Shown: one piece after another, positions 1 to 64,000 of the stretch | Numbering within the stretch: position 1 is the stretch's first letter | Layout: each line of letters starts with the position of its first letter | Virus record (IMG/VR): IMGVR_UViG_3300023174_000036 | Coordinates: 248,001-312,000 of that record | Direction: 5' to 3' (one strand) | DNA length: 64,000 nucleotides | Position numbers and translations under genes: made by a program | The notes under the pieces: model-generated | Told to the model about the DNA's origin: nothing | The model's database searches: none | What the model saw: only the letters and a program-made list of their open reading frames with translations

Positions 1-425
1 TTGATTGGACAAACAATATTTTTTAAAAGTAATTCTTTAGTATATACATCAAATGAAATAGCAAAATCAAATTCTTTGTGTTCGCCGTATGGTAATGCTA
101 TTACTTTATTTTTATATCTATGTGAAGCAATATATTTCCCCGGAGAATCGAACGGTAACTTAATCTGAGTTATTTCATCATTATCTGTATTAACAATTAA
201 AATACTACATTCGTTGTATGGAAGAAATACTATAAAATTGTCTACTATAGTTCCGTACTGCCATTTTTCAAAACTTTCATCTGCTTCTAAATATATTTTT
301 GTAACATCGAAAGTTACAGGATCAACCTTTATCATATAATCAATACGTTCTTTCAATCCGTACGGAGGTACATAGATCATGTTGTTTTTTCCTACCGTAG
401 GAAAACTAAATGCTTGCGGGGTCAA
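1..425 (-). CDS. Partial hypothetical protein, possible beta-propeller-like repeats (runs off window start)
   Basis: Not in ORF track. Frame open from TTG at 425 to window edge: LTPQAFSFPTVGKNNMIYVPPYG...IVFLPYN...VIALPYG, with a repeated (V/F/A)LPY-like motif. Confidence 0.6.
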   Translation of the reverse strand, partial: MTPQAFSFPTVGKNNMIYVPPYGLKERIDYMIKVDPVTFDVTKIYLEADESFEKWQYGTIVDNFIVFLPYNECSILIVNTDNDEITQIKLPFDSPGKYIASHRYKNKVIALPYGEHKEFDFAISFDVYTKELLLKNIVCPI

Positions 426-861
426 ATTTTTCTCCAAATGCAGATTTAAGGTCGGCATGTAGCTTTATTAATATTTCTTCGTTACTGTACAGTCCCACAT
501 TATCCCAATCTATCATATATATTTTATCATCATCAATTATAATATTACTTAGTACCCAGTCATAGTGAGCATAAGGTGCAGTTTGTTTAATATTATCTAA
601 ACAAAATTTATATATTTTTTTTATGAAATCAGGACTGTGAGGAAATTTGTTGGCAGTAACTCCTGATATTTTTTTAACCTCTACCCACATCGTATCATGT
701 GACCATCCGTATTCCTTTATGTAGTCGGGCCATATTGTCTTCATAATGTTAACATGATTAATTAAAAGATCTATATCTTTATATTTCCAAACTTTTTTAT
801 AAGAATTTGGAAGCTCATATACATCTCTCTGTTTTGCAGGAGTTGATTTAATTAAGACCAT
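406..861 (-). CDS. Kinase/phosphotransferase-like protein (APH-type fold)
   Basis: HYDWVLSNII (HxDxxxxN) and IDWD motifs. Confidence 0.7.
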   Translation of the reverse strand: MVLIKSTPAKQRDVYELPNSYKKVWKYKDIDLLINHVNIMKTIWPDYIKEYGWSHDTMWVEVKKISGVTANKFPHSPDFIKKIYKFCLDNIKQTAPYAHYDWVLSNIIIDDDKIYMIDWDNVGLYSNEEILIKLHADLKSAFGEKFDPASI

Positions 862-1888
862 ATGCTGTTGCTACTTCTGGCAAGTAGTCTCTAATATTAA
901 TTTTCCGCCAACTATCTAATGCTGATATTTTAAATTTAAAATGTTCGATCATTTTTTCATCTGCAACACCCGCAGACCAGTTTCTTACCGAATTACTTTG
1001 ATACTGATCTTTAAGTCGTTGAGGAGCATTTTTGCAACTAAGCCATGCCGGACCATTTAAAATATTTTCATAGTAACCAAAATTATTTTTATCAGCATAT
1101 TCTTTTATATCATCAGTAAAGCTGGCATTGAGAACACTGATAGTAGGAGTTAAATCAACTTTGCAAAAATCTGCGTACCTATGAGCATTTTCATTTATGA
1201 CATCCCAGTTACTTCCGTATCTAATATAATCTATTCGTTTGTCGACTGCATCCAAACTTAATGCCATTAATACATTATTAAATTTCCTAAGAATTTTTTC
1301 AAGTTTTGGATTCCATATTGTACAATTTGTATTAAATCGTAGCGCAACACTGCTATCTAATCTTTCTAAAAATTCTGGTAGATGCCGGACCATCATGGGT
1401 TCGCCACCCGTTAGATAAACTTCTTTCATTTCAGCAGTTTCAATTTTACGAAATGTTTCCTCAGAAGCCCAGTTAAAATTGGGAATTTCTAAAATTCCAT
1501 ATATAGGCGCAGTTCCAGATTGTTGCATATCAATTGCTTCTTCAGCAATACTACTGCTACTCATTTCCCAACAGCTAATACATTTTAAATTACAACTATT
1601 TCCAAATCTCAAATCAAAATGACTCAGCCCGGGCCCATAAGGACGAGTCTTTTGACGTTGACTTTGTATTCCTTTTTCTTCTAAATTTTTACAAGGATGG
1701 CATGCTTCTGGCCAGATTTCGAGATCTAACTGTTTTCTGATATCTGTATGGAAATCACTGTCATGCCACTCTTGGGGAGTATGGGTATGTACAGTTTCTT
1801 TGTTAGTTGATTCTACGCTAACACAGCATAGCCGATATTGTCCGTCGGATCTTATACACGTTTGATGTTCTAAATATTTACATTTCAT
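848..1888 (-). CDS. Radical SAM protein with N-terminal Cys-rich (SPASM/twitch-like) region
   Basis: CNLKCISC (CxxxCxxC), YLTGGEP, FNTN motifs; N-terminal CC and CxxC. Confidence 0.85.
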   Translation of the reverse strand: MKCKYLEHQTCIRSDGQYRLCCVSVESTNKETVHTHTPQEWHDSDFHTDIRKQLDLEIWPEACHPCKNLEEKGIQSQRQKTRPYGPGLSHFDLRFGNSCNLKCISCWEMSSSSIAEEAIDMQQSGTAPIYGILEIPNFNWASEETFRKIETAEMKEVYLTGGEPMMVRHLPEFLERLDSSVALRFNTNCTIWNPKLEKILRKFNNVLMALSLDAVDKRIDYIRYGSNWDVINENAHRYADFCKVDLTPTISVLNASFTDDIKEYADKNNFGYYENILNGPAWLSCKNAPQRLKDQYQSNSVRNWSAGVADEKMIEHFKFKISALDSWRKINIRDYLPEVATAYGLN

Positions 1889-1953
1889 TAGGAGTCTTAA
1901 ATTAATATAGCATGGTAGTATTTACATAAGTATTGTGTGCAAGAAAAATAATT

Positions 1954-2664
1954 ATGAAACCACACATCAACCAATTAGAAGAATTTTGGCAAGAAAATTC
2001 TAGCAATTACAGCATACAATACCCTGATATGTTTGATCCAAAATGGATCATAATGGAGTCTGGATGGCCGTGGTTTAGACTCAGTGCATTGGACAACCAG
2101 CCTTGGAAAGAAATGCATGCCGAAGCGGAAGCATTATTGGATAAGTTCCATCCACATAGAGAAGATTACGGCCACGGTTGGGGAAGCCTCACGTTGCACG
2201 GGCTTAACGAAGATACACAAAGTCTAGGCCAGTATGGCGATAATAGAACAGATACATTAAAGCAACTAGAATGGACATGGGTAGCAGATCAGTGTCCGGT
2301 AACTAAAAAATTCTTAACAGATGTTTGGCCAGCAGAATATTTGAATCGAGTTAGATTCATGCTGTTGGAGCCTGGCGGATACATATTGCCTCATCAAGAC
2401 AGACCCAACGATCAAAAAAGGCTCAGTGTGTGCAACATCAGTCTCAACATGCCAGAAGGTTGTGAAATGATTATGAAAGATTTTGGTCGTGTTCCTTTTG
2501 ACAACAATGGTAGTGCATTCTTGATGGACATCAGCAATGTTCATGCTGTGGTTAACAACAGTGATAAACCACGTATACATATGATTATTCATTACGAATT
2601 GGGTAGACGTATAAGAGATTTCTTTTACGTATTAAGAAGCAGTTATTACACTAATAGACAATGA
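1954..2664 (+). CDS. Asp/Asn beta-hydroxylase-type 2OG-Fe(II) oxygenase
   Basis: RFMLLEPGGYILPHQD...HAVVN...RIHMII (HxD...H...R). Confidence 0.85.
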   Translation: MKPHINQLEEFWQENSSNYSIQYPDMFDPKWIIMESGWPWFRLSALDNQPWKEMHAEAEALLDKFHPHREDYGHGWGSLTLHGLNEDTQSLGQYGDNRTDTLKQLEWTWVADQCPVTKKFLTDVWPAEYLNRVRFMLLEPGGYILPHQDRPNDQKRLSVCNISLNMPEGCEMIMKDFGRVPFDNNGSAFLMDISNVHAVVNNSDKPRIHMIIHYELGRRIRDFFYVLRSSYYTNRQ

Positions 2665-4160
2665 CACAAGTACGCGATTGGAATTCTGTTTCTACCGGAG
2701 AACGATATTTTGAATTCTCCCCCAGTAGAGTCTCTACTTTTGTTGGAGTAGGCATGTTGGATCTCAGCCGAGACATTCCCAACAAGTTTGTAAGAAAACG
2801 AACGTTTGATATGACTTACTGGATGCTTAATCAAAGCCTGCAAATCAACTTGTGTAGGTACAGAGGATTTAGCGATAGTGTTAGCAAACTGTTAAACGAC
2901 AGTGCCGCGGCCGGAGATAACATTTGTATTATTGTTGCACAAGGCATGATGTTTCCAAAACTGTATAAGTTTATTGCCAAGGCTGTGGAGTATTTTAAAA
3001 AGAATCCTGAATTTTTTGTCATGGGTCACATCATGGCACGAGAAGATAGGTATCCTGGATTGCATCGCCAGTTGTTGGTAGTCAACATCAAGATGTGGAA
3101 ACAGCTGGGCAAGCCTGAATACTTGGAGCAGGGATATTTTTGGGATAGAAAACCAGAATATCCACAATACACTCTCAGTGAACAGACCATGAGTGCTGAC
3201 TATACTCCGTCTTGGATTCAAGCTGCCACCGGCACCGTAAAACCCACAGTGGTTGAAGAAGGAGCCAATTGGATTGCTCTAGCCCTAGAACATAACATAC
3301 GTATTGATAATTTTGATTTTGAAATGCGGGAGTGCAAAGCATTTTTATATCCGTATGATAATCCTGATTTATTAGAAAAAGTATGGAAAAATCTGCAAGA
3401 CGAAGAATCAGTTGATGCAATAAAAAATTATACTCAACGAGCATGGATACGAAAATTAGCATATCAGGAATATATTGAAAAGAATCGTGTGTATGCTTAT
3501 AATACAGAAAGACTGAGTGGAGAAGGCGTTCGAGCACCTAGTGCAGTTGACAGCATATTTTCAGCGGCAGCAGGATTTAAGACTATTGCATTGTTACGCA
3601 ATAACACATTCCACGAAAACACTGTTGTAAATTATTATGATTGGTGTGAATCCAGTTTGAATTTTAAAAAACATTTGTTAGAAACATGGAATGGTTTAAA
3701 TTTTGACGAGTGGTTGTTAGAGCACGATTTATCATATAATTTTTCCAGCACGTATCGTGGCAACTACAAAGAGTTTTGGCTTAGTGAAATCAAGAAAGAA
3801 TTTGGCAGTGCTGAACAGTTCAAAGAATTATGGGATCGTTATCGAAAACTAAAACATAATTATTTTGTTATTGATCTTGTTAACGAACCTGAAAAATTAT
3901 TCGAAGAAATTAACAAACAGTCCGGAGTCAAAGTATTGTGGACCACTAACATATGGGCCAGTATGATGTTGCATTGGAACGTAGAACCTGAGGTTGTGGA
4001 ACAAAAATATCTAAAATTTCAAAACCTAATACCCAACAATCTTGTGTTGTATGGACAAGATTATCTTGCACAGGATTTAGCTCATAGGATTCGCAGTGAA
4101 CGCTATTCAACACATCCCAGGTATGCAAGTACCAATAAATATGTTAACATGGGGATATGA
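2661..4160 (+). CDS. Hypothetical 499-aa protein in the modification cluster
   Basis: Long ORF, ATGA-coupled to upstream oxygenase; no motif recognised. Confidence 0.7.
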   Translation: MTQVRDWNSVSTGERYFEFSPSRVSTFVGVGMLDLSRDIPNKFVRKRTFDMTYWMLNQSLQINLCRYRGFSDSVSKLLNDSAAAGDNICIIVAQGMMFPKLYKFIAKAVEYFKKNPEFFVMGHIMAREDRYPGLHRQLLVVNIKMWKQLGKPEYLEQGYFWDRKPEYPQYTLSEQTMSADYTPSWIQAATGTVKPTVVEEGANWIALALEHNIRIDNFDFEMRECKAFLYPYDNPDLLEKVWKNLQDEESVDAIKNYTQRAWIRKLAYQEYIEKNRVYAYNTERLSGEGVRAPSAVDSIFSAAAGFKTIALLRNNTFHENTVVNYYDWCESSLNFKKHLLETWNGLNFDEWLLEHDLSYNFSSTYRGNYKEFWLSEIKKEFGSAEQFKELWDRYRKLKHNYFVIDLVNEPEKLFEEINKQSGVKVLWTTNIWASMMLHWNVEPEVVEQKYLKFQNLIPNNLVLYGQDYLAQDLAHRIRSERYSTHPRYASTNKYVNMGI

Positions 4161-4161
4161 A

Positions 4162-4887
4162 ATGGAAAGATTCATTAAAAATTACGATCCAAAAGACATA
4201 ACACTTGATTTGCTGTATAACACAAACGACTGGGATCTTATAGAGCTTAACTACGAGCTGGATCCAGATAAACTAACAGAGTGGTGGGCTGATGTGCAAT
4301 CTAAATTCCCGCATTTGTTTTTTGGATTTAATGATAACACACACAAATTGGATTTAGAAAAAAGCAAAGAGTTAGTGGAGCAAGGATATTGCGGTTATTA
4401 TTGCGGGCCAATCGAAGGACTTACACTGGCATGGCCTGTGGATCGAGATGAACCGTTACCTCCTCCCACGCAGGCAAATTTAGAATTATTTCCCGAAGTC
4501 AATAAAGATACATTTTTCCACGATGCTAAAATAATGGAAAAATTTGAATATGGTTACTTTAAAGAAATGATCGAAACACTTGGAAGAGATGCGTTCCGTC
4601 AGGCGATTATAACCTTGCACTATCCTGGTATGTATATCAAACAGCACATTGACAGCAAAGTTTTAAAATTGCATATACCAATTGAAACAAATGAAAATGC
4701 TTGTTTTACATTTGGAGAAAATAGAGAGACTGCTACTTCATATCATTTCAAACTGGGTAAAATTTATATCCTCAATACAGGTGATTGGCACGGCACTAGC
4801 AATGACTCGAAATTTAGACGAGCACATATTATTACACGCATAGCCGATTGGCATATTTTAGATGTAATCAATATGACTAATGAATGA
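4162..4887 (+). CDS. Asp/Asn beta-hydroxylase-type 2OG-Fe(II) oxygenase
   Basis: IKQHID...KLHIPI...WHGTSN...RAHII. Confidence 0.85.
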   Translation: MERFIKNYDPKDITLDLLYNTNDWDLIELNYELDPDKLTEWWADVQSKFPHLFFGFNDNTHKLDLEKSKELVEQGYCGYYCGPIEGLTLAWPVDRDEPLPPPTQANLELFPEVNKDTFFHDAKIMEKFEYGYFKEMIETLGRDAFRQAIITLHYPGMYIKQHIDSKVLKLHIPIETNENACFTFGENRETATSYHFKLGKIYILNTGDWHGTSNDSKFRRAHIITRIADWHILDVINMTNE

Positions 4888-5534
4888 AACGTTACATAGA
4901 AAAACATCAAGCTGTTGATCTTGGATTCAAAATAAAACCTTGGTTTAAAATAGATATTGATAAACTGAGATCATGGTATATGGATCTTGAAAATAATTAT
5001 GGAAGTTGGAAGTTTATAATGGGCGAACATGAACATGTGTGGCAGGATCCCATTGTAGATATGACTGGAAAAACAGGACATGTTATTCCGGACGATGCTG
5101 GATACTATACACTCTGCTGGGGTAGTGATGTTGAAGGACCACTGCCTTTCGAACAAGGTCAAGCAAAAATTGAATACAGAGACCACAACGACAACGACAT
5201 GCTTAATCCTCGCAAATGCTTTACAGGATATGCATATGATGTTGTTAGTAAACTACCGTTGCGTAGTAAAAAGTGGGTAGTGACTGATCATACACCAGGA
5301 ACTAAATTAATTACACATCAAGATAGTCCTGATAAAATACGTATACACATTCCTATCTATGTTGATAATTCCAGTAACTGGATCGTTGATGGCGAAGAGA
5401 TGTTTATGGAGCCTGGTTGGGTGTATGTTGTCAACACAACATTGCCTCACAGTATAGAAAATAAAGGCACTAGTAACAGGGTGCATTTGTATGGAAAGGT
5501 ATGGACCAAAGATGTACAACAACTTTTTAGTTAA
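4884..5534 (+). CDS. Asp/Asn beta-hydroxylase-type 2OG-Fe(II) oxygenase
   Basis: PGTKLITHQD...RIHIPI...PHSIEN...RVHL. Confidence 0.85.
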   Translation: MKRYIEKHQAVDLGFKIKPWFKIDIDKLRSWYMDLENNYGSWKFIMGEHEHVWQDPIVDMTGKTGHVIPDDAGYYTLCWGSDVEGPLPFEQGQAKIEYRDHNDNDMLNPRKCFTGYAYDVVSKLPLRSKKWVVTDHTPGTKLITHQDSPDKIRIHIPIYVDNSSNWIVDGEEMFMEPGWVYVVNTTLPHSIENKGTSNRVHLYGKVWTKDVQQLFS

Positions 5535-6108
5535 ACAACTTGATACTCCAGTCAATATGGATTGGGCCATAGAGTATTTGGATACTGTGGAGTACAAGTA
5601 TACTCATTTAAAATGGACAGCAGACGAAAACTTGTCCAGTGTAAACGATGCAGAATTACAAAATAATATCAAAGGTGTTTACGGATGGGGAGTACAGAGC
5701 AATTTAGAAGATTTGTCCGTACCTTGCCCTCCGTATAATATACACAAACAAGGCGGCGAAGTTTATCGTAATACTGAATTAGTTTTTGGATTTGCTGAAT
5801 GGATACTTGATATATTTCCTTATGCTAGACAAATCAGTATTGCGGCGCATCCTCCAGGTACACGAATCCGAACACACACTGATAGCGATAATTATTTTAA
5901 AATACATATTCCGTTAATTGCTAACGATGCCAGTTATTTTATTTTCAACAACGAGAAGTTTGCTATGAAAACAGGAAAAATGTATCTGGTTAATACATCA
6001 GTTCCTCATAGCACAAGCAACGAAGGAAGTACCACACGGGTACATTTATTTTTTAAAGTTCCAGTAGAAAAGGTAACAGAAATTGTTAACAGTTCAAGTT
6101 TATTCTAG
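5512..6108 (+). CDS. Asp/Asn beta-hydroxylase-type 2OG-Fe(II) oxygenase
   Basis: PGTRIRTHTD...KIHIPL...PHSTSN...RVHL. Confidence 0.85.
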   Translation: MYNNFLVKQLDTPVNMDWAIEYLDTVEYKYTHLKWTADENLSSVNDAELQNNIKGVYGWGVQSNLEDLSVPCPPYNIHKQGGEVYRNTELVFGFAEWILDIFPYARQISIAAHPPGTRIRTHTDSDNYFKIHIPLIANDASYFIFNNEKFAMKTGKMYLVNTSVPHSTSNEGSTTRVHLFFKVPVEKVTEIVNSSSLF

Positions 6109-6541
6109 ATACGGGTTTGAAGAAGTCACTGCATTTACAGACCAGAATGTGGATGAGTTTCCTAACGAATATTTTATTTGCATTCATGCCACTGGCTGGA
6201 TTCATGCTATTCCATATTTTAAACAACCACACAAAAATGTATTAAATCTAGTGTTTGATGATGTTGAAAAAGATAGAAAAAAATGGATTCACGAATATGT
6301 CCCAATACCATATAGTGCAATTGCTTGTACACAAGATCAGGCTAATTTGATGAAACAATTTATTGATAATATACCAGATAACAGCACAGTTCATGTGTAC
6401 TGCGCAAAAGGACAATCTAGGTCGCCAGCTGTGGCATCATTTATTGAAGAACATAAAAATAAAAATGCACACAGTAAATTTCATGATTATAAATATAATC
6501 AGCACGTATACAATTTATTAAGGAATACCGCAAATGTATAA
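6083..6541 (+). CDS. Cys-dependent (PTP/dual-specificity-like) phosphatase
   Basis: VHVYCAKGQSRS (Cx5R loop). Confidence 0.75.
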   Translation: MLTVQVYSRYGFEEVTAFTDQNVDEFPNEYFICIHATGWIHAIPYFKQPHKNVLNLVFDDVEKDRKKWIHEYVPIPYSAIACTQDQANLMKQFIDNIPDNSTVHVYCAKGQSRSPAVASFIEEHKNKNAHSKFHDYKYNQHVYNLLRNTANV

Positions 6542-7172
6542 ATTTGATTTTAAAATAAAGCGAATGGATAATCTTAAATTTGATTTCCAGGAACTGCTTG
6601 ATTATTACAATACCTTAGAAGAAAAATATCAGCATATGAAATGGGCAGTTGCTGATGTTTACACTCCGGACAGTAATCCTATTGATAAAAGTATTCATCA
6701 TGTGGACGGATTTTACAATTGGGCTATACAAAGCGATTTAAAAGATCCTACTAAACCTTGCCCAGCATACAAAGAAGGTGTGACGGAAGAAATGGCTCGT
6801 ACGCAAATGAGCGGAAATTACGATGTACCAACTGAATTAATATTTGGTTTTGGAAAAAAGATTGTTGATTATTTTGCAAATATACAAGCTACTCAAGCAC
6901 TGATGGTAGTGCATCCACCTGAAACAAGATTGGGGTTTCATGTGGACACCGGCGATTATGTGAAGATTCATTTTCCAGTAAAGACAAATTCTGAAAGTTT
7001 CTTTGAGTACGAGGATGAAAAATTTCTAATGGAGCCTGGATATGCATACTTAACAAATGTATCTGTTCCACATGCAACAATCAACGGAGGAGACACAGAT
7101 CGCGTTCATTTGATTTTTAGAGTTCCTGAAGAATTTACTAGCTATTTAGAAACTCACGAATTTTCAATATAA
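6534..7172 (+). CDS. Asp/Asn beta-hydroxylase-type 2OG-Fe(II) oxygenase
   Basis: LGFHVD...KIHFPV...PHATIN...RVHL. Confidence 0.85.
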   Translation: MYKFDFKIKRMDNLKFDFQELLDYYNTLEEKYQHMKWAVADVYTPDSNPIDKSIHHVDGFYNWAIQSDLKDPTKPCPAYKEGVTEEMARTQMSGNYDVPTELIFGFGKKIVDYFANIQATQALMVVHPPETRLGFHVDTGDYVKIHFPVKTNSESFFEYEDEKFLMEPGYAYLTNVSVPHATINGGDTDRVHLIFRVPEEFTSYLETHEFSI

Positions 7173-7732
7173 AGATTTCTTTCACGGAGATACGTTTCTG
7201 TGTTTAATTTCCAAATATTTTGTAACGTATTATACAATATTGTGTCTTTACTATGCAATGTAAATATGCCTTGTTTAACTAGCTTAGGCATTATTGTTTT
7301 ATCCAAGCGGGAACTAACTCCTGCTTTTTTATTGTCTACATTTGTGCTAATATAAAAATCAGCATTTGGATCTATCTGTTGCACTAGTTTAATTTGATAA
7401 TACATCAAGTGAGACAAGTGTATCCAACTTTTGAATATATTAACACTCCAGACTGGAGTATAGCCTGGGAGCTGGGCGCCGCGAAACAAACAACGCCATG
7501 CGTTGTTGCCCAGTTCTGGAAGATGATGCACTCCTGCAAAAGTAACAATTGTTGATTGATCTAACCCAACAAAAAATTGACCGTAGGGCATTTTCATTTT
7601 GTCAAGTTTAATTGATTCAAATGATTTGTTATTTTCGTATCCGAGTTTCTCGCACTCTGTACAAAAATTTGCCAGTGCTGGAAGATCGGACTCGACCAAA
7701 GGTCTAAACGTTAGATTTCCAAGTCTTTCCAT
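7154..7732 (-). CDS. Hypothetical protein, possible GNAT-like acyltransferase
   Basis: Overall alpha/beta pattern only (FVG..IVTFAGV..RCLFR); adjacent to adenylation enzyme. Confidence 0.4.
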   Translation of the reverse strand: MERLGNLTFRPLVESDLPALANFCTECEKLGYENNKSFESIKLDKMKMPYGQFFVGLDQSTIVTFAGVHHLPELGNNAWRCLFRGAQLPGYTPVWSVNIFKSWIHLSHLMYYQIKLVQQIDPNADFYISTNVDNKKAGVSSRLDKTIMPKLVKQGIFTLHSKDTILYNTLQNIWKLNTETYLRERNLYIENS

Positions 7733-8354
7733 TTGCTGTATCTTTGCGTTTTAAAAACTTTCTTCCAGCCACATCAAATAAATCACCAGTGTACCAACCG
7801 TTTACAACACATTCGCCTTCATCTGTAAAATCAACATTGTAGTTCTTTTTAGGTTTAAAATCAAATGTTTCAGAATTAATACCCACAAATACAGGCGGCG
7901 GCATCTCAGTCATGCCATACCAGTTTGCCACACACTGCACTCCCCTATCTACAAACGAATCAATCATGGTTTGCGAACATGTGCCGCTTCCTGTTACCAT
8001 GTATCGAACACAACTCATATCAAAGTTTTCCCAGCCTTTGGTTTTTGATAACAACTCCCAGTGTTTTGGAATCAAACTAATGTATGTGGGTTGATATTTG
8101 TTGAATAGTTCAATATATGTGTACGGGTTGAAATTAGCTGATATCAGTTGGGCACCTGCAAGTTGTGCAGGCAATGCTGTAACTGTGAAGTGTGCTATAG
8201 TATTGCCAGGAAATACGTCTAATACCCGATCTTTGCTAGTTAACTTAATTTCTTTAACTGATTGCAATGCTCGATGATGTATAAACACCCAAGGATGCGT
8301 TATCTCTTTAGGTTCAGTAGTACTTCCTGAAGTGAATAAGATTAAATTGCTCAT
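7704..8354 (-). CDS. Short class I adenylate-forming (AMP-binding) enzyme
   Basis: ILFTSGSTTEPK (A3), YGMTE (A5), YTGDL (A7), R in A8; only 216 aa. Confidence 0.8.
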   Translation of the reverse strand: MSNLILFTSGSTTEPKEITHPWVFIHHRALQSVKEIKLTSKDRVLDVFPGNTIAHFTVTALPAQLAGAQLISANFNPYTYIELFNKYQPTYISLIPKHWELLSKTKGWENFDMSCVRYMVTGSGTCSQTMIDSFVDRGVQCVANWYGMTEMPPPVFVGINSETFDFKPKKNYNVDFTDEGECVVNGWYTGDLFDVAGRKFLKRKDTANGKTWKSNV

Positions 8355-9229
8355 ACTTGAGATAGAATTAAGTCGGCTGCTTCTCCATGTAATCCAATTC
8401 CTGGATGAGAATAATACCCTTCTGGCCTTACACGCACGTCTCTACCAAAGCAATAATTTATATCATCACTATGTGAGCTCATGTCAACTCTTTTAATGCC
8501 GTTATCCGAGATAAACGGTTCAGTTGGTTCGTCAAAACTGACCTCTACAAATTTTATTCCTAATCGTTTACAAGTTGATTTCATCATATTGCGATATAAA
8601 TTTGATTCGTGCAGAAAGTGATCAGTTTCCGCTATTTTTTTATAAGATTCTATATGATTGGTAAATTGTTTACCTTCAGGCAAATGTTTTAATGTTCCAT
8701 GCGAGTTATGTATATGCACAAAATTATTATCAGAGTAATATGTCCAACAATTGGTTTTATGATATTCCATAACAAATATTTTAGGCAGCGGCATATCAGT
8801 ATCTAAGAAATTAAAAAACGAAATAGCATTTGTCTTGATTGTGAATGTTGGCCCACCGTGCGGAATAAAATCTAAACCCAGTTCTGCACTTACACGATTA
8901 CAAAATCTATCTTCTTCTGCAACACCTAATCCTTGTGTATAGCTGGTACCTGAAAATAAGATATAGTCTTTATCAACAGCATGTACACTCTTAGGCATTC
9001 TGAGTCCTTGCTCGTTGTAGTTATAGGTAATTTTCTTAGTTCTATAAATCCAGTTCTCAGGCAAATTTCTAAGATTACGTTTATACAATGTTTCGTGATC
9101 AGTTCCGGACCAATCAAAACTTTGATTTGGAATCATAGTAGTATGTCGATACGGCCATAAATCTAACGGATGTGGAACTACTGCATTGAGTTGAAGGGCT
9201 TCTCTTAGTGTTTTACCAGTAACTGTCAT
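8351..9229 (-). CDS. SGNH/GDSL-like hypothetical protein
   Basis: LFSGTSYTQG block I-like motif and C-terminal HPG. Confidence 0.5.
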   Translation of the reverse strand: MTVTGKTLREALQLNAVVPHPLDLWPYRHTTMIPNQSFDWSGTDHETLYKRNLRNLPENWIYRTKKITYNYNEQGLRMPKSVHAVDKDYILFSGTSYTQGLGVAEEDRFCNRVSAELGLDFIPHGGPTFTIKTNAISFFNFLDTDMPLPKIFVMEYHKTNCWTYYSDNNFVHIHNSHGTLKHLPEGKQFTNHIESYKKIAETDHFLHESNLYRNMMKSTCKRLGIKFVEVSFDEPTEPFISDNGIKRVDMSSHSDDINYCFGRDVRVRPEGYYSHPGIGLHGEAADLILSQV

Positions 9230-9230
9230 G

Positions 9231-9962
9231 TTATCCTATATGCATGGAAGTTTTTAAAAGTTTATCAATTGAATTTGCGGTTGGGTTGTTGTGTAACATT
9301 ATCCATGGGCTTGCGCTTTCATTGCGGGCCGCATGTTTAACTGCTGTGTTATACAAATAAACCCTGCCTTGTTCAAATGTATATTTACGATCCATATCTT
9401 CGCCAAATTTCCACCAGGCGTTGTCATCAATTTGAATTTGCAAATGCATCCTAATTAAAAATTCTGGATTTTGTATGTCCACATGAGTACGCAATCCCAC
9501 GTCTTGATTCATTTTTACCAAACGTGTTACTTCAAAACAATCCGGACCAAATGTATTATAATATGTTTCGTACATTCCAAACAAGTACTTTGGAAGATTC
9601 TTATTAAACTTTTTTTGAAAATCAGTGTCTGAGATTTCTGGAAATTGTGCTGGATCAGCAAGTTGCAAGAATGGAAGTTTTCCTGGTCTATCGTAAGACC
9701 ACTGAAGAGTCCACTGTAGTGGTTGCCCCCACACTAAATTATTTGGCATAAAAGACAGCGCAAATTCTTTTTTAGCTGGGTCGGCTAAATCCATATCATC
9801 CAGAGGGCTGTAACAACAATCGGCAAATTGTTCTTCTATGGCATTGAACCATTCCAACATTTTAGCAGAATCTACTGTGATGTTAGTTTGTATCACATCC
9901 CAGTCATAATTTTGAAGATCATCAAATGTATAATTTTCTGGATCTGTAATAAATCTATTCAT
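9231..9962 (-). CDS. Asp/Asn beta-hydroxylase-type 2OG-Fe(II) oxygenase
   Basis: LRTHVD...RMHLQI...KHAARN. Confidence 0.8.
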   Translation of the reverse strand: MNRFITDPENYTFDDLQNYDWDVIQTNITVDSAKMLEWFNAIEEQFADCCYSPLDDMDLADPAKKEFALSFMPNNLVWGQPLQWTLQWSYDRPGKLPFLQLADPAQFPEISDTDFQKKFNKNLPKYLFGMYETYYNTFGPDCFEVTRLVKMNQDVGLRTHVDIQNPEFLIRMHLQIQIDDNAWWKFGEDMDRKYTFEQGRVYLYNTAVKHAARNESASPWIMLHNNPTANSIDKLLKTSMHIG

Positions 9963-10023
9963 TAGAAAGCCCCTGTTGTAGGATATTTATTATCCTAACA
10001 TACAAGGGCTTTTAATTATGATA

Positions 10024-11277
10024 TTAGGCAGCTACTGATTTTACAACTGCAAAATTCAATACAGGAGCTTCAGCTACTGCAACTGCATTTGGAGTATAAA
10101 CACTGATTGTAAATGAATCCAATGCGGTATTAGTAACACTGACCATATGGAAGCCTGTGGCGGTTTTTACGCTTACTGATACCACATCAGTTGGATCAAC
10201 TATTGTGTTATTGACTGTGAATGTAGTCACTTGTCCAGCAGTGGCAGTTGTATTAAACAACGTGATAGTGCCGCATGGTGCATTGATAGTAACAGGAGTT
10301 GTTCTGCTAGTACCCTGCGATACAGCACTACCAGCACCTGTTCCGTAGCCAATACCAGCCGCTGAAATTTTAGATTTAGAAATAAACGCCGGGGCGGTCC
10401 ACACGCCTGGAGCAGTAAACTCGCTCAAATAAGCAGTTGCAAAATCATTTGGGGTATTGGGATTAACTAAAATAAATTGTAGTTTTCCCGAAGGTGCAAT
10501 GGTAGTGCCGTTACCCATGTTGGTTACATTGCCAACTATTCCAGCAACTGATGTAAAACCGTCCGAAGGAGCTACTGGAGTAGTTGTAAATCTTGCACGG
10601 AATTGTACTGCACCTAACCCGTCACCAACTTGCGAAATTTGTGGAGCTAACAATGTTCCACGCATTCCGCTGAATGACACGCCCTGAGTGAACGGCATTA
10701 TCTGTATGATATCCAATGACGGTTGTCCAGTATTTTGTGGACCAATTTGTACAACCTTTGCATCAGCACCGCCCAGCGAAAAAATAGTTGGGCCGTCAAT
10801 GGTGTTTGTATTTTGGCCGTTTATTTCAAGTTGGGTGCCAGTAAGTCTAGCTCCGGTAAGGTTAGCAGAAAATGTACCTGCTCCAGTGATATCAATGTTA
10901 CCTGTTCCTGTAATGCTTCGTGTATTTAAGTTTAAGTTTGAGCCTAATCCTGTGACAGACAACGTGCCGCTTACTGTGATACTACCTGTTCCGGTGATAT
11001 TTCTGTTGTTTAGATTTAAATTCCCGCCTAATGTTGGGTTAGTGTCTGCTTGTACACTTACAATACCCGTACCAGAACCGTTAAAGTCTAATCTCTGTGT
11101 AACGTTGTTCCAAACAAGTCCAGTGCCTGCACTAGATGCTAAGATGTTTTTGCCGCCAAGATTAACTCCGTCACCAACATATAGTTTATTGGTATCAGTA
11201 GTCCATACTATTTCACCCAAATCAAAGGCGGCGCTCGGTCTTTGAGCTTCTGTTCCTCGTCTAATACGTAGCGACAT
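10024..11277 (-). CDS. Tail fibre / virion fibre protein
   Basis: N-terminal LRIRRGT...LGEIVWTTDTNKLYVGDG (Mtd/hyaluronidase-type anchor); G/T/N-rich shaft with duplicated NLNLNxRxITGTG. Confidence 0.8.
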   Translation of the reverse strand: MSLRIRRGTEAQRPSAAFDLGEIVWTTDTNKLYVGDGVNLGGKNILASSAGTGLVWNNVTQRLDFNGSGTGIVSVQADTNPTLGGNLNLNNRNITGTGSITVSGTLSVTGLGSNLNLNTRSITGTGNIDITGAGTFSANLTGARLTGTQLEINGQNTNTIDGPTIFSLGGADAKVVQIGPQNTGQPSLDIIQIMPFTQGVSFSGMRGTLLAPQISQVGDGLGAVQFRARFTTTPVAPSDGFTSVAGIVGNVTNMGNGTTIAPSGKLQFILVNPNTPNDFATAYLSEFTAPGVWTAPAFISKSKISAAGIGYGTGAGSAVSQGTSRTTPVTINAPCGTITLFNTTATAGQVTTFTVNNTIVDPTDVVSVSVKTATGFHMVSVTNTALDSFTISVYTPNAVAVAEAPVLNFAVVKSVAA

Positions 11278-11371
11278 GCGTTTATCTCCAATATGCTGTA
11301 ATCAAAATTGATTGATCATTATAGTATATTTATTCATTTGAGCTAAACGCTTATGAGTTTAAACTGCTAAG

Positions 11372-11992
11372 TTAACCCAATTGGGCATGACTTCCATCGC
11401 AGATTAACTGAGTTGTTCGTAATCTACACGTACATAACGGTAACGCATCAGTCATATCGGGTACTAAATTATCACTGTTATACAGCATACCCACGCTTAA
11501 TCGGTCCGCCGTGACTGATTTTACTCGATGCCAATATATGCTGGGGAAAATCAAAATTCTACCTGCTCGAAACTCAACAGTATGCAACAACGAATTGTTG
11601 TCATATTCTCCATAAAAATTTAAATCTCCAGCACCTTTGAGCATTACTACAGCGGCCCAGGTGTTAAACATTGGCCAATCCCTATGTATTGTGTTGGACG
11701 GATCCGTGCTTTTTGGCATGTCATGTATGAACATCTGATACATTTCTATGTTGGCATTTGAGTTTATTTCAAAAAACTTACTGTCTACCAAGGACTTTAG
11801 TTCTTTACACCAGTCAGGAGTCCATTCAGCCCACGTATTCCCGTTTGGCAAAAAATATGGCACACTGGTTTTCCAGTCAAGATTCTCCAATATCATCCAT
11901 GGCAGTTTTTCGCTAGTTGGTTGGAAATCAGTATCAAAGACAAAAATATTTTTTAAATCCATGACATATTTATAATGTAAAATTCCAGTCAA
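11372..11992 (-). CDS. 2OG-Fe(II) oxygenase with C-terminal CDGSH motif
   Basis: IHRD...RILIFPSIYWHRV...R; C-terminal CTCRLRTTQLICDGSH. Confidence 0.75.
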   Translation of the reverse strand: MTGILHYKYVMDLKNIFVFDTDFQPTSEKLPWMILENLDWKTSVPYFLPNGNTWAEWTPDWCKELKSLVDSKFFEINSNANIEMYQMFIHDMPKSTDPSNTIHRDWPMFNTWAAVVMLKGAGDLNFYGEYDNNSLLHTVEFRAGRILIFPSIYWHRVKSVTADRLSVGMLYNSDNLVPDMTDALPLCTCRLRTTQLICDGSHAQLG

Positions 11993-12017
11993 AAAAATAG
12001 GGCCCTAAGGCCCTATT
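11991..12017 (-). terminator. Intrinsic terminator
   Basis: AATAGGGC-CTTAGG-GCCCTATT followed by T run on minus strand. Confidence 0.7.
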
Positions 12018-12029
12018 AAAGTACTACTA

Positions 12030-12635
12030 TTACATTGTGGGTCCGTTACCAGATTTAAATCCTACTGATCCGCCTTCTGCTTCAATGTTACGGATAACAT
12101 CTTCGAACAAGATAGGAGCAAAGTCCGGAGTTTGTTCCACGCATACGCAATGATAACGTGTATCGATATCGTCGCTGTAAAGGATTTCTCCAGTTCTAGC
12201 ATCAACTCCACGAGCCTTTTTCACACGATTTGCGTGTAAGTGTCCGTGAATGTTAACTCCAAAACGACCCATTGAATCTGAGTGTAACGGAATATGACTT
12301 AAGATCATTCCGTTCATAACGTGATAAGCTCTAAGTTCTCTAAAGTGGGCACGGTAGTCCTCATCTTTAAAGATATCGTGATTACCACGAATTAAAACTT
12401 TGTCTCCGTTAAGCCTACGCATGATTGCTAATGCTTTACGGTTGATCACAACATCGCCCAAATGGTACACCTTGTCAGTGGGCTTTACCCGTTCGTTCCA
12501 CGCCTTGACCATTGCTTCGTCCATTTCCTCAGCGGAGTCCCAAGGACGAAGTTTTGTAACACCATCGTTACGTGTGAAGCGGCATACACCTGTGTGTCCA
12601 AAGTGCGTGTCGCTTACTAAGAATACACTTGGCAT
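12030..12635 (-). CDS. Calcineurin-like metallophosphoesterase
   Basis: SDTHFGH, LGDV, GNHD, SHIP, HGHLH motifs. Confidence 0.9.
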   Translation of the reverse strand: MPSVFLVSDTHFGHTGVCRFTRNDGVTKLRPWDSAEEMDEAMVKAWNERVKPTDKVYHLGDVVINRKALAIMRRLNGDKVLIRGNHDIFKDEDYRAHFRELRAYHVMNGMILSHIPLHSDSMGRFGVNIHGHLHANRVKKARGVDARTGEILYSDDIDTRYHCVCVEQTPDFAPILFEDVIRNIEAEGGSVGFKSGNGPTM

Positions 12636-12650
12636 ATTATGCTCCTTTCT

Positions 12651-12824
12651 TTAATAAGTTTCTTTTACAATATTATACTCTTCGGCGGGCCATTTGGCCT
12701 TAAATTCATCAGACTTTACATACTCATTAAATGATTTAGCATCAAAAAACATTTTATGAAACTCTGTTTTCATTGAACCTTTTTTGGTTACTGTTAAGTA
12801 AACCGATTTTGCTTTGCCAGCCAT
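12651..12824 (-). CDS. Small hypothetical protein (57 aa, MAGKAKSVYL...)
   Basis: Translated by eye; AAGG SD upstream; fills the intergenic gap. Confidence 0.6.
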   Translation of the reverse strand: MAGKAKSVYLTVTKKGSMKTEFHKMFFDAKSFNEYVKSDEFKAKWPAEEYNIVKETY

Positions 12825-12850
12825 TGAGTACCTTTCTTGTTTAAGTAGTT

Positions 12851-12879
12851 ATTATACTACTTATTCCGCAATCAGTCAA
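12851..12879 (-). promoter_or_regulatory. Sigma70-like promoter TTGACT-N17-TATAAT
   Basis: Direct motif match. Confidence 0.75.
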
Positions 12880-13339
12880 CCGACCTAAAAGTTCGCCAAT
12901 CATCAATGTTTGGCTTTTCGTCCGTATCATAGGTCCATCCTAAAGCCTTCATCATACGATGTTTGACTAGCAGGTTAGGACTACGGAAACGTTCCGTATC
13001 GTTGAATCCCATCATAACACCAACTTCACAAACCGCACCCGATCTGCAAACGCCAGCATAGCAATGAACCACTACATTCATACGATTTTCCAATGCATGT
13101 TGTAGCAAACGAACTAACTCTGCGGCCTGCTCATGACTACATTTCATTGTTTCCTCTAGCACGGAATCTTTTTCTTCTACATCCAAGAACTCAAAATTGT
13201 GACGCTCTTTGAACTGATGTTTAGGTTCAGGTCGCCAGCTAGCTGGATCAACAATACTGATCAACATGCTATTAGGGCCAGCATCGTGATGAAATCCTGT
13301 TGGAATATCAGCGGCGGCCACATTTTCAATCCAAGGCAT
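12872..13339 (-). CDS. Cys-dependent (PTP-like) phosphatase
   Basis: VVVHCYAGVCRS (HCx5R). Confidence 0.8.
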   Translation of the reverse strand: MPWIENVAAADIPTGFHHDAGPNSMLISIVDPASWRPEPKHQFKERHNFEFLDVEEKDSVLEETMKCSHEQAAELVRLLQHALENRMNVVVHCYAGVCRSGAVCEVGVMMGFNDTERFRSPNLLVKHRMMKALGWTYDTDEKPNIDDWRTFRSVD

Positions 13340-13348
13340 AATGCCTCC

Positions 13349-13594
13349 TTATCTTTTCATTCGTTCGCTTGCAATTTGACAATCAATGCACATCTTGCAA
13401 CCTTTGACTGCTAGTTGTCTTGCTTTGGGAATTTCTTCTCCACATTCATCGCAATGACTTAAACTAGGGCCTGTGGGCAATGCCGCCCTAATCCTTGCTA
13501 CTGCATCAGCGTTCGCAGTAGTTGATAACAGCTGAGCCATATCGGATTCTTCTAAGTTGTCGCCTTGAATGCTTTCATACTCTCTAATGGTCAT
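13349..13594 (-). CDS. TraR/DksA-family C4 zinc finger protein
   Basis: CDECGEEIPKARQLAVKGCKMCIDCQ; N-terminal EESDMA resembles DxxDxA. Confidence 0.85.
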   Translation of the reverse strand: MTIREYESIQGDNLEESDMAQLLSTTANADAVARIRAALPTGPSLSHCDECGEEIPKARQLAVKGCKMCIDCQIASERMKR

Positions 13595-13603
13595 AATTTT
13601 TCC

Positions 13604-14065
13604 TTAAACAAACCAAATTTCTTCAAAACCTTCTTTGTTGGTAGGTTCTTCCCAATTGTCAATCATACCTTGTACAACTTCCCAAGGCACATCTTTACCT
13701 GGCCTGCTGGCTAAACGTTCTTTAAGAACGTCTACTGGCGGTGTACGGAACACAACTGCAATGTGCTTGTAATTTGGAAGCATATTAAACTTCCTAGCAC
13801 GACTTTTAACTGTGGTGCTAGTCTGATCCCAAATTACAGTATGTTCATGATCACGTGCAAATACTACTTGTTGAGCCATTAATTCTACTGCTGTAGGCAT
13901 ATAATCCTTAAACACTTCTGTGTAAGTCTTACCCCGTGTCTTTGCATAATCTTCTACAAACGGATCGGTACTGACCACAGTCAAACCCAAAGCCCAAATT
14001 TGATCTTTGATCCAAGTGCTTTTGCCTGCGGCAGGAACGCCAATTAACTGATAGCATACGGGCAT
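13604..14065 (-). CDS. P-loop kinase (AAA_33 / polynucleotide kinase-like)
   Basis: GVPAAGKST Walker A, IWDQT, RLASR lid. Confidence 0.8.
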   Translation of the reverse strand: MPVCYQLIGVPAAGKSTWIKDQIWALGLTVVSTDPFVEDYAKTRGKTYTEVFKDYMPTAVELMAQQVVFARDHEHTVIWDQTSTTVKSRARKFNMLPNYKHIAVVFRTPPVDVLKERLASRPGKDVPWEVVQGMIDNWEEPTNKEGFEEIWFV

Positions 14066-14250
14066 TAGATCAACCCTACCATTCTAAAATAATCATCATG
14101 AGCAACATAAAAATCTGTCTTTGGATCCCAGTACTTACCTTCTTTTGGATCATAATACAAAATCCAACCGTTAAAGTTAAACGGGCCCTCCAACTTTGGA
14201 ATTGGACCATAACCCTGCATATCTTGTTTTGGAAGAATCTTAAAACCCAT
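14065..14250 (-). CDS. Small hypothetical protein
   Basis: ORF directly downstream of a promoter and SD, coupled to kinase gene. Confidence 0.65.
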   Translation of the reverse strand: MGFKILPKQDMQGYGPIPKLEGPFNFNGWILYYDPKEGKYWDPKTDFYVAHDDYFRMVGLI

Positions 14251-14279
14251 TTCTCGCTCCTGTGTGTTTGTATGTATCT

Positions 14280-14308
14280 ATTATAACATCAAAAAGAAAC
14301 CCAGTCAA
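14280..14308 (-). promoter_or_regulatory. Sigma70-like promoter TTGACT-N17-TATAAT
   Basis: Direct motif match; -35 lies inside the upstream terminator stem. Confidence 0.75.
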
Positions 14309-14326
14309 CCTACGCCGACTGGGTTC
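14291..14326 (-). terminator. Intrinsic terminator of the DUF2828 gene
   Basis: GAACCCAGTC-GGCGTAGGTT-GACTGGGTTT-CTTTTT. Confidence 0.8.
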
Positions 14327-14351
14327 AAAACTGTTGTTTTATAACAACGGT

Positions 14352-15764
14352 TTACAACTTGTAACGATCACTCATTACAGTCTTAAGCATGATGCCTTCT
14401 GGAGTGAATTGATCCATGTCAGCGGCTAGCAAGCTAGTCATGATTGATGGACTGAATCCACTTACCAATGCGGCACCACTCTTGTCTGCCTTAACAGGTA
14501 CGTTATCTGAACTGTTTAGGTTCCAGAAAACAATCTGTGGCACGCTGTAGCCTGCGGCTTCGAACTTGCGTTCGATCATTTCCATTGCGCTGTCGTCGTA
14601 ACGGGCGCATTGGTTGAACTGCATGTCTGACAAGATCAGCAACATGGCTGGCATGTCGCTAGCTGGTACTGAACCCTTAACCGCAACGTCTAGGATCTTG
14701 TCCATAGCCGCATGTAGATTAGTGCTCATGTCCCAATCACTCTTGCTCATTTGAGCAACCTTATCAACAATGTTACCCTTTAGAGTAACAAGTTGTGGCT
14801 TGTCTGAGAAAGTCAAGAATGTGTCCTTGAACACGCCCTTGTTCTTGTCTGCTAGGTACAAGCCCAAGCTGATTGAAACATCCATGCAAGTTACATTAGT
14901 GTTCTTTCCTGCTGGGCAAGACATAGAACCGCTAACGTCTACGATTGGCATGATGCTAGCATCTCCAACGTAGTTTGGCAAGCTGTCCCATTGTGCGATC
15001 ACATGGTCAGTTTCTGTCTTGTCAAACTTTGCACGGTAGCTACCGATCACGCCCTTAAGGACATCGTGTGGGAAAATTGCCGAAGCATTAACCTTCACTG
15101 ATGGATCCTTAGCAATCAGAGCCGCAACATACTCAGCGAATGCTGGGCTGTGACGGTTGAAAGCCTTCTTGTAGATTCGAGAAGCTACAGAAGGAACGTG
15201 ACTGAAGTTGATGTTATCCCAATCTCCTGCACACATTTGGGTTTCAACAACCTTTGTAAGTGCCACAAGGCTTTTACGATATTGCTTTGGAGTCATGCCA
15301 AAGAAGGCACGAACTTCAGCGGCAATTTGACCCTTACGAGGAGTCCACTTTGCGGCCAAACCGTTGTTAGCACGAAGGGCATCACCCAACATGGTATAAG
15401 CGGCTGACTTCAGCACTGGGTTTGAGAAGACAAAGATGTCATCCCAACGGCCCACTTCTGGAACCTTCTTCAACAGGGCCAAAGCGGCGTCTGGGTCACG
15501 CTTTTCTAGGTGTACTAGAATGTCGCGGAACAGTTGACGTTCACCTGCGCCACCACGGACATCACGTGCCCATTGTGCGATGCGTAGTGCAACGTCTTGA
15601 TTTTCCACATAAGCGGCAGTGAAGTCGCCTGTGATGTCCTTACCACGGCTTGCGCCAATGTTATAGAACAAGTCAACACAAGCCGAAGCTGTTGACTTAC
15701 GTGCCTTCATACCGTTTGCGGTACGGGCTTCTTGATTTGCTACTGCTGTTACAAATGCGTTCAT
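14352..15764 (-). CDS. DUF2828-family TROVE/VWA (Ro60-like) protein
   Basis: RDVRGGAGERQLF, GRWDD, AAKWTPR, INFSHVPSVA, MIDAS DVSGS, ILSDMQF, IVFWNL, VSGFS motifs. Confidence 0.85.
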   Translation of the reverse strand: MNAFVTAVANQEARTANGMKARKSTASACVDLFYNIGASRGKDITGDFTAAYVENQDVALRIAQWARDVRGGAGERQLFRDILVHLEKRDPDAALALLKKVPEVGRWDDIFVFSNPVLKSAAYTMLGDALRANNGLAAKWTPRKGQIAAEVRAFFGMTPKQYRKSLVALTKVVETQMCAGDWDNINFSHVPSVASRIYKKAFNRHSPAFAEYVAALIAKDPSVKVNASAIFPHDVLKGVIGSYRAKFDKTETDHVIAQWDSLPNYVGDASIMPIVDVSGSMSCPAGKNTNVTCMDVSISLGLYLADKNKGVFKDTFLTFSDKPQLVTLKGNIVDKVAQMSKSDWDMSTNLHAAMDKILDVAVKGSVPASDMPAMLLILSDMQFNQCARYDDSAMEMIERKFEAAGYSVPQIVFWNLNSSDNVPVKADKSGAALVSGFSPSIMTSLLAADMDQFTPEGIMLKTVMSDRYKL

Positions 15765-15778
15765 TTTAATTACCTTTA

Positions 15779-15835
15779 CAGAATGTGTTGTTTTTCGATT
15801 ATAAGTGAAAAATTGAATTTGCTGTTAACATTCTA
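15779..15835 (-). ncRNA. Y-like ncRNA copy 1 (57 nt, ACAGCAA family; loop CUUAUAA)
   Basis: TAGAATGT-TA-ACAGCAA...ACATTCTG; stem covaries with copies 2 and 3. Confidence 0.65.
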
Positions 15836-15842
15836 AATTTAA

Positions 15843-16008
15843 CAGGATCGTTGTTGACTGCTTTTATTTTACTCAGGCCATCACTCTGAGCTCGTTAGTC
15901 TTGTTTCAATAGTTGCCTTCAACGCTCGGTGTTTTTACGCACTCTACTCCACCAACTACCACAGTGTCTAACAATCCATAGTATATGAATGTTGCTGTAC
16001 CGATCCTA
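15843..16008 (-). ncRNA. Y-like ncRNA copy 2 (166 nt, ACAGCAA family)
   Basis: TAGGATCG-GT-ACAGCAA...CGATCCTG with internal hairpins. Confidence 0.65.
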
Positions 16009-16041
16009 AAACTCTTTAGCATTGTTACTTGCTATACGACT

Positions 16042-16070
16042 ATTATAGTTGATCTACAATAGTTTGTCAC
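16042..16070 (-). promoter_or_regulatory. Sigma70-like promoter GTGACA-N17-TATAAT for ncRNA copies 2/1 and DUF2828
   Basis: Direct motif match. Confidence 0.65.
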
Positions 16071-16101
16071 TATATTTTGGCTAAACTGCTAAAATATATT
16101 T

Positions 16102-16178
16102 TGGAGTGGGTGACAGGACTCGAACCTGCATGGAACGGATTTGCAATCCGGGGCCTAACCATTCAGCGGCACACCCAC
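16102..16178 (-). tRNA. tRNA-Cys(GCA)
   Basis: Cloverleaf, U73, encoded CCA. Confidence 0.95.
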
Positions 16179-16183
16179 ATATT

Positions 16184-16258
16184 TGGTACCTGGACACGGT
16201 TTCGAACCGCGGACCCTCTCGGTGTAAACGAGACGCTCTACCCCTGAGCTATCCAGGC
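16184..16258 (-). tRNA. tRNA-Val(TAC)
   Basis: Cloverleaf, encoded CCA. Confidence 0.95.
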
Positions 16259-16265
16259 AAAATTA

Positions 16266-16526
16266 TTATTTTACTTTGTTAAGATATTTGCGTGGTTCAA
16301 TTTCGCCACGTTGAATTTCTTCAAGCGCAGTAACAATGCTGTGAACATGTTCACGCTTATCACTTTCTTTATTTTGTCTGCGGATTTCTCTTGCACGTTC
16401 ACTTGCGATCAGCACAAGATTAAAACGATTTCCGCCTGCGTGAGCTGTACAAATTTCAGTGTCGATGCCAGGCCCACGACTAAGGTCAAGCGGTTTACGT
16501 ACTTGATTGAATATGCGTTGTTTCAT
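16266..16526 (-). CDS. rpoZ: RNA polymerase omega subunit-like protein
   Basis: GNRFNLVLIASERAREI...IVTALEEI matches omega NRFxLVLxAxxRAR...ALxEI. Confidence 0.8.
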   Translation of the reverse strand: MKQRIFNQVRKPLDLSRGPGIDTEICTAHAGGNRFNLVLIASERAREIRRQNKESDKREHVHSIVTALEEIQRGEIEPRKYLNKVK

Positions 16527-16546
16527 ATGTGCTCCGTTAAAATTAT

Positions 16547-16575
16547 ATTATACAGATAGTTTGTGGAAATGTCAA
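16547..16575 (-). promoter_or_regulatory. Consensus sigma70 promoter TTGACA-N17-TATAAT
   Basis: Perfect consensus. Confidence 0.85.
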
Positions 16576-17256
16576 TTACTTCGGCAAGCTCATGGAGTAT
16601 ACAGTTAAGCCACCATTTTTGGCATTGAAAAAATTTCTAAAATCAACTAATTTATTTTGAAAACTTGGATACACTTTGTGGATGCCAAATGTGTCAAATA
16701 AACTTTTAAATTCTTTATCAGTAAAAGATACTTCAAACGGACAATGCTCTTGATCTATGTATAATATATCAGATGAGTATTGTACTTTTACAACACGTTT
16801 TAATAATTTTCCATACTTGTTGTAAATACCAATTACAACTTTGTCAGTTGCCAATTCATGTATTTTACTCACTGCTTGTTTGTATTTGGGCATATGATGT
16901 AGCACACCGTTAGACAACACTAAATCGTAAGTTTTATCAGTATTCCAAGTTAGAAAATCTTCTTTGTAATAGCTGATATTATAGATGCCATGATTGTTAC
17001 TAAACTGTTTGGCAACGTCAATACTGTCACTGAAGTCAACAGCATCAAATAGTATGTTAGGATGCCTACGTGCTAGGAAGTTGATGATAAATCCGCTTCC
17101 GCATCCAATATCTAAAACTGAACTTGACTGTGATACTGCATCATCAAATATTTTTAAATAGTCATTGCACACTGTACTATCGTAAAATTTCAAATCTTCA
17201 ATAGTATATGTTCCTGGAAATTGCAAACGCGAATAAAATTCTTTAACCTCATTCAT
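16576..17256 (-). CDS. Class I SAM-dependent methyltransferase
   Basis: VLDIGCGSG, AVDFS, YDLVLSNGVLHH. Confidence 0.9.
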   Translation of the reverse strand: MNEVKEFYSRLQFPGTYTIEDLKFYDSTVCNDYLKIFDDAVSQSSSVLDIGCGSGFIINFLARRHPNILFDAVDFSDSIDVAKQFSNNHGIYNISYYKEDFLTWNTDKTYDLVLSNGVLHHMPKYKQAVSKIHELATDKVVIGIYNKYGKLLKRVVKVQYSSDILYIDQEHCPFEVSFTDKEFKSLFDTFGIHKVYPSFQNKLVDFRNFFNAKNGGLTVYSMSLPK

Positions 17257-17893
17257 CTGTCTTTATTACACCAGTTATACTTTTAATATGTTCTTCATAT
17301 TTTGATTCTATTGCAAATAACAAATGAACTCTGTCCGAATTTCCATCATTGTACACACTGTGAATGTCTCTAGTGTCACACAAATATGCTTGTCCTGGTT
17401 GATCAAGTGGTTGATAACCATTCCATGTTAACCATTTAGCATCCTTGCTGGTGTATATTGGAACATGAACTCTGATTAAGTAATCTTCGTCTTTGTGCGG
17501 AACAATATGCGCACCCGGCACAAACACAGTTAAACTAACTTGTTTGGCATATGGACATATTTCCATCAGTTTTTTGATTATGCCAAACACCATAGGTGTT
17601 TGTTTTTCAGTTGCCAAATGTTCTGAACCGTACACAAAGTCCTTGTGTATATTGGTCCATGGCACTACTTTTTTGTTCTCACTCAGTATTTCAGGAACAG
17701 TGATAGCCCAACCAGATGCATTGCGTTTTTTGTTATATTGATTATTAAAATTATAGATGTCATCTCGAATATCCCCGGGGTTATCCATGTAAGACCAATT
17801 GTATTCTTGGTACGATAATCTAAGTTCGTCGTAGTAAGAACGCAGTTGATTTAAATCAATTTGGAAGTTTAAACGTTCAACAGAATCTTTCAT
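17249..17893 (-). CDS. Asp/Asn beta-hydroxylase-type 2OG-Fe(II) oxygenase
   Basis: PGAHIVPHKD...RVHVPI...IHSVYN...RVHL. Confidence 0.85.
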   Translation of the reverse strand: MKDSVERLNFQIDLNQLRSYYDELRLSYQEYNWSYMDNPGDIRDDIYNFNNQYNKKRNASGWAITVPEILSENKKVVPWTNIHKDFVYGSEHLATEKQTPMVFGIIKKLMEICPYAKQVSLTVFVPGAHIVPHKDEDYLIRVHVPIYTSKDAKWLTWNGYQPLDQPGQAYLCDTRDIHSVYNDGNSDRVHLLFAIESKYEEHIKSITGVIKTDE

Positions 17894-17899
17894 GATAAT

Positions 17900-19792
17900 T
17901 TAAAATTGTACTACTGACCCTAAAATTCTCCGCTCAGCCAATAACAAATTTCCATAAGTGTATTGGTTTGACCGTGTAACATCTTCGTAGAATTCTCTTT
18001 CGTCTTTATATAAATCAAAAGATATCTTTTTAATAAAACCTCTAGAAGTATTCAATCGCTTTGCACTGTAAATTATATTTCCTTCGTTATACACTAACGA
18101 CGGCGTGACACCTTTTTCAACAAACCATTTTTCAACAATAGGTCCAAGATTTTCATAATGTTTGAAATATTCCACAATAAAATAAATGAATCTATGTACC
18201 TGTGGCCCATCGTTGTTTAACCATGTTAAATTATGAAATGTCTCATTTATCTCGTCAGACACGAGTTCATCCAGATGTTTTTCAAAATGAGTGAATGATT
18301 CTAAACTAGCTAATTTTAACAACGGATAGCATTCATTATAAAACTGTCTTAAGAAATCTCCAAATTTTATATTTTTTATTGTTAACAACTGGTTAATAGA
18401 TTTCCGATAGACTCCACTTTGATTAAAGAAAATATATAGTGCATATGCAGTTGTGAATTCTTTATAGTCACTTCTTGTAAATGTACCACCTTCAACAACA
18501 ATTTCACTAGGAATACCATCAGGTGCCTGGTCAGCACGTTTGAGAGCTGTTTTAATACCCCATTTGGCTCTGTATTCTTTTTCATAACTTTCAGCTTCAG
18601 GTAACAGGTACCATTCATATGCTCGCACTAATATTTGTTTTTCGTACGGTATATTAAATTCATTGTACCATGTATCCAACGTGGTACCTGGAAGTCCCAT
18701 AATGATTTCAATAGTGGCTTCGTAACCAAACCCTGTTCGGAGGTAATCTGCTAATTCGAAATGCTCATTGGCTCGTAAGTCTGTGCGCTTGATGTTCTCC
18801 AATATTTCAGGAGTAAACGACTGTTGAGATATCTTATATGCATAAGACAATTTATTAACAGCCTCAATAGTAAAGATACGCTTTAAATAATCAAAGTGTT
18901 TGTTAGTTTTAGCATATCCGCCGTATTGCACATTTGGAAATCGATCTTTTGGATAATTTTGTTTTCTATCCGCAATGTATTGTACTATTTCAACATCGCG
19001 TTCGCCGTTAATTCCAAAATTAGCATCGCACACGTACACACTGCTGATATTATAACTCAGCAATATGTCTAAATCTTTTTTGACACAATCCAAATCTTTT
19101 AGAATTACTTTGGTGCCGATGCCGCCACCCCAATCACAAAATGTGCATTCGTAAGGACAACCCCTAGTTGTTTCAATTTTGCTGTGTAATGTTGGATTTT
19201 CTGAATTTGCATAGTAGTAATTGACATATTCTTGTATGTAATCTTTCTGCGATTCAAAAGCAGAAAAGTTCCATTTGAAATCTCGTTTGTAAGATGCTTT
19301 TGGACTACGCAACATCATGGAACGATCTTTGCTAGGATAAACCATTTGTTCTACAGTGTTCCAATTGATAGTATTTTCATCTGTTAAATTATCTAGTATA
19401 TCAGCAATAGCAATCTCGCCATATACTTCGCTGGGTAAACTTGCATCAATAAACCAATTTTTCTGAAACCAGTCTGCATGATGTTTAAAATATTGGTGGG
19501 GACCGCCTGTAACAATTATACATTTTGGCCATTGTTGTTTTGCCCATTTCAACAATGCCATTGTTCTATCATAATTCCATACATATAAACTCACGCCTAG
19601 AATATCAGGAGGATTTAATGCCAGCACACGTTTGTTATCTTCTATATCATTATGAACTTCAGAAGTTGGCAATATCCAATTGTACTTTTCAGGATGGTTG
19701 CCATACAATTCATAAAATGTTTTTGCACTGGGCCATAATACCGGGATAAAATCATTCCAGCCAGTTAGTGATAAAAGTTGTATGTTTTTCAT
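17900..19792 (-). CDS. B12-binding-domain radical SAM protein
   Basis: ILGVSLYVWN...VTGGPH N-terminal domain; TTRGCPYECTFCDW; IMGLPG. Confidence 0.85.
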   Translation of the reverse strand: MKNIQLLSLTGWNDFIPVLWPSAKTFYELYGNHPEKYNWILPTSEVHNDIEDNKRVLALNPPDILGVSLYVWNYDRTMALLKWAKQQWPKCIIVTGGPHQYFKHHADWFQKNWFIDASLPSEVYGEIAIADILDNLTDENTINWNTVEQMVYPSKDRSMMLRSPKASYKRDFKWNFSAFESQKDYIQEYVNYYYANSENPTLHSKIETTRGCPYECTFCDWGGGIGTKVILKDLDCVKKDLDILLSYNISSVYVCDANFGINGERDVEIVQYIADRKQNYPKDRFPNVQYGGYAKTNKHFDYLKRIFTIEAVNKLSYAYKISQQSFTPEILENIKRTDLRANEHFELADYLRTGFGYEATIEIIMGLPGTTLDTWYNEFNIPYEKQILVRAYEWYLLPEAESYEKEYRAKWGIKTALKRADQAPDGIPSEIVVEGGTFTRSDYKEFTTAYALYIFFNQSGVYRKSINQLLTIKNIKFGDFLRQFYNECYPLLKLASLESFTHFEKHLDELVSDEINETFHNLTWLNNDGPQVHRFIYFIVEYFKHYENLGPIVEKWFVEKGVTPSLVYNEGNIIYSAKRLNTSRGFIKKISFDLYKDEREFYEDVTRSNQYTYGNLLLAERRILGSVVQF

Positions 19793-19834
19793 TCAAATAC
19801 TTATCCTTTAAAAGTGGCCTGCCATAAATATTTC

Positions 19835-20506
19835 ATGATTTATATATTTGGTGGAAGTTTTCTTGCTCCTGGAGCGGCTGACAGTTGGATAACGCGACTG
19901 TCTAACAACTATGAGGTGTGCAATCTTGCCAAACAAAACAGTGCTAATCCAAATATATTTTTAACATTTCTATCTGCAAAAGACAAAATGGTTAAAGATG
20001 ATACTGTGATTATTGCATGGGATGATTACATGTTTCCAAATGTTAATAATGTTGACGATATTCCTGCTCGAAAAAGAGACACTGTTATGGGAACATATCT
20101 TGAATATTTTTTCAACAGTGATCTTGCCAAACTTCATTATAACTATTACTTAAATTATGTCAAAGACTATGCTGTTAACAACTCTATAAATTTAATTGTG
20201 TTATGGGCAGTACCAAGTAACTATATTACTACAGATACTTGGGCAAGTCAAGGGCCTTGGAGTTACGATTATCTTAAACCCAATGAATTTCAGTATGCTG
20301 TTAATTTTGATAATGAAATACGACCAGCTCTGATGTATTTTAGTAAAAAAGAACTTGCTGGTATGTCACCCAAAGCACTTGAGAAATATCTAATGGATGA
20401 TCCTCGTCCAAATCATATTAAAGACTTATCTGTGCATGATAAACTTTATTCAGCTGTGGCAGATTTTGTGGATAAAAAACAAACAGGATGTGTTAATTTA
20501 ACATGA
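19835..20506 (+). CDS. SGNH-like hypothetical protein
   Basis: IFGGSF block I-like; C-terminal HI; TAAATA just upstream. Confidence 0.5.
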   Translation: MIYIFGGSFLAPGAADSWITRLSNNYEVCNLAKQNSANPNIFLTFLSAKDKMVKDDTVIIAWDDYMFPNVNNVDDIPARKRDTVMGTYLEYFFNSDLAKLHYNYYLNYVKDYAVNNSINLIVLWAVPSNYITTDTWASQGPWSYDYLKPNEFQYAVNFDNEIRPALMYFSKKELAGMSPKALEKYLMDDPRPNHIKDLSVHDKLYSAVADFVDKKQTGCVNLT

Positions 20507-21165
20507 ACATATTAATATGCGGAGACAGTTTTGCCGCCGACTGGACAGTTAAATATTCTGGCCAAGGATGGCCAAATTTATTAGCACAGGAGTTTGCTGT
20601 GACTAATCTAGCACAAGCCGGTTGTAGTGAATACAAAATTCTCAAACAATTGGAATCAGTTGATTTAGCTGTGTATGATAAAATTGTCATTTCGCATACC
20701 AGTCCTTATAGGATTTATATCAAAAAACATCCTATACACTACAACGATCCTCTGCACAAAAATTGTGATTTAATCTATACAGATATAAAAGAACATGTAC
20801 TAAAAGATCAAACATTACAACCTATGGTTGACTATTTTGAAAATCATTTTGATTTTGAACATGCAAAATACATGCATACTTTGTTGTGTGAAAAGATAAT
20901 AAAATTATTGGAACCAGTACAAGATCGTGTGTTGCATATTTCCAATATAGATTGGGAAGACTTGTATCAATTTTCAAACATGGTTAATTTTTCTTATTTG
21001 TTTGAAACAAATAGGGGATTGATGAACCATTTTGATTTGGAGGGCAATCAAATTGTATTTAATAGACTCAAAAATTTATTGCAATTGGTTGCGGGGCTTG
21101 GATTTGAACCAAGGATGGCAATGGCTTATGAGACCACGCTGGTGACCGGACCCTCCCCGCGATAA
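20503..21165 (+). CDS. SGNH-like hypothetical protein
   Basis: ICGDSFAAD, NLAQAGCS, C-terminal NH; 3' end runs antisense through a tRNA. Confidence 0.6.
   Translation: MNILICGDSFAADWTVKYSGQGWPNLLAQEFAVTNLAQAGCSEYKILKQLESVDLAVYDKIVISHTSPYRIYIKKHPIHYNDPLHKNCDLIYTDIKEHVLKDQTLQPMVDYFENHFDFEHAKYMHTLLCEKIIKLLEPVQDRVLHISNIDWEDLYQFSNMVNFSYLFETNRGLMNHFDLEGNQIVFNRLKNLLQLVAGLGFEPRMAMAYETTLVTGPSPR
21086..21161 (-). tRNA. tRNA-Met(CAT), initiator-like (C1xA72) with atypical D arm
   Basis: CGCGGGG/CCCCGCA-A-CCA, loop CT-CAT-AA. Confidence 0.8.
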
Positions 21166-21176
21166 CTTATAGTGGT

Positions 21177-21803
21177 TTATGTTGCAATGTCGTAATCTAA
21201 ATTGCCAGCAATACATATCCTATACTCGTCGCTGGTATAAAACGGATGAACGCTATGTGACATCCTTGATGGAAACATAATCATCCTACCTTCCCAACTA
21301 TTATCAACTGGCATGGCATTTAATTGCACTTGACCTAACACATCTGTGTAATGTATATTGAATGAAGGACCTGTTATTGATGTTTTTTCCGATAAAGTAT
21401 TGTGATTTAATTCGTCTGCCATCATAAATGGTACTCGCAACCAGATTACAAAACTAAGTATTCCTTCATGAAAGTGTGCAGACATAAATTCTGTTTTTTC
21501 TTGAAAATTCACCCAACATTTTGTTATCTTTAATTTTCGATTAGTATTCAAATCTCTATAATTAAATGTTGATTTAAACTCGTTCGTTAATGGAATTATT
21601 TTTGACTCTAGATAACTTAAACAATCTATTATTGCAAATTCTTTTTTTACATTGCCGGCATGAAAATGATTTACAAAACTAGCATTCTCGCTATTGAGAA
21701 TAGAATTAACTTCTTTCCACAGAGGTTTTAATTCATCATCTGAAAGCGAGTTTCCTAAAATACCTATATTGGGAAAATGTAGTTGTAAACTTTGATCTAA
21801 CAT
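21177..21803 (-). CDS. 2OG-Fe(II) oxygenase (phage TIGR02466-like)
   Basis: CWVN...HFH...MFPSRMSHSV...RICIAGN. Confidence 0.8.
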   Translation of the reverse strand: MLDQSLQLHFPNIGILGNSLSDDELKPLWKEVNSILNSENASFVNHFHAGNVKKEFAIIDCLSYLESKIIPLTNEFKSTFNYRDLNTNRKLKITKCWVNFQEKTEFMSAHFHEGILSFVIWLRVPFMMADELNHNTLSEKTSITGPSFNIHYTDVLGQVQLNAMPVDNSWEGRMIMFPSRMSHSVHPFYTSDEYRICIAGNLDYDIAT

Positions 21804-21861
21804 TTAAAATCCTTCTACTTGTAAAAATTAATTCCTTATGTTTTTACTTATCAAGTAAATT

Positions 21862-21938
21862 TGGTCGGAGTACAAGGATTCGAACCTTGGACCCCCTGGT
21901 CCCAAACCAGGTGCGCTACCAGACTGCGCTACACTCCG
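21862..21938 (-). tRNA. tRNA-Pro(TGG)
   Basis: Cloverleaf, CCA. Confidence 0.95.
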
Positions 21939-22177
21939 AATTGTTTCTTTCTAATCTTCATTCCAACATAAGTGCCACAAAATGCGCCTGCCATTGCTGG
22001 AATAATTAGCCAGTGATTGGTTGTGTAATTTATAACGGCTACACTTCCTAAAATATAGCAGGCTACACTCCATCCGCTGGCTTTTAATACTTGTTCGTAT
22101 TGTATACATCTCAGATAGTATGTGTAAACAATATCAAGTAAAAAAATTGCAAAAAATGTTGTTATGTAATCTATCAT
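21929..22177 (-). CDS. Small membrane protein
   Basis: Three hydrophobic segments. Confidence 0.65.
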   Translation of the reverse strand: MIDYITTFFAIFLLDIVYTYYLRCIQYEQVLKASGWSVACYILGSVAVINYTTNHWLIIPAMAGAFCGTYVGMKIRKKQFGV

Positions 22178-22181
22178 ATCA

Positions 22182-22255
22182 TGGAGCGGGATAAGAGAAT
22201 CGAACTCTTGACCGAAGATTGGAAATCTGCTGTTTTACCATTAAACTAATCCCGC
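22182..22255 (-). tRNA. tRNA-Gly(TCC)
   Basis: Cloverleaf, CCA. Confidence 0.95.
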
Positions 22256-22260
22256 ATACT

Positions 22261-22351
22261 TTATTAGAATACATTTAAGCCTTTTTCATCACGCTGATGG
22301 TGGCCGGTCCTTGCTACTCAAACTATGTTCAAGCTAAATGTACTTTAATAA
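22261..22351 (-). ncRNA. Stem-capped small RNA A (UUUGAGUAG-CAAGGACCGGCCA motif)
   Basis: Long terminal stem; motif shared with element B at 24274-24406. Confidence 0.5.
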
Positions 22352-22352
22352 A

Positions 22353-22554
22353 GTGTCCGGCTACTCACACCACATGAGCCCCGGACTGAGCGGTTACTCT
22401 GTCCACGTTCTTTTCCATTTAGACGGGCAACGTCCCTGCCTTTGTGATTTCTCAAGTCGTTCCTAAAGAGAACCTTGCGGTAGATCCAACGCACCGTACA
22501 GTTATCGTTACTGTAATGACGCACTTTATTAACGTAAAAGTGTAATCCGGGGTC
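22353..22554 (-). ncRNA. Unassigned ~200-nt multibranch structured RNA
   Basis: Closing stem GACCCCGGAT/GTCCGGGGCTC and several internal hairpins; no ORF. Confidence 0.5.
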
Positions 22555-22558
22555 TTTT

Positions 22559-22634
<76 letters not shown>

Positions 22635-22650
22635 AAGCTATTACTTATTT

Positions 22651-22884
22651 TTAAGTAGTACTAGTACTAGCAGTTCCGGTATCGTTAGTTTGATATCCAG
22701 TAGGGCCGTTTCCACGTAGTGCATTTTTATCACGTGTAGGAGTTTTGATAACAATTTCACTACATAACTGAGCATCAATCATCATTCGCTTGTATTGATT
22801 TCGTTGATCAGCAGTTGCGCCTTTCATCAATCCAATCATGCGTTTTGTTGTTTTACTCAGTTTAAATGTCTTGTTTGGTTTCAT
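22651..22884 (-). CDS. Hypothetical protein
   Basis: ORF with AAGG SD between tRNA genes. Confidence 0.65.
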   Translation of the reverse strand: MKPNKTFKLSKTTKRMIGLMKGATADQRNQYKRMMIDAQLCSEIVIKTPTRDKNALRGNGPTGYQTNDTGTASTSTT

Positions 22885-22903
22885 GTTTTACCTTTTAGTT
22901 ATT

Positions 22904-22993
22904 TGGCGGAACGAAAGAGACTCGAACTCTTAAACCGACTTTCGCCGATCGACGGATTAGCAATCCGCTCCAATACCATTATGGGACCGTTCC
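22904..22993 (-). tRNA. tRNA-Ser(GCT)
   Basis: Long variable arm, G73, CCA. Confidence 0.95.
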
Positions 22994-23019
22994 TTGTTCT
23001 TTTACTTATTACTAATACT

Positions 23020-23104
23020 TGGTGCGAGTGGCCGGAATCGAACCGGCACGACCGAAGCCGAGAGATTTTAAGTCTCTTGTGTCTACCTATTTCACCACAC
23101 TCGC
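23020..23104 (-). tRNA. tRNA-Leu(TAA)
   Basis: Long variable arm, CCA. Confidence 0.95.
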
Positions 23105-23108
23105 AATT

Positions 23109-23339
23109 TTAAACTCGTTCTCGCTTTGTTCTGCCAATGCGGCTAGCTTTGTTCCAATTGTAAACAGCACCATCCGGGCATTTACCATTTGCAACAGTGT
23201 CTACACCAAATCGTCCCACTACTTCAAAATCTGGACCTTTAATAGTTACAAATACCCCAACGGCCTTGGCGTATGCCATTGCTTCGTTTAAGGTTATAAA
23301 TCTTTCTAATTCTCTGTCATTACATATAACTTTGTACAT
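23109..23339 (-). CDS. Hypothetical protein (MYKVICNDRE...)
   Basis: ATG just downstream of the 23346-23374 promoter; the longer ORF-track start lies inside tRNA-Trp. Confidence 0.65.
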   Translation of the reverse strand: MYKVICNDRELERFITLNEAMAYAKAVGVFVTIKGPDFEVVGRFGVDTVANGKCPDGAVYNWNKASRIGRTKRERV

Positions 23340-23345
23340 GTTGTT

Positions 23346-23374
23346 ATTATACTCTCTTCTGGTGCTGTTGTCAA
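23346..23374 (-). promoter_or_regulatory. Consensus sigma70 promoter TTGACA-N17-TATAAT
   Basis: Perfect consensus. Confidence 0.85.
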
Positions 23375-23387
23375 CACTTATTTTATA

Positions 23388-23461
23388 TGGCGTACCCTCA
23401 GGGACTCGAACCCCGACCGACAGTTTTGGAGACTGTAATGCTGCCATTACACTAAGGATAC
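23388..23461 (-). tRNA. tRNA-Trp(CCA)
   Basis: Loop CT-CCA-AA, G73, CCA. Confidence 0.95.
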
Positions 23462-24004
23462 ATATTCTTTAAAAATTTCTTCTGCTTGGTTCCAACACAA
23501 TGGTTTGTTATCTTTTATTAATGGAAAAGAAAAACAATACCTTTCAGAATCAACTGCTGATATATTGTGTAACATACCAACATTGACTAAACTTGGTTGT
23601 CCTACTTGGGCCGAATATACTAGCTCGCAATCCTCTTCCTCTGCTAGTATATAATCAGTTCCTGTTGGAGTTTTTAGACATTTTAATTTACTTGGATCTT
23701 TACAAACAAACCAATTCATTTTTGATGGTGTATTGCAATACACAAAATTAATTTTTACATGATTGTCAAAATCTTCATCGTCCAAATGAATTGGTAGTTT
23801 ATTGTATTCGCCCTCATTGGCTGGATTTGATTTTAAATGAAATAGCTCTGCTTTACCAATTTCTATTTGTAGTGATGACAACCAGTCTATCAATTCTTTA
23901 TTGATTAAACTTTTATCGTACATCGATATTACCGGAGCGTTTTCCAGAAAAACTGGCATAAATTTAACCGGAATATTTAAGTTATGATGGAATGTATTTT
24001 TCAT
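23447..24004 (-). CDS. Hypothetical protein, possible 2OG/cupin fold
   Basis: IHLD...HNI...RY pattern. Confidence 0.5.
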   Translation of the reverse strand: MKNTFHHNLNIPVKFMPVFLENAPVISMYDKSLINKELIDWLSSLQIEIGKAELFHLKSNPANEGEYNKLPIHLDDEDFDNHVKINFVYCNTPSKMNWFVCKDPSKLKCLKTPTGTDYILAEEEDCELVYSAQVGQPSLVNVGMLHNISAVDSERYCFSFPLIKDNKPLCWNQAEEIFKEYVSLV

Positions 24005-24017
24005 ACGTTATTTATTA

Positions 24018-24107
24018 TGGCGGAAGCGGTGAGATTCGAACTCACGGTGCCTTTCGACACGACAGTTTTCAAGACTGTTGCAATAAGCCGGACTCTGCCA
24101 CGCTTCC
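24018..24107 (-). tRNA. tRNA-Ser(TGA)
   Basis: Long variable arm, CCA. Confidence 0.95.
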
Positions 24108-24112
24108 TAATT

Positions 24113-24197
24113 TGGTGCCCCCCAAGAGACTCGAACTCTCACACCTTTCGATACCAGAACCTAAATCTGGCGCGTCTACCAATTTCGCCAAAGGGGC
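24113..24197 (-). tRNA. tRNA-Leu(TAG)
   Basis: Long variable arm, CCA. Confidence 0.95.
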
Positions 24198-24203
24198 AAA
24201 TAG

Positions 24204-24267
24204 AAACACACTAAGGGCAATGCCATCTTACTATCCCAGTATGTCGGGTGTTGCTTAGTGTGCTTTT
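24204..24267 (-). ncRNA. Stem-capped small RNA C
   Basis: AAAGCACACTAAG...CTTAGTGTGTTT terminal stem. Confidence 0.4.
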
Positions 24268-24273
24268 ATATAC

Positions 24274-24406
24274 TTCCATATAGGTGCTCTCTGCGGCGCT
24301 TGAATCCTCGGTAGCCCTTCTCTTCATGGCCGGTCCTTGTACATGGTCGACATTGACAAGTATTTCGGTGTTCCACTGTAGCTACTCAAAGAGCACGTAT
24401 ATGGAA
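24274..24406 (-). ncRNA. Stem-capped small RNA B (UUUGAGUAGC...CAAGGACCGGCCA motif)
   Basis: Stem TTCCATATACGTGCTCT/AGAGCACCTATATGGAA overlapping tRNA-Glu CCA; motif shared with A. Confidence 0.5.
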
Positions 24407-24476
24407 GAGCCAAGGGGAGTCGAACCCCTCTTCTCAGGATGAAAACCTGATGTCCTAACCGATAGACGATGGCTCC
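24402..24476 (-). tRNA. tRNA-Glu(TTC) copy 1
   Basis: Cloverleaf, loop TT-TTC-AT, CCA. Confidence 0.9.
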
Positions 24477-24527
24477 ATATGTAATTTTAATTTTTAATGA
24501 ACGAGACTAATTGCTTAGTATGTGACT

Positions 24528-24556
24528 ATTATATAACAACAATATAAGTTAGTCAA
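24528..24556 (-). promoter_or_regulatory. Sigma70-like promoter TTGACT-N17-TATAAT within tRNA array
   Basis: Direct motif match. Confidence 0.75.
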
Positions 24557-24564
24557 CCTTTATC

Positions 24565-24639
24565 TGGCCGGCCATGCAGGAATCGAACCCACACCCTCTG
24601 TTTCGAAGACAGAGATGATATCCATTTCACCAATGGCCG
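24565..24639 (-). tRNA. tRNA-Arg(TCG)
   Basis: Loop CT-TCG-AA, CCA. Confidence 0.9.
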
Positions 24640-24653
24640 TAATATATATTTAC

Positions 24654-24728
24654 TGGTCCGGCTAGCAGGAATCGAACCCACATTCATGAGGTAGAAGCTC
24701 ATTGTACTATCCATTGTACTATAGCCAG
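24654..24728 (-). tRNA. tRNA-Arg(TCT)
   Basis: Loop CT-TCT-AC, CCA. Confidence 0.9.
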
Positions 24729-24729
24729 C

Positions 24730-24810
24730 TGGTACCCCAGGCGGGATTTGAACCCGCATCTAAATTTCTCCTTTTGAGAGAGACGACTTTGCCAATTTGT
24801 CTACTGGGGC
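24730..24810 (-). tRNA. tRNA-Leu(CAA)
   Basis: Loop CT-CAA-AA, CCA. Confidence 0.9.
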
Positions 24811-24816
24811 ATTGTT

Positions 24817-24892
24817 TGGTGCAACCTCCAGGAATCGAACCTGGTTCAACGGTTCTTCAGACCGCCGCTATGACCACATCAGCTAAAGTTGC
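24817..24892 (-). tRNA. tRNA-Phe(GAA)
   Basis: Cloverleaf, CCA. Confidence 0.95.
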
Positions 24893-24894
24893 AT

Positions 24895-24986
24895 TGGTAC
24901 CAGCGGAGGGGATCGAACCCTCTCAAGAACGCTAATCTGGCGCTAAAAGTCTTATAAGGACTCTCTGACTACCAAGTCTCGCTGGC
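24895..24986 (-). tRNA. Atypical tRNA with TAT anticodon (Ile by anticodon), long variable arm, reduced D arm
   Basis: GCCAGCG/CGCTGGT-A-CCA, loop CT-TAT-AA, 92 nt. Confidence 0.75.
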
Positions 24987-24994
24987 ATTAAAAT

Positions 24995-25070
24995 TGGGGT
25001 GTTAGATGGGGAACGATCCCATACTATCGCTTTCACAGAGCAATGTGCAGACCACTACACTACTAACACC
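24995..25070 (-). tRNA. tRNA-His(GTG)
   Basis: G-1:C73, loop CT-GTG-AA, T loop GATCG variant. Confidence 0.9.
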
Positions 25071-25075
25071 ATAGA

Positions 25076-25149
25076 TGGCACCCGGACTAGGGATCGAACC
25101 TAGGCTAACAGAGTCAAAGTCTGTTGTGCTACCATTACACAATCCGGGA
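25076..25149 (-). tRNA. tRNA-Gln(TTG)
   Basis: Cloverleaf, CCA. Confidence 0.95.
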
Positions 25150-25327
25150 ATAAATATTTGTGTGAAGACTTACGAACACATAACACCGCAAGGGTTACAT
25201 TTTCATCTTTGTTTATACGAAGGTGTATGCTGTGTCATGGTACAGGATGTGTACGACAATACATATTTTGAACTACAGTACTTCACTGATGTTAACAAAG
25301 CATTGCGCTTTATCAATAACTTATAAA

Positions 25328-25401
25328 TGGAGCGGGTAGCGAGAATCGAACTCGCGAATAAACCTTGGCAAGGTTTCAGGTTACCATTACATCATACCCG
25401 C
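25328..25401 (-). tRNA. tRNA-Gly(GCC)
   Basis: Cloverleaf, U73, CCA. Confidence 0.95.
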
Positions 25402-25660
25402 ATAAGAAATTAGTAAAAAGCTCTGAGAAGTTTTGGTCCGCACTCAAGCGAAACATGGCTACCCGCGGTTCACAGCCGCGCCCTACTTGTCTAGCAAACA
25501 TGGAGTATCACTTACTTTCGAGGATCTCCCGGACTGTAATCCTGATCCACCACCCGGTTGAAGTGCAGTTTATAACTGCAAAATCATTTGAGGCTTCCGA
25601 CCTTTGATGATTACTCTTGCGAGACTTCTCGATACCTTGAGCCTTTTACTAATTGCTTAT
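25402..25660 (-). ncRNA. Unassigned ~255-nt multibranch structured RNA
   Basis: ~22-bp interrupted closing stem (AATTAGTAAAA/TTTTACTAATT), nested GAGAAGT/ACTTCTC, GNRA-capped hairpins. Confidence 0.55.
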
Positions 25661-26268
25661 GAAAATTCTGGACGTTTAAAATTTATATTAAACGAAATAC
25701 TTATACGTTCATCATCTGTGTAATTTGCAGGAACACCGTGATTTAACCAGCCCGGAAACAAAATAAATTTACCAATCTTAGGTTCGTAAGATACGTTGTT
25801 TGGAAGATGTTCAAGCAAATATGTTGAAAACTGCGGAACTGGATTCATAAAATTTATGCTGCCGTCATCGCCATTTGTTCTGTAATAATAAACACCTGCA
25901 ATGTCTACACTGCCATGATTGTGTGTATGTGCAAATTCATTTTTTCCAGTATTGGTCATCCAAGATTGTATAATTCTAAATTCTTGTATCTTGCTCACTG
26001 GCACGTCTAGCATTCGCATGTACTCAAACACATGAAACTTCAAAGCGTCAATAAACGCAGTGGTTTGATAGTCCAACAGTAGATTGGATTCGAACGATGT
26101 GTCTGACAATTTGTGTGTGTTTGGCAACCATTGCTCGTTGTGTTTGAACGAATCCTTTGCTTTCAAATCCGCAACTACCCGATCTAATTCTGATTGTACT
26201 GCAATTAATTCGTCGCCCTCAATCACACTGTTATAAATTGGTGTTGCAAAGTATCCATGAACGCTCAT
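25657..26268 (-). CDS. 2OG-Fe(II) oxygenase (phage TIGR02466-like)
   Basis: SWMT...HTHNH...LFPGWLNHGV...RISISFN. Confidence 0.85.
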   Translation of the reverse strand: MSVHGYFATPIYNSVIEGDELIAVQSELDRVVADLKAKDSFKHNEQWLPNTHKLSDTSFESNLLLDYQTTAFIDALKFHVFEYMRMLDVPVSKIQEFRIIQSWMTNTGKNEFAHTHNHGSVDIAGVYYYRTNGDDGSINFMNPVPQFSTYLLEHLPNNVSYEPKIGKFILFPGWLNHGVPANYTDDERISISFNINFKRPEFS

Positions 26269-26304
26269 ACATATCCTTTATTTTAGAATATTTATTTTTA
26301 TGCT

Positions 26305-26379
26305 TGGTGGTAATAGTAGGATTTGAACCTACACCTTGCTCCGTATGAAGGAGGTGCACTACCGTTATGCTATATTACC
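26305..26379 (-). tRNA. tRNA(CAT): elongator Met or Ile2
   Basis: Loop TT-CAT-AC, G1-C72, CCA; identity not decidable by eye. Confidence 0.85.
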
Positions 26380-26380
26380 A

Positions 26381-26481
26381 TATGTAAACACACTAAGGTG
26401 TATTAAGTATGCGGGCTATGCCTATCGCAGTGACTGGGATACCAAACCTGATCTTTTTACAGATTAAAGTATGTTTACATA
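26381..26481 (-). ncRNA. Stem-capped small RNA D
   Basis: TATGTAAACATACT...AGTGTGTTTACATA terminal stem between two tRNAs. Confidence 0.4.
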
Positions 26482-26556
26482 TGGTAGGGGCACAGGGAAT
26501 CGAACCCTGATAGACTGGTTAAAAGCCAGCTATTCTAGCCGTTGAATTATACCCCC
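26482..26556 (-). tRNA. tRNA-Lys(TTT)
   Basis: Loop CT-TTT-AA, CCA. Confidence 0.95.
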
Positions 26557-26560
26557 ATAT

Positions 26561-26636
26561 TGGTCCACTCAGTCGGATTCGAACCGACACCTCATTGATT
26601 AAGAGTCAAGTGCGCTACCATTAACGCTACAAGTGG
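26561..26636 (-). tRNA. tRNA-Lys(CTT)
   Basis: Loop CT-CTT-AA, CCA. Confidence 0.95.
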
Positions 26637-26747
26637 TTGGTCGTAATTAAATTGATTTAATGTGCCAACCAGGACCAATACGGGGTCTAGATTGACACTA
26701 ACGTTTAGCACGTTTCATGTCGTTCTCCTTATGAACATTTTTAAAAA

Positions 26748-26804
26748 CAGGATGCTTATTTTTCAATTAAAAGTTGAATTTTTGAATTTGCTGTTCGCAT
26801 CCTA
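26748..26804 (-). ncRNA. Y-like ncRNA copy 3 (57 nt, ACAGCAA family; Lys(UUU)-like anticodon arm)
   Basis: TAGGATGC-GA-ACAGCAA...TTCAA-CTTTTAA-TTGAA...GCATCCTG. Confidence 0.65.
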
Positions 26805-26808
26805 AACT

Positions 26809-26883
26809 TGGTACTCCGAACGGGTTTCGATCCCGCTTCTCCAACTTGAAAGGCTGGCGTCCTAGCCACTAGACGACCGGAGT
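26809..26883 (-). tRNA. tRNA-Glu(TTC) copy 2
   Basis: Loop CT-TTC-AA, CCA; sequence divergent from copy 1. Confidence 0.9.
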
Positions 26884-26888
26884 ATATT

Positions 26889-26963
26889 TGGTAGCCAATG
26901 ATGGGAACGATCCATCGACCCTCGCCTTATCAAGACGATGCTCTACCACTGAGCTAATTGGCT
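26889..26963 (-). tRNA. tRNA-Ile(GAT)
   Basis: Cloverleaf, CCA. Confidence 0.95.
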
Positions 26964-26968
26964 ATATT

Positions 26969-27044
26969 TGGTGGAGGTGACAGGGATCGAACCTGCGACA
27001 TCTTGCTTGCAAAGCAAACGCTCTCCCAACTGAGCTACACCCCC
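26969..27044 (-). tRNA. tRNA-Ala(TGC)
   Basis: G3:U70, CCA. Confidence 0.95.
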
Positions 27045-27052
27045 ATATTATA

Positions 27053-27802
27053 TTATTTGATGGAGTTTATTTTAACTAGACCAAAAAATTTCAAAATTAA
27101 AATTATCCCATACGCCAGATCAAATTCCCACCATTTTTCTGAAAATTTAGCTTTAGTGGTATCATCATGATGGTTGGCAGCCAACTCTTCGCCGACGTAC
27201 AGCAGTCCTATAGGAAACATGTTCCGAGAACGATCAGCGCCTTTGGCTGGCCTATTTCGATATCCTATTGTGTGACTTAGATAGTTATGCGCACGAAGAT
27301 GGAACTGTGTATATACAAACAAGATAACACCAAATACCACTCCCCATATACCAAACGCAATTAAAGCCAAAATTCCTGCTATTGGATATCTATATTTAGA
27401 ATACTTTACTAATTGATGTTCTAGTTTATCAGTGTATACAGGCACATCGTTACCCCATTTTTCAATTTCCTCAGGAGTCAAATAGTACGCTGGAGTAGCT
27501 GGAGATGGCTCTTGAGTGAAAAACAAATCTATTTTACTGAAGTAAATTGGACTGTGTGGATCATCCGGTGTGTCAGAAGTAGCATGATGCTTTCTATGAC
27601 CCGCAACAAATGCACGGACAGAATCACCAGGATACCAAAAACCTATAAACCATAACCATGTTCTAGAAAAATATTCTAATCTAGTACTTACTATAGAAAC
27701 TGATCGATGGGCCAATATTCTATGAATATAAATTGCATAAACATTGCAAGTTATGAAAAAAATTGTTAGATAACACCACAACATCCACTGATAATCAAGC
27801 AT
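27053..27802 (-). CDS. Membrane fatty acid (acyl-CoA/acyl-lipid) desaturase
   Basis: His boxes HRILAH, HRKHH, NHH; DPHSP; FDL. Confidence 0.85.
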   Translation of the reverse strand: MLDYQWMLWCYLTIFFITCNVYAIYIHRILAHRSVSIVSTRLEYFSRTWLWFIGFWYPGDSVRAFVAGHRKHHATSDTPDDPHSPIYFSKIDLFFTQEPSPATPAYYLTPEEIEKWGNDVPVYTDKLEHQLVKYSKYRYPIAGILALIAFGIWGVVFGVILFVYTQFHLRAHNYLSHTIGYRNRPAKGADRSRNMFPIGLLYVGEELAANHHDDTTKAKFSEKWWEFDLAYGIILILKFFGLVKINSIK

Positions 27803-27862
27803 GTATTGCTCCTTAAATATATTGAATATTTATTGATAACTCAGTATGCTTGATTACTTGAT

Positions 27863-27938
27863 TGGCTCCACAGCCTGGGCTCGAACCAGGGACCAAATGA
27901 TTAACAGTCATCTACTCTACCAACTGAGCTACTGCGGA
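27863..27938 (-). tRNA. tRNA-Asn(GTT)
   Basis: Cloverleaf, CCA. Confidence 0.95.
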
Positions 27939-27945
27939 ATAAACT

Positions 27946-28020
27946 TGGCGGTCCCAAGGAGGATCGAACTCCTAACCTCGGCGTGACAAGCCGACATTAT
28001 AACCATTTAACTATGGGACC
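27946..28020 (-). tRNA. tRNA-Asp(GTC)
   Basis: Cloverleaf, CCA. Confidence 0.95.
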
Positions 28021-28026
28021 TAAATT

Positions 28027-28112
28027 TGGTGGAGTATCCTGGGATCGAACCAGGCGTGCCATTACGACGGCGGATTTACAGTCCACTGCATCACCATTGA
28101 TGCTTCTACTCC
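28027..28112 (-). tRNA. tRNA-Tyr(GTA)
   Basis: Long variable arm, CCA. Confidence 0.95.
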
Positions 28113-28126
28113 ATGTTTTAATTGTA

Positions 28127-28339
28127 ACACTCTCCTTTGACTATGTCAAGCACTATTTCAGGTAGTGTTGGAAAGTGTGTATTAAAGCACTCTTCATGGA
28201 TGAACCCACTTGCCTTACGGCCTGAGAATGCTTTAATACGCTACCATTTTCTTCACACAAGAGTGAATGCCATCCGGTAGGCCGCCCGTTCGCCCCATGT
28301 TTTACGTGCAGGGCAGAGTCCTCGTTACTCTGTATTCAC
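28127..28339 (-). ncRNA. Three tandem stem-capped small RNA units (G 28127-28178, E 28179-28239, F 28263-28339)
   Basis: Closing stems ACACTCTCC/GGAAAGTGT, GTATTAAAGCA/TGCTTTAATAC, GTGAAT/ATTCAC; no ORF. Confidence 0.45.
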
Positions 28340-28347
28340 ACGTTGTA

Positions 28348-28524
28348 CTAGTTTACACTAAACGTTGGTGCTTTCACTAACGCTTCGTGATATACTCTAG
28401 CACGTTCAAACTTATCTTGAATAAGTTTCTGAAGCTGTTCTTTAGTAAGTGTATCACCAAAAGCAGTTTCATAAGCCTGTTCTACAATTCGTTCATTTAA
28501 TTTTTCATAATCTATCTGATCCAT
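28348..28524 (-). CDS. Hypothetical 58-aa protein (MDQIDYEKLNERIVEQAYE...), first gene after the attenuator
   Basis: Translated by eye; strong AAGGAG SD. Confidence 0.7.
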   Translation of the reverse strand: MDQIDYEKLNERIVEQAYETAFGDTLTKEQLQKLIQDKFERARVYHEALVKAPTFSVN

Positions 28525-28542
28525 TTTTCTCCTTTACAAAAC

Positions 28543-28574
28543 AAAAAACCCCAGGGTTTTTAATCCTAGGGTCC
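28543..28574 (-). terminator. Intrinsic terminator / attenuator hairpin upstream of the tRNA array
   Basis: ACCCTAGG-ATTAAAAAC-CCTGGGGT-TTTTTG. Confidence 0.8.
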
Positions 28575-28600
28575 TTGAAGTTTGCGGTGTATGTTTTACT

Positions 28601-28747
28601 TTACACTACGTCCTCCCGGACCCTGATAATCTCTGGTGTACGATCATATGATAAACTTCCACAATTAATCGTAGACCAACCAGAGGCTATAACGCCTGCC
28701 AGTTTGGGCATCGTATTAAATTGTTGATGTCTAAAATTCGATTGCAT
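28601..28747 (-). CDS. Putative 48-aa leader peptide (MQSNFRHQQF...EIIRVREDVV)
   Basis: Translated by eye; lies between consensus promoter and terminator; contains antiterminator strand AGGGTCC. Confidence 0.6.
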   Translation of the reverse strand: MQSNFRHQQFNTMPKLAGVIASGWSTINCGSLSYDRTPEIIRVREDVV

Positions 28748-28806
28748 TTTGTTTTCTCGTTTAACTCTTTAAAAATTTACTAGCGGAATGCTAGCGTCTT
28801 GTGTTA

Positions 28807-28835
28807 ATTATAGTGTCTTTCAACACCACTGTCAA
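28807..28835 (-). promoter_or_regulatory. Consensus sigma70 promoter TTGACA-N17-TATAAT heading the tRNA array
   Basis: Perfect consensus; second promoter TTGACA-N17-TACAAT at 28904-28932. Confidence 0.85.
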
Positions 28836-28970
28836 CAACTTTTGAAATCTTTTTTGTTGTATTTCTACAACGCTTACACAGGCAGTTGCTTGTGCATGTT
28901 CTTATTGTATAGTTATTTAGTCTTTGTGTCAAGACCATATTGGTAATATGGTCTTTTTAACACATTTTAT

Positions 28971-29108
28971 TTAGAAATTGGCATCCATGTAGTCTTCTTT
29001 ACCTACACCACACTCTGGGCAAGTGAAGTCTGCTGGCAAGTCTTCCCATTTACCTTCTAGTTCTTCGTCGTGGACATGTCCACATACAATACATACATGA
29101 TCGTCCAT
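28971..29108 (-). CDS. Rubredoxin (45 aa)
   Basis: Translated by eye: CIVCGHVHDEE...WEDLPADFTCPECGVGK. Confidence 0.9.
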   Translation of the reverse strand: MDDHVCIVCGHVHDEELEGKWEDLPADFTCPECGVGKEDYMDANF

Positions 29109-29557
29109 TATAGTGTCTCCAATACTTGTTGATATGCGTGAGCATGACGTTGCTCGACCTTTTGTAGTGCGGCAAAACGTTTTTCAGCTTTGGCTAGTAC
29201 TGCGGCAAATTGTTCAGCATGTTCTTTGCTTTCTTCAATTTGATGGCCTGCTTCAAATGCGGCTTTGGTATTGCCTTCGATCTCTGCGGCACGTTTAAAG
29301 TCTGGATACATTGTAGTGAACTCGTATGTTTCACCTTCGATGGCTTTCTCCAAGCACTCGCGGGTTGATGGCTTGCCAATCAGCAATTCCAAATGTCCCC
29401 AAGCGTGTTTGATTTCTTGATCTGCTGTGTGCTCAAAATGTTTTGCAACATCCTCGAAGCCTTCTTCGCGAGCGATCCGTGCGAAGTAACGATACTTGAT
29501 GTGAGCCATTGACTCACCAGCAAGTGCTGACTCCAAATTTTTCAATGTTATTGACAT
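29108..29557 (-). CDS. Rubrerythrin (ferritin-like)
   Basis: ALAGESMA...EIKHA...GETYE...MYP...ESKEH...EQRH. Confidence 0.9.
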   Translation of the reverse strand: MSITLKNLESALAGESMAHIKYRYFARIAREEGFEDVAKHFEHTADQEIKHAWGHLELLIGKPSTRECLEKAIEGETYEFTTMYPDFKRAAEIEGNTKAAFEAGHQIEESKEHAEQFAAVLAKAEKRFAALQKVEQRHAHAYQQVLETL

Positions 29558-29662
29558 AGTGTCTCCTTGTGTGTTTGTACTATTATATAGCCTATTGGAA
29601 CCTCAGGTCAATAGATTTTTACAATAATTATTTCTATTACGCTTATTGGTTTTTTCAATAAT

Positions 29663-29687
29663 AAAAAAGGACCCGAAGGTCCTTTTT
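29663..29687. terminator. Bidirectional intrinsic terminator
   Basis: AAAAAAGGACC-CGAA-GGTCCTTTTT. Confidence 0.8.
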
Positions 29688-29701
29688 AATCTAACCTAAA
29701 A

Positions 29702-30154
29702 TTAGAATGAGTACTTGGCACCAAACAAAACAGTGCTACCATCAAACGTGTTTACACGAGATTGACCTGCTTGATAACGATAATCAGCAGTTAGGGCAAC
29801 AGTTTTGCTAAGTGGGTAGCTTGCACCTGCGCCAACCAATGCGGCATAACCGTCTGCAACACGACCGGCGTTGTCAAGATATACTGCACCAGCCTTAACT
29901 GCAACGGTAGCACCAGCAACAGTGGCAACATCATATGAACCAACTAGGCTCCATTTGTTTTGATCAGTGTTTTTGGTGTAACGATCAAAGCCTGCTGTTA
30001 CCCCCATCTTGCCAAACTTTTCGCCAATAGTAATACCAGCGCCTGGACGGTCGTTTGCTCCGCCAAAGTCGTAGCTACCATTAACGCCAACTTCTACAGC
30101 ACTGGCTGACAATGCGGCCAAGGCCAACACGGATGCGATTGCTAATTTTTTCAT
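29702..30154 (-). CDS. Outer-membrane beta-barrel protein (OmpA/Ail/Lom-like)
   Basis: Signal peptide, alternating beta strands, C-terminal YSF. Confidence 0.8.
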   Translation of the reverse strand: MKKLAIASVLALAALSASAVEVGVNGSYDFGGANDRPGAGITIGEKFGKMGVTAGFDRYTKNTDQNKWSLVGSYDVATVAGATVAVKAGAVYLDNAGRVADGYAALVGAGASYPLSKTVALTADYRYQAGQSRVNTFDGSTVLFGAKYSF

Positions 30155-30225
30155 AATATAATTCCTTTTAAAATAATGACATTTGTCATGCTTATAGTAT
30201 ACATTAGTACTATCTATAGGTCAAG

Positions 30226-30250
30226 AAAAAAGGCACTCGAAAGTGCCTTC
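30226..30250 (-). terminator. Terminator after tmRNA
   Basis: AAGGCACT-TTCG-AGTGCCTTTTTT. Confidence 0.85.
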
Positions 30251-30592
30251 TTTGGTTATTGGTTTACAAGGCTAACCAGCCCCGGAGTTGCGGTTTCTTA
30301 GGCCGCCATTGCAAAGTCTGCATCATTAGCTGAAAAAGCTACTGAAGCTGGAACTTTGAAATACTCGAATGTATTTGCGTTTGCATTTACGAGTTTTGCT
30401 TGATTTACAGTCATCGCCTACTGAGTTGCCGTCTCCATTATCTCACCCTGTCGAAACCATGGCTGGCCCATCATAAACACATTAATGAGGAATCTAGGCG
30501 GATTGCAAGACCCAATGATTAATATGTTTATGGTGGACCAGGTGGGAGTCGAACCCACGTCCAGAATGCCTTCACTTTGAAGGGATTACAAC
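30251..30592 (-). ncRNA. ssrA: Circularly permuted (two-piece) tmRNA
   Basis: Acceptor piece with T arm and CCA at 30531-30592; hairpin intervening segment 30470-30530; coding piece starts GGGCCAG at 30469 (G3:U70); tag ORF 30384-30298. Confidence 0.9.
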
Positions 30593-30608
30593 TATCTCTT
30601 TAACCACA

Positions 30609-30812
30609 TTACTGTGGTTGAATATTTGCTGCCTGCAAGCCTTTTTGACCTTGTACTACATCAAATGATACTGATTGATTCTCTTGCAGAACTTTGAATC
30701 CTGATGTCTGAATCGCTGAGTAGTGAGCAAACAAATCCTCACCACCGTTGTCTGGAGTAATAAACCCAAAACCTTTGGTTTCATTAAACCATTTTACTTT
30801 ACCTGTTGCCAT
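30609..30812 (-). CDS. cspA: Cold-shock protein
   Basis: [15 protein letters not shown] (RNP1), DLFAHYS (RNP2). Confidence 0.95.
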
Positions 30813-30963
30813 TTACTTATTTTCCTATTAAAACACTATTATAGTGCCTTGTATTTAGTATAGCAAGTAAAATGGTACTTTAAAAGCTAAATATTATTGT
30901 AGGAACAAGTCGGGAGCGAATCGATTTTTAGCAGTAAACCCTTGAATAAAATGGAGCGAATCA

Positions 30964-31548
30964 ATGTCATTAATAGACTCAGTATTAAACATGGTCAGCA
31001 AGACCCCAAAAGACCCAGACGCACCTAAACCACCGGCTGGTTCACGTAGCGAGCGAGAAGCAAAGATCAAAGACAAAGCAGGTATGGTCATCAACGTTTT
31101 TGCGTTGTTGCTGGCGGTTAATGCTTATTTTGGTGGTACTTATTCCAGTACTATTCTAGGCAACACAATCAAAGCAGGCAGTGAGTGGAGTTTTTATCAA
31201 GCCAAGAGCATTAAGAAAACCGCGGCAGAATATGCGTTATATGATGCACAAAAAGCCAACGACACCAAGCGTGTAGCGGAACTTACTGCCAAAATTGACC
31301 GTTATGAAAATGAACCACATGACGGCATGAAAGACATTATGGCCCGTGCTAAAAAGTTAGAAGCAGACCGTGATGCCGCTAAACTGCGTAGTCCCTGGAT
31401 GAGTTATGCTAGCACAGCATATCAATTGGCAATTGTTTTACTATCCGCAAGTATACTTGCTGTTAGTATGCCGTTGTTCTGGGGAAGTTTTGTAGTTTGT
31501 GGAGCTGGCATTTTTCTAATGAGCCAGGGTCTGTTCCTCTGGTTCTAA
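30964..31548 (+). CDS. DUF4337-like membrane protein
   Basis: SEWSFYQAKSIK motif with flanking TM helices. Confidence 0.65.
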   Translation: MSLIDSVLNMVSKTPKDPDAPKPPAGSRSEREAKIKDKAGMVINVFALLLAVNAYFGGTYSSTILGNTIKAGSEWSFYQAKSIKKTAAEYALYDAQKANDTKRVAELTAKIDRYENEPHDGMKDIMARAKKLEADRDAAKLRSPWMSYASTAYQLAIVLLSASILAVSMPLFWGSFVVCGAGIFLMSQGLFLWF

Positions 31549-31561
31549 AGGAGCTAGTGGT

Positions 31562-32176
31562 GTGGACCCAATCACAATCGGCCTTGCGTTCACCGCCGCC
31601 CAAACCGCAGTCAGTCACATAAAACAAGCCATTGCCCTGGGCAAAGACATCAACAGTCTTGCAGGGCAATTCGGCAAATTCTTTGAATCATCCGATGCTA
31701 TCCATCGTGAACGGTCAAAGATAAAAGCCAAAGCCAGCCGATTAGGCAAAACAGATGCAGAATTAGGCCACGAAGCTTTACAAATTGCCATGCACAGCGA
31801 TGCTTTAAGACAAGCAGAACGCGAACTCAAAGACATGATCCTTTGGCAATTAGGCAAACCTCAAATCTGGGAACAGATGATTCAGGAACGCACTAGACTG
31901 TTTAAAGAACGTGCAGAAGCAGAACAGGCTGAAGCCGAACGTCAATTAGCACATAAGAAGAAGATGGCAGATATGTTTATATTTGCCATGTATTTTATAG
32001 CAGGGTCTGTTATTTTATTTGCACTTGCTATGGGTGGTGTTGCAATATATGGCGCCGCAGAAGAAAAAAGAATTTATGAACAAAAGGTGGCGGCGAGAAA
32101 CGCACTTGTAAGACAACAACAAAAAGAACGCGAAGCCCGTGAAAAGAAAGAACGCGACGATTACGCTAAAAATTAA
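31562..32176 (+). CDS. Coiled-coil membrane protein (paralog of 32451-33233)
   Basis: MDPITI.. N-terminus, shared EL(K/R)(D/E)..(W/Y)Q segment, C-terminal TM. Confidence 0.7.
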   Translation: MDPITIGLAFTAAQTAVSHIKQAIALGKDINSLAGQFGKFFESSDAIHRERSKIKAKASRLGKTDAELGHEALQIAMHSDALRQAERELKDMILWQLGKPQIWEQMIQERTRLFKERAEAEQAEAERQLAHKKKMADMFIFAMYFIAGSVILFALAMGGVAIYGAAEEKRIYEQKVAARNALVRQQQKEREAREKKERDDYAKN

Positions 32177-32186
32177 AGGATAAATT

Positions 32187-32300
32187 ATGTATTTTAATAT
32201 AATCATTACAATGAACGACATAATATTTTTCTTATGCATGATACCTTTGTTAATGGTTTTTAGTGTCATGTTCAAAGACTGGCTGAAAGATCGGAAATAA
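32187..32300 (+). CDS. Small membrane peptide (37 aa)
   Basis: Translated by eye; AAGGA SD. Confidence 0.45.
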   Translation: MYFNIIITMNDIIFFLCMIPLLMVFSVMFKDWLKDRK

Positions 32301-32304
32301 CCAT

Positions 32305-32463
32305 ATGCTTGAATGGATCTTAGCATTAGCACTAGCCAAGGAACCAGACGTTAAAAAATGGCCTGAGTGGGAGTGTGTGCGATGGACATGGTCAGGCGAT
32401 GTTTATAATCGGCGTGTAGTTTGCTTAGAATGGAGAAAACGGGAGAATAGATGGATCCCTTAA
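32305..32463 (+). CDS. Small Trp-rich hypothetical protein (52 aa)
   Basis: Translated by eye: MLEWILALALAKEPDVKKWPEWECVRWTWSGD... Confidence 0.55.
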   Translation: MLEWILALALAKEPDVKKWPEWECVRWTWSGDVYNRRVVCLEWRKRENRWIP

Positions 32464-33233
32464 CATTATTTGCACTTGCCAACGGAGCTGTGTCCGCAGT
32501 TAAGGCCGGCTGTAAACTTTACAAGGACATCAAAGGCGCGGCTGGCGATGTTAAAGACGTACTCAAAGATCTTGATGCACAGTTTCAAAAATTACACCCT
32601 CCTGAAAAACCCCCTACGGTAGCACAGAAGAATGCCTACATAGAAGAAAAAAATCGTGTAATAGCATTAAACAAAAAAGCTAATGCAGATGAACACACTA
32701 ATATCTACACAGAAATTGGCAATCATTTAGGTACATACTATGACAACTTTTACAAGTGTATGGCAGTGTTTGAGGAAGAAGAGCGCCGTGCTAAAACTGA
32801 AGTCTATACTGGTGACGACAGCATAGGCAAACGTGCTTTACAGCGTGTGTTAATGAAAAAACAATTAGAACAAATGGGCACTGAACTCCGTGAAATAATG
32901 GTATATCAAAGCCCGAAAGAACTTGGCGCATTATATACCGAAGTTGAAGAAATGATGAAACAAATGGGGAAGGAACAAAAAGTTCTGATTACTCAGCAAA
33001 TGCAACGTCAAGCTATAGAAAAAAAACGTAAAGCCGCAAAGAGAAAACAACTTAATATTCAGTTTGCTTGGGGGATAAGTGTGCTGTTTATAATCTTTTT
33101 TTTCTTTTTTGTCATGATGTTAGTAGCACAAAGTCGACAACAAATGTACCCACAATACGGTAACGATTTTTTTCCAAAAACTGAGGAAGAACGACGACGA
33201 GAAGCCCAACCGCAAATCTACATAGGTAGATAA
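32451..33233 (+). CDS. Coiled-coil membrane protein (paralog of 31562-32176)
   Basis: MDPLTL.. N-terminus, C-terminal TM. Confidence 0.75.
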   Translation: MDPLTLFALANGAVSAVKAGCKLYKDIKGAAGDVKDVLKDLDAQFQKLHPPEKPPTVAQKNAYIEEKNRVIALNKKANADEHTNIYTEIGNHLGTYYDNFYKCMAVFEEEERRAKTEVYTGDDSIGKRALQRVLMKKQLEQMGTELREIMVYQSPKELGALYTEVEEMMKQMGKEQKVLITQQMQRQAIEKKRKAAKRKQLNIQFAWGISVLFIIFFFFFVMMLVAQSRQQMYPQYGNDFFPKTEEERRREAQPQIYIGR

Positions 33234-33244
33234 ATATTTGTAAC

Positions 33245-33346
33245 AAAGAACACACTACCTTAGGACCTTATGGTTACTTGTGTGCGCCGGCTGCTGGCGC
33301 GAAGGGCTAGGCCGGGAATCTTAGACTTTCGAAAGTGAGCATTTTT
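33245..33346 (+). ncRNA. Unassigned ~100-nt structured RNA after TAAATA late-promoter motif
   Basis: GC-rich hairpins GCGCC-GGCTGCT-GGCGC and ACTTTCGAAAGT, ends in T run; no downstream co-oriented gene. Confidence 0.45.
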
Positions 33347-33984
33347 TATTTCATTAAATTGTTAACAAACTCAAGCAGTAATGAGTGATGACGACCTTGA
33401 TGATATTTTCCCTTCAACCAACTATAACCATCGTACCAAAATTGTTCGCTTTCTGGATGACATCCAATTAAGCCAATATTGTTTTGTACAATAGCCATAG
33501 GGTCACCATTTGCATAAGTAGCAATTGTTGTAAATTTATTACTATTGCCTACCAATGCGCACCCGTCATAGAAGAACATCTTATCTTGCACACCATTCCA
33601 TGTTACATCAATCGCTTTGGCATGTGGTCGTCTTGTATCTGTTTCTGGCTGTGTAATATATTGTACAGCATCAACGTTATCTAATATATTAAGATAGTGA
33701 CTCCCAGCCCAGTATGCACCCATACAAATACCTAGATATTTGCCGCCTTTACTAACAAAGTGACGGATTAGATCTCCGTTATTTCTAAGCAAATATCGAA
33801 AAGATTCAGAATCTCCAATTCCTCCAGGAACTGCTATCATATCAACATCATCAAAAAATACGTCTTCTAATGGGTTTTTTCCAAATATTTTAAATCTGTA
33901 ATGCGGGCTTAATGCCCGAATAATGCCGTTTGCGCTCTGAACTGAGCATTTTGGGTCGTGTACAAACAATGCTATGGTTTTCAT
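33346..33984 (-). CDS. BPL_N-like class I glutamine amidotransferase-fold protein
   Basis: VPGG, GGKYLGICMGAY, HPE. Confidence 0.8.
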   Translation of the reverse strand: MKTIALFVHDPKCSVQSANGIIRALSPHYRFKIFGKNPLEDVFFDDVDMIAVPGGIGDSESFRYLLRNNGDLIRHFVSKGGKYLGICMGAYWAGSHYLNILDNVDAVQYITQPETDTRRPHAKAIDVTWNGVQDKMFFYDGCALVGNSNKFTTIATYANGDPMAIVQNNIGLIGCHPESEQFWYDGYSWLKGKYHQGRHHSLLLEFVNNLMK

Positions 33985-34011
33985 AGTAGTCTTTATTAAG
34001 ATAAATATTGC

Positions 34012-34713
34012 ATGATAGAACTTATAGCAACTTTGGCAATGACTCATATTACAATAATATGCGTCACTCTGTATTTACACAGAGGACAAGCTCACAGGGG
34101 AATTATATTCCACCCAATTTTAGAGCATTTTATGAGATTTTGTCTTTGGTTAACAACCGGGCAAGTTACCAAACAATGGGTAGCTATTCACAGAAAACAC
34201 CACAGATTTAGCGATGTTGAAGGCGATCCGCATACTCCACACGTTTTTGGCATATGGCGTGTGCTATTTAAAGGTGCAATATTGTACCACAAAGCCAGTA
34301 AAGATAAAGAAATGATTCAACAATACGGAGTAGGAACTCCGGACGATTGGATTGAACGTAATTTGTACACTCCGCACAGTCGCCTTGGTATTCTTCTAAT
34401 GCTAGTCATAGACTTACTGTTCTTTGGACCATGGGGCTTAATCGTGTGGGGTGTGCAAATGCTATGGATTCCGTTTTGGGCCGCTGGTGTTATTAACGGA
34501 CTAGGACATTGGATAGGATACAGAAATGGCGAAACTAAAGATCAAAGTCGCAATATTAGTCCTTGGGGTATTATTATTGGCGGTGAATGTTTACATAACA
34601 ATCATCATCTCGAACCTGCAAATCCCAAACTGAGTAGACGCTGGTTTGAATTTGATATTGGTTGGATGTGGCTAAGTTTATTTAGGCTAGTGGGTTTGGC
34701 ACGTTTGAGGTAA
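34012..34713 (+). CDS. Membrane fatty acid desaturase
   Basis: LHRGQAH, HRKHH, DPHTP, LHNNHH, WFEFD. Confidence 0.9.
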   Translation: MIELIATLAMTHITIICVTLYLHRGQAHRGIIFHPILEHFMRFCLWLTTGQVTKQWVAIHRKHHRFSDVEGDPHTPHVFGIWRVLFKGAILYHKASKDKEMIQQYGVGTPDDWIERNLYTPHSRLGILLMLVIDLLFFGPWGLIVWGVQMLWIPFWAAGVINGLGHWIGYRNGETKDQSRNISPWGIIIGGECLHNNHHLEPANPKLSRRWFEFDIGWMWLSLFRLVGLARLR

Positions 34714-34791
34714 ATTACTTTACTTGCCACTCTAGCCACATCAAAAACATGATGGCTAACAAAGTTACTGTTAGAACAATTTGCGGTAATC

Positions 34792-35223
34792 TCATAATTT
34801 ATATAATTTAAAAAAGTAAGTTATTAGTGCGCCAGCAGTAAAACACCAGCAGAGCAAATCAACTTGCTTTTGTCTATCGTGATCCATAGCTGACATTTCA
34901 GCTTGGCGTTCTTTTTCCATAAGAGCTTTTTCTGCTTCCACTTTGATCCAAGCATCCTTGCCGTGCTTGCGAATAGTTTCTGCTTTTAGTCTAGCCACAT
35001 CTTGCTCGTACTTTATCTTAGACTCAAACTTTTCAAGAGCTCTATATTCAAGGGTTGATTTTCGTTGTTCTTCTGCCAGTTTGGCTGTTATCCTGGCCTT
35101 ATGATCGCGCTGAACAATAGCTTCTATATCAGCTTGCTGGCTTGATACAACTGCTCCTAGCTCCTTACCTGCGCTTTGTGCCGTCTTAAGGGCAGTCGTG
35201 GCGGATTTGACTCCGTCTATCAT
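34792..35223 (-). CDS. Coiled-coil protein with C-terminal TM
   Basis: ORF, helical heptads, hydrophobic C-terminus. Confidence 0.7.
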   Translation of the reverse strand: MIDGVKSATTALKTAQSAGKELGAVVSSQQADIEAIVQRDHKARITAKLAEEQRKSTLEYRALEKFESKIKYEQDVARLKAETIRKHGKDAWIKVEAEKALMEKERQAEMSAMDHDRQKQVDLLCWCFTAGALITYFFKLYKL

Positions 35224-35247
35224 ATATTCGCTCTCGTCTCTACTATG

Positions 35248-35685
35248 TTATTTATTCGCTAATGGATTATCTAAAGCCTGCTTGATCTTGGCATCCATTT
35301 CCTTGCGTAAAGCTCGCACATCTTGTTCAGTTTCACGCTGACTCTGCTTGCTTGTGCGCTCAACTTGCTCGACTACCTTTTCCATTCTACGTAGGTCATC
35401 TTTTAAATCGTTCTTAATATCACGAGTGTAGTCCGCAGTTTTTTGGCTATTTTCTTCTACTACAGCAAGACGTTTGTCAAAAGAGGATAAATCTGGTGCT
35501 ACATACTTTTGAATCTTGGCTTTCATATCTGTATAATCTTTGTAAAACTCAAATGCACCCCACATGGCTCCACCCACTGTTGTAGCAACGGGTATTGCCA
35601 TGGCTAAAAATGCACTGTTTAATTTTAATTTAAATCCTGCAACACTAAATTCATACGCTTCTTTCTTCTCACTATCCGCCATCAC
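35248..35685 (-). CDS. Membrane-anchored coiled-coil protein (paralog of 35692-36291)
   Basis: Shared FE(F/V)YKDY..MK.KI.KYV.PDL and ALDNPL. Confidence 0.8.
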   Translation of the reverse strand: MMADSEKKEAYEFSVAGFKLKLNSAFLAMAIPVATTVGGAMWGAFEFYKDYTDMKAKIQKYVAPDLSSFDKRLAVVEENSQKTADYTRDIKNDLKDDLRRMEKVVEQVERTSKQSQRETEQDVRALRKEMDAKIKQALDNPLANK

Positions 35686-35691
35686 CTTTCC

Positions 35692-36291
35692 TTATTTGTT
35701 ATTCAATGGATTGTCTAACGCTTTTTTAACTTTGTCATCCACTTCTGCTCTCAATGCTCTAATTTCAGCCTGAGTGTCTTTTTGATTTTTAACTAACTCT
35801 CTGTTAACTTCTTTTAGTGTGTTATCAACGTCACGTTTGATTTCTTTCACAGTGCCATCAACATCACGTTTGATTTCCTTCATGCCTGTGTCTGTCAAGC
35901 GTTGATCAGTTTTGCTTGAACGCTCGACATTTTCAACAACGCCCTCTAATCTACGAACATCACCTTTAAGATCGTTCTTAATATTGTTAGTGTACTCTGT
36001 CATTTTGGTAGTGTTGGCATCTAACACTTCCATTTTCTTGTAGATTTCAGTTAAGTCAGGTGTAACATACTTGGCAATTTTATCTTTCATCCCCATGTAG
36101 TCTTTGTACACTTCAAAACATCCGTATAGTCCGCCAAGTAATGACGATACTAACGTGAATGCCACCATCAGTTTAGCTGGAGTAAATTCATACCCGCCAA
36201 TACTGATAACAGTATCTTTACTGGCATACTTCTTTGCGGCCGCTTCAAGTTCATCAACTTTTGCGTTTACGTCTTTGATTTCTTCTGTCAT
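35692..36291 (-). CDS. Membrane-anchored coiled-coil protein (paralog of 35248-35685)
   Basis: As above. Confidence 0.8.
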   Translation of the reverse strand: MTEEIKDVNAKVDELEAAAKKYASKDTVISIGGYEFTPAKLMVAFTLVSSLLGGLYGCFEVYKDYMGMKDKIAKYVTPDLTEIYKKMEVLDANTTKMTEYTNNIKNDLKGDVRRLEGVVENVERSSKTDQRLTDTGMKEIKRDVDGTVKEIKRDVDNTLKEVNRELVKNQKDTQAEIRALRAEVDDKVKKALDNPLNNK

Positions 36292-36400
36292 AGTTCGCTC
36301 CTATTATTTTAAAATTAGAAAATATATTGCAATTCCAATCAGCGACACGATTAGTAAAGCGCCGCATACCAATTGATAAATGTATTCTTCTTTATCCACA

Positions 36401-38365
36401 TTAGTTTCCTAATTTGTATTGACTATCAACCATTTGTTGATGTTTGGCATCACTGCCGCCTGATAATCCTCGCAATAGTCTTGCGTTGTCCACTATTGTT
36501 TGATTTTTGTATATTGTTTCAGGTTTATAAAATGGTACATCGCGTAGAACAACTAGACTATACGCTTCGTAACCTTTTGGTATCTGCGCCATAGCGGCAA
36601 CGTCAACACCCCCGGCTAACTCATTTGGTTGCACATTCTTTTTTACAGTGTCTACACGTTGTTCTATGTTGGTTTGTAGCATGTCCATTCTTTGGTTCAT
36701 TAAATCTGATAATGGATTGCCTGCTTTACCCATGCTACCAAAACTGGCAATTTGCATTGGCGGTGTTTCTACTTCTATTTGACGTGTCTCTATCTTAGGT
36801 TGATACACAGGTGCTGTTTGTACAGGCACTGGCAACATACTATTAGAATTTATTGAATTAAAAGGGCTATAACTGTTAAATGTATTTTTACTAACTGTTA
36901 ATCCTGTGCCCGTATATTGTTGCTGTGTATCTTGTTGACCCGTTGATGTAGCTTGTTGTAGTTGTTGGACGCCTTTGTTAACTTGTTGCTGTTGAGAAGT
37001 TGACTGAACAGTTTGTTGTGATCCTTGAATCGATTGTACAGAAGTCTGCATACTTGTTTGTGTTGATTGACTGGAGAACTGCGCGGCCGCAGTAGCACTG
37101 TTAGCACTCATATCTTGATTCATACTGATTGCGGCATTGCTAGCCGCTTGTGACGATTGTTGAGTTCCTTCAAATGCTTTGGCCGCATTTTGTACGGCCA
37201 TCTGTTGCATTGCTTGTTCTTTGGCCTGTGCTGATTTAACTACACTCATTGCTAACTTACTAGGACCGCCACCACTGGTTGCTGGGCCTGCTTGTTGTGA
37301 GCCTGCACTTGGCGGAGGTGTAGATTGTGCTGTTTGCGGAGGGCCTCCAGCAGGTTGCGGACTTGTAGGTGCAGGGCCTGCTTGTTGCGGACTAGGCTGT
37401 GCTGGATTGTCCTGTGCTATACTAGGATTCTGATTTGCGTCTTGTTGTGTAGGCATTGGACTAGACTGTGCTTGGGGTTGTGCTTGCTGTTGAGGACTTG
37501 CTTGTGCCAATGCGGGTGCCGCATCTGCTATACCAGGAGCCGCCGCAGGAGCAGGTTGTGAGTAGTTCATTGACGGCACAAATGAAGTAGCACTTGCATT
37601 TGATACAGTAGATCCTAATATTGAATTCTTAACAGTGGCTAAGGCATATCCCGGACAAGTTGGGCTGGATAGTGGATCACTAATGCATGGATCAGGTTTA
37701 ACTGTGTATTTCAAACTAAAATTCACATTCATAATTTCTGGGCCGTAAGGTCCGACCCAGTAATTATTATCTCTACCTACAAACCCATACTCGGCCTTAC
37801 TAAAGGTAGTAGCCGCAACTGGGCTAGAAAAAGTTTCGCTGAAATTAAAAGTAGTCCAGTTATATTTTCTATTTGTTTGACTTGTATAATCATACAGTGA
37901 TGCCAAGCCGGTGGCGCTATTAGAAAACTTAACAAACGCACCTAAGTAATCTTGTTGTCCGTTGTCCCAACCGTTGCCGTTTTTAGCAGTGAATCCAAAA
38001 TTAAATCCGCTAAGTTGTACACCACTGCCGCCAATAGCCAACGCCTTGTTTATATCGACCACTTGGTTCAAGTTCACAGTACCGTAGGAGAAATTGATAA
38101 CATTACTTCCAGCACCCCATGCACTTACTCGAGGATTAGGACCGCAGTATCCCGGATCACCGCCACGCCAACATGTCAACGGCGCTCCTACACTGCCTGC
38201 GCCATTCCAATTGGATGTCGTATCGGTAGGGCTACCGGTAAAATTTACTAAATCACCGGTAGTACTAATAGTACCTGTCGCTGTATTTAAACTTTGACTA
38301 TTAGAATAACTTGAAGATAAGAGCACCAAGCAAAGCGCCAATGCCAACTTTCTTATATGTATCAT
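36401..38365 (-). CDS. Secreted protein with P/Q/A/S-rich low-complexity linker
   Basis: Signal peptide, Cys-containing beta-rich N domain, long PQA-rich region. Confidence 0.8.
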   Translation of the reverse strand: MIHIRKLALALCLVLLSSSYSNSQSLNTATGTISTTGDLVNFTGSPTDTTSNWNGAGSVGAPLTCWRGGDPGYCGPNPRVSAWGAGSNVINFSYGTVNLNQVVDINKALAIGGSGVQLSGFNFGFTAKNGNGWDNGQQDYLGAFVKFSNSATGLASLYDYTSQTNRKYNWTTFNFSETFSSPVAATTFSKAEYGFVGRDNNYWVGPYGPEIMNVNFSLKYTVKPDPCISDPLSSPTCPGYALATVKNSILGSTVSNASATSFVPSMNYSQPAPAAAPGIADAAPALAQASPQQQAQPQAQSSPMPTQQDANQNPSIAQDNPAQPSPQQAGPAPTSPQPAGGPPQTAQSTPPPSAGSQQAGPATSGGGPSKLAMSVVKSAQAKEQAMQQMAVQNAAKAFEGTQQSSQAASNAAISMNQDMSANSATAAAQFSSQSTQTSMQTSVQSIQGSQQTVQSTSQQQQVNKGVQQLQQATSTGQQDTQQQYTGTGLTVSKNTFNSYSPFNSINSNSMLPVPVQTAPVYQPKIETRQIEVETPPMQIASFGSMGKAGNPLSDLMNQRMDMLQTNIEQRVDTVKKNVQPNELAGGVDVAAMAQIPKGYEAYSLVVLRDVPFYKPETIYKNQTIVDNARLLRGLSGGSDAKHQQMVDSQYKLGN

Positions 38366-39530
38366 CTATTTTTACCTCGTCAACTGCTGGTACTTTTTCT
38401 GGATTTGCTTCCCATGATGCTTTGGCCTGAGCACCAATCTGTCCTTCGTACGGACAAGGTGTACCTGCTGCCATCATGGCATCAAATACTCGGCGATCCT
38501 GGCACATGGTGGCAACTGCGGCAACTTTCATTCCCATGTCATACAAAGTTTTACTCAATTTTAAGCGTTCACAATTCATGTCTCGAACAGTTCCGCCACT
38601 GCTTACACCAAAAATTTGTGTTTGTACACTGCCACTAGTGCCAGTTGAGCATAGGTCAGCATTGCCACCACTCATCATGGTTGGAGCAACTGCGGTTGGG
38701 GGAGGTTGAATAATACGCTGTGTAATATCTGACGTATTGATATTTCGATTAGTCATGTCGCCGCTATTGACATTGTTATTTTGATTAACGTTTTGATTAG
38801 TGCTAGTGCTAGTGCTGGCATTGTTATTATTGTTGTTATTGGTCATTGTACCAGTATTAACATTATTGTTATTATTAGTCATTGTGCCGCTATTAATATT
38901 TGTGTTAGTGTTGTTTGAAGTAGATGTATTAATATTACGATTAGTCATATCACCTGTATTAATATTATTGTTGGTATTTGTACTAGTGCTGACGTTATTG
39001 TTGTTGTTTGTATTCAAACTGGTGCTGGTACTAACATTATTGTTATTATAAGTCATTGTACCAGAATTGATGTTATTATTAGTATTAACACTGGTGCTGG
39101 TGCTGGTATTGACATTATTGTTATTATTGGTCATTGTACCAGTATTGACGTTATTGTTATTAAACGTCTGTGTACCACTATTAACATTGTTATTGTTGTT
39201 AGTATAGGTTACTGACCCACTCATAACATTATTGTTGTTGTTGTTATTGGTCATTGTGCCACTGTTAACATTATTGTTGTTATTAGTGTTGGTTGTGCCA
39301 CCACTTAACACAGTATTGTTATTGCTAGTGGTAGTACCACTGTTCACGTTGTTGGTGTTAATAGTACTGGTACTGGTGCTAGTACTATTAGTGTCAACAA
39401 GTGATTTAGAGTCATAGCCACCTTGATTGATGACTGTTTGTGCCATACTTGTGGTAGACACAAATGCCGTGATTAGTAATGTGGTGAGTAATTTTCTCGG
39501 CAACACACCGACGCCTGTCGTGCTTTTCAT
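38301..39530 (-). CDS. Secreted Asn/Thr-rich repeat protein with Cys-rich C-terminal domain
   Basis: Signal peptide; NNNNNVNSGTMT-type repeats; CERLKLSK...MCQD...GTPCP. Confidence 0.85.
   Translation of the reverse strand: MKSTTGVGVLPRKLLTTLLITAFVSTTSMAQTVINQGGYDSKSLVDTNSTSTSTSTINTNNVNSGTTTSNNNTVLSGGTTNTNNNNNVNSGTMTNNNNNNNVMSGSVTYTNNNNNVNSGTQTFNNNNVNTGTMTNNNNNVNTSTSTSVNTNNNINSGTMTYNNNNVSTSTSLNTNNNNNVSTSTNTNNNINTGDMTNRNINTSTSNNTNTNINSGTMTNNNNNVNTGTMTNNNNNNNASTSTSTNQNVNQNNNVNSGDMTNRNINTSDITQRIIQPPPTAVAPTMMSGGNADLCSTGTSGSVQTQIFGVSSGGTVRDMNCERLKLSKTLYDMGMKVAAVATMCQDRRVFDAMMAAGTPCPYEGQIGAQAKASWEANPEKVPAVDEVKIDDTYKKVGIGALLGALIFKLF
38760..39400 (-). repeat. Coding imperfect tandem repeat (poly-Asn + NSGTMT units)
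   Basis: Roughly a dozen degenerate units in the translation. Confidence 0.8.
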
Positions 39531-39710
39531 ATTGTCGCTCCTGATTTGACTATACCTCTTTTAGTCCAAAGTATTTACATTGGTTACAAATTTAATAAAA
39601 CTACGCTGTTATTATTACAACATGTTAATTTTTCAACAGTGTTATTTTTCCAACACTTAGTCGTGAAAATAGGACCTAAGTCCTATTTTGTATACTTTAT
39701 AGTTAATTTA

Positions 39711-41429
39711 TTAAAACTTTAGATGCACTATCTTTTGTTCCATCATAGCAGGTTCTTCCTTTTCTGGCATGCCTACTTGTCTAGGTGCTGGTGAAGTAAA
39801 TTCACTACCTTGTAATGTAGTAGTTGTGGGTGCTGTAGTTGTAGTATCTACAGGAGTTACATCTACTGGTGGAACTGCATGTTTTTTACGTGCAACTGGT
39901 TGTTTTGCAGTTGGTTTAATTTCTGTACTTGTTACTTGTTTGGGTTTATCTGCCGCAACTGATGTTTTTTGATATGTTAAGGTTGTTAGTTCCTTTAACA
40001 GATCTTTCATTTCAATTGTGTTCCAAATTTTATCGCCTGTTTGTGTAGAACTGTATCTAATAAACAACACAGGCTTGCCGCTGTTCTTGTCAACGATTCT
40101 AATTTCAGGACGCACTTCTGTACCGTCTTTGGACATGCCTTCTCTATGTATACATTCTAAATCAATGTGTTTAGCAACTAACTTTCTTTCAAGCCCTTTG
40201 AAGCTATGTACAGTACTGATATTTTTTGTTCCTAATGATACTAATTTGATATTAGGATCACCACTAGTTCCATGTTGTATTACTTGATTGGCTATTCTAT
40301 ATATCAAACCTGCTTCACTACGAACATCGTCGGCCGCTAGCATTTCAGTAAATTGATCAGCCGCTTCTTGATAAGCCTTTTGCCAAAAATCAACTTTGCT
40401 GGTTAATTTAATTGGCTGTCCATTTTCGTCAATTGGCTTGGATATTTGTACACCAAATGGTCCAAACAACTTATTAGCGGCAGTCCAAATACCAATCTGA
40501 CCTTTCATTTTGCCGGGTTTCTTAGGATCAGGATATTGATCAGCAAACGGATTCCATAACACACCTGCACCCACTTGACCAATGTGCGGACTACCAGCTT
40601 TTAAGCTGATGTTTAAGTTTTTAAGTTGACGACGATTGCCTTCGTCGTCTGTAACTATGGCTTCTAAGTCAGTTTTACGATCCTTAGATTCGCTTACTCC
40701 ATCACTTTTTACATTGATAGTATCTACACGACCATTTTTATAAAAGTAATCTGCGTAGCGGTCAATCTGTCCGCTGTTAGCATAATGCACCACTGAACCT
40801 AACAATGGATCGTAGCTGTCCCAAAACCCTGGACTTTTTAAGAAACCTAAGATTGGTTCTTTAACCACAATAGTAAATCTTATAACATCGGAAATTGTGC
40901 TGTTTTTATCTTCTACAACATATTCTAAATTAGGATCTTTCAATGCTTCGTCGAATACAAATTTAACATCGTCAGCTGTGATATCTTCAATGTTGTCGGC
41001 ACCACGTTTGATCAACTTGGCAACCACTGCGGCACTTAATACAGGTTCACTAGCATCGCCTTTGTTTTCAGCAGTACTGCCCTTTTCACCAGGAGCATGA
41101 TTCAGCATGCCTTGCAAGCTGCCGTCTGCACCTATCACTGTGAAGATACTGCCGTTTGGTCTACTGAACCAGCGACCGTTGCCCGACGATGCACGGCCTA
41201 TTTGAATCACTGGTATAGTGCCTTGGTCTTGTCTTACTTGCCCAATATCCGATGGCGGCGCAATCCAAGTTAGATCCTCAGTAGGATCAAAGTCTGGTAT
41301 TTGAGCTTGTATCCCACTCATTAAGGGAATACCTGCTTTTGCAGTTTTCACACGAACTTTGTGTCCAAAGGTATATTGCTTTGGTTTGGTGAATATACTG
41401 GCTTCTGATAAAATGTCAATTACACGCAT
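39711..41429 (-). CDS. Large hypothetical protein (possible PD-(D/E)xK-like segment)
   Basis: KTDLE...ISLKAG resembles nuclease motif spacing; TAAATA upstream. Confidence 0.7.
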   Translation of the reverse strand: MRVIDILSEASIFTKPKQYTFGHKVRVKTAKAGIPLMSGIQAQIPDFDPTEDLTWIAPPSDIGQVRQDQGTIPVIQIGRASSGNGRWFSRPNGSIFTVIGADGSLQGMLNHAPGEKGSTAENKGDASEPVLSAAVVAKLIKRGADNIEDITADDVKFVFDEALKDPNLEYVVEDKNSTISDVIRFTIVVKEPILGFLKSPGFWDSYDPLLGSVVHYANSGQIDRYADYFYKNGRVDTINVKSDGVSESKDRKTDLEAIVTDDEGNRRQLKNLNISLKAGSPHIGQVGAGVLWNPFADQYPDPKKPGKMKGQIGIWTAANKLFGPFGVQISKPIDENGQPIKLTSKVDFWQKAYQEAADQFTEMLAADDVRSEAGLIYRIANQVIQHGTSGDPNIKLVSLGTKNISTVHSFKGLERKLVAKHIDLECIHREGMSKDGTEVRPEIRIVDKNSGKPVLFIRYSSTQTGDKIWNTIEMKDLLKELTTLTYQKTSVAADKPKQVTSTEIKPTAKQPVARKKHAVPPVDVTPVDTTTTAPTTTTLQGSEFTSPAPRQVGMPEKEEPAMMEQKIVHLKF

Positions 41430-41440
41430 AGTGTAAATAT

Positions 41441-42124
41441 TTATCGTATTTCGGGGAACAAGCAATCCTGAATGAACACTTGCACATCTTCTTCACTTAG
41501 CCCTAAACTAACCATAACTTTGGGGGTATGCGGGTTTTGTTTTTGATTTTCACAGTAGTAATTCTGTGCTTCCGTGGTATCGTTGGCAGTGTTATTGGTT
41601 TCATCCACAGTTTCCAAGTAATGATTAACTAGAATATGTGCTAAACTTGCAATTTGTTTTAATTCGTTTTCATCGCTTACATTACCAGCGGCCACCATGT
41701 GTTCACTGAAAATACGTTCTGCCCAGTCGGGTAATTTGCGTTTTTTGTTCCATTCATAGCGACCAACTTCTTCGCCAAAATATTCAATCATGTGATGTTC
41801 TTTATCGCCAGCTGGGCTGTAGTCAATAAAGCATCCGGTAATTTTGTTCTTACCTGCTACGACATCAAATCCAAAGATAGGTGCTGGATTATGTGTATGT
41901 GGAAAAATGCAACAGTGCATCATCCACAACCCCTTGGTCTCACGAGCATCTACAACATCAATGTGTGCTCTGCGATAACGACTACTGGCCCATACTTTGT
42001 TAACCCATCCTGGTTGATTAAAACGATCCATACTGGGTTCGTTAATAATACTGCCAGTTGCATAAAACTGACTTTCAAAGTACTGTTCAATTTTGATCAG
42101 TGTATCCCATACATTACTCTCCAT
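41441..42124 (-). CDS. Ferredoxin-dependent bilin reductase (PcyA/PcyX-like)
   Basis: YRRAHI...MHCCIFP...PIFGFD...DYSP...LPDWA..IFS...QKQNPHT. Confidence 0.85.
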   Translation of the reverse strand: MESNVWDTLIKIEQYFESQFYATGSIINEPSMDRFNQPGWVNKVWASSRYRRAHIDVVDARETKGLWMMHCCIFPHTHNPAPIFGFDVVAGKNKITGCFIDYSPAGDKEHHMIEYFGEEVGRYEWNKKRKLPDWAERIFSEHMVAAGNVSDENELKQIASLAHILVNHYLETVDETNNTANDTTEAQNYYCENQKQNPHTPKVMVSLGLSEEDVQVFIQDCLFPEIR

Positions 42125-42656
42125 GATAAAGATCCTTCATCATTTTAATAGCGTATTCAAACGCCACACGAGCTTCGTCTCCAAGGTCGTCCGTGAGTTC
42201 TGCACGAATTGCGGCTTTGAGTGCATCAGCATCTTCAAACTGATAAAACTTACCGCTAGTATAAGGCACTTGTTTGGCAATAATTTGTCCGCCAAACAAG
42301 TCGCCCATGTGTCTGCAATACAAGTGTGCTTTGACCAAATGCTTACGTGCTGGATCGTTACACAATGCATGTAGATACGTTTGATACTCTAATGTGGCCG
42401 GAGTCAGATAGTGATAACTGCCATCGTCTAATTCATTAAAGTCTTGAACAATTGCCCGTAGTCTTGGTAATGTTGGCATGTTGTCAAAAAAACCTTGACG
42501 CTTGCCGTACCATTCGATTGGGTCGTAGATTGCTAGAAGATTGTACAAATAGTTTCTGTAGTCTGCTTTTTGAATTTTGCCACTTAGTAGTAACTGTGCA
42601 AATTTGGTTGTTTCTGCCTCATGATGGAGGTCTTTGGTAATTTCTCGTAAGCTCAT
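42114..42656 (-). CDS. Heme oxygenase
   Basis: T..LHHEAE, AHLYCRHMGDLFGGQII, FYQF. Confidence 0.9.
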   Translation of the reverse strand: MSLREITKDLHHEAETTKFAQLLLSGKIQKADYRNYLYNLLAIYDPIEWYGKRQGFFDNMPTLPRLRAIVQDFNELDDGSYHYLTPATLEYQTYLHALCNDPARKHLVKAHLYCRHMGDLFGGQIIAKQVPYTSGKFYQFEDADALKAAIRAELTDDLGDEARVAFEYAIKMMKDLYHGE

Positions 42657-42955
42657 TCTTCTTCCAATTTGATTTGGAGAGGATGATTATTAGTACGAGC
42701 TTGATTGGTTGCTTCAACTGCTTTGGCTTCAGCAATTTCAAAACTATAAACACCAGCAATTCCGCTACCAGTTTCATGCACTTCTGCCATCACATGATGT
42801 GCAGTATCTGGATTATGTTTAAAAATTTCAATCAATACCGAAACAACAAAATCCATTGGAGTTGAATCATCGTTGAGCAGGATAACCTTCCATCTTTTAG
42901 GTTCGCTTACTACTACTTTAATTTTCTCATCTAGTTGAATATCCGTGCCTGCCAT
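42653..42955 (-). CDS. clpS: ClpS N-degron adaptor
   Basis: WKVILLNDDSTPMDFVV...VHETG.GIAG. Confidence 0.95.
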   Translation of the reverse strand: MAGTDIQLDEKIKVVVSEPKRWKVILLNDDSTPMDFVVSVLIEIFKHNPDTAHHVMAEVHETGSGIAGVYSFEIAEAKAVEATNQARTNNHPLQIKLEEE

Positions 42956-42970
42956 TTAGTTCTCCAAAGT

Positions 42971-42990
42971 TGGGGGAGTTTCCTCCCCCA
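42971..42990 (-). terminator. Hairpin after hsp20
   Basis: TGGGGGAG-TTTC-CTCCCCCA. Confidence 0.6.
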
Positions 42991-43003
42991 TTGTTATTTA
43001 CAA

Positions 43004-43429
43004 TTATTTAATTTCAATAGTGCGTGGTTTGAGCGCATCTGGTACAACTCGTTTGATATCGATTTGTAACATACCGTTATCAACTTTTGCACCTACAACT
43101 TCCATATACTCGGCAAGAGTAAATGTTTGCTCAAAGTCACGAGCTGCCAATCCACGATGCAAGTATTCAATACCCACATCTTTGTTTGGACGATTCATAA
43201 CTCCTCTAATTGTCAGTTGATCTTGATCAACTTCAACTGCAATTTCTTCCTTGGTAAAACCTGCGACCGCAACTTCAATTGCATAGCTGGTATCGCTATA
43301 CTTAACAATGTTGTGGGGAGGGTAGTTACCATTTTGGTGACTTGGTACGTTAAAGTAACGATCAAATCCTACCAGTGCTTTGCTCAGTTGTGCCAAAGCG
43401 GCTGTGTCTATAGTTCTAAGTTGGTTCAT
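43004..43429 (-). CDS. Small heat-shock protein (Hsp20/IbpA-like)
   Basis: YPPHNI, IEVAVAGF, YLHRGLA.R.F...F.L. Confidence 0.95.
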   Translation of the reverse strand: MNQLRTIDTAALAQLSKALVGFDRYFNVPSHQNGNYPPHNIVKYSDTSYAIEVAVAGFTKEEIAVEVDQDQLTIRGVMNRPNKDVGIEYLHRGLAARDFEQTFTLAEYMEVVGAKVDNGMLQIDIKRVVPDALKPRTIEIK

Positions 43430-43482
43430 AATTTTCTCCTTTAAATAAGCAAGAACCTCGCAGGACCCCGAAGGCGTCCTGC
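43430..43482 (-). promoter_or_regulatory. ROSE-like RNA thermometer upstream of hsp20
   Basis: UUCG-capped 5' hairpin, then UUCUUGCUU pairing with AAGGAGAA with bulged G. Confidence 0.7.
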
Positions 43483-43496
43483 ATGTTTATATTATA

Positions 43497-45401
43497 TTAC
43501 TTCTTGTCTGCGGGGTCAACCTCTGTGAAGGCCGCATCCACAGTTTGTTCACCACCTTCAGTTTGTGGTGCATTTTTGGCCTGCTCAGCGGCTTGTTTTT
43601 TAGACATAACCGGATTGGCCGCTTCAAAAAATGCAGTTAACGAAGTAGTGATAGCTTCTACATCTTCACCAGCAATTGCTGTTTGCACAGATGCCAATGC
43701 TGTTTCGTATGCAGTCTTTTCTTCTTCAGTCAACTGATCTTTGAATTCTTCAAAGTCTTTCTTAACACCGTGCGTGGTAGATTCTGCATTGTTACGTGCA
43801 TCAATCAACTCACGAGCTTTTTTATCAGACTCTGCATTTTCTTCAGCTTCCTGTACCATGCGTTGGATCTCAGCTTCGGTTAATCCCGAGTCTGACTTAA
43901 TAGTGATATTGTTTTCTTTACCAGTATTTTTATCTTTAGCACTGATTTTCATAATGCCGTTGGCATCGATATCAAATGTAACTTCAATTTGTGGCATACC
44001 GCGTGGTGCAGGAGCAATGCCATCCAACTTGAACTCACCCAATGCTTTGTTGTATTTGAACAATTCACGTTCACCTTGTGCTACCTTGATGTCAACAGCT
44101 GGTTGATTGTCGTCCGCAGTACTGAATGTTTGACTAGCTTTGGTTGGGATAGTTGTGTTCTTTTGAATCAACTTGGTAAACACACCACCCATTGTTTCAA
44201 TACCTAGTGATAATGGAGTAACGTCCAACAATAGAACGTCTGTCTTATCGCCTGCCAACACAGCACCTTGTACTGCGGCACCAGCGGCAACTGCTTCGTC
44301 TGGGTTAACATCTTTGCGTGGCGCCTTGCCAAACAGTTTCTCAACTGCTTCTTGTACTTTAGGCATACGTGTTTGTCCGCCAACTAGGATAACTTCATCA
44401 ATGTCAGCGGAAGTCACTTTAGCGTCCTTCATAGCAATCTTACATGGCTCAATTGATCGCTCGATAAGTTGCTCAACCATTGATTCAAACTTAGCACGAC
44501 TAATAGTTACATTCATGTGCTTAGGACCGCTTGCATCTGCGGTAATGTACGGCAAGTTAACACTGGTACTTGCTGTGCTAGACAACTCAATCTTGGCTTT
44601 CTCAGCTGATTCTTTCAAGCGTTGCAGAGCCAACATGTCTTTCTTCAAATCAATGCCAGAATCTTTCTTAAACTCGTCAACCAAATGATCCATGATAACT
44701 TGGTCAAAGTCTTCACCACCTAGGAATGTGTCGCCGTTTGTGCTTAGTACTTCGATTTGTTTATCGCCGTCGATATTCGCGATTTCAATGATCGAGATGT
44801 CGAAAGTACCACCACCAAGGTCGTAAACAGCAATTTTCCTATCTCTTTTATCAGCTTTATCAACGCCATAAGCAAGAGCTGCCGCAGTAGGCTCATTAAT
44901 AATACGGAGTACTTCCAAACCGGCAATGCGGCCAGCATCTTTAGTTGCTTGTCTTTGGCTGTCGTTAAAGTACGCAGGAACTGTGATAACTGCTTGGGTA
45001 ACTTCATGACCTAAATAGTCCTCCGCGGTCTTTTTCATTTTACGCAACACTTCAGCTGACACTTGCTGTGGTGCAAGTTTCTCGCCGTTAGCTTCGATCC
45101 ACGCATCACCGTTGTCAGCTTTGATGATTGAATAAGGCATTAGATCAATATCTTTTTGCACAGCTGATTCGTCAAACTTGCGGCCAATGAGACGCTTGCT
45201 TGCGTAGATTGTGTTTTTGGGGTTTGTGACTGATTGTCGTTTTGCTGTGGCACCTACTAGAATTTCTTTTTCTGTATATGCAACGATTGATGGTGTTGTT
45301 CTAGCACCTTCGCTGTTTGGGATTACTTTAGCAACTCCGCCTTCTAGGATTGCTACACAGCTATTTGTTGTACCTAAATCGATACCGATGATTTTGCTCA
45401 T
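43497..45401 (-). CDS. dnaK: Chaperone DnaK (Hsp70)
   Basis: [36 protein letters not shown]. Confidence 0.98.
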
Positions 45402-45455
45402 AATTTTCTCCTTTAAATTAAGCAAGAATATGTAAAACCCTTACGGCGTTTTACA
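45402..45455 (-). promoter_or_regulatory. ROSE-like RNA thermometer upstream of dnaK
   Basis: GUAA-capped hairpin, then UUCUUGCUU-AAUUUA-AAGGAGAA; near-identical to hsp20 leader. Confidence 0.65.
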
Positions 45456-45467
45456 AATTTATTTATC

Positions 45468-45752
45468 TCAGATATTCTCTAAATTCTGAATATTTGACCA
45501 TTTTTTTAGTTTTTCAATCTTAGCTTCTTGGGCACGTTCAATGTTAGTATAGCTAACAATATCCATGCTTTGTAAGATATCAATCATGGCCAGCATATCG
45601 CCCAATTCTTCTTCAAGATGTTCTCTGTTAGTTTTGGGCTTTCCTGGTTTGAAATTATCTAGTCCAAAGCGGCTGATTTTACTTACCGCTTGTATAACTT
45701 CAGCACATTCTTCTTGGAGAATATCCATTACTTCTTTAGTTTGACTGTCCAT
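45468..45752 (-). CDS. MazG-like nucleotide pyrophosphohydrolase
   Basis: QEECAEVIQ...LEEELGDML. Confidence 0.85.
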   Translation of the reverse strand: MDSQTKEVMDILQEECAEVIQAVSKISRFGLDNFKPGKPKTNREHLEEELGDMLAMIDILQSMDIVSYTNIERAQEAKIEKLKKWSNIQNLENI

Positions 45753-45755
45753 ATA

Positions 45756-46340
45756 TTACCTTTGATTTGCAAATGGTGCGATATAATCGCCTGCACTGGT
45801 TGTGCTAGTGCGTAGTGTATTGTAGACATTTTGAATACCCACTGCTTGATTCCAAGCATCTTCCAATGCATGGTGGGCAGTAACTGGTGGGCGTTGTGGG
45901 TTGATACCTAAATCAAATGCTGTACGCACATCACGCACTTCCCAAAATTTCCAAGGAATAGCACGATTAATTTTGCGGTAAACATGCTCGCAAATGATGA
46001 TATCAAAGCAACTGCCATTTGCCCAAACACGTTTAGCACCCCAACAGAATTTATACAAGCGAGCAAATGCTTCTTCTATATCAAGTCTGTCAGTAGGATC
46101 AAAAGCCGCATCCTGGGCTTCTTTGCTTTGGCTAGCCCACCAAGCAATAGTATCATCGTTAGTGGTTAGTCCAATTCGGTCACAGCTATCTGTGTCTACC
46201 TTACAATAAAAACTATCCATTTTTGGCTCTTGTAATTCTCTGCCGAACGGATCAAATTTTACTGCGCCGATTGTAAGTATGGTTGCATCTGGAGTAGTGT
46301 TAAGCGTCTCCAAATCAATCATAACGTCTGTATTTGCCAT
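45756..46340 (-). CDS. DEDDh 3'-5' exonuclease
   Basis: MIDLETL, WANG..FD, HHALEDA. Confidence 0.9.
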   Translation of the reverse strand: MANTDVMIDLETLNTTPDATILTIGAVKFDPFGRELQEPKMDSFYCKVDTDSCDRIGLTTNDDTIAWWASQSKEAQDAAFDPTDRLDIEEAFARLYKFCWGAKRVWANGSCFDIIICEHVYRKINRAIPWKFWEVRDVRTAFDLGINPQRPPVTAHHALEDAWNQAVGIQNVYNTLRTSTTSAGDYIAPFANQR

Positions 46341-46368
46341 TTAAGTTCTTTCTTTATTAGGAACTTAA

Positions 46369-46397
46369 ATTATAGCATAACACAGACGTTATGTCAA
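46369..46397 (-). promoter_or_regulatory. Consensus sigma70 promoter TTGACA-N17-TATAAT
   Basis: Perfect consensus. Confidence 0.85.
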
Positions 46398-46624
46398 TAC
46401 ATTTTTTTAGGTAATTGTTGACTTTCGAGTTTCTTGCGCCAACGAGCTTTGGCCGCACCTTTTTTACGTTTGCGTTCTGTCGTTGGTTTTTCATAAAACT
46501 CATGCTTTCTAAGGTCGTCTAGAATACCTGCTTCCTCAATCTTTTTCTTAAATCTTCTCAAAGATTGATTAATATTTTCGTTATCTCTAACAGTAATCCC
46601 TGTGCCTTTACTCTTCTTCAACAT
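46394..46624 (-). CDS. rpsU: Ribosomal protein bS21
   Basis: [17 protein letters not shown]...[18 protein letters not shown]. Confidence 0.9.
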
Positions 46625-47018
46625 CTGTGTCGTCCTCGTCTTGTTTGATTTTTTCAATAATCCAGTCTAAATTATAAATTCTATTTTTACTAATCAACTT
46701 ATAAGGAATGGTATCATCGTTAGTTATATAGTAAGAATTAGGATGAGCCAATAAAAATGTAATAAAGTGACTTGTGATTAAATCACAATTATCAACATCA
46801 ATAATTATAACTTCAACTTGTTGTGCAATACTCAGTAACCAACCAATATCGTGATCGTCTTCGTCGTACACAAATACATTTACATCATCTAAAATCTGGC
46901 TTAAAATAATTTGAAACTGCTCTTTAACTTGAGTAGATGGTTTGATTAACAGATAGCTAAGGTTCATATTGAACAACTTATCCGGCGGTGTTATCAGGGT
47001 AATTTTTCCTAAGTTCAT
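46608..47018 (-). CDS. Hypothetical protein
   Basis: ORF in operon. Confidence 0.7.
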
Positions 47019-47322
47019 ATATCCTTCTTGCGAAATATTCCAGTTTATCTTTTGGATAACTATTAAACCTTGGACCGTCTGTGTTAGTTTTCTCTAAGAA
47101 ATCTGCCAATTCAGGTTCCGCGATATTATCTACTGCAACTTGTTCAAATGCACCTTGTGAATAATAAGTGTACAATTCGTCGATGGGTTTCATCTCGGGT
47201 CTTGCTATTATTCTATTCCAAATTGAGTTTGATTCTTGTTGTTCTTCGTTTTGTATGTAGCCTATTCTCGAGCCTTGATCTGTATCGTCCCTGTTTCGTC
47301 CTTGATCATGTAAGTCTTTTTT
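46978..47322 (-). CDS. Predicted -1 frameshift extension of the 47262-48512 protein (includes ORF 46978-47193)
   Basis: -1 frame open from A_AAA_AAG (47316-47322) to 46978. Confidence 0.55.
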   Translation of the reverse strand, partial: KKDLHDQGRNRDDTDQGSRIGYIQNEEQQESNSIWNRIIARPEMKPIDELYTYYSQGAFEQVAVDNIAEPELADFLEKTNTDGPRFNSYPKDKLEYFARRIYELRKNYPDNTAG

Positions 47323-48512
47323 TTTGACTCTTCTGATGCGGGCTCAATAACTTCTGTCAAATCAGGTTTGATTCTGTCACCTGTTACTTCTATGAAAGTA
47401 TTGTCAGCAGTTATTGTTTCAGGATGATAGCGTTTTGCCTCTTCTTGTTTTATAGCTTCATGTTCCAACTCGCGTTCAGCTTGTTCGATCATCTTGTTCC
47501 ATTTTTCTAGCTCTGACTCTTCAGTGAATGGTACTGAAGGTTCCTCCGATGCTGTTATATCACCTCCTAGTGCAGTCAACGGTGTTTCGCTTGGAACTTC
47601 TGTGTGTGTGGGTTCTATGACAGTAGGTTCGATAACTATGCTATTTCCGCTCTCCGTAGTCAGGCTGTCATCCTCTGCTGATTCTTCTTTGGGAATATAT
47701 TCTTGTGGTTGAGGTACAATGTCGTTAATACTTACAGGTACTGGTTCGACTTCTTCTTTCTTCCAACCAAAAGTCATCTGTGCGGCCAGCAACATGATAA
47801 CTGCTAGCGGATCAAACACAACAACAATAAGAACAATGATCCATGTTACTGCTTTTTCCAACATGTTTTCATCTGCGCCATGATCGCCGTAGATGAATTT
47901 AGCAATATATTTTATCGGACCAACTTCCGCTTCAACTTTTCGAACTTCGGCCGCAATTGGCGCACGTTCTTCGTTGAGTCCGGCGATTTTCTTTTGAGAC
48001 TCTGCAATGTCTTGAGCGATGCGACTACGTTCTTTCTGCTGGGCTTTTCGAATGGCAACGGCTTTTTCTGCGCCCTTTTCATCCGAACTGCGACCCATAA
48101 CTTGGTCCACCGATTCATCAAGCTGTTTGAGCACTTTGCGATTAGCATCTATGTTTTCTTTTTCTGTTTTGATTTTTTCGTCGTATATGGCAATCTTACT
48201 TTGAACATCGCCGCTGACTAAATTTTGATCATTGTGTGCTTTACTTAGGAATCCAAAGATGCCCATCGATGTTATAATCATTAACACAATCACCGCAGTG
48301 ATCATATAATATTTTATAAAACGTGGAGCACGTTCCCAATTGGCTTTTAACCAAGAGGCACACACAAGTTTACCAACTTCCAAAGCTGAACCCATAATGA
48401 TAATTGGAATTACTGCCGCTGAAAATATTGCGGTAAGACCTACTACTGAGTAATAGATCGCTACCGCAGATATTGTTAAGCCAGTAAGAAGTAGTAACCA
48501 GGCTAAAATCAT
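47262..48512 (-). CDS. Inner-membrane coiled-coil protein with acidic C-terminal region
   Basis: Three N-terminal TMs, coiled coil, IVVVFDPLAV TM. Confidence 0.85.
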   Translation of the reverse strand: MILAWLLLLTGLTISAVAIYYSVVGLTAIFSAAVIPIIIMGSALEVGKLVCASWLKANWERAPRFIKYYMITAVIVLMIITSMGIFGFLSKAHNDQNLVSGDVQSKIAIYDEKIKTEKENIDANRKVLKQLDESVDQVMGRSSDEKGAEKAVAIRKAQQKERSRIAQDIAESQKKIAGLNEERAPIAAEVRKVEAEVGPIKYIAKFIYGDHGADENMLEKAVTWIIVLIVVVFDPLAVIMLLAAQMTFGWKKEEVEPVPVSINDIVPQPQEYIPKEESAEDDSLTTESGNSIVIEPTVIEPTHTEVPSETPLTALGGDITASEEPSVPFTEESELEKWNKMIEQAERELEHEAIKQEEAKRYHPETITADNTFIEVTGDRIKPDLTEVIEPASEESKKKTYMIKDETGTIQIKARE

Positions 48513-48521
48513 TCGATAATC

Positions 48522-49097
48522 TTAATCAAAAAGTGTTGCTTCGTCAATAATTGAAACTGCAACAGTTCCAAACTGTTGTGTGGCTGTTGCACCTGTTGTT
48601 GTTACTGTAAGAGACATTTGGGTGTCTTCTGCTGTGGCACCGTTGTATACACGAACGTTGGCAACAGTTACATCTCTAATGCCACGTGTAATTGCATCTC
48701 TAATGGCCAATGCAGTTGTAGTAATTGCGGTAGATCCATCGACTGCTGTTCCGCTAACAGTAATTAAAGCAGGTCTGTCATACGCAACTGTAAATGCCAA
48801 ACTGGTTGCTTGAGCATCGCCGTTGGTTTCGGTAATGGTGATATCGCGAATTTGACAATCACCCAATCCTGTCAAACGATTAACTACGTTACGGAAACGC
48901 ATGTTTCCTCTAGCACGGGCTTTGCCTTTGGCCAGTGTGGTTGGCAATGTGGCAAAACTGTCCGATGCGCTTGGAGTAACTCCACCGTTATCGTCGCTAT
49001 CTGCGGTTGGGTAATATGTGCTATTACTCATTGTAATAGTGGCTCTATACATTTCAGCTTGTAGCTGATTTGCGTCGTTTTGAAATCCTGATGGCAT
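48522..49097 (-). CDS. Probable virion structural protein
   Basis: A/T-rich beta composition; TAAATA late motif upstream. Confidence 0.6.
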   Translation of the reverse strand: MPSGFQNDANQLQAEMYRATITMSNSTYYPTADSDDNGGVTPSASDSFATLPTTLAKGKARARGNMRFRNVVNRLTGLGDCQIRDITITETNGDAQATSLAFTVAYDRPALITVSGTAVDGSTAITTTALAIRDAITRGIRDVTVANVRVYNGATAEDTQMSLTVTTTGATATQQFGTVAVSIIDEATLFD

Positions 49098-49129
49098 TTT
49101 ATGTGCTCCTTAATATCTAATATTTATCG

Positions 49130-49465
49130 TTACTTGAACACTATTAGTGCTAAAAGAGCGGCCTGAACAAAGAATCCAAACCCAATTGTAACAATGTTTA
49201 ATACATCTTTTTGTATAGTGGCTTTGACAAAAAAGCAAAATAACCCACTCCATGCAAACAGTACCAAATCAACAGGAGGCATTTTCTCAGTTAATCCCGT
49301 TAATACTGCCAATAAAGTTGGAAGTGTAGCAAGATGCATGAGAACCACAGCAATCCATCCCATGGTTTCTGCTGAAATGTTGGGTGCGTGTTCTTTGATG
49401 TTTTTAACTAACAAATTTAAATCAAATGCATCGTGCGCAATTTTTTTAATGTGTTCAATATTCAT
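49130..49465 (-). CDS. Small membrane protein
   Basis: Three hydrophobic segments. Confidence 0.7.
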   Translation of the reverse strand: MNIEHIKKIAHDAFDLNLLVKNIKEHAPNISAETMGWIAVVLMHLATLPTLLAVLTGLTEKMPPVDLVLFAWSGLFCFFVKATIQKDVLNIVTIGFGFFVQAALLALIVFK

Positions 49466-49473
49466 ACTAGTCC

Positions 49474-50004
49474 TTAATTATAAAAAATGTGACGGCCAAT
49501 CTTGGCCACAGGTTGTTTGCCCCATTTTGGGTTAATATAATCGCCATGGAAATAAAGTGCATGTTTTATTGATGGCAATCTAAATCCTTCCAGCAATACT
49601 TTTTTGGCTACTTCCATACTTTCCGTGTACACCGGACCATTCATAGGCTTTTTAGCACTAGGGCCGTCACAATACCAACTGAATTGGCAAAGGACTTTTT
49701 CGTACACTACATTCTTTTGATATACTACTTGGCAGATGTCCGACGGAAATTGTCCACTTTCTGCTCTATTGATTGTTACTTGAGCAACAGCTACTTTGCC
49801 TTCGAAAGACTCGTAACCTGCTTCATGGTATATGTTACGAGCAAGACAGTCTAGTTGTTTTTGTCTTAATTGTGCTGTAACTGGGCTCGCTTGTTCACGA
49901 GCTGATTTCAAGGTATCGAATTTATAATTAACTGCTCTATACCCTGCAAATACTACTAGCGATATTGCTAGTAAAAATACTACTGCTTTTATGATGCGTA
50001 TCAT
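49474..50004 (-). CDS. Cell wall hydrolase (SleB/Hydrolase_2)
   Basis: CLARNIYHEA, VAVAQVTINR, QFSW, ALYFH, IGRHIFY. Confidence 0.9.
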   Translation of the reverse strand: MIRIIKAVVFLLAISLVVFAGYRAVNYKFDTLKSAREQASPVTAQLRQKQLDCLARNIYHEAGYESFEGKVAVAQVTINRAESGQFPSDICQVVYQKNVVYEKVLCQFSWYCDGPSAKKPMNGPVYTESMEVAKKVLLEGFRLPSIKHALYFHGDYINPKWGKQPVAKIGRHIFYN

Positions 50005-50172
50005 TTTATTTCTCCTTTACGCTGGATCACGGAATTGCTAGTCCCGCTGTTACAAATGGCTTCGATACATCTCCTTGTGCGTTAAAAGCCTACTGCTTAA
50101 TTGCCCTAAAACCTATTAGGGCAATATATAATTATCATCTGTGTACATGGTACAAAATACTAAGTTTATAGT

Positions 50173-50577
50173 TTAACGTCTCATACGACTAATGTCAACA
50201 GCTTGTTCATCGCTAAACACCGGTACTGCGTTGCTTTTATGCATGGTTGCAATGCCTTTAACCATTGTGCCTGTATAAACTTTGGATGGAGCAAGTGTAG
50301 CATTGCCACCTGTGTCTCTACTAGGAATATGTGACGTGCCACGACCTTCTGGAATAGACAAACTATAATGACCTTTTAAGGGTTCAGCTGTTAAGCCTCT
50401 CTTACGTTTTTTATCCTCAGCTTCAATAGCCCAACGTTTTTGTAATTCTTTCCAAGACTCATCCAATTCTCTAGCCTTTCTGGCATGCTCTGCCGAAGCA
50501 AATTTCTTTTTACCTTTTTTCTTGCCAGTGGTACTTAGCCACGGACCTTCTAAATGCATACTCAAAATAATCTCCAA
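50173..50577 (-). CDS. Conserved phage hypothetical protein
   Basis: KVYTG...GIATMHKSNAVPVF motif. Confidence 0.7.
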   Translation of the reverse strand: MEIILSMHLEGPWLSTTGKKKGKKKFASAEHARKARELDESWKELQKRWAIEAEDKKRKRGLTAEPLKGHYSLSIPEGRGTSHIPSRDTGGNATLAPSKVYTGTMVKGIATMHKSNAVPVFSDEQAVDISRMRR

Positions 50578-50596
50578 AAATAATAACGATACTAGT

Positions 50597-50625
50597 ATTA
50601 TACTAATAAAATTCGACTAAGTCAA
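50597..50625 (-). promoter_or_regulatory. Sigma70-like promoter TTGACT-N17-TATAAT
   Basis: Direct motif match. Confidence 0.75.
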
Positions 50626-50631
50626 AGGTTG

Positions 50632-50958
50632 TTATACTCGAAATGATTCACCGCATCCACAACGATCTCGTTCGTTGGGATTGATGAAATCAAAACCTTC
50701 ATTGAGTCCATTGCGAACCCAATCCATTGTCAAGCCATTTAGATAAGCTAGACTTTTGGCATCTATTAATACCACAAAGTCTTTTTGAGCAAAGTTGGTT
50801 ACACCCACTTCGGCAGTGTACTCGTCCACGTATTCCATAGTGTAGGCCAATCCACTACAACCAGTGGTTCTTACACCTATACGAATACCAACACCCTTGC
50901 CGCGTTTGAGTAAATTTTGTTTTATTTTTTTAGACGCTGTGTCGGTTACGGTAATCAT
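50632..50958 (-). CDS. iscA: Fe-S carrier IscA
   Basis: GCSGLAY, CGCGESF. Confidence 0.95.
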   Translation of the reverse strand: MITVTDTASKKIKQNLLKRGKGVGIRIGVRTTGCSGLAYTMEYVDEYTAEVGVTNFAQKDFVVLIDAKSLAYLNGLTMDWVRNGLNEGFDFINPNERDRCGCGESFRV

Positions 50959-51313
50959 TTACAGCCGCTTTGATAGCATCTTCTGCTAGAATAGAACAAT
51001 GTATTTTAACTGGAGGCAATGCTAGTTCTTCTGCAATTTGACTGTTCTTGAGATTAATAGCATCATTGATGTGCATACCTTTGACCCACTCCGTAACCAA
51101 ACTTGAACTGGCAATTGCTGAACCACAGCCGTATGTTTTGAATTTGGCATCAGTAATGATGCCATCTTCGTCTACTTTTATCTGTAGTTTCATTACATCG
51201 CCACATGCCGGAGCACCAACCATGCCAGTACCCACGGTGGGATCATCTTTTTCAAATGATCCCACATTGCGTGGATTTTCGTAGTGGTCGATTACTTTTT
51301 CTGAATATGCCAT
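50930..51313 (-). CDS. iscU: Fe-S scaffold IscU
   Basis: HYENPRNVG, GAPACGDVM, GCGSAIASSS, LPPVKIHC. Confidence 0.97.
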   Translation of the reverse strand: MAYSEKVIDHYENPRNVGSFEKDDPTVGTGMVGAPACGDVMKLQIKVDEDGIITDAKFKTYGCGSAIASSSLVTEWVKGMHINDAINLKNSQIAEELALPPVKIHCSILAEDAIKAAVNDYRNRHSV

Positions 51314-51314
51314 A

Positions 51315-51626
51315 TTATTGTATACAGGTCCTAGTTCTAGTTATTGTGCCATCTGAGTGCTGGGTTTCCGTCCATACTGTACAGCTTGGTTGCGGAGTTA
51401 CTGAATACACGGGTTGCGACTGTATGATAACTGGTTGTTGTACAACCACAGGAGGTTCATAGTAACGTGGACGATTTAACTCGTATCCAATTACTCCTCC
51501 AATAATCACAGGTGCAATCCAATTGTTATTATAGCCGCCGCGATAGTGTCCACCATGATGATGCCATTGTGCATTGGCCGTGCCTACCATTGCCAACATT
51601 GAGATTGCTAGTAATATCTGTTTCAT
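51315..51626 (-). CDS. Small secreted protein
   Basis: Signal peptide, H/G-rich segment, C-terminal Cys pair. Confidence 0.65.
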   Translation of the reverse strand: MKQILLAISMLAMVGTANAQWHHHGGHYRGGYNNNWIAPVIIGGVIGYELNRPRYYEPPVVVQQPVIIQSQPVYSVTPQPSCTVWTETQHSDGTITRTRTCIQ

Positions 51627-51674
51627 AATAGTCTCCAGGCTATACTAATATAACGCCTTAGGCGCTAGTTTCGT

Positions 51675-51794
51675 TTACTCTGCCTTCTTAAACATACCCA
51701 TTACTTTTGCTTGAATATTTTTGGCAAAATTTGGCTGAGGAAAGTTCCAGCCGATAAAAGCACCCAGTGCTAACCAAAATAAAGTTTCTAACAT
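51675..51794 (-). CDS. Small membrane peptide (39 aa)
   Basis: Translated by eye; AGGAGG SD. Confidence 0.6.
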   Translation of the reverse strand: MLETLFWLALGAFIGWNFPQPNFAKNIQAKVMGMFKKAE

Positions 51795-51832
51795 AATACA
51801 CCTCCTAAAAAGAGCGTACTATATTTATCAAA

Positions 51833-52036
51833 TTATTTTGCAACTTTTGCTTCAGATCTTGCGTTCTTAACTGCGGTAACATCGTTACGAGTTTCTTTGC
51901 ACAACTTGGCCAAATCTTGACAATGTTTACGTACACGGGTGCCGGCAGCGCCAACTTCCTTGTCATAAAACTTTTCGAAGTCTGCTTCCATTGCTTCTAC
52001 GATCTTTGTAAATTCTGCGTGTTTGTTTGTAGCCAT
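51833..52036 (-). CDS. Histone H1-like (Hc1-family) small basic protein
   Basis: FEKFYDKEVGAAGTRVRK motif. Confidence 0.7.
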   Translation of the reverse strand: MATNKHAEFTKIVEAMEADFEKFYDKEVGAAGTRVRKHCQDLAKLCKETRNDVTAVKNARSEAKVAK

Positions 52037-52107
52037 TTTTAATAATCCTTTATATGAAGTACAGAGTACTTATACCTAGTGTACAAGGGTTAAAAATAAA
52101 TGTCTAG

Positions 52108-52413
52108 TTAATTGGCAATAACGTTTGGAGAACCGGCAGTAATGGCACCGGCATCGGTAGAATCGCCCACCCGAGCAACACCAATACCGCCAACAAACAC
52201 ATTACCCGAACCAGCATTGATAGCCGCGCCATGTGGTACACAATTCCTTCCACTTTTGATTGTGTGAGCGGCTGTGGGGTTACCAATGCATTCAACAGCA
52301 ATACCATTTGCAAACACTTTGGCGCCAGCGCCAGTAGGACCAGTCACAGTTGTTGTACCGTCACAACCGTGACCTGTGGTAGTTGGATCTCCGTCTCTGG
52401 CTATTGCTGGCAT
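52108..52413 (-). CDS. PAAR-domain tail spike tip protein
   Basis: PAIARDGD..TGHG...VARVGD...AGSPNV. Confidence 0.9.
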   Translation of the reverse strand: MPAIARDGDPTTTGHGCDGTTTVTGPTGAGAKVFANGIAVECIGNPTAAHTIKSGRNCVPHGAAINAGSGNVFVGGIGVARVGDSTDAGAITAGSPNVIAN

Positions 52414-52421
52414 AATACTAT

Positions 52422-52712
52422 TTATTTTAAAGCAATGCCGGTAGTATTTTGAATATACTGATCCGAAGCATCTTTAGCAGTTGGTGCTAGCACCATAATA
52501 GTTGAACGCGAAATACTAACATTAGTATCCATTTCAACTGTAAACAAAAATGGCACAAGTGCAATACCTTTTTGACCTGCTGTTAACACCAATGGCTTAT
52601 TCACTGTAACTGACATTGGATTCTCGTCAACTAATTTAGCAACGATTTCTTCGCCTGCTGTTGTTTTGATTGTTACTACTTCGCCCGTTGCGATACCTTT
52701 ATTGATTAGCAT
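52422..52712 (-). CDS. Small beta-barrel (Sm-like) hypothetical protein
   Basis: VVTIK...GEEIVAKL pattern. Confidence 0.6.
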   Translation of the reverse strand: MLINKGIATGEVVTIKTTAGEEIVAKLVDENPMSVTVNKPLVLTAGQKGIALVPFLFTVEMDTNVSISRSTIMVLAPTAKDASDQYIQNTTGIALK

Positions 52713-52714
52713 GT

Positions 52715-52957
52715 TTACCCTTTGAGTGTGTTAAAAAATTCTTCGTCTTTACCTGCAAGGCCTTGAAAGCCGCCAGGAAGGAGAACGCCATCCTTGAAAA
52801 TTTGTGGAACACTACGCAGTCCCTGATCCATCAAGAACTCACGTGCAGTTGGTTCATCTTCCATTTTAATAACTGTGAACGGAACATCTTTACTTTCTAA
52901 TAATGCTTTGGCTCTGTCACAAAACGGACAGTTGTTTTTTGAATATACTGTGATCAT
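52715..52957 (-). CDS. Glutaredoxin
   Basis: CPFC, RSVPQIF. Confidence 0.95.
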   Translation of the reverse strand: MITVYSKNNCPFCDRAKALLESKDVPFTVIKMEDEPTAREFLMDQGLRSVPQIFKDGVLLPGGFQGLAGKDEEFFNTLKG

Positions 52958-52966
52958 TGTTTTCTC

Positions 52967-54067
52967 TTATAATTCTGGTAATGCATCATACTCTAATGTC
53001 TCGCTCATTACACCTAGTACGTAGTTAGTACTTTCGTTTTCTTGTAATGCAGTTTGTTTCTTGCTGGTATCACTGTGTTTGTTGAACCAAGGAATTGGTG
53101 TTGACTTTGGAGCACTTGATTGATATTTGATCCCAATTTGTTTAAGCGCATCAACTGCTGTGTAGTCCACAAAGTCACGAAGGATGTTTGCATTGAGTCC
53201 AATGACTGGCCCCATCTTGAACAGATAACTGGCCCAATCTTTTTCTTCACGAATCACATCCATGTACAGTGCGTAGACTTCTGCTTCACATTCTGTTTTG
53301 GCTTCAACAAAGCGTGGATCTTCTTTGACTACTTGATTGATCAAATACGCAGTCCAACCTTTGTGCAACAGTTCGTCTTGCAAGATCAAACTGATAATAT
53401 TACCATTGCCAATAAAGATTTTATTCTCAACCATGGCCAAACTAGTGGCAAACGATGTCATAAATCGAAACGCTTCCAAAGCATAGCTGGCATGCAATGC
53501 CATCCAAATGGCTCGAATATGTTCTTTCTCTGTGACTTCCATACCAAGTTCTTTACGACAATTAATTTGATGTAATGCATCGTAGTAATTACCCACACTA
53601 CTAGCCATGTCAATAATTTCTTTAGTGTCGTGGATTGTGTTGAACACATCCTTAGGCACGTTGTAAATGTTACGGATAATATGACTATAACTTTTGCTGT
53701 GAATATTGGTTTCAAAAAATCCCCAGTTGTACATCAATGCCTCAACTTCAGGCAAGCTACACACTGGTGTGAACACTTGTGTTGGCCCACGGCCTTGCAA
53801 ACTATCCAACGCTGTTTGACGTAACAAGTTGCTGGTAAAAATATGTTTCACAGCATCACTTGCTTCTTTGAAGTCGTTTGAATCTTTGGTAAGACTTACT
53901 TCTTCCGGTTGCCAAAAGAAGCCACGTGCAGTAGCATCAAAGTCTGCAATCTTTTTGTATTTGACTTCTTCAAAGCGTTGGATAGTCACCGGACCTGCTG
54001 GATCCAGAAACATCTTACGGCTTAGGTAGTCTGTTTTTGTTGTTAAGTTATATTGTGCGGTGCTCAT
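52967..54067 (-). CDS. nrdB: Class Ia ribonucleotide reductase beta subunit
   Basis: FWQPEEV, ETNIHSKSY, LEAFRF, DELLH, QENE..NY. Confidence 0.95.
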   Translation of the reverse strand: MSTAQYNLTTKTDYLSRKMFLDPAGPVTIQRFEEVKYKKIADFDATARGFFWQPEEVSLTKDSNDFKEASDAVKHIFTSNLLRQTALDSLQGRGPTQVFTPVCSLPEVEALMYNWGFFETNIHSKSYSHIIRNIYNVPKDVFNTIHDTKEIIDMASSVGNYYDALHQINCRKELGMEVTEKEHIRAIWMALHASYALEAFRFMTSFATSLAMVENKIFIGNGNIISLILQDELLHKGWTAYLINQVVKEDPRFVEAKTECEAEVYALYMDVIREEKDWASYLFKMGPVIGLNANILRDFVDYTAVDALKQIGIKYQSSAPKSTPIPWFNKHSDTSKKQTALQENESTNYVLGVMSETLEYDALPEL

Positions 54068-54723
54068 TAATATTTTCCTGATGCAAGTACTATCTTGCAA
54101 ATATGTTCTAATCTTTCTATGTGCTCATATGCACGCCAAGGACTAGTGTCAATAGCAACAACTCCGTGTCCTTTGATGCCTACAATGTCATAGGCAATGT
54201 TTCCCATCTTGTCTAATTGTAACATCTTATGACACTGATCCGCAAGCTCTTGACTGATAGGAGGTACATCTCCCACATTGGGTGCAACCTTGGTATAACG
54301 ATTCAATTCTGGAAACGCATCGCTAATAGTGCTGAGATCGATACCGGCATGCATTGCGGCAATACAGTAAGTAGGATGAACATGTACTACTACTCGAACT
54401 TCTCCACTGTGCTGGCCCATTTCTTTTTGTAAGCCAAAATGTAATGGAATCTCACCGCTGGGTACTAGATTTTTACTGATATCGGTATACGGCAAATCTC
54501 TCCAACTATAACCAAAGATGCCTGTGCCGTTGCCACTATTGATAGTTCTATCAATTGCAATTTTTTTGAACTGATCAGGTTGTAGAGTTTGTTTACGTAC
54601 ACCGCTTGGTGTAATGTAAAAGTGATCACGGTCGTGATGACGAATACTCACGTTACCATCACGACTGGTAATCCAGTTACGCTTGTAAGCGTCTACCATT
54701 ATGTCACATATTGTTTCTAACAT
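54067..54723 (-). CDS. Class II aldolase/adducin family protein
   Basis: DGNVSIR, ITPSG, SGEIPLH, HVHP, GHGV. Confidence 0.9.
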   Translation of the reverse strand: MLETICDIMVDAYKRNWITSRDGNVSIRHHDRDHFYITPSGVRKQTLQPDQFKKIAIDRTINSGNGTGIFGYSWRDLPYTDISKNLVPSGEIPLHFGLQKEMGQHSGEVRVVVHVHPTYCIAAMHAGIDLSTISDAFPELNRYTKVAPNVGDVPPISQELADQCHKMLQLDKMGNIAYDIVGIKGHGVVAIDTSPWRAYEHIERLEHICKIVLASGKY

Positions 54724-57044
54724 TACAGTTTACAAGACTCGCAGTCTTCCTCGCTATCAAAATCTATTGGCTCCAGCATTGTAGGAGCTTCTTCTGCTTT
54801 CATCTTACTGCCTGCTTTGTTAATCAAACTATAGTAAAATGTTTTTAAACCCCACATGTGTGCTTGCATCAAATTCTTAGCAATCAATGTGGTTGGCACT
54901 TTGCGATCTGCAAAATGTGCTGGATTATAGAATGTGTTGGTGCTGATACTTTGATCCACATATGCCGCAAGCACTGCACTGGTTTTCAAATAACCGTCAC
55001 AGTCTTTTTGATCCCACATCATTTGATACTTGTTCTTGAGTTTGTGATATTCTGGTACCACTTGCACAAACGATCCTGCTTTGGATTCTTTCACACTGAT
55101 CAAGCTCATTGGCATTTCGATACCGTTAGTACTGTTGATAACAACGCTTGAACTTTCTACCGGAGCGATAGCCATCAGTGTAGCATTGCGAACACCGTAC
55201 TGTTTCATATTGACTCGTAGGGTTTCCCAATCTAGTTCTGGGGTAAAGTCAGCTAGTTCATTTACACCGTTGGCTCGTAACTCCCACGGAAACGTACCCT
55301 GGCCGTATCGTGTGTGTGAGCTATGCTGACAAGCACCACGCTCTCGGGCCAACTCAACTGTTGCTTCCGTTAAGTAAAACGCTTGATGTTCCATCCATGC
55401 TTTAACGTCTTGTAATGCATCTTTTTCGCCGTAGCGTAACCCACGCTTGGCATGCCAGTAGGCAAGGTTAGTAACACCAATGCCCAATGGTTGTATTTCA
55501 TCATTGCTTAACTTAGACTGGATAGATAAGAAGTCTTGGTAATCAAGTATGTTGCATAGACTACGCTGTAAAATGCGGCAAGCACGGCGCATGTCTTCTG
55601 GATTACGGAATGCTCCCCAGTTGATCGAGCCGAGTGTGCAAAGAGCAATGCGGCCATCAGCATCATCAAGACGCTTGAAAGATTTAGTAGGTAATAGTAT
55701 TTCACAGCATAAGTTACTTTGGTAAATTGTATGATACTCTGGGTCGAATGGTCCTTGTTTCATTACATTGTCAATAAACACAAGATAGATACGTCCTGTA
55801 TCAGTGCGCTCTTTCAGTATGCCCGACTTGAACACTTCTTCGGCTGACATTGTTTTCTTGCGAAAACCTTTTTGTTTTTCATATTTTACGTACAATTCTT
55901 CAAACAGTTGTGTATTTGCATAAAAGGCTTCGTACAAGTCAGGTACTTCATTGGGGTCAAAGAATGTTATGTCTTCTTTGTTTTTAAATCGTCTCCAGAA
56001 GAAAGCACTAAGCACAACCCCATAATCCATATGACGGACTCGGGTTTCTTCTGTTCCTTGGTTGTTTTTAAGAACAATAAGATCATCAAACTGATGATGC
56101 CAAATAGGATAGAATACAGTAGCACTTGCATTGCGAATACCTCCTTGTGAACATGATCGCAAATCACCAAACCATTTCTTCAAGAAAGGTATCATACCAG
56201 TGTGCATGATTTCGCCGCCGCGAATCGGGGAGCCCAATGGGCGTAAGCGACCGATTTCCAATCCGATCCCCGCACGTTTACTGGCATACTTGGCCATCAT
56301 TTCGCCTGACGCGAAAATACTGTCCAAATCATCATCCGAGCGAATAAGAACGCAACTACTAAATTGCTTAGTAGGCGTACCAAGCCCTGCCAACACTGGC
56401 GTGGCCAATGTAAATAGTCCGTCACTTGCGGCATTGTAATACTCCTTAATGTAACGCATACGAGCTGTATTAGGCTCTTCTTTGTGAAAGATTGTTGCTG
56501 ATGCAATCATGTACCTAATTTGTGGAGTTTCGTAAGTTTGTTTAGTACTGCGGTTTTTAACAAGATACTTTTCAATCAATTGTTCAATGGCCGCATACGA
56601 ATATGTTTCGTCCTTTTCGTGATCCAACATATCGTCCATTCGATTCCAATCTTCTTCGGTATACCATTCCAGAAGTTCACTGGTATACAAACCAGTTGCT
56701 ACATTTTTCTGCACAATGGAATATAAACTGGGAACTTCATAATGACCATACACATCTTTGCGTAGCATACTCAGTCGTTGTTTGCCTGCCACATATTGAT
56801 AATTAGTGTGACCAACATCTGGATTATTTTCTACATCAATAAGGTCTACTATAGCACGGAGTGTTATACCATCAATTTCTTCTGTAGTGATTCCATCATA
56901 GAAGTGAGGCTGTGCTTTGATTTCTATCATACTCTGACTGACGTCAGCTATACCTTTACAGACTTTGGCCACCTGCGCTTGCCATTTTTCAATGGTCAAC
57001 GGTTCTTTTTCACCGTTTCTTTTTATTACTGTAATTTTATTCAT
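54723..57044 (-). CDS. nrdA: Class Ia ribonucleotide reductase alpha subunit (with ATP cone)
   Basis: VIKRNG, SSCVL, SNLCCEI, APVESSS, KTFYY, C-terminal CESC. Confidence 0.97.
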   Translation of the reverse strand: MNKITVIKRNGEKEPLTIEKWQAQVAKVCKGIADVSQSMIEIKAQPHFYDGITTEEIDGITLRAIVDLIDVENNPDVGHTNYQYVAGKQRLSMLRKDVYGHYEVPSLYSIVQKNVATGLYTSELLEWYTEEDWNRMDDMLDHEKDETYSYAAIEQLIEKYLVKNRSTKQTYETPQIRYMIASATIFHKEEPNTARMRYIKEYYNAASDGLFTLATPVLAGLGTPTKQFSSCVLIRSDDDLDSIFASGEMMAKYASKRAGIGLEIGRLRPLGSPIRGGEIMHTGMIPFLKKWFGDLRSCSQGGIRNASATVFYPIWHHQFDDLIVLKNNQGTEETRVRHMDYGVVLSAFFWRRFKNKEDITFFDPNEVPDLYEAFYANTQLFEELYVKYEKQKGFRKKTMSAEEVFKSGILKERTDTGRIYLVFIDNVMKQGPFDPEYHTIYQSNLCCEILLPTKSFKRLDDADGRIALCTLGSINWGAFRNPEDMRRACRILQRSLCNILDYQDFLSIQSKLSNDEIQPLGIGVTNLAYWHAKRGLRYGEKDALQDVKAWMEHQAFYLTEATVELARERGACQHSSHTRYGQGTFPWELRANGVNELADFTPELDWETLRVNMKQYGVRNATLMAIAPVESSSVVINSTNGIEMPMSLISVKESKAGSFVQVVPEYHKLKNKYQMMWDQKDCDGYLKTSAVLAAYVDQSISTNTFYNPAHFADRKVPTTLIAKNLMQAHMWGLKTFYYSLINKAGSKMKAEEAPTMLEPIDFDSEEDCESCKL

Positions 57045-57261
57045 TATTGTCGAAACCTAACATTCATCTTGTAATTAACCTTACGAGGAAGTATTTAGTG
57101 AGAAAATCTTATTCGAATATTCTTCTTCGTATACACCGTTTTATGGGTGTTTTAAGGCACTAACAAAATGACATTGGGCTAGAAAAGTCCTTATCATTAG
57201 CGTAAACTAAATTATATACGCATTTTTTAAACTTGTCTAGCCCAACGGCGGAAATATTTGA

Positions 57262-59175
57262 TTATAGGTAGCTGGAATAAGAATAGTTAAAATAACCCTG
57301 ATCAGTTTGGTTACCCCAAGCAAGATTGGTGTAATAAATTCCAATTGATGTTGGTACTTGTCCTGGTGCGCCCGTGAATACAACACCGGCAGCATCAATA
57401 AACTGAGCTTTGAAATCCAATAACATTTGGTTATTACCAGACGGGTCAGTGCCAGCAAAGTTATAGTCATCACTCAACTGTAATTTGGCATTTAGAACAT
57501 CAGCCACTATTTGAATAGTGCCTTGTCTAGTGAAATTTTGTGCTGTGCTTTTATAAAAATATTTGATAGTGTGTGTAATACTTTCTGTGGGAACTCCAAA
57601 TGCATCAGTTGAACATGGCAATCTAAAAGCCAAGTCAGCAGTGGTTCGATAACCTAAAATAATTTTATTAAACATTTGAGGAGCGTAACTACCATGTCCA
57701 GCAAACTCAGGCACATACTGAGTAGTCAGCACCAAAGAAGTTGCCATCTCAATGTGTCTATCAGATATATCATTCACACTGCCGTTGCCATATGTGGCAA
57801 AATATATTTGCGGATATCGGGCGCTGAGACTACTGGTGCCACCGTCATTGCCTACATTTTTGTATATGCAATTTCTAGTGGTATTGTTAGTGCCAAGACC
57901 TAGATACACTGCATGTCTTTTAATGTTGTTGAATCTGCAATTGGTAATATTGGTGTTGCGCGGTCCGTACTGTTGTCCCACGGTCTGTCCATCGGCACCT
58001 TCTCCAAACACAAAACTTTGATAACCGTTATCAAAGAAACAGTTTTCAAAATCGTTATCAATTATGTCTTGTTTTGCGTATACTGCGTATGTAAAGTTTG
58101 TAAATCGAATATTTTTAAACAAGTTAGCAGAGCAAGTGACCAAACTGCTAAAACTGTTCAATGCAATACCAACGTTTTTAGTATTGGTTACTCCGCCCCA
58201 ATCGCCTTGTAAATTTAAATCCGTAAACTTACTGTCTTTGACACAGTTCAAAGTCAAACATCCGTTTTTACCAGTAGGTGCATGAATAGTCATGCCTTCT
58301 AATTCAATGTTACGTGGTTGATTACTGTTGGTGGTTGATGAGATGATGGACGGATTTCCAACTGTTGATGTATCATTAACAAACTCTATGGCAGACTTGG
58401 TCAATGTAACAGTAAATGTTATGGCAGTTTGTGTGACTGTGGCGTTGGCGCTCAGCGTTACACTAACGTTGGGAACAACACTAACAATAGTAGCTCCAGC
58501 AGGAATTCCGTTGCCGGTTATCAATGCACCGACCATACGTGCATTTGCTCCGCTGGTAGTTAATAAAGACTGTCCATTAGTAGTTGCACCTGTAACAGTA
58601 GATACTGGATTATAATATATGAAAGTCTTATCGGCGCCTGCACCTACTATGCTTGCATATGCCGGAACATATAATGTAGACGATATGTTATATACACCAG
58701 GTTGTAGTACCAATGTTACTCTAGTTCGTTTGGCAATAACCGATGTACCTGACGATTTGGTAGTGGGATTTAAAAATAACTGATTGATAGCACGTTGTAG
58801 TGTAACAGTATCGTCCGCAACTCCATTGCCAGTTACACCAAAATCGTAAGCTGAAACAACATCATCTAATTTGTCTTGTAGTAATCGTGTAGTGGGATTA
58901 TTGGCTGTGGGACCAGTAGTTATGCTGGAATCGGTAGCATGATAAATGTGTTTGATAGTGTTAAGAATGTTGAATTGTGTTTCAAGATCCTTTTGCGTAA
59001 GAATTTTTGTATTTCCTACTGCCGGACTGCCTTCGCTGACAGCTCCGTTGCCAATGTACAATTCCTGACTATCAATGGCCCACGCCATTTCGCCCGATGC
59101 CAATTGAGGTAGCCCAGTACCACTATTAATTTTACCGCGTCGAACTTGAATTCGACTAATTTGAACCACAGCCAT
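57262..59175 (-). CDS. Virion/tail protein with pectate-lyase-like beta-helix
   Basis: ISRIQVRRG...GEMAWAIDSQELYIG anchor; DFGVTGNGVADDT. Confidence 0.8.
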   Translation of the reverse strand: MAVVQISRIQVRRGKINSGTGLPQLASGEMAWAIDSQELYIGNGAVSEGSPAVGNTKILTQKDLETQFNILNTIKHIYHATDSSITTGPTANNPTTRLLQDKLDDVVSAYDFGVTGNGVADDTVTLQRAINQLFLNPTTKSSGTSVIAKRTRVTLVLQPGVYNISSTLYVPAYASIVGAGADKTFIYYNPVSTVTGATTNGQSLLTTSGANARMVGALITGNGIPAGATIVSVVPNVSVTLSANATVTQTAITFTVTLTKSAIEFVNDTSTVGNPSIISSTTNSNQPRNIELEGMTIHAPTGKNGCLTLNCVKDSKFTDLNLQGDWGGVTNTKNVGIALNSFSSLVTCSANLFKNIRFTNFTYAVYAKQDIIDNDFENCFFDNGYQSFVFGEGADGQTVGQQYGPRNTNITNCRFNNIKRHAVYLGLGTNNTTRNCIYKNVGNDGGTSSLSARYPQIYFATYGNGSVNDISDRHIEMATSLVLTTQYVPEFAGHGSYAPQMFNKIILGYRTTADLAFRLPCSTDAFGVPTESITHTIKYFYKSTAQNFTRQGTIQIVADVLNAKLQLSDDYNFAGTDPSGNNQMLLDFKAQFIDAAGVVFTGAPGQVPTSIGIYYTNLAWGNQTDQGYFNYSYSSYL

Positions 59176-59202
59176 GAGAATATCCTCTATATAGGATATT
59201 TA

Positions 59203-59919
59203 TCAGTTTTCTCTGTAGTACTGCTCCACCCTATTCCACCACTGCTTTTCCCAGTGAGCAAACATGTCTGGGGTAAGAATAAACTCCTGATAAGCCGGTT
59301 CTCCCCAAACCATAGGTGTAATTTCGGGAGGTTTTACGCACATGAATACTACACCTTTGCGAATGTTGGTCTTATGTACTTCGTTATGAGCCAGCGCATA
59401 AGCCACCATTTGCAAGTAATAGTCTTCAATCCACTCTTCTTTTTTGGGTTTGTTGGTTTGTTTATGGTCCATGATTGCACCCTCATTCAAATGAAGTCCT
59501 ACACAATCAGTAGTTCCCGCATATAAACCTGGATAATACAAACCAACTTCAACACCCCACACTTCGTTAACGTTTTTAAGTCCATGTTCGATAATGTGTT
59601 TGGCCATCTTGTGACTTTGCACACTGTATGGATTTGATCCTGGATCGTTGAGTGTGCCTTGCACAATGTAATCTTCCAAATACTTGTGCATACGTGTACC
59701 GCGGCTGGCAGCTTCGGTAACAATCTCAGTGGCTTTCTTTTCGCCCACAGATCGCCGCCATGCTTGTAAGGCGGCAACTTTTTCTGCTGGTTTGGTTTTG
59801 TCTAGTATTGTTGTAACGGATGGCAGTTTGCCACCGTCTGGCGTGGCGTATAAACGCTTGCCTTCTACACTTTCTCTGTTTAGGGGAGTGTAGTCATATC
59901 TTTCAGTTAATAAGGTCAT
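59203..59919 (-). CDS. PD-(D/E)xK exonuclease
   Basis: PSVTTIL, RGTRMH, YAGTTD, IMDHKQ, QMVAYA. Confidence 0.9.
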   Translation of the reverse strand: MTLLTERYDYTPLNRESVEGKRLYATPDGGKLPSVTTILDKTKPAEKVAALQAWRRSVGEKKATEIVTEAASRGTRMHKYLEDYIVQGTLNDPGSNPYSVQSHKMAKHIIEHGLKNVNEVWGVEVGLYYPGLYAGTTDCVGLHLNEGAIMDHKQTNKPKKEEWIEDYYLQMVAYALAHNEVHKTNIRKGVVFMCVKPPEITPMVWGEPAYQEFILTPDMFAHWEKQWWNRVEQYYREN

Positions 59920-59956
59920 ACAGTATGTTAAACTATATGACCTTATTTGTCAATGC

Positions 59957-60319
59957 TTATTTGCCTAATTTGGTTGCACGTTTTGCCATTTTCTCAACTT
60001 CGCCGGTTTTTTCTCCGCCTTGTTGTTGTCTGTTTTGTTGATTATTGGTTTTTAACACAATGCCTTGACCATCAAATCGATCAATGAACTTTTTCAGTAA
60101 TGGGCCTTCTTGTGGATCATCCCAACGGGCAACAAATGCATCATATGCTTCAGCATCACTGTCACCCAGTGTGGGCATGTCTCTATTGGCCAATTCAGTG
60201 TTTAATGTATCCCATCGAAGATTGCCTTCGATTCCGTTAGGGCCTTGATTGTTTGCGTCTGATTGAAGAACCCAAAGAATACGTTCTAAGGGTTCTATGT
60301 TCTCAATTATTTTTTTTTT
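59957..60319 (-). CDS. Predicted -1 frameshift extension of the 60307-61302 protein (includes ORF 59957-60193)
   Basis: -1 frame open from the A10 run at 60310-60319 to 59957. Confidence 0.55.
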   Translation of the reverse strand, partial: KKKIIENIEPLERILWVLQSDANNQGPNGIEGNLRWDTLNTELANRDMPTLGDSDAEAYDAFVARWDDPQEGPLLKKFIDRFDGQGIVLKTNNQQNRQQQGGEKTGEVEKMAKRATKLGK

Positions 60320-61302
60320 GAAGCTAACAACATGCCCAACTTGCGGCTATAGTCAATGCTTTCACGCTTCTCACGACCCACTTCAGGTGCTGGAGGAGTT
60401 TCTTCTGCTGGTGCGGCGCCTGACATGTCAGCGGCCATGCCTGCCATTGCATCACCTCCCATGGAAGGCAATCCGCCTGTTGGTGCAGGTGCGCCCATTG
60501 TTGGTGCTTCACCGCCTGATACTAAAGATAAGCCTGTTGATAGACCGGTTCTTGAAGTTTCTAATGCTGTGTATACTGCCTCTAATGCAGGTTTAACTGC
60601 ATCTTGATATTGTTGTGCAACATCACTTCCTTGAGTTTCTCTTATAGAGTCCATTAGTTCAAGCAATTGTTCTGCTTTCATTGCGGCCACATCTTCTAGC
60701 CAGCCTGTAATACGGTCTACCATGTCTTTTGTAGCCATGATGATTTCGGCCTTGTCTTCTTCGCCTTCAGCAAGAATATAACTTGCTTGTGATTCTGTTA
60801 AGTCGTAACGAATTGATAATTCTGCTTTGAGTTCTGCGTTGTCGCTTTCGCCCAATGTCATTCGTTGAATTGCACTGTTGATCCAATTTGATGGAACTGA
60901 AAACCCTTTAGCACGTTGTCCAATAATGGTTGCTTTGTATTGGTTAACACTTTCATTTTTCTTTTGTTTTTTCATTGTTTCTTCTTCGTCTTGTGATTCA
61001 TCAAGATCGCACTCACATGGCGCTTTGTGGCAATCACTGCATTTGCCTTCTTCGCGTTCCATGATTTCTTGATTGATAACATCAAGCAAAGCACGAGTCT
61101 TTTGATAAGCTGGACTTCCACTCAATGAGTCAAAACTTTCATTCATTTCGAGTTGGCTCATTTCAGTGCGTAGTTTGTTTTGCACGTCTGAAAGCTGAAC
61201 ATCGTTGAATTGTTCCAGTTTCAATTTGTATCCAAAGTTCTTAGCTAGACTTTCGTTGAGTCTTTTGCTAGTAACAGGTTTTGATAGTTCTCTAATTTGC
61301 AT
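60307..61302 (-). CDS. Probable head-assembly/scaffold-like protein
   Basis: Acidic helical protein with P/A/G-rich tail; TAAATA upstream; function inferred only. Confidence 0.6.
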   Translation of the reverse strand: MQIRELSKPVTSKRLNESLAKNFGYKLKLEQFNDVQLSDVQNKLRTEMSQLEMNESFDSLSGSPAYQKTRALLDVINQEIMEREEGKCSDCHKAPCECDLDESQDEEETMKKQKKNESVNQYKATIIGQRAKGFSVPSNWINSAIQRMTLGESDNAELKAELSIRYDLTESQASYILAEGEEDKAEIIMATKDMVDRITGWLEDVAAMKAEQLLELMDSIRETQGSDVAQQYQDAVKPALEAVYTALETSRTGLSTGLSLVSGGEAPTMGAPAPTGGLPSMGGDAMAGMAADMSGAAPAEETPPAPEVGREKRESIDYSRKLGMLLASKKK

Positions 61303-61341
61303 GATGGCGTCCTAAGATATCTTATTGTGTATTTATACTTT

Positions 61342-61803
61342 TCAGCTGGCGAAAGTCCATTTAAAAGACTGTGATATTTGATTCTTGTAATGATCCGACC
61401 TATCCTGACTGTATTCCAACTTATTTAACAATATCAAATACCTATCATAATCAATAGACTTCTTGGCAATGTTGTTTTTGAATACTAGTGTATCACAATA
61501 ATGCGTCCAATAGTGCCTATCCAACTGCTTGATACTGTTGAATTTATTAAGGTCTAATCGATGATATGCTTTTGCGGCCATAAGAGCACAGGTTTTGAGA
61601 TAAAACTGTTCTATGAATGGCCCGGATTTGTAATGTAGTGCCCAGTTTTTAAATTTGTCTAATTTAATTACAAATTCTTTATAAACAATGTCGCCGTTAG
61701 GCTGTATGCTTATAGGCAGAGTTTTTGCAAGGTCTACTTCAAACTGTCCAGCAAGTTCTTTGATAAATTTAGGTTTGGGTTTATTTGATTTTTTCATTTG
61801 CAA
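61342..61803 (-). CDS. Hypothetical protein
   Basis: ORF in operon. Confidence 0.7.
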   Translation of the reverse strand: MQMKKSNKPKPKFIKELAGQFEVDLAKTLPISIQPNGDIVYKEFVIKLDKFKNWALHYKSGPFIEQFYLKTCALMAAKAYHRLDLNKFNSIKQLDRHYWTHYCDTLVFKNNIAKKSIDYDRYLILLNKLEYSQDRSDHYKNQISQSFKWTFAS

Positions 61804-62035
61804 CTACACTAGGATCGTTCATTCCTATTTTAGTTATCAAACTCTTGCGTATCATGACCTGAACTTTGAATTGATCTTGCTCACTCAGCTGACTGAGTTT
61901 AACTGGTTGTTTTAAACGTGCTAAGAGTTTAGCTTCTTCACGGGTAGTCCAAATATCAAATCCGTCAAGGATATTGTATATTTTTTCGTTCTTTGGACTG
62001 TGTTCGTAGCCGTCTAAAAGTTCGCTTATTTTCAT
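61781..62035 (-). CDS. Hypothetical protein
   Basis: ORF in operon, ATGA coupling. Confidence 0.7.
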   Translation of the reverse strand: MKISELLDGYEHSPKNEKIYNILDGFDIWTTREEAKLLARLKQPVKLSQLSEQDQFKVQVMIRKSLITKIGMNDPSVVANEKIK

Positions 62036-62838
62036 CTTAAGCCTGCGATAGTTCTCATTTTTTCTAGTAACTCATCATCAGCTTGTTTGGCCGCAGTGTC
62101 TGCACTTGGCGTCACCGGCTTAATAGATTGTGGTCTATCCGATGGTTGCTGACTTGTTGGCATATTGTCTGCTTGAGCCGCTAGTGATTTTAAGTCGTCA
62201 ATCATTTTTAAAAATTCTGGATCATTAAAAACCTGAGACATTTTTTGCATAGTCAACACTATATCAACATTACCATGCCCGTCTGGAACTATGAATTTCT
62301 TTGCAGATTCCATATCAGCTGGACTTAGATCCGTATCGTTTTCACGTGCTGTTTGTGCCAACCCTGCCATAAACTCTTCAGGAGTCATACTGAAACTGTC
62401 GTCTTGATCTTCGTAATTATAACTGCCTGTCACATGTGGTTTCACACTGACATCTTTGATAAAGTCATCAGTAGGATCTCCGCCGATATCTTCTGCGGCC
62501 GCAAGTTCAACATTCGCTCCTATTGCCGGACCCATTGGTTTATTAGGATCTTGATTGGCATCAGCTACTGCATCGGGATTCAAAGTAAACTTGTTAGGGT
62601 CAGTGGGATCAGCCATGACAGACGCTACTTTCTCTGGAGGCAGTATGAGTTGTGTGCCGTCTGGTTTGGCCAAAGTCAAACCAGTGTTGGGGTCGTTTTG
62701 TGTAACTTTGTATGCTTCACCATCTTCGTTGACATCAGCTTGAGGCATGCCGGGTTTGGTAGTTTGTTGTTGTGGCTTTTTGGTATAGAGCTTGGCTCTG
62801 TGGCCTTTTTTATGTTCTACAATATCTTTAATCTTCAT
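62032..62838 (-). CDS. Hypothetical protein
   Basis: ORF in operon. Confidence 0.7.
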   Translation of the reverse strand: MKIKDIVEHKKGHRAKLYTKKPQQQTTKPGMPQADVNEDGEAYKVTQNDPNTGLTLAKPDGTQLILPPEKVASVMADPTDPNKFTLNPDAVADANQDPNKPMGPAIGANVELAAAEDIGGDPTDDFIKDVSVKPHVTGSYNYEDQDDSFSMTPEEFMAGLAQTARENDTDLSPADMESAKKFIVPDGHGNVDIVLTMQKMSQVFNDPEFLKMIDDLKSLAAQADNMPTSQQPSDRPQSIKPVTPSADTAAKQADDELLEKMRTIAGLR

Positions 62839-63535
62839 CTTGTTCCCCGAGGCTTAGTTGTTTGCTTTGTAAGTGATCAATGCGTTTGCGCAATTTGTCT
62901 ATCTGTCCCCTGGAACGCAATAGCTTAAATGCCAAATTCTCAATGCTGTATTCGCCGCCAGATTCTAATCCAGCTTTGCGTAAACGATAGATGTGATCCA
63001 TTGTTTCTTCAGCAGTATTTAAGTCATTTGACCGTAGAGATTGGTTTATCTTTCCTGCGTAGTTGCGGGCTTTCTTTTTGATTTCTTTAGGATCTACATC
63101 AGGAGTAAGTTCTTTAGGCTCACTCAGCCATTTGCTGTCTAATACACTATAAATGCCTGCGCTATGATGTGGCTCTGCGGCATCTTGCACATACACTTCT
63201 ACAGGTATATCTTTAAGTGTAATTCGGTATTGGCTGTTGTACTGATTTTTCTTAGCATTGAACAGCTCCTTGAGATCTGGATGATCCTTGGGCATGTTGG
63301 CTATCAAGTGTAGATCTATGTCGCTGTGCTTGCTGTAACCAAAGCTGGCATTGCTGCCGCTGATGGTAATGTCAGTAAGATCCAAATTGGGTATGTTGAT
63401 GTAGTCTATAAAGTGCTTGGCAATTTGTAGCAGTTTATAACGGATTTCCAGTTTGAGTTCGGTGCCGTCCCACAGGCTGGGGTTTAGCTTGTTGTGCGTG
63501 GGTGCAAATTCTGATTGAGTTTCTTGAGCATACAT
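62828..63535 (-). CDS. Pol-beta-superfamily nucleotidyltransferase
   Basis: GSNASFGYSKHSDIDLH (GS...DxD), PVEVY. Confidence 0.85.
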   Translation of the reverse strand: MYAQETQSEFAPTHNKLNPSLWDGTELKLEIRYKLLQIAKHFIDYINIPNLDLTDITISGSNASFGYSKHSDIDLHLIANMPKDHPDLKELFNAKKNQYNSQYRITLKDIPVEVYVQDAAEPHHSAGIYSVLDSKWLSEPKELTPDVDPKEIKKKARNYAGKINQSLRSNDLNTAEETMDHIYRLRKAGLESGGEYSIENLAFKLLRSRGQIDKLRKRIDHLQSKQLSLGEQDED

Positions 63536-63554
63536 GGTACTGTATTTAACAGAA

Positions 63555-63902
63555 TCACAAGCCTAGGAACTTTAATACATGTGGAAAATTAATAGCGTTG
63601 ATCCAACCAGCACCTGCGGCAAATGCCAAACCTACCATGGCATACATGGTGTATTTGTTTTTGATCTTTTCTAAGCTGGTGATTTTGTCAGCTAGTTCTG
63701 CATGTTGCGTGTTACTGGCTGTGGCCATTTCACACAGTTTTGTGTCTAGCAAATCACGAGTGTTGTCTAGACAGTCGTGCATTTCTTTGACGCCTACTTT
63801 GAGTTCGTCAAGTTTTTCTTCTATTTGATGTACTTTGGTTTCAACTACTGCTACACGCTCTGGTAACAGTGCTAACTGTGCTACTGCTTCTTTTGTGGCC
63901 AT
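63555..63902 (-). CDS. Coiled-coil protein with C-terminal TM (holin/XhlA-like)
   Basis: Heptad pattern followed by hydrophobic C-terminus. Confidence 0.6.
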   Translation of the reverse strand: MATKEAVAQLALLPERVAVVETKVHQIEEKLDELKVGVKEMHDCLDNTRDLLDTKLCEMATASNTQHAELADKITSLEKIKNKYTMYAMVGLAFAAGAGWINAINFPHVLKFLGL

Positions 63903-64000
63903 TATTAGGCTTCTCCAATGTTATAAGTCAGGGACTCGCTCCGAGTCATGTGCCTAGTGTATGATTGAATGCCTAAGTGTTTACGTGGATAAATTGCCTA

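What the first reader, a model, noticed from the sequence alone, without database searches (positions are those of the whole stretch)
30251..30592. Phage two-piece tmRNA with an unusually long 28-aa tag
Seen: permuted order (T arm/CCA piece, hairpin spacer, GGGCCAG coding piece) with G3:U70. The resume context UAAAU-GCA gives ANANTFEYFKVPASVAFSANDADFAMAA*. The last 10 residues look like a normal ~10-aa tag and are preceded by an 18-aa aromatic-rich extension. Established: permuted tmRNAs occur in Alphaproteobacteria, some Cyanobacteria and some Betaproteobacteria, and the C-terminal AA is the ClpX degron. Inference: the extension may reroute rescued proteins to other adaptors or proteases (phage ClpS, DnaK and Hsp20 are nearby). 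No smpB is present in the window.
Basis: partly seen in the sequence, partly recalled or inferred. Interest (0 to 1): 0.65.

Follow-up and report, generated by a model that had tools for sequence, protein, structure and literature searches.

The report
Jumbo-phage two-piece tmRNA, extended tag
A 356-kb phage carries its own split ribosome-rescue RNA (tmRNA) whose degradation tag is a normal host-type 10-residue tag with 18 extra residues in front, a design shared by a whole clade of related giant phages that also carry their own Clp protease parts.

Summary

The refuting scenario, resumption at the internal GCU, is unlikely. The first GCA lies at the same distance from the acceptor strand and PK1, and in the same UAAAU context, as the resume codon of 10-aa relatives. 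The extra 54 nt sit inside the ORF.

The long tag is not a one-off. 33 of 36 long-tag (>=21 aa) tmRNAs in the tree form one supported clade. Their frame stays open, their indels are whole codons, and they share an N-terminal ANAxTF[EDK][YF] motif. The coding pattern for that motif was not found in any tmRNA of 185,579 bacterial species genomes. All 29 cellular relatives sampled have 10-aa tags.

The phage has no SmpB, SspB or Lon. It does encode ClpS, Hsp20 and DnaK in the window, and ClpP and a ClpA-type unfoldase elsewhere. ClpS and an upstream csp gene track the long-tag clade.

What the extension does (rerouting, a better handle for proteases, or nothing) remains inference. This is a new variant of a known kind, of moderate interest.

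The parts
30838..30866 (-). Promoter-like site (TTGCTA, 17 nt, TATAAT) upstream of csp. It is the likely start of a csp-tmRNA transcription unit.
   Evidence: Consensus scan, 10 of 12 matches. This is a consensus match only.
30609..30812 (-). Cold-shock protein gene (CSD domain, 67 aa). It ends 16 nt before the tmRNA match.
   Evidence: Pfam PF00313, 103 bits. A csp gene lies just upstream on the same strand in 24 of 45 long-tag loci but in only 1 of 123 loci that ARAGORN called short-tagged, and that one (L003) proved to be a long-tag tmRNA.
30531..30593 (-). Acceptor piece. It holds the 5' strand of helix 2, the T arm (stem-loop 30542-30558), the 3' acceptor strand CUGGUCC, and ACCA ending at 30531.
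   Evidence: Rfam RF04321 alignment, model positions 1-63; sequence.
30470..30530 (-). Intervening spacer, expected to be removed during maturation. It forms a roughly 14-bp AU-rich hairpin that extends the acceptor stem.
   Evidence: Direct reading. Rfam treats it as the variable insert between CCA and the GGG start.
30226..30469 (-). Coding piece. It holds the 5' acceptor strand GGGCCAG (G3:U), the 3' strand of helix 2, the PK1 hairpin (30408-30423), the tag ORF, the H5 hairpin, a downstream hairpin and the terminator.
   Evidence: Rfam RF04321 and RF01850 alignments; fold; family consensus fold with compensatory changes in H5 and the next hairpin.
30298..30384 (-). Tag reading frame: 28 codons plus UAA. 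The resume codon GCA is at 30384-30382, preceded by UAAAU.
   Evidence: ARAGORN. The position is the same as in 10-aa relatives, about 71 nt after the acceptor-strand TTCGAC. 146 of 149 relatives have U at -5 and A at -4.
30331..30384 (-). First 18 codons (ANANTFEYFKVPASVAFS). Codons 1-2 are shared with ordinary tags. The rest is the clade-specific in-frame extension.
   Evidence: Alignment places the extra 42-54 nt after GCA AAC G. Across 31 unique long ORFs, none has an in-frame stop, while 31 and 28 of them have stops in the other two frames. No conserved helix was found here.
30301..30330 (-). Last 10 codons (ANDADFAMAA), equivalent to a complete host-type ssrA tag.
   Evidence: All 29 cellular tmRNAs sampled from one betaproteobacterial order encode ANDxx[FY]A[LI]AA. 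RF01850 aligns its tag to this segment.
30290..30306 (-). H5-like hairpin (GCGG ... CCGC) with the stop codon in its loop.
   Evidence: Conserved in 29 of 29 family members, with UA/AU/GC compensatory changes.
30222..30249 (-). Intrinsic terminator: an 8-bp GC-rich hairpin followed by a T run on the minus strand. The next promoter-like site (TTGACC, 17 nt, TATACT) follows at 30224-30196.
   Evidence: (hairpin listed) and sequence. RF01850 aligns its terminal hairpin here.
42653..45425 (-). Context: the proteostasis cluster ClpS (42653-42955), Hsp20 (43004-43429) and DnaK (43497-45425), 12-15 kb from the tmRNA.
   Evidence: The phage ClpS keeps the NDD...H N-degron pocket motif in alignment with solved ClpS structures.
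16105..28112 (-). Context: an array of 27 ARAGORN tRNA genes plus 2 further tRNA matches found by Rfam only. The tmRNA lies at the end of this array.

Best explanation
SHOWN BY SEQUENCE ANALYSIS
- This is an intact, beta-type, circularly permuted tmRNA gene of a 356-kb jumbo phage. It lies directly downstream of a cold-shock protein gene and ends in an intrinsic terminator.
- Its tag frame starts at the first GCA (30384) and encodes 28 residues, or 29 counting the alanine carried by the tmRNA.
- The last 10 residues are a full host-type ssrA tag. The 18 in front include a clade-specific in-frame insertion.
- This design arose essentially once. It has been kept, with whole-codon indels (22-33 aa), through a clade of related aquatic jumbo phages.

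INFERRED FROM ESTABLISHED tmRNA BIOLOGY
- The precursor is cut by host tRNA-processing enzymes into an acceptor piece and a coding piece.
- Host AlaRS charges it through the G3:U pair.
- It works with host SmpB, because the phage has none.
- It rescues ribosomes stalled on broken mRNAs during infection.

INFERRED, WEAKEST STEP
- The C-terminal AMAA end still serves as the ClpX-type degron.
- The extension changes how tagged proteins are handled. It may give AAA+ proteases, including the phage's own ClpA-type unfoldase with ClpP, a long unstructured handle. It may also separate an N-terminal adaptor-like motif (A-A-N-x-x-x-aromatic) from the C-terminal degron.
- I put about 0.95 on the gene being a functional tmRNA, about 0.85 on the 28-aa frame, and about 0.4 on the extension having a proteolysis-related role.
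For: IDENTITY
- ARAGORN and two Rfam models score well above threshold.
- G3:U, the T arm, CCA, PK1 and the H5 hairpin are all present.

FRAME
- The distance from the acceptor-strand TTCGAC to the resume codon is about 71 nt in both 10-aa and 28-aa relatives, with the same AAGCAAA-nnnn-GTAAAT context.
- Long-tag phage, short-tag phage and bacterial two-piece tmRNAs align collinearly up to GCA AAC G, and the extra 42-54 nt follow that point.
- 146 of 149 relatives have U at -5 and A at -4. None of the 18 internal AN[DEA] sites has that context, and 19 of 37 long tags have no internal canonical start at all.
- In E. coli the 5 nt upstream set the frame, and A86 (position -4) is the main determinant (PMC2481249).

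CODING
- In 31 unique long ORFs of 69-96 nt, none has an in-frame stop. 31 and 28 of them have stops in the other two frames.
- Synonymous changes occur in conserved codons.
- L003, which ARAGORN called from an internal site, is open from the canonical site and gives a 27-aa tag of the same family.
- No conserved RNA helix lies in the extension, while the flanking helices covary.

CLADE
- 33 of 36 long tags fall in one supported clade on a tree built without the tag.

PHAGE SPECIFICITY
- The coding pattern for the motif hit no tmRNA in 185,579 species genomes.
- All 29 cellular relatives sampled have 10-aa tags.

CONTEXT
- The phage has no SmpB, SspB or Lon.
- It has ClpS, Hsp20, DnaK, ClpP and a ClpA-type protein.
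- ClpS is present in 12 of 20 long-tag-family records searched, plus this phage, including fragments only 9-23% complete. It is present in 0 of 16 short-tag or unrelated-tag records.
- Over the family cut-off, AAA_2 unfoldases are found in 0 of 11 records carrying short or mid-length tags (or no called tag) that are at least 86% complete. They are found in three unrelated long-tag phages.
- Inserting residues between the SspB-binding and ClpX-binding parts of ssrA strengthens the delivery complex (PMC9963277).
Against: - There is no expression, processing or tagging data.
- pN/pS on the extension is only 0.69. That equals the value for the canonical 10 codons (0.70), but it is not clearly different from one of the shifted frames.
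- ARAGORN and my second viral scan both favour the UAAAU context, so part of the context statistic is circular.
- By E. coli precedent, ClpS lowers ClpA's use of ssrA tags (PMC9382460). A simple 'extension feeds phage ClpAPS' story is therefore not implied.
- Beyond the first 8-9 residues the extension differs a great deal between subfamilies. That argues against one strict binding site.
Confidence: 0.75

Rival explanations
1. Translation resumes at the internal GCU (30330), so the real tag is the ordinary 10-aa ANDADFAMAA. On this view the 54 nt before it are an untranslated insertion between PK1 and the resume codon.
For: The RF01850 beta_tmRNA model aligns its tag consensus to this internal segment and treats 56 nt as an insert. 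The last 10 codons look like a complete host tag. In L003, ARAGORN itself preferred an internal site.
Against: - The internal site has UUUCA upstream, with U rather than A at -4. None of the 18 such internal sites in the family has the UA context.
- It lies 54 nt further from PK1 and the acceptor stem than the resume codon of every short-tag relative.
- An untranslated insert would not need to stay stop-free and in frame across 31 unique sequences with 7 length classes.
- Half of the long tags have no internal canonical start.
Confidence: 0.07
2. The extension is translated but has no function of its own. It would be a tolerated insertion or partial duplication that rides along because only ribosome release and the C-terminal degron matter. 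Conservation of its first codons would then reflect RNA-level needs near the resume codon.
For: [quoted passage not shown]
- The middle of the extension varies widely between subfamilies, and pN/pS is a modest 0.69.
- An invariant small potential hairpin spans the resume codon and codons 3-5.
- Tag length varies continuously (10-14 aa) in other phage tmRNAs.
Against: - The extension has been kept in 33 of 36 long-tag members of one clade through about 25% or more divergence of the RNA. Only one or two short-tag rows lie inside that clade as apparent secondary shortenings.
- The peptide motif is conserved with synonymous codon changes.
- The extension's constraint equals that of the accepted degron codons.
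- Long tags recur in unrelated phage tmRNAs whose genomes also carry Clp-type unfoldases.
Confidence: 0.3
3. The RNA is not a working tagging tmRNA. It would be a decoy that titrates host SmpB, or a decaying copy, as proposed for the TLD-only molecule of mycobacteriophage DS6A.
For: No phage SmpB is present. A TLD-only phage molecule that inhibits tmRNA has been described (PMC4131195).
Against: The gene is complete, with every tmRNA element intact, and both Rfam scores are high. The open tag frame ends in a canonical degron inside H5 and is conserved across dozens of divergent phages.
Confidence: 0.04

Closest known systems
Betaproteobacterial two-piece (permuted) tmRNA, Rfam RF01850 / RF04321
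   Same: It has the same permuted gene order, acceptor stem with G3:U, T arm, helix 2, PK1, UAAAU-GCA resume context, H5 hairpin holding the stop codon, and terminal hairpin. Its last 10 codons match the ANDxxFA[LIM]AA tag of cellular members.
   Different: It is encoded by a phage, with no SmpB gene beside it. It carries 16-18 extra in-frame codons after codon 2-3. All 29 cellular tmRNAs sampled have exactly 10 codons.
Known phage-encoded two-piece tmRNAs (Melnitz, pelagimyophages, phiCbK-like phages, XacN1; Buchholz et al. 2022, PMC9004378)
   Same: It is a virus-borne permuted ssrA gene in an aquatic-type large phage, found among tRNA genes and auxiliary genes. The proposed role is to keep hijacked ribosomes running and to recycle proteins.
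   Different: That survey did not analyse tags. XacN1's tag begins with the same ANANTF motif but is only 12 aa long. No riboswitch was found here. Melnitz's tmRNA is of the alpha type.
Extended tmRNA tags of Mycoplasma/Mesoplasma (about 27 aa, read by Lon; Gur and Sauer 2008; Ge and Karzai 2009, as cited in PMC9382460)
   Same: The tag is about three times the usual length, and there the extra part carries additional protease recognition determinants.
   Different: Mycoplasma tags end in a ...YAFA-type motif and evolved where ClpXP is absent. The phage tag keeps a canonical ...AMAA end and a full host-type 10-mer. The phage also encodes no Lon.
Engineered spaced ssrA tags (for example the DAS+4 type; insertions between the SspB-binding and ClpX-binding parts)
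   Same: Extra residues lie between an N-terminal A-A-N-x-x-x-aromatic element and the C-terminal degron. Such insertions strengthen the SspB-tag-ClpX complex in E. coli (PMC9963277).
   Different: The phage extension is natural and much longer. It is followed by a second complete AND...AA unit. No SspB is encoded by the phage, and the host's adaptor is unknown.

Membership tests
Two-piece (circularly permuted) tmRNA | Permuted gene order: the acceptor piece ending in CCA lies upstream of the coding piece that begins with the 5' acceptor strand. | tested here: met
   ARAGORN flags the gene as permuted. RF04321 matches end to end, positions 1-213, at 136.4 bits against a gathering score of 47.
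Two-piece (circularly permuted) tmRNA | A tRNA-like domain with a 7-bp acceptor stem carrying the G3:U alanine identity pair, a T arm and an encoded CCA. | tested here: met
   GGGCCAG pairs with CUGGUCC, followed by ACCA. The T stem-loop is GUGGG-UUCGACU-CCCAC.
Two-piece (circularly permuted) tmRNA | A resume codon at a fixed distance after PK1, with U at -5 and A at -4. | tested here: met
   UAAAU-GCA lies 23 nt after the PK1 hairpin and about 71 nt after the acceptor-strand TTCGAC, as in 10-aa relatives. The rule comes from PMC2481249.
Two-piece (circularly permuted) tmRNA | A short ORF ending in a hydrophobic ...[LMI]AA degron, with the stop codon in helix 5. | tested here: met
   The tag ends in ...FAMAA, and UAA lies inside the GCGG/CCGC hairpin. 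That helix covaries across the family.
Two-piece (circularly permuted) tmRNA | Maturation into two base-paired RNAs, alanylation, SmpB binding and tagging activity. | not testable with these tools
SmpB is absent from the phage and must come from the unknown host.
Betaproteobacterial subtype (RF01850) | A score above the curated gathering threshold over the full model. | tested here: met
   126.4 bits against a threshold of 84, model positions 1-331, but with a 56-nt insert forced into the tag region.
Betaproteobacterial subtype (RF01850) | A 10-codon tag ANDxx[FY]A[LI]AA. | tested here: not met
   The tag has 28 codons, and only the last 10 fit this pattern. The gene therefore works like this subtype and derives from it, but it is a tag variant.
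Mycoplasma-type extended, Lon-directed tag | A non-canonical C-terminal motif read by Lon, in a setting without ClpXP. | tested here: not met
   The C-terminus is the canonical AMAA. No Lon is found in the phage. The host's proteases are unknown.

The most novel reading that the evidence does not exclude
The extension is a virus-evolved second recognition module. It would turn the host's ssrA tag into a phage-specific degron, so that trans-translation products made during infection are handed preferentially to the phage's own ClpA-type unfoldase and ClpP, or held by phage DnaK and Hsp20. This would escape normal host control by SspB and ClpS and speed up amino-acid recycling. The csp-tmRNA unit, ClpS, ClpA and ClpP would together form a portable viral protein-quality-control system.
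Probability: 0.2. Interest if true: 0.8.

Novelty: new variant of a known kind. Interest (0 to 1): 0.55.

Why it matters
Phage tmRNAs are usually noted in annotations and then ignored. Here a whole clade of giant phages has kept a tag nearly three times the normal length, built as a new N-terminal module followed by an intact host degron. These phages also carry their own Clp adaptor, unfoldase and protease, plus chaperones.

If the extension changes which protease or adaptor sees rescued proteins, this would be the first natural case of a virus re-addressing the bacterial trans-translation tag. It would also supply new orthogonal degrons.

The idea is directly testable with reporter fusions and purified ClpXP and ClpAP. 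If the extension is inert, the finding is simply a well-documented tag variant.

Tried and rejected
- Codon-level selection: pN/pS for the extension is 0.69, against 0.96 and 0.69 in the shifted frames. This is too weak to be decisive, so I rely on frame, stop and indel evidence instead.
- Structured-RNA reading of the extension: two hairpins in the single-sequence fold are not conserved in relatives, and the family consensus fold puts no helix there.
- Bacterial origin of the motif: the genome contigs pattern scan gave 5 hits, all chance matches in coding or rRNA sequence.
- Host inference from tmRNA type: rejected. XacN1 infects Xanthomonas yet carries a beta-type two-piece tmRNA, and only 3 of 151 sampled genomes of the betaproteobacterial order have that type.
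- Placing XacN1 on the tmRNA tree: its branch length is 1.93, so the placement is unreliable.
- Complex prediction was not sent. The tag is shorter than the 30-residue minimum, I make no firm binding claim, and ssrA recognition by ClpA or ClpX happens in the hexamer pore, which a pairwise test would not capture.
- The large protein searches were not needed.

Full report
OBSERVATION

The window is bases 248001-312000 of a 356,312-bp IMG/VR phage record estimated to be 96% complete.

ARAGORN calls a permuted tmRNA at 30207-30623 on the minus strand. Two Rfam models match above their curated thresholds. RF04321 (tmRNA_permuted) scores 136.4 bits at 30298-30593. RF01850 (beta_tmRNA) scores 126.4 bits at 30226-30644.

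Read directly, the gene has, on the minus strand:
- a T arm and 3' acceptor strand ending in ACCA at 30531
- a 61-nt hairpin spacer at 30470-30530
- the 5' acceptor strand GGGCCAG at 30469-30463, which gives G3:U
- helix 2 and a PK1 hairpin at 30408-30423
- UAAAU followed by GCA at 30384
- 28 sense codons, then UAA at 30300-30298 inside a small hairpin
- a further hairpin and an intrinsic terminator at 30230-30249

A cold-shock protein gene (30609-30812, Pfam CSD) ends 16 nt upstream. A promoter-like site precedes it.

WHICH RESUME CODON?

The two Rfam models disagree, and the disagreement is informative. RF04321 aligns its resume codon to the first GCA. RF01850 aligns its 10-codon tag to the internal GCU AAU GAU and forces a 56-nt insert. 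I tested this with relatives.

Two pattern scans of IMG/VR gave 230 loci. ARAGORN run over them found 170 permuted tmRNAs.

In both 10-aa and 28-aa genes, the called resume codon lies about 71 nt after the acceptor-strand TTCGAC and has the same AAGCAAA-nnnn-GTAAAT context.

A MAFFT alignment of long-tag phage, short-tag phage and three bacterial two-piece tmRNAs is collinear up to GCA AAC G. It places the extra 42-54 nt after that point, which is inside the ORF.

146 of 149 unique genes have U at -5 and A at -4. None of the 18 internal AN[DEA] sites has that context; the window's internal site has UUUCA. 19 of the 37 long tags have no internal canonical start at all.

In E. coli the five upstream nucleotides set the frame, and A86 (position -4) is the main determinant. 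Changing it to a pyrimidine abolishes activity (PMC2481249).

Part of the context statistic is circular, because ARAGORN and the pattern both favour that context. The alignment, however, includes loci from the scan on the tRNA-like domain alone and bacterial genes, and it does not depend on that context.

IS THE EXTENSION TRANSLATED?

- There are 31 unique long ORFs of 69-96 nt in seven length classes, all in frame with the conserved ...GCNGCC UAA end. None has an in-frame stop, while 31 and 28 of them have stops in the other two frames.
- Conserved residues show synonymous codon changes such as TTC/TTT and TAT/TAC.
- The window's nearest relative, L003, had been called with a 12-aa tag from an internal site. 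Read from the canonical site it is open and gives a 27-aa tag of the same family. The frame conservation is therefore not produced by ARAGORN's own site choice.
- pN/pS of the extension (0.69) equals that of the accepted last ten codons (0.70), but it is weak evidence on its own.
- RNAalifold on 29 unique family members finds no conserved helix in the extension. H5 and the next hairpin are conserved with compensatory changes.

A FAMILY, NOT A ONE-OFF

On a maximum-likelihood tree built from the tmRNAs with the tag ORF removed, 33 of 36 long-tag genes form one clade (support 95/88). A second tree supports it again at 95/95. This points to a single origin that was retained, with one or two short-tag rows inside the clade (L064 in the first tree, L149 in the second).

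The tags share an N-terminal A-N-A-x-T-F-[EDK]-[YF] start, and many end in a full AN[DE]xx[FY]ALAA unit. 13-aa forms (ANA followed by a full 10-mer; L040, L102) also exist.

In the scan that did not depend on resume context, 12 of 70 permuted tmRNAs have tags of 21 aa or more.

The loci come from phages related to this one, sharing RNR, DnaK and other genes at 70-90% amino-acid identity.

The coding pattern for the motif plus resume context hit no tmRNA in one genome for each of 185,579 bacterial and archaeal species. The five hits were chance matches.

All 29 cellular tmRNAs sampled from a betaproteobacterial order encode 10-aa tags. Only 3 of the 151 genomes sampled have the two-piece form. 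The extension is therefore a phage innovation added in front of a host-type tag.

CONTEXT

The phage has no SmpB, SspB or Lon. It does encode:
- ClpS, Hsp20 and DnaK in the window
- a strong ClpP match at 258.7 bits
- a 758-aa protein with the ClpA architecture: Clp_N, AAA, lid, AAA_2 and D2-small

The phage ClpS keeps the NDD...H pocket motif of solved ClpS proteins.

ClpS was found in 12 of 20 long-tag-family records searched, even in fragments only 9-23% complete, so it is linked to the tmRNA. It was found in 0 of 16 short-tag or unrelated-tag records, ten of them at least 90% complete.

ClpA-size AAA_2 proteins occur in the jumbo clade. Three unrelated long-tag phages (G175, G181, G184; two of them with one-piece tmRNAs) carry AAA_2 proteins of other sizes. 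Over the family cut-off, none was found in the 11 records carrying short or mid-length tags (or no called tag) that are at least 86% complete.

The csp gene sits directly upstream in 24 of 45 long-tag loci, against 1 of 123 loci that ARAGORN called short-tagged. That one locus is L003, which one search showed to be a long-tag member.

These associations are suggestive only. The long-tag phages are kin and have large genomes.

MECHANISM

The shown part is the anatomy and the reading frame.

The part inferred from established tmRNA biology is as follows. Host tRNA enzymes excise the spacer, host AlaRS charges the RNA through G3:U, host SmpB delivers it to stalled ribosomes, and 29 residues are added.

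For the extension, the literature gives these elements:
- SspB reads the first seven tag residues and ClpX reads the C-terminal ALAA.
- SspB blocks ClpAP.
- ClpS lowers ClpA's use of ssrA tags.
- Inserting residues between the two elements strengthens the delivery complex (PMC9963277; PMC9382460).

With the charged alanine, the phage tag starts A-A-N-A-N-T-F, which resembles A-A-N-D-E-N-Y in layout. This is my own comparison, and it is a lead rather than a test.

My best guess, at about 0.4, is that the extension tunes proteolytic handling. It may act as a longer unstructured handle, as an adaptor element spaced further from the degron, or both, possibly in favour of the phage's own ClpA-type machine. 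A neutral, tolerated insertion remains a serious rival at about 0.3.

COMPARISON AND NOVELTY

Phage two-piece tmRNAs are known. Buchholz et al. 2022 counted 53 unique ones, mostly from aquatic phages, and listed XacN1 among them without analysing tags.

XacN1's record does not annotate the gene. ARAGORN and Rfam find it there with a 12-aa tag that starts with the same ANANTF motif.

Extended tags are known in Mycoplasma, where they are read by Lon.

I found no paper in the held library that describes this long-tag phage clade.

I class it as a new variant of a known kind. It meets every testable structural criterion for a beta-type two-piece tmRNA except the 10-codon tag.

LIMITS

There are no expression or biochemical data, and the host is unknown. 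Co-occurrence was not corrected for phylogeny. IMG/VR fragments are incomplete, so absences in them mean little.

Noticed in passing
window 30609-30812 (-) and loci such as L152, L024, L020, L003: A cold-shock protein gene lies immediately upstream of the tmRNA on the same strand in 24 of 45 long-tag loci. Among 123 loci that ARAGORN called short-tagged it does so in only one, L003, which proved to be a long-tag member. This suggests a conserved csp-tmRNA transcription unit.
   Followed up: partly
L271 2298-2718 (Xanthomonas phage XacN1, AP018399.1, about 37201-37621): The cultured jumbo phage XacN1 carries a beta-type two-piece tmRNA that is not annotated in its record. Its 12-aa tag starts with the same ANANTF motif. 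XacN1 could serve as a laboratory system.
   Followed up: partly
L271 3667-4080 and 1144-1302: A GOLLD RNA (Rfam, 227 bits) lies about 1 kb downstream of the XacN1 tmRNA. Two tRNAs with a CTA anticodon (suppressor or Pyl-like) lie upstream. No GOLLD match was found in the window itself.
   Followed up: no
window 16105-28112 (-): An array of 27 ARAGORN tRNAs plus two tRNA matches found by Rfam only (16105-16178, 28030-28112). One of them is an unusually long 92-nt tRNA-Ile(tat) at 24895-24986.
   Followed up: no
window 42114-45425 (-); G000 225633-226175 and about 172638-174914: The phage carries its own proteostasis kit. Heme oxygenase, ClpS, Hsp20 and DnaK lie in a row in the window. ClpP and a 758-aa ClpA-type unfoldase lie elsewhere in the genome.
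   Followed up: yes
window 27053-27802, 34012-34713, 29108-29557, 29702-30154: Auxiliary genes surround the tmRNA: two fatty-acid desaturase homologues, a rubrerythrin, and a YfaZ-like outer-membrane protein with its own promoter-like site.
   Followed up: no
L040, L102, L019: These loci have 13-aa tags built as ANA or ATA followed by a full ANDE[VI][FY]ALAA unit. They look like a minimal version of the 'prefix plus complete tag' design. L040's record (G160) also has a 758-aa ClpA-type gene.
   Followed up: partly
L100, L066, L087, L086, L016, L056: Unrelated phage tmRNAs, several of them one-piece, also encode long tags of 21-31 aa. Some contain an MTF...MAF-type aromatic pattern. Three of their records carry Hsp100/Clp-type AAA+ genes.
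   Followed up: partly
window 30370-30389 (-), and alignment columns 87-106: An invariant potential mini-hairpin (GUA-AA-UGC, loop AAAC, GCA-AA-UAC) spans the resume codon and codons 3-5 in the long-tag family. There is no covariation, so it cannot be judged. It might explain part of the conservation of the first codons.
   Followed up: no
L140, L159, L184, L144 and others: A separate group of viral permuted tmRNAs, on contigs of up to about 183 kb, has 13-aa tags ending in ...RLAA, with an arginine before the LAA degron.
   Followed up: no

What the first reader, a model, noticed from the sequence alone, without database searches (positions are those of the whole stretch)
43430..45455. Matching ROSE-like RNA thermometers in front of phage hsp20 and dnaK
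Seen: both leaders read [stable tetraloop hairpin]-UUCUUGCUU-A(A)UUUA-AAGGAGAA-AAUU-AUG. UUCUUGCUU pairs with the Shine-Dalgarno leaving a bulged G. I did not notice this motif before other genes in the window. Established: the U(U/C)GCU/SD hairpin with a bulged G is the ROSE thermometer hallmark, known mainly for small heat-shock genes of alpha- and gamma-proteobacteria. A ROSE on dnaK and in a lytic phage would be unusual, and would imply temperature-gated translation of phage chaperones (inference).
Basis: partly seen in the sequence, partly recalled or inferred. Interest (0 to 1): 0.7.

Follow-up and report, generated by a model that had tools for sequence, protein, structure and literature searches.

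The report
ROSE-like leaders on phage chaperone genes
The hsp20 and dnaK genes of a 356-kb T4-like freshwater phage carry the same short two-hairpin mRNA leader with the hallmarks of bacterial ROSE RNA thermometers, and hsp20 has this leader in many other aquatic phages too, which suggests but does not prove temperature-dependent chaperone synthesis.

Summary
On the minus strand, hsp20 (43004-43429) and dnaK (43497-45401) are each preceded by a tetraloop hairpin, then UUCUUGCUU, a 5-6 nt loop, AAGGAGAA, AAUU and AUG. This composite motif occurs only twice in the whole 356-kb genome and is not expected by chance.

Comparative data support the ROSE-like reading:
- About 160 distinct orthologous leaders keep hairpin I through compensatory changes (10 of 11 pairs).
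- They keep the core CU(U/C)GCU, with its bulged G, opposite an invariant Shine-Dalgarno sequence.
- The same leader precedes hsp20 in 79 of 79 cyanophage-type loci and in phages Melnitz, Mosig, Phosso and S-SSM5. In another viral contig it precedes a groES gene.
- Rfam ROSE_3 matches the Melnitz and C48C1 leaders below its threshold.
- A model built from the phage hsp20 leaders weakly matches genuine enterobacterial ibpA/ibpB ROSE elements.

Caveats:
- The window's own two copies match no Rfam ROSE model.
- The Shine-Dalgarno helix cannot be tested by covariation, because both sides are invariant.
- Hairpin II is weak (about -2 kcal/mol at 37 C).
- Temperature gating is inferred, not shown.

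Verdict: a new (viral, dnaK-linked) member of a known kind.

The parts
43491..43519 (-). Sigma-70-like promoter of hsp20: TTGACC, 17 nt, TATAAT. It lies inside the last codons of dnaK. The -10 hexamer ends about 8 nt before hairpin I.
   Evidence: 11 of 12 consensus positions, the best site in 42900-45900. TTGAC and TATAAT are conserved in orthologous loci. Promoter function is inferred.
43460..43482 (-). hsp20 leader, hairpin I: 7-bp outer stem, bulged G, CC/GG inner stem, UUCG tetraloop.
   Evidence: Covariation across orthologues: 8 of 11 pairs (MAFFT alignment) and 10 of 11 pairs (model-fitted alignment) show changes on both sides.
43434..43455 (-). hsp20 leader, hairpin II: UUCUUGCUU (43447-43455), loop AUUUA, AAGGAGAA containing the Shine-Dalgarno sequence (43434-43441). 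8 pairs with a bulged G.
   Evidence: 94.7-97.8% of alignment cells form standard pairs, but there are essentially no compensatory changes because both sides are nearly invariant.
43004..43429 (-). hsp20 gene (141 aa), start codon at 43427-43429.
   Evidence: Pfam HSP20 E 2.6e-16; PHROG 432 Hsp20 E 2.3e-36.
45460..45467 (-). GATAAATA, a T4-late-type promoter-like motif directly after the mazG stop codon and 5 nt before hairpin I of the dnaK leader.
   Evidence: ATAAATA is conserved upstream of dnaK leaders. 69 of the 75 genome copies of ATAAATA are followed within 120 nt by an ATG-initiated ORF of at least 60 aa. Promoter function is inferred.
45432..45454 (-). dnaK leader, hairpin I: same architecture as in the hsp20 leader, with the outer six stem pairs differing in sequence and a GUAA loop.
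   Evidence: The model R1, built only from hsp20 leaders, finds this leader at 51.5 bits, E 1e-12.
45406..45428 (-). dnaK leader, hairpin II: UUCUUGCUU (45420-45428), loop AAUUUA, AAGGAGAA (45406-45413).
   Evidence: It is the minimum-free-energy fold of the whole leader at 15 C but not at 37 C.
43497..45401 (-). dnaK gene (634 aa from the ATG at 45399-45401).
   Evidence: Pfam HSP70 E 3.4e-258, covering residues 4-601.

Best explanation
Both leaders belong to a phage-borne family of short, two-hairpin ROSE-like 5' untranslated regions.

Proposed mechanism:
1. Transcription starts a few bases before hairpin I. For hsp20 it starts from a sigma-70-type promoter inside the end of dnaK. For dnaK it starts from a T4-late-type ATAAATA motif.
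2. Hairpin I is a stable structural module at the 5' end of the mRNA.
3. In hairpin II, the conserved CU(U/C)GCU(U) pairs imperfectly with the Shine-Dalgarno AAGGAG(AA). There is one bulged G and one G-U (or G-C) pair next to it. At low temperature this hides the ribosome-binding site.
4. The weak, A-U-rich helix melts as temperature rises, and translation of the chaperone mRNA increases.

Shown here: the sequence anatomy; its restriction to chaperone genes; the structure of hairpin I by covariation; conservation of the imperfect anti-Shine-Dalgarno core across distant phages; and model-level similarity to bacterial ROSE elements.

Inferred: the transcription start sites; formation of hairpin II in vivo; and temperature-dependent translation.
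For: 1. Specificity. There are only two copies in 356 kb, both before chaperone genes. Two complete relatives (383 and 372 kb) have matches only at the hsp20 and dnaK leaders. All 146 matches in 736 kb of related loci lie at hsp20, dnaK or groES starts, apart from one at an unassigned 81-aa ORF. Of 126 exact pattern matches in viral contigs, 60 precede hsp20, 13 precede dnaK and 1 precedes groES, and most of the rest have no downstream ORF.

2. ROSE hallmark. The core is CUUGCU (137), CUCGCU (13) or other (7) in 157 distinct leaders, and never the perfect complement of the Shine-Dalgarno sequence. In 49 distinct cyanophage leaders CUCGCU occurs 48 times. The U/C variation is at the position defined for ROSE in PMC3669281 and PMC11342760.

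3. The invariant columns of 69 hsp20 leaders are the GG of hairpin I, CU.GCU, two positions of the Shine-Dalgarno sequence (its other positions are at least 90% conserved) and AUG.

4. Hairpin I has 10 of 11 pairs with compensatory changes.

5. Similarity to validated ROSE elements. Rfam ROSE_3 aligns end to end with the Melnitz hsp20 leader (34.1 bits, E 2e-4), including a hairpin I with the same bulged G, and with the C48C1 leader (26.8 bits). R1 hits enterobacterial ibpA/ibpB leaders, which Rfam ROSE_2 scores above its threshold, at E 0.003-0.03. An Enterobacter sHSP leader carries the identical UUCUUGCUU...AAGGAGAA.

6. Similar stability reached in different ways. CUUGCU forms have about 7.3 pairs and -4.2 kcal/mol at 25 C. 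CUCGCU forms have about 5.4 pairs and -5.0 kcal/mol.

7. The window's dnaK leader is predicted to fold as the two-hairpin ROSE form at 15 C. The predicted probability that the Shine-Dalgarno sequence is open rises from 0.02 at 5 C to 0.5 at 25 C and 0.87 at 37 C.
Against: - The window's two leaders hit no Rfam ROSE model, even at E<=10 on an 86-nt search. Seven close relatives gave no hit at E<=1.
- Hairpin II shows essentially no compensatory change, so pairing cannot be told apart from plain sequence conservation.
- Hairpin II is weak (-1.7 to -2.0 kcal/mol at 37 C). At 37 C the minimum-free-energy folds of both full leaders use other pairings.
- In the hsp20 leader, GGUUC pairs with GAACC of codons 2-3, and predicted Shine-Dalgarno accessibility hardly changes with temperature (0.46-0.64).
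- In dnaK leaders, UUGCUUA can pair with UGAGCAA (start codon and codons 2-3), leaving the Shine-Dalgarno sequence in a loop.
- The folding model keeps proven ROSE_2 elements closed up to 50 C, so it cannot be used as a test either way.
- Metatranscriptome contigs gave no information on transcript 5' ends.
- There is no experiment.
Confidence: 0.6

Rival explanations
1. The leader is a constitutive expression module, not a thermometer. Hairpin I protects the 5' end of the mRNA from decay. Partial occlusion of the Shine-Dalgarno sequence simply sets a fixed translation level for abundant chaperone mRNAs, with no meaningful temperature response in the range the phage and its host experience.
For: Hairpin I sits at the predicted 5' end, as 5' stabiliser hairpins do. 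Hairpin II is very weak. Predicted Shine-Dalgarno accessibility of the window's hsp20 leader is nearly flat with temperature. hsp20 is a core cyanophage gene that PMC3037559 suggests may act in capsid maturation, a need that does not depend on temperature.
Against: A generic stabiliser and ribosome-binding site would not be confined to chaperone genes. It would also not conserve a deliberately imperfect anti-Shine-Dalgarno core with the same bulged G and the same U/C alternative as validated thermometers.
Confidence: 0.2
2. The conserved CU(U/C)GCU and the conserved (Y)GCC...GGG(R) bulged-G core of hairpin I are recognition sites for a trans-acting factor. This could be a phage or host RNA-binding protein or a small RNA that controls chaperone mRNAs during infection. 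The complementarity to the Shine-Dalgarno sequence would then be secondary.
For: There is sequence invariance without covariation in hairpin II. The inner part of hairpin I, including the bulged G, is conserved more than a plain stem requires.
Against: The same leader occurs in phages of very different hosts (Synechococcus, Pelagibacter, Methylophilales, Sinorhizobium, unknown freshwater hosts) and, in related form, in enterobacteria. This favours an RNA-intrinsic mechanism. No RegA or RegB homologue was found in this genome by Pfam, though that search had no positive control. In Pseudomonas the two-hairpin ROSE-like element works alone in vitro and in E. coli (PMC3669281).
Confidence: 0.12
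3. In the dnaK leader the motif acts by pairing with the start codon region (UUGCUUA with UGAGCAA) rather than with the Shine-Dalgarno sequence. This would still be a melting-type switch, but of a different geometry from ROSE.
For: This 11-pair helix is the minimum-free-energy fold at 37 C (-5.4 kcal/mol against about -2.0 for the ROSE register) and dominates the predicted ensemble of most dnaK leaders.
Against: hsp20, groES and cyanophage leaders have no such partner but keep the motif. In dnaK leaders with CUCGCU the alternative helix is weakened and the second codon varies (AGC, AGU, UCU, UCA), while pairing with the Shine-Dalgarno sequence is strengthened. At 15 C the ROSE fold is the predicted minimum.
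Confidence: 0.05
4. The hairpin plus the U-rich UUCUUGCUUAUUU is simply the intrinsic terminator of the upstream gene (mazG or dnaK), followed by an ordinary ribosome-binding site.
For: Hairpin I lies 13-14 nt after the stop codons of mazG and dnaK and is followed by U-rich sequence after a 3-4 nt spacer.
Against: Promoter-like motifs sit between the upstream stop codon and hairpin I. In cyanophage leaders 10-14 nt of A/C-rich spacer separate hairpin I from the motif, so there is no U tract. The G and C inside the motif are invariant. The element is absent after other genes.
Confidence: 0.03

Closest known systems
Short two-hairpin ROSE-like RNA thermometers of Pseudomonas ibpA (Krajewski et al. 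2013, PMC3669281)
   Same: A 5' UTR of about 60 nt before a small heat-shock gene. It has two hairpins: a temperature-insensitive hairpin I, and a short 3' hairpin II in which U(U/C)GCU pairs imperfectly with the Shine-Dalgarno sequence. The AUG is left unpaired.
   Different: In Pseudomonas the core is clamped by G-C pairs on both sides and the promoter is sigma-32 type. Here hairpin II is A-U rich with only two G-C pairs, and the promoters look like sigma-70 type and T4-late type. The genome is viral, and one copy is on dnaK.
Rfam ROSE_3 (RF02523)
   Same: The consensus has a hairpin I with ...AUGCC...GGGU... and a bulged G, then ACUcGCu...aGgAG and AUGAcU. It aligns end to end with the Melnitz hsp20 leader.
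   Different: Scores stay below the gathering threshold of 43 bits (34.1 and 26.8). The window's copies and seven close relatives gave no match at E<=10 and E<=1 respectively.
Enterobacterial ibpA/ibpB ROSE elements (Rfam ROSE_2, RF01832)
   Same: UUCUCGCU or UUCUUGCUU lies opposite AGGAG with a bulged G. The preceding hairpin also has a bulged G on its 5' side. An Enterobacter sHSP leader has the identical 9-mer and Shine-Dalgarno context.
   Different: The bacterial elements are longer (E. coli-type ROSE is described as having three to four hairpins), and their hairpin II is 2-3 kcal/mol more stable. R1 matches them only weakly (16-20 bits).
Classical rhizobial ROSE (RF00435)
   Same: The U(U/C)GCU / Shine-Dalgarno principle upstream of small heat-shock genes.
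   Different: It has three to four hairpins over about 94 positions, and the AUG is included in the last hairpin. There was no match in this genome at E<=10.
Other RNA thermometers in phages: lambda cIII (recalled from memory) and the fourU element before blyA of prophage SPbeta (mentioned in PMC11342760)
   Same: cis-acting mRNA structures in phage genomes that couple translation to temperature.
   Different: They have unrelated sequences and structures, are not ROSE type and are not on chaperone genes.

Membership tests
ROSE-like RNA thermometers (as defined in PMC3669281 and PMC11342760) | Located in the 5' untranslated region of a heat-shock gene (typically a small HSP) | tested here: met
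   The element lies directly upstream of hsp20 and dnaK. Promoter-like motifs end 5-8 nt before hairpin I. The transcription start sites themselves are not mapped.
ROSE-like RNA thermometers | U(U/C)GCU motif opposite the Shine-Dalgarno sequence, with imperfect pairing and a predicted bulged G | tested here: met
   The bases of UUCUUGCUU pair with those of AAGGAGAA as U-A, U-A, C-G, bulged G, U-G, U-A, C-G, U-A, U-A. The core is CUUGCU or CUCGCU in 150 of 157 distinct jumbo-phage leaders and in 49 of 49 distinct cyanophage leaders.
ROSE-like RNA thermometers | Two to four hairpins, with the Shine-Dalgarno sequence in the 3'-proximal one | tested here: inconclusive
   Hairpin I is proven by covariation. 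Hairpin II has 94.7-97.8% of cells paired in the jumbo-phage alignments (85.9% in the cyanophage alignment), but essentially no compensatory change. It is the minimum-free-energy fold of the isolated segment up to 30 C (one outer pair opens above that) and of the dnaK leader at 15 C. It is not the minimum-free-energy fold of either full leader at 37 C.
ROSE-like RNA thermometers | Score at or above the gathering threshold of an Rfam ROSE model (RF00435, RF01832, RF02523) | tested here: not met
   No match for the window's leaders. Homologous leaders of Melnitz and C48C1 score 34.1 and 26.8 bits against a threshold of 43. Positive control: enterobacterial ibpA leaders score 69-71 bits against a threshold of 65. 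This is an operational criterion, not a biological definition.
ROSE-like RNA thermometers | Heat-induced melting of the Shine-Dalgarno hairpin and temperature-dependent translation | not testable with these tools
   Only in-silico data are available. The dnaK leader is predicted to open with a midpoint near 25 C, and the hsp20 leader is ambiguous. The same computation fails to open proven ROSE_2 elements.
ROSE-like RNA thermometers | Loss of thermoregulation when the bulged G is deleted or the adjacent U-G pair is changed to C-G | not testable with these tools
   This needs reporter assays. Natural variation shows that both U and C occur at that position and that the G is nearly invariant.
Intrinsic (Rho-independent) terminators | G+C-rich hairpin immediately followed by a run of U | tested here: not met
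   A 3-4 nt spacer (10-14 nt of A/C-rich sequence in cyanophages) separates hairpin I from a tract that contains an invariant G and C. The consensus scan did not call hairpin I as a terminator.

The most novel reading that the evidence does not exclude
These leaders would define a virus-borne chaperone regulon. One cis-acting RNA module sits in front of hsp20, dnaK, groES and at least one unassigned 81-aa gene in T4-like and jumbo phages of lakes and oceans. It is tuned to be weaker than its bacterial ROSE relatives. Translation of viral chaperones, and so possibly infection success, would then respond to water temperature in the 10-30 C range independently of the host's heat-shock regulators.
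Probability: 0.4. Interest if true: 0.75.

Novelty: new member of a known kind. Interest (0 to 1): 0.6.

Why it matters
ROSE elements are the commonest bacterial RNA thermometers. In the papers read here they are described for bacterial small heat-shock, virulence-associated and ABC-transporter genes. In the literature I could search, I found no report of them in phages or in front of dnaK or groES.

hsp20 is a core gene of T4-like cyanophages (PMC3037559), which are among the most abundant viruses in the sea. If its universal leader is a working thermometer, then synthesis of a viral auxiliary protein is directly coupled to water temperature. That would bear on how phage-host dynamics respond to season and warming, and it is easy to test with reporter fusions.

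The leader is also a practical annotation handle. It marks phage genes that belong to the same regulon, including an unassigned 81-aa ORF. Current Rfam thresholds miss it in the phage loci tested here.

Tried and rejected
- **Rfam scans of the window.** I ran gathering-threshold scans and scans at E<=10 on 3 kb and on 86 nt. No ROSE family matched the window's copies. A 13-bit 'freshwater-2' match (E 4.5) was taken as chance.
- **Rfam on seven close relatives.** Nothing at E<=1.
- **Metatranscriptome contigs from four lake or freshwater RNA runs.** Most pieces laid on dnaK are 90-95% alike and may come from other organisms' dnaK. The near-identical pieces are low and even in depth and could be DNA. 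No transcript 5' end could be read.
- **Bacterial donors of hsp20.** Only 5 loci were found in 185,579 species genomes, at 38-44% identity, so there is no close donor. They served as positive controls for ROSE_2 instead.
- **Third R1 match in the genome.** The match at G000 316436-316490 is a plain hairpin plus ribosome-binding site without the motif, so it was rejected.
- **Other chaperone genes.** The J-domain and Cpn10-like genes of this genome lack the leader.
- **RegA and RegB homologues.** None found, but the search had no positive control.
- **Terminator reading.** Rejected (see rival explanations).
- **'Moraphage' paper (PMC12619734).** It reports DnaK, DnaJ and HSP20 in another jumbo lineage but nothing on leaders. 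I did not establish whether this genome belongs to that lineage.
- **Kin search.** 'relatives' is not available for a virus record.
- **Comparison of Shine-Dalgarno accessibility with 44 other AGGAG-led genes of the genome.** The dnaK leader ranked among the 2-5 most occluded of 44 at 10-37 C. The hsp20 value is unreliable because hairpin I was truncated in that script.
Full report
**What is there.** The window lies in a single 356,312-bp viral contig of 39.9% G+C, estimated 96% complete. The contig encodes a T4-type Gp23 capsid protein, about 28 tRNAs and a tmRNA. It is therefore an uncultivated T4-like jumbo phage, and it is found in lake and freshwater metagenomes.

On the minus strand there is a run of auxiliary genes: heme oxygenase, ClpS, hsp20 (43004-43429), dnaK (43497-45401), MazG and a 3'-5' exoribonuclease.

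Each has, in order:
- a 23-nt hairpin with a UUCG (hsp20) or GUAA (dnaK) tetraloop;
- a 3-4 nt spacer;
- UUCUUGCUU;
- a 5-6 nt A/U loop;
- AAGGAGAA, AAUU and AUG.

The two hairpins share the same architecture: a 7-bp outer stem, a bulged G, and a CC/GG inner stem. The outer six stem pairs differ in sequence between the two.

**Is it more than chance?** The composite motif has 2 matches in the window against 0.00 in shuffles. It has only these 2 in the whole genome, even with a mismatch allowed. A covariance model built only from hsp20 leaders of related contigs (R1) finds the dnaK leader at 51.5 bits (E 1e-12) and nothing else credible in 356 kb. The J-domain and Cpn10-like genes of the same genome lack it.

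**Related sequences.** Eighty viral contigs carry the syntenic dnaK-hsp20 pair, with hsp20 at 46-99% identity. In about 157 distinct leaders the core is CUUGCU (137), CUCGCU (13) or other (7), and it is never the perfect complement of the Shine-Dalgarno sequence.

In a MAFFT alignment of 69 hsp20 leaders the invariant columns are the GG of hairpin I, CU.GCU, two positions of the Shine-Dalgarno sequence (its other positions are at least 90% conserved) and AUG.

Hairpin I is proven by covariation:
- 8 of 11 pairs change on both sides in the MAFFT alignment, with 94% of cells paired against at most 59% when the register is slid;
- 10 of 11 pairs change on both sides in a model-fitted alignment of 133 distinct sequences.

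Hairpin II is 94.7-97.8% paired, but both sides are nearly invariant. Pairing therefore cannot be separated from sequence conservation.

**Breadth.** The same leader precedes hsp20 in cultured phages: Synechococcus phage S-SSM5, Methylophilales phage Melnitz, Pelagibacter phage Mosig, Sinorhizobium jumbo phage Phosso, and phage C48C1. In each, a T4-late-type (N)ATAAATA motif (clear in all but Phosso) is followed by hairpin I with (Y)GCC...GGG(R), a core of CU(U/C)GCU (CUUUGCU in Mosig) and AAGGAG (AGGAG in Phosso).
- All 79 S-SSM5-type hsp20 loci fetched from viral contigs have an R1 match ending at the start codon. Their core is CUCGCU in 48 of 49 distinct sequences, and hairpin I covaries.
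- In 736 kb of related loci all 146 matches lie at hsp20, dnaK or groES starts, apart from one at the unassigned 81-aa ORF described below.
- In two complete relatives of 383 and 372 kb only those leaders match.
- Of 126 exact pattern matches in viral contigs, 60 precede hsp20, 13 precede dnaK, 1 precedes a 96-aa GroES and 2 precede an unassigned 81-aa ORF. Most of the rest have no ORF behind them.

[quoted passage not shown] In Pseudomonas ibpA the element is a short two-hairpin form of about 62 nt in which hairpin I does not melt, hairpin II does, and the AUG is unpaired (PMC3669281, PMC11342760). The phage leaders have all of these sequence and architecture features.

- Rfam ROSE_3 aligns end to end with the Melnitz leader (34.1 bits, E 2e-4 on 4.3 kb, 6e-6 on 121 nt) and with C48C1 (26.8 bits, E 0.015). 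Its consensus hairpin I has the same ...AUGCC...GGGU... with a bulged G.
- Conversely, R1 matches enterobacterial ibpA/ibpB leaders at 16-20 bits (E 0.003-0.03). Rfam ROSE_2 scores the ibpA leaders above its threshold (69-71 bits against 65), which also serves as a positive control.
- One Enterobacter sHSP leader carries the identical UUCUUGCUU...AAGGAGAA.

Against membership in the operational sense, the window's two copies match no Rfam ROSE model, and seven close relatives do not either.

**Thermodynamics.**
- The isolated hairpin II is the minimum-free-energy fold up to 30 C (one outer pair opens above that) and is weak: -1.7/-2.0 kcal/mol at 37 C, -4.4/-5.0 at 20 C and about -6 to -7 at 10 C. 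Enterobacterial hairpins are 2-3 kcal/mol more stable.
- Forms with the weaker U-G pair have more flanking pairs (7.3 pairs, -4.2 kcal/mol at 25 C). Forms with C-G have fewer (5.4 pairs, -5.0 kcal/mol). This is compatible with selection for a narrow, marginal stability.
- In full context the window's dnaK leader is predicted to adopt the two-hairpin ROSE fold at 15 C and to open with a midpoint near 25 C. At 37 C an alternative helix between UUGCUUA and the start region wins.
- The hsp20 leader has a window-specific competitor (GGUUC with GAACC), and its predicted accessibility is flat.
- The same computation keeps proven ROSE_2 elements closed to 50 C. I therefore treat in-silico melting as uninformative either way.

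**Promoters.**
- hsp20 has the best sigma-70-like site of the region: TTGACC, 17 nt, TATAAT, 11 of 12 consensus positions, at 43519..43491. It lies inside the end of dnaK and is conserved in relatives.
- dnaK has GATAAATA (45460-45467), abutting the mazG stop codon.
- ATAAATA is rarer than expected in the genome, but 69 of its 75 copies precede ORFs, as a T4-late-type promoter would.
- In both cases the motif ends 5-8 nt before hairpin I. The predicted 5' UTRs are therefore about 55-60 nt and begin with hairpin I. This is inferred; metatranscriptome contigs gave no 5' ends.

**Conclusion.**
- Most likely (about 0.6): temperature-dependent occlusion of the ribosome-binding site.
- Fixed expression or stability module: about 0.2.
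- Operator for a trans-acting factor: about 0.12.
- Start-codon helix for dnaK: about 0.05.
- Terminator: about 0.03.

It is a new member of a known kind. What is new is the viral location, the dnaK (and groES) context, the A-U-rich minimal hairpin II, and the finding that this leader is the rule for hsp20 in aquatic phages. I found no report of this in the searchable literature.

Noticed in passing
window 16105-28112 (-) and 30226-30644 (-): An array of about 28 tRNA genes, and a phage-encoded tmRNA. The tmRNA scores 126 bits on the betaproteobacterial tmRNA model and 136 bits on the permuted-tmRNA model. This could hint at the host and at a phage strategy for ribosome rescue.
   Followed up: no
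window 42114-46340 (-): A cluster of host-like auxiliary genes surrounds the chaperones: heme oxygenase, ClpS adaptor, hsp20, dnaK, MazG and an Rv2179c-like 3'-5' exoribonuclease.
   Followed up: partly
L108:7380-7455 (-) (viral contig of 191,865 bp): The same two-hairpin leader (R1 30.1 bits, exact UUCUUGCUU...AAGGAG) precedes a 96-aa GroES gene.
   Followed up: partly
L042:7196-7499 (-) and L063:5916-5983 (-): The leader (about 23 bits) precedes an 81-aa ORF with no credible Pfam or PHROG assignment. This is a candidate unknown member of the phage chaperone regulon.
   Followed up: partly
window 45392-45428 (-): In dnaK leaders the motif can alternatively pair with the start codon and codons 2-3 (UUGCUUA with UGAGCAA). 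This leaves the Shine-Dalgarno sequence in an 8-nt loop, and it is the predicted fold at 37 C.
   Followed up: partly
G000 175428-176277 (-) and 183906-184314 (-) (outside the window): The genome also encodes a 283-aa J-domain protein and a 136-aa Cpn10-like protein, both without the ROSE-like leader. No GrpE was found.
   Followed up: partly
window 43491-43519 (-): The sigma-70-like promoter of hsp20 overlaps the conserved C-terminal ...EVD codons of DnaK (GTT GAC supplies TTGAC), so coding and promoter constraints coincide.
   Followed up: no
L124 (6,009-bp viral contig): R1 matches are mirrored on both strands (1946-2009 on + and 4001-4064 on -; 1-40 on + and 5970-6009 on -). The contig looks like a palindromic assembly artefact.
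   Followed up: no
window 42971-42990: A G+C-rich hairpin (GGGGGAG...CUCCCCC) lies between hsp20 and clpS. The scan called it terminator-like on the + strand, where the T run lies. It also underlies a chance-level sraA match.
   Followed up: no

What the first reader, a model, noticed from the sequence alone, without database searches (positions are those of the whole stretch)
59957..60319. Second predicted -1 frameshift (A_AAA_AAA just before the stop) in a late structural gene
Seen: ORF 60307-61302 ends TCA AAA AAA AAA TAA. The -1 frame is open from this A10 run (KKKIIENIEPLERILWVLQSD...) through ORF 59957-60193, which otherwise has only an internal TTG or ATG start. This would add about 117 aa. 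Two Lys-run shift sites in one window suggest deliberate use (inference); short and long isoform pairs are typical of phage assembly proteins.
Basis: partly seen in the sequence, partly recalled or inferred. Interest (0 to 1): 0.65.

Follow-up and report, generated by a model that had tools for sequence, protein, structure and literature searches.

The report
Conserved -1 recoding site, jumbo phage
A run of ten A's just before the stop codon of a jumbo-phage gene is a deeply conserved signal that lets some copies of the protein continue in the -1 frame and gain an extra 117-residue, winged-helix-like domain; this is a new example of a known trick, not a new kind of system.

Summary
Gene 60307-61302 (-) ends TCA AAA AAA AAA TAA, and the -1 frame is open for 117 more codons. 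This is not a homopolymer error. In all 79 related phage contigs (56-100% protein identity) the downstream domain sits in the -1 frame. The junction is always (T/C)CA AAA AAA AA[G/A/C] TAA, while flanking synonymous sites vary freely. The -1 ORF has no conserved start codon, and its protein conservation begins at the junction. Three independent DNA assemblies carry the same A10.

In more distant relatives the same domain is a separate gene with its own ATG, usually overlapping the stop as ATGA. The A-run therefore replaced a start codon. A second gene in the window (A9 at 47317-47325) has the same conserved TC-A9-G plus -1 ORF.

The molecular route is unresolved. RNA-polymerase slippage on A9-10 (about 45%) and ribosomal -1 frameshifting on A_AAA_AAG (about 40%) give the same protein. 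A conserved hairpin lies 10-16 nt downstream; its role is unclear.

The protein's function is unknown. The "structural" label rests only on a weak PHROG match. This is a new member of a known kind, of moderate interest.

The parts
60307..61302 (-). Gene A, the zero-frame product: 331 aa, all-helical, with a disordered Ala/Gly/Pro-rich linker (residues 265-310), a basic C-terminal helix and a ...LLASKKK end.
   Evidence: ORF list and translation. AF2 model pLDDT 74. More than 2300 homologous 90%-identity clusters, all labelled 'hypothetical'. PHROG 14154 matched by 49 of 53 members.
60310..60319 (-). Shift site: the A10 run (C-A10), read in the zero frame as tcA AAA AAA AAA. Relatives have C-A9-[G/A/C].
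   Evidence: In 61 of 61 non-identical relatives the motif is (T/C)CA AAA AAA AAN, with N = G in 49, A in 8 and C in 4.
60307..60309 (-). Zero-frame TAA stop directly after the run. It overlaps the first codon after the shift (ATA) in the -1 frame.
   Evidence: TAA in 61 of 61 relatives. Genome-wide, TAA makes up 72% of stops.
59957..60310 (-). The -1 frame extension: 117 codons plus a TAA stop, translated only after the shift.
   Evidence: It is in the -1 frame in 80 of 80 loci. Protein conservation starts at the junction. There is no conserved start codon. Codon-position entropy is 1.05/0.83/1.49.
60041..60310 (-). Compact winged-helix-like domain (extension residues 1-90).
   Evidence: AF2 pLDDT of 85-96 over residues 30-90. 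Fold matches are weak, but nearly all are winged-helix domains; the best is the MCM8 WH domain at Z 5.2.
59960..60040 (-). Disordered basic tail ending in the conserved motif KMAKRATK.
   Evidence: pLDDT about 42. The motif is conserved in the alignment and in stand-alone relatives.
60267..60296 (-). RNA stem-loop AGAACCC..AGAA....TTCT..GGGTTCT, starting 13 nt after the run.
   Evidence: strand folding z = -2.93 here and -4.3 to -6.2 in four relatives. The mean z over 53 relatives is -3.25, against -0.34 for a control region. Lineage-specific compensatory stems occur.
47316..47327 (-). Second site with the same cassette: TCA AAA AAA AAG inside gene 47262-48512. The -1 ORF 46978-47343 continues from it.
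   Evidence: TC-A9-G and the -1 product are conserved in about 45 of 49 relatives, and four have TCT-A8-G. Two contigs carry A10, which gives an in-frame fusion.

Best explanation
This is a programmed -1 recoding site that makes two proteins from one gene. Standard decoding gives the 331-aa gene A protein ending ...SKKK. A fraction of the product continues in the -1 frame from the A-run and gains a 117-aa module: a winged-helix-like domain plus a basic KMAKRATK tail. The long isoform is 448 aa. I put about 0.88 on recoding of some kind being real and selected. For the route, I commit, by a narrow margin, to RNA-polymerase slippage. On the 9-10 A·T pairs, which match the length of the RNA-DNA hybrid, the nascent RNA realigns and one extra A is inserted. 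Ordinary translation of that mRNA then reads straight into the extension. Transcripts with 0, +2 or +3 A's still give the short form, because the other two frames close at once or, in most relatives, within two codons. What is shown: the conservation, the frame relation, the lack of a start codon, the coding signal of the extension and the stability of the DNA run. What is inferred: that the shift happens at all, its route and its efficiency. The module probably works together with gene A, because relatives encode it next to gene A or fused to a gene A-like protein. The biochemical role of both proteins is unknown.
For: Recoding is supported as follows.
- 80 of 80 loci have the extension in the -1 frame.
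- The motif (T/C)CA-A8-N-TAA is invariant in 61 non-identical sequences while the flanks vary.
- 120 of 120 top homologues end SKKK, SKKN or PKKK and are 252-342 aa long; none is fused.
- The profile search with the extension lists no gene A-sized protein carrying the domain at its C-terminus among its best 150 hits.
- There is no conserved start codon, and 8 of 61 sequences have none within 220 nt.
- Amino-acid conservation starts at the junction, and the extension shows coding periodicity and a confident fold.
- The A10 is identical in three independent DNA assemblies.
- Distant relatives place an ATG exactly where this clade has [G/A/C]TA. L166, L169, L171 and L174 have an ATGA overlap; L167, L172 and L176 have a short spacer, with a Shine-Dalgarno-like stretch in L167 and L172. 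Synteny is kept (gene A, module, exonuclease, beta-helix protein).

The transcriptional route is supported as follows.
- All nine A's are conserved, which is more than the heptamer needs. This includes the wobble A of the preceding codon even where the residue changes (TCA in 59, CCA in 2). Both upstream Lys codons are always AAA, although AAG makes up 25% of Lys codons in this genome.
- Bacterial RNA polymerase slips efficiently on runs of 9 A/T, and Thermus thermophilus dnaX uses exactly this (PMC5009743).
- The phage encodes both tRNA-Lys(UUU) and tRNA-Lys(CUU). The same review gives this condition as a reason for preferring slippage over A_AAA_AAG frameshifting.
- The second site has only the run, with no adjacent stop and no downstream structure.
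- Long A/T runs are depleted in the genome.
- In the metatranscriptome X4 no RNA contig bridges the run. One stops at it with 2 unplaced letters. This is only a weak hint.
Against: No direct RNA or protein evidence was obtained. The reads tool returned only assembled contigs, which cannot show minor run-length variants. Several features fit a ribosomal route better.
- The run has the same phase at both sites (xxA AAA AAA AAN).
- The tenth base is G in 80% of sequences, which makes the classic A_AAA_AAG.
- Four relatives at the second site have only A8 but keep A_AAA_AAG.
- A significant 3' hairpin is present.
- The polymerase that transcribes this gene is unknown.
- A third A9 run lies in frame inside a 546-codon ORF with no alternative frame (genome 163015-163023). 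Slippage there would be wasteful.
Confidence: 0.45

Rival explanations
1. Ribosomal -1 frameshifting. With Lys-tRNAs on AAA-AAG (or AAA-AAA) the ribosome slips back one base on A_AAA_AAG. Alternatively, the peptidyl-tRNA-Lys slips while the slowly decoded TAA sits in the A site (a 'shifty stop'), helped by the downstream stem-loop. It gives the same 448-aa product from unaltered mRNA.
For: - The canonical heptamer is in the correct phase in 61 of 61 sequences, and G is the tenth base in 49 of them.
- A_AAA_AAG is among the most efficient E. coli motifs (PMC4066793).
- The TAA stop is invariant and immediately 3' of the motif.
- A stable hairpin lies downstream in 87% of relatives, with mean z -3.25 against -0.34 for controls. 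75% of cells are paired against 28-48% in slid controls, and lineage-specific compensatory stems occur. It lies 8-13 nt beyond the stop codon in most.
- The A8 variants at the second site keep the heptamer.
Against: - Nine A's are conserved where seven bases would do.
- The hairpin spacing is longer than the usual 5-9 nt and varies: mode 13, range 1-31, and 23 in a clade with a 12-nt insert.
- A comparable hairpin is present in 4 of 7 distinct relatives that have an ordinary ATG start and no frameshift, so it may serve another purpose.
- No Shine-Dalgarno-like element lies upstream, and the upstream 60 nt are unstructured (z -0.55).
- The phage carries tRNA-Lys(CUU), which should make AAG less shifty.
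- The position of the stop is explained by descent from the ATGA overlap.
- The second site has no stimulator at all.
Confidence: 0.4
2. There are two separate proteins and no recoding. The downstream ORF would be translated on its own, by reinitiation after the TAA or from a non-canonical or internal start, as in the relatives where it is a separate gene.
For: In distant relatives the module is a stand-alone gene, coupled to gene A by an ATGA overlap or preceded by a Shine-Dalgarno-like stretch. Two of 61 clade members have an ATG as the second codon after the junction (L025 and L056).
Against: - The codon aligned with the relatives' ATG is GTA, ATA or CTA here, and the next codons are not starts either.
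- 8 of 61 sequences have no ATG, GTG or TTG within 220 nt. Where starts exist, their positions are not conserved and would delete the conserved first helix.
- No Shine-Dalgarno-like sequence is present.
- This reading does not explain why nine A's and the -1 phase are invariant.
Confidence: 0.05
3. It is an artefact or decay: either a homopolymer miscall that splits one ordinary ORF, or a recently broken gene.
For: Homopolymers are error-prone. One extra A would fuse the frames. At the second site two contigs do carry A10 and are fused.
Against: The same frame offset appears in 80 of 80 independent contigs from many samples. Most of them have A9+G rather than A10. Three independent assemblies agree on A10. 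Both parts remain under purifying selection at 56-70% identity.
Confidence: 0.02

Closest known systems
Thermus thermophilus dnaX (tau/gamma) programmed transcriptional slippage on A9
   Same: It has an invariant run of nine A's inside a coding region and produces two isoforms in a set ratio. The organism has separate tRNAs for AAA and AAG (PMC5009743; phage tRNAs).
   Different: In dnaX the zero frame gives the long product and slipped transcripts give the short one. Here the zero frame stops at once and the slipped form is the long one. The proteins are unrelated. Slippage is not demonstrated here.
E. coli dnaX and IS3-family (IS911, IS150) -1 ribosomal frameshifting on A_AAA_AAG
   Same: It has the identical heptamer in the same phase and a 3' stem-loop. 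In the IS elements, two overlapping ORFs are fused into one product.
   Different: No upstream Shine-Dalgarno-like stimulator is present. The hairpin lies 10-16 nt away rather than about 6 nt, with variable spacing. The A-run extends to nine conserved bases. The zero-frame stop directly abuts the motif.
Phage lambda G/GT tail assembly chaperone frameshift (and T7 gene 10A/10B)
   Same: A phage gene has a shift site near its 3' end, which adds a C-terminal domain to a minority of molecules. This probably fixes the ratio of two forms that act together (for G/GT).
   Different: The slippery sequence differs (G_GGA_AAG in lambda; from my own knowledge). The gene is not between the tail tube and tape-measure genes. 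No sequence or fold relation was found.
Shigella flexneri type III secretion genes (mxiE and others): transcriptional slippage fusing two overlapping ORFs
   Same: A run of about nine identical bases at the junction of two overlapping ORFs is involved. Insertion of one base in the mRNA makes the fused, functional protein (mentioned; details from my own knowledge).
   Different: That is a bacterial regulator, not a phage protein. There the unslipped product is thought to be non-functional, whereas here the short form is conserved as a protein in its own right.

Membership tests
Programmed -1 ribosomal frameshift site (X_XXY_YYZ type) | A slippery heptamer in phase with the zero frame | tested here: met
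   A_AAA_AAG, A_AAA_AAA or A_AAA_AAC is in phase in 61 of 61 non-identical sequences.
Programmed -1 ribosomal frameshift site (X_XXY_YYZ type) | The -1 ORF is open from the site, encodes conserved protein, and has no start of its own | tested here: met
Programmed -1 ribosomal frameshift site (X_XXY_YYZ type) | A stimulatory element at the canonical distance: a 3' structure about 5-9 nt away, or a 5' Shine-Dalgarno-like element | tested here: inconclusive
   A significant hairpin exists, but it lies 10-16 nt away with variable spacing. It also occurs in non-frameshifting relatives. No Shine-Dalgarno-like element was found.
Programmed -1 ribosomal frameshift site (X_XXY_YYZ type) | The trans-frame protein is made from unedited mRNA | not testable with these tools
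   This needs raw RNA reads and proteomics. Only contigs were available.
Programmed transcriptional slippage (A9/T9 type) | A homopolymer run of about 9 or more, conserved at nucleotide level beyond coding needs | tested here: met
   A9-10 is present in 61 of 61 sequences. The wobble A of TCA/CCA and the AAA Lys codons are invariant.
Programmed transcriptional slippage (A9/T9 type) | The run length is heterogeneous in RNA but not in DNA | tested here: inconclusive
   DNA contigs are uniform. RNA contigs cover both ORFs but break at the run, and one ends with 2 unplaced letters. Contigs cannot show minor variants.
Phage tail assembly chaperone G/GT | The gene pair lies between the major tail and tape-measure genes, and family domains are present | tested here: not met
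   The neighbours are an exonuclease, a beta-helix protein and ribonucleotide reductase. There are no Pfam or PHROG chaperone matches.
Winged-helix domain (for the extension) | Helix-strand-helix-helix-hairpin topology, and clear structural similarity to solved WH domains | tested here: inconclusive
   The topology fits: H7-21, E30-32, H33-42, H52-63, E76-79, E83-86. Matches are almost all WH domains but weak: Foldseek E 0.3 or worse, best Z 5.2. There is no sequence match.
PHROG 14154 'virion structural protein' (for gene A) | A significant match over most of the family profile | tested here: inconclusive
   49 of 53 members match, with best E 7e-12. The match covers only profile positions 35-116 of 771. 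No match was found in GenBank phages by tblastn.

The most novel reading that the evidence does not exclude
The TC-A9-G run may be a lineage-wide recoding cassette of these ~350-kb freshwater jumbo phages, used in at least two unrelated genes. It would have evolved by replacing an ATGA-coupled start codon. At this site it might be part of a feedback loop. The winged-helix-like domain made by the shift would bind the conserved stem-loop that lies in its own coding sequence, 10-16 nt from the shift site. It would thereby set the short:long isoform ratio. This would be a protein-dependent frameshift signal like that of cardiovirus 2A, whose stem-loop also sits unusually far (about 13 nt) from the slip site (from my own knowledge), but in a phage.
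Probability: 0.07. Interest if true: 0.8.

Novelty: new member of a known kind. Interest (0 to 1): 0.55.

Why it matters
Gene callers split this locus into a 331-aa protein and a truncated or missing small ORF in thousands of metagenomic records, so the long isoform and its domain are missed. The family is abundant, with more than 2300 clusters at 90% identity, and is confined to uncultured large phages. It offers a clean natural series in which one module is expressed in three ways. It is a separately initiated and often coupled gene, an N-terminal domain of a longer protein, or a recoded C-terminal extension. That makes the evolutionary switch between start codon and slippery run directly visible. 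Two conserved sites with the same run in one phage lineage, one with and one without a hairpin and adjacent stop, make a good test bed. They could separate transcriptional from ribosomal slippage outside model bacteria.

Tried and rejected
- Searches of GenBank phages by megablast and tblastn with gene A, the extension and the conserved core found nothing.
- Pfam gave no significant family for either part.
- PDB sequence profiles gave nothing.
- Foldseek against the PDB gave no match for gene A. BFVD gave only uncharacterised phage proteins.
- The protein atlas returned only 'hypothetical protein' clusters from viruses.
- RNAalifold on MAFFT alignments found no consensus structure. The hairpin only became clear from per-sequence folding and a codon-anchored alignment.
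- An upstream nascent-RNA hairpin, which is a known slippage stimulator, was looked for and not found (z -0.55).
- A downstream structure at the second site was looked for and not found.
- A genome-wide scan for other zero-frame heptamers with long -1 extensions gave only three other candidates. One (TTTAAAATGA) has an ATG overlapping the stop; the others were not examined.
A single-protein search gave one locus.
- A literature search for DUF3008 found nothing.
- The intrinsic-terminator reading of the hairpin was rejected because no U-run follows it.
- The tail-chaperone G/GT reading was rejected on gene context.

Full report
**What is there.**
The window is bases 248001-312000 of a 356,312-bp IMG/VR virus record. 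CheckV estimates the record is 96% complete, so this is a jumbo phage known only from metagenomes. It has 39.9% G+C.

On the minus strand, ORF 60307-61302 encodes a 331-aa protein and ends TCA AAA AAA AAA TAA. The -1 frame is open from the run for 117 further codons, to a TAA at 59957-59959.

The A10 (60310-60319) is the longest homopolymer in the whole genome, which has one run of 10, three of 9 and thirteen of 8. Runs of eight or more A/T are under-represented in the window, with 8 found against 19 expected.

**It is not a sequencing error.**
DNA contigs from three different studies cross the run. X2 and X3 show no difference. X6 is a diverged strain whose only indels are two 3-nt ones elsewhere.

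A metatranscriptome (X4) has contigs on gene A (60506-61638) and on the extension (59881-60242), so the region appears in an RNA library. No RNA contig bridges the run. One stops exactly at it with two unplaced letters. That is at most a hint of run-length heterogeneity.

**Comparative evidence.**
A scan of viral contigs returned 80 related loci at 56-100% protein identity. The contig of one locus ends before the junction. In all 79 others, and in the window, the homologue of the extension lies in the -1 frame directly after gene A.

Among 61 non-identical sequences the junction is invariably (T/C)CA AAA AAA AAN TAA:
- N is G in 49, A in 8 and C in 4.
- The preceding codon is TCA in 59 and CCA in 2.
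- The stop is TAA in 61.
- Neighbouring synonymous positions vary freely.

In this genome AAG makes up 25% of Lys codons, TCA 21% of Ser codons and TAA 72% of stops. The run is therefore held by selection at the nucleotide level.

The -1 ORF has no conserved start codon. Eight of the 61 sequences have no ATG, GTG or TTG within 220 nt of the junction. Where starts occur, they are scattered. Amino-acid conservation begins at the first codon after the run (V/I-x-E-x-x-D-P-L...). Codon-position entropy in the -1 frame is 1.05/0.83/1.49 bits, as expected for coding sequence.

I ran the large word search once, because the claim rests on the absence of fused relatives. It found more than 2300 clusters. 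The best 120 are 252-342 aa long, and all end SKKK, SKKN or PKKK. The exhaustive profile search with the extension found 440 proteins. Among the 150 listed, none is a gene A-sized protein with the domain at its C-terminus.

**How the arrangement arose.**
The profile search also found more distant relatives in which the module is an ordinary gene of 110-119 aa, starting M-R/K-L/I-F-E-V/F. In others it is the N-terminal domain of longer proteins of 261-771 aa.

Their contexts keep the same gene order: gene A homologue, module, PD-(D/E)XK exonuclease, Mtd_N/pectate-lyase beta-helix protein, ribonucleotide reductase.

In L166, L169/L170, L171 and L174/L175 the module's ATG overlaps the stop of gene A as ATGA, again in the -1 frame. 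By its gene coordinates, the P0187 contig shows the same 4-nt overlap, but no DNA was available for it. In L167/L168, L172/L173 and L176 a short spacer precedes the ATG, with a Shine-Dalgarno-like stretch in L167/L168 and L172/L173.

The upstream gene in L167 is a clear gene A homologue (hhalign probability 99.95%, E 8.5e-38). It carries an inserted DUF3008 segment. In L166 the upstream gene ends ...KRESIEHRLRLTKLLVGR*, which matches ...KRESIDYSRKLGMLLASKKK* here.

The codon aligned with those ATGs is GTA, ATA or CTA in the window's clade. So the same module is expressed from its own start in some lineages and through a shift at an A-run in this one. This also explains why the zero-frame stop abuts the run: it marks the ancestral end of gene A.

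**The second site.**
Gene 47262-48512 encodes a 416-aa protein with predicted membrane and coiled-coil regions. It contains TCA AAA AAA AAG at 47316-47327, and a -1 ORF (46978-47343) continues from it.

Among 49 non-identical relatives, about 45 keep TC-A9-G in the same phase and four have TCT-A8-G. The -1 product is conserved from the junction at 40-83% identity. Two contigs from different samples carry A10 there and are fused in frame, which shows the fused protein is viable.

At this site the zero frame runs on for about 20 codons, and there is no downstream structure. Of the four runs of nine or more in the genome, two sit at such junctions.

**The hairpin.**
Across 53 relatives, the 70 nt after the stop fold far better than shuffles. 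The mean z is -3.25, and 87% are below -1.5. A control region inside gene A gives -0.34 and the upstream 60 nt give -0.55. With dinucleotide shuffles the window gives z -2.93 and four relatives give -4.3 to -6.2.

Best stems are 10-15 bp, with a free energy of -12 to -21 kcal/mol. Different lineages use different sequences at the same codons. On a codon-anchored alignment:
- 75% of cells pair, against 28-48% in slid controls.
- The covariation score is 0.20, against 0.06-0.12.
- 30 cells show changes on both sides, a count reached by none of 500 shuffles.

The stem starts 10-16 nt after the run in most sequences and 23 nt in a clade with a 12-nt insert. The overall range is 1-31. Four of seven distinct stand-alone relatives also have a strong hairpin at the equivalent codons. 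The structure is real. Its link to the shift is unproven.

**Mechanism.**
Both candidate routes give the same protein. For RNA-polymerase slippage, the arguments are:
- Nine A's are conserved where a heptamer would do.
- The run matches the length of the RNA-DNA hybrid, and bacterial polymerase is documented to slip on runs of 9 (PMC5009743).
- The phage encodes both tRNA-Lys(UUU) and tRNA-Lys(CUU).
- The second site has no stimulator at all.

For ribosomal frameshifting, the arguments are:
- The phase is fixed.
- G predominates as the tenth base, which makes A_AAA_AAG, a very efficient motif in E. coli (PMC4066793).
- The A8 variants keep the heptamer.
- A hairpin is present.

I rate slippage at about 45%, ribosomal frameshifting at about 40%, independent initiation at about 5% and artefact at about 2%.

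**What the proteins are.**
Gene A is predicted to be all-helical, with a disordered Ala/Gly/Pro-rich linker and a basic C-terminal helix. It has no Pfam, PDB or cultured-phage match. Its core (residues 175-257) matches part of PHROG 14154 'virion structural protein' in 49 of 53 members, with best E 7e-12.

The extension folds confidently into a small domain (pLDDT of 85-96 over residues 30-90). Its weak structural neighbours are almost all winged-helix domains; the best is the MCM8 WH domain at Z 5.2. It is followed by a disordered tail with a conserved KMAKRATK motif.

Function remains unknown. 'Late structural gene' is possible but not shown.

**Verdict.**
This is a new, deeply conserved and abundant example of a known kind of recoding. 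It comes with an informative evolutionary series and a second site in the same phage lineage.

Noticed in passing
window 47262-48512 and 46978-47343 (- strand); run at 47317-47325: A second conserved TC-A9-G site lies in a 416-aa gene with predicted membrane and coiled-coil regions, and the -1 ORF product is conserved from the junction. Four relatives have TCT-A8-G. Contigs L142 and L144 carry A10 and are fused in frame.
   Followed up: partly
window about 16184-28020 and 30207-30623 (- strand): ARAGORN finds a cluster of 27 tRNA genes, including both tRNA-Lys(UUU) and tRNA-Lys(CUU), and a permuted tmRNA-like gene with tag ANANTFEYFKVPASVAFSANDADFAMAA.
   Followed up: no
window 43497-45425 (- strand): A phage-encoded Hsp70/DnaK homologue is present (Pfam HSP70, E 3.6e-258).
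   Followed up: no
window 52967-57044, 57262-59175 and 59203-59919 (- strand): Directly downstream of the finding lie ribonucleotide reductase small and large subunits, a 637-aa Mtd_N plus pectate-lyase beta-helix (tailspike-like) protein, and a PD-(D/E)XK exonuclease. This gene order is kept in distant relatives.
   Followed up: partly
genome C1:163015-163023 (outside the window): A third A9 run (TC-A9-C) lies in frame inside a 546-codon ORF with no open alternative frame. I did not check whether it is conserved.
   Followed up: no
proteins P0162 (463 aa), P0187 (771 aa), P0163 and P0258; locus L167:2617-5392: In some relatives the winged-helix-like module is the N-terminal domain of a long protein. 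In P0187 and P0156 the C-terminus of that protein resembles gene A's (…KESMEYMRLSIEY… against …RESIDYSRKLGML…). The gene A homologue in L167 carries an inserted DUF3008.
   Followed up: partly
window 60310 (RNA run X4, record 20): A 159-nt metatranscriptome contig ends at the first base of the A-run with two letters that do not fit the DNA. DNA contigs of similar depth bridge the run cleanly. The letters could not be inspected.
   Followed up: no
L166:105-135; L167:4026-4050; L172 and L173, first 80 nt of the module gene: Stand-alone versions of the module gene, which have an ATG start and no frameshift, often carry a strong hairpin at the same codons (xLVLLLRN) as the frameshift clade. An example is CTTGTGCTAC...GTAGCACAAG in L166.
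   Followed up: partly
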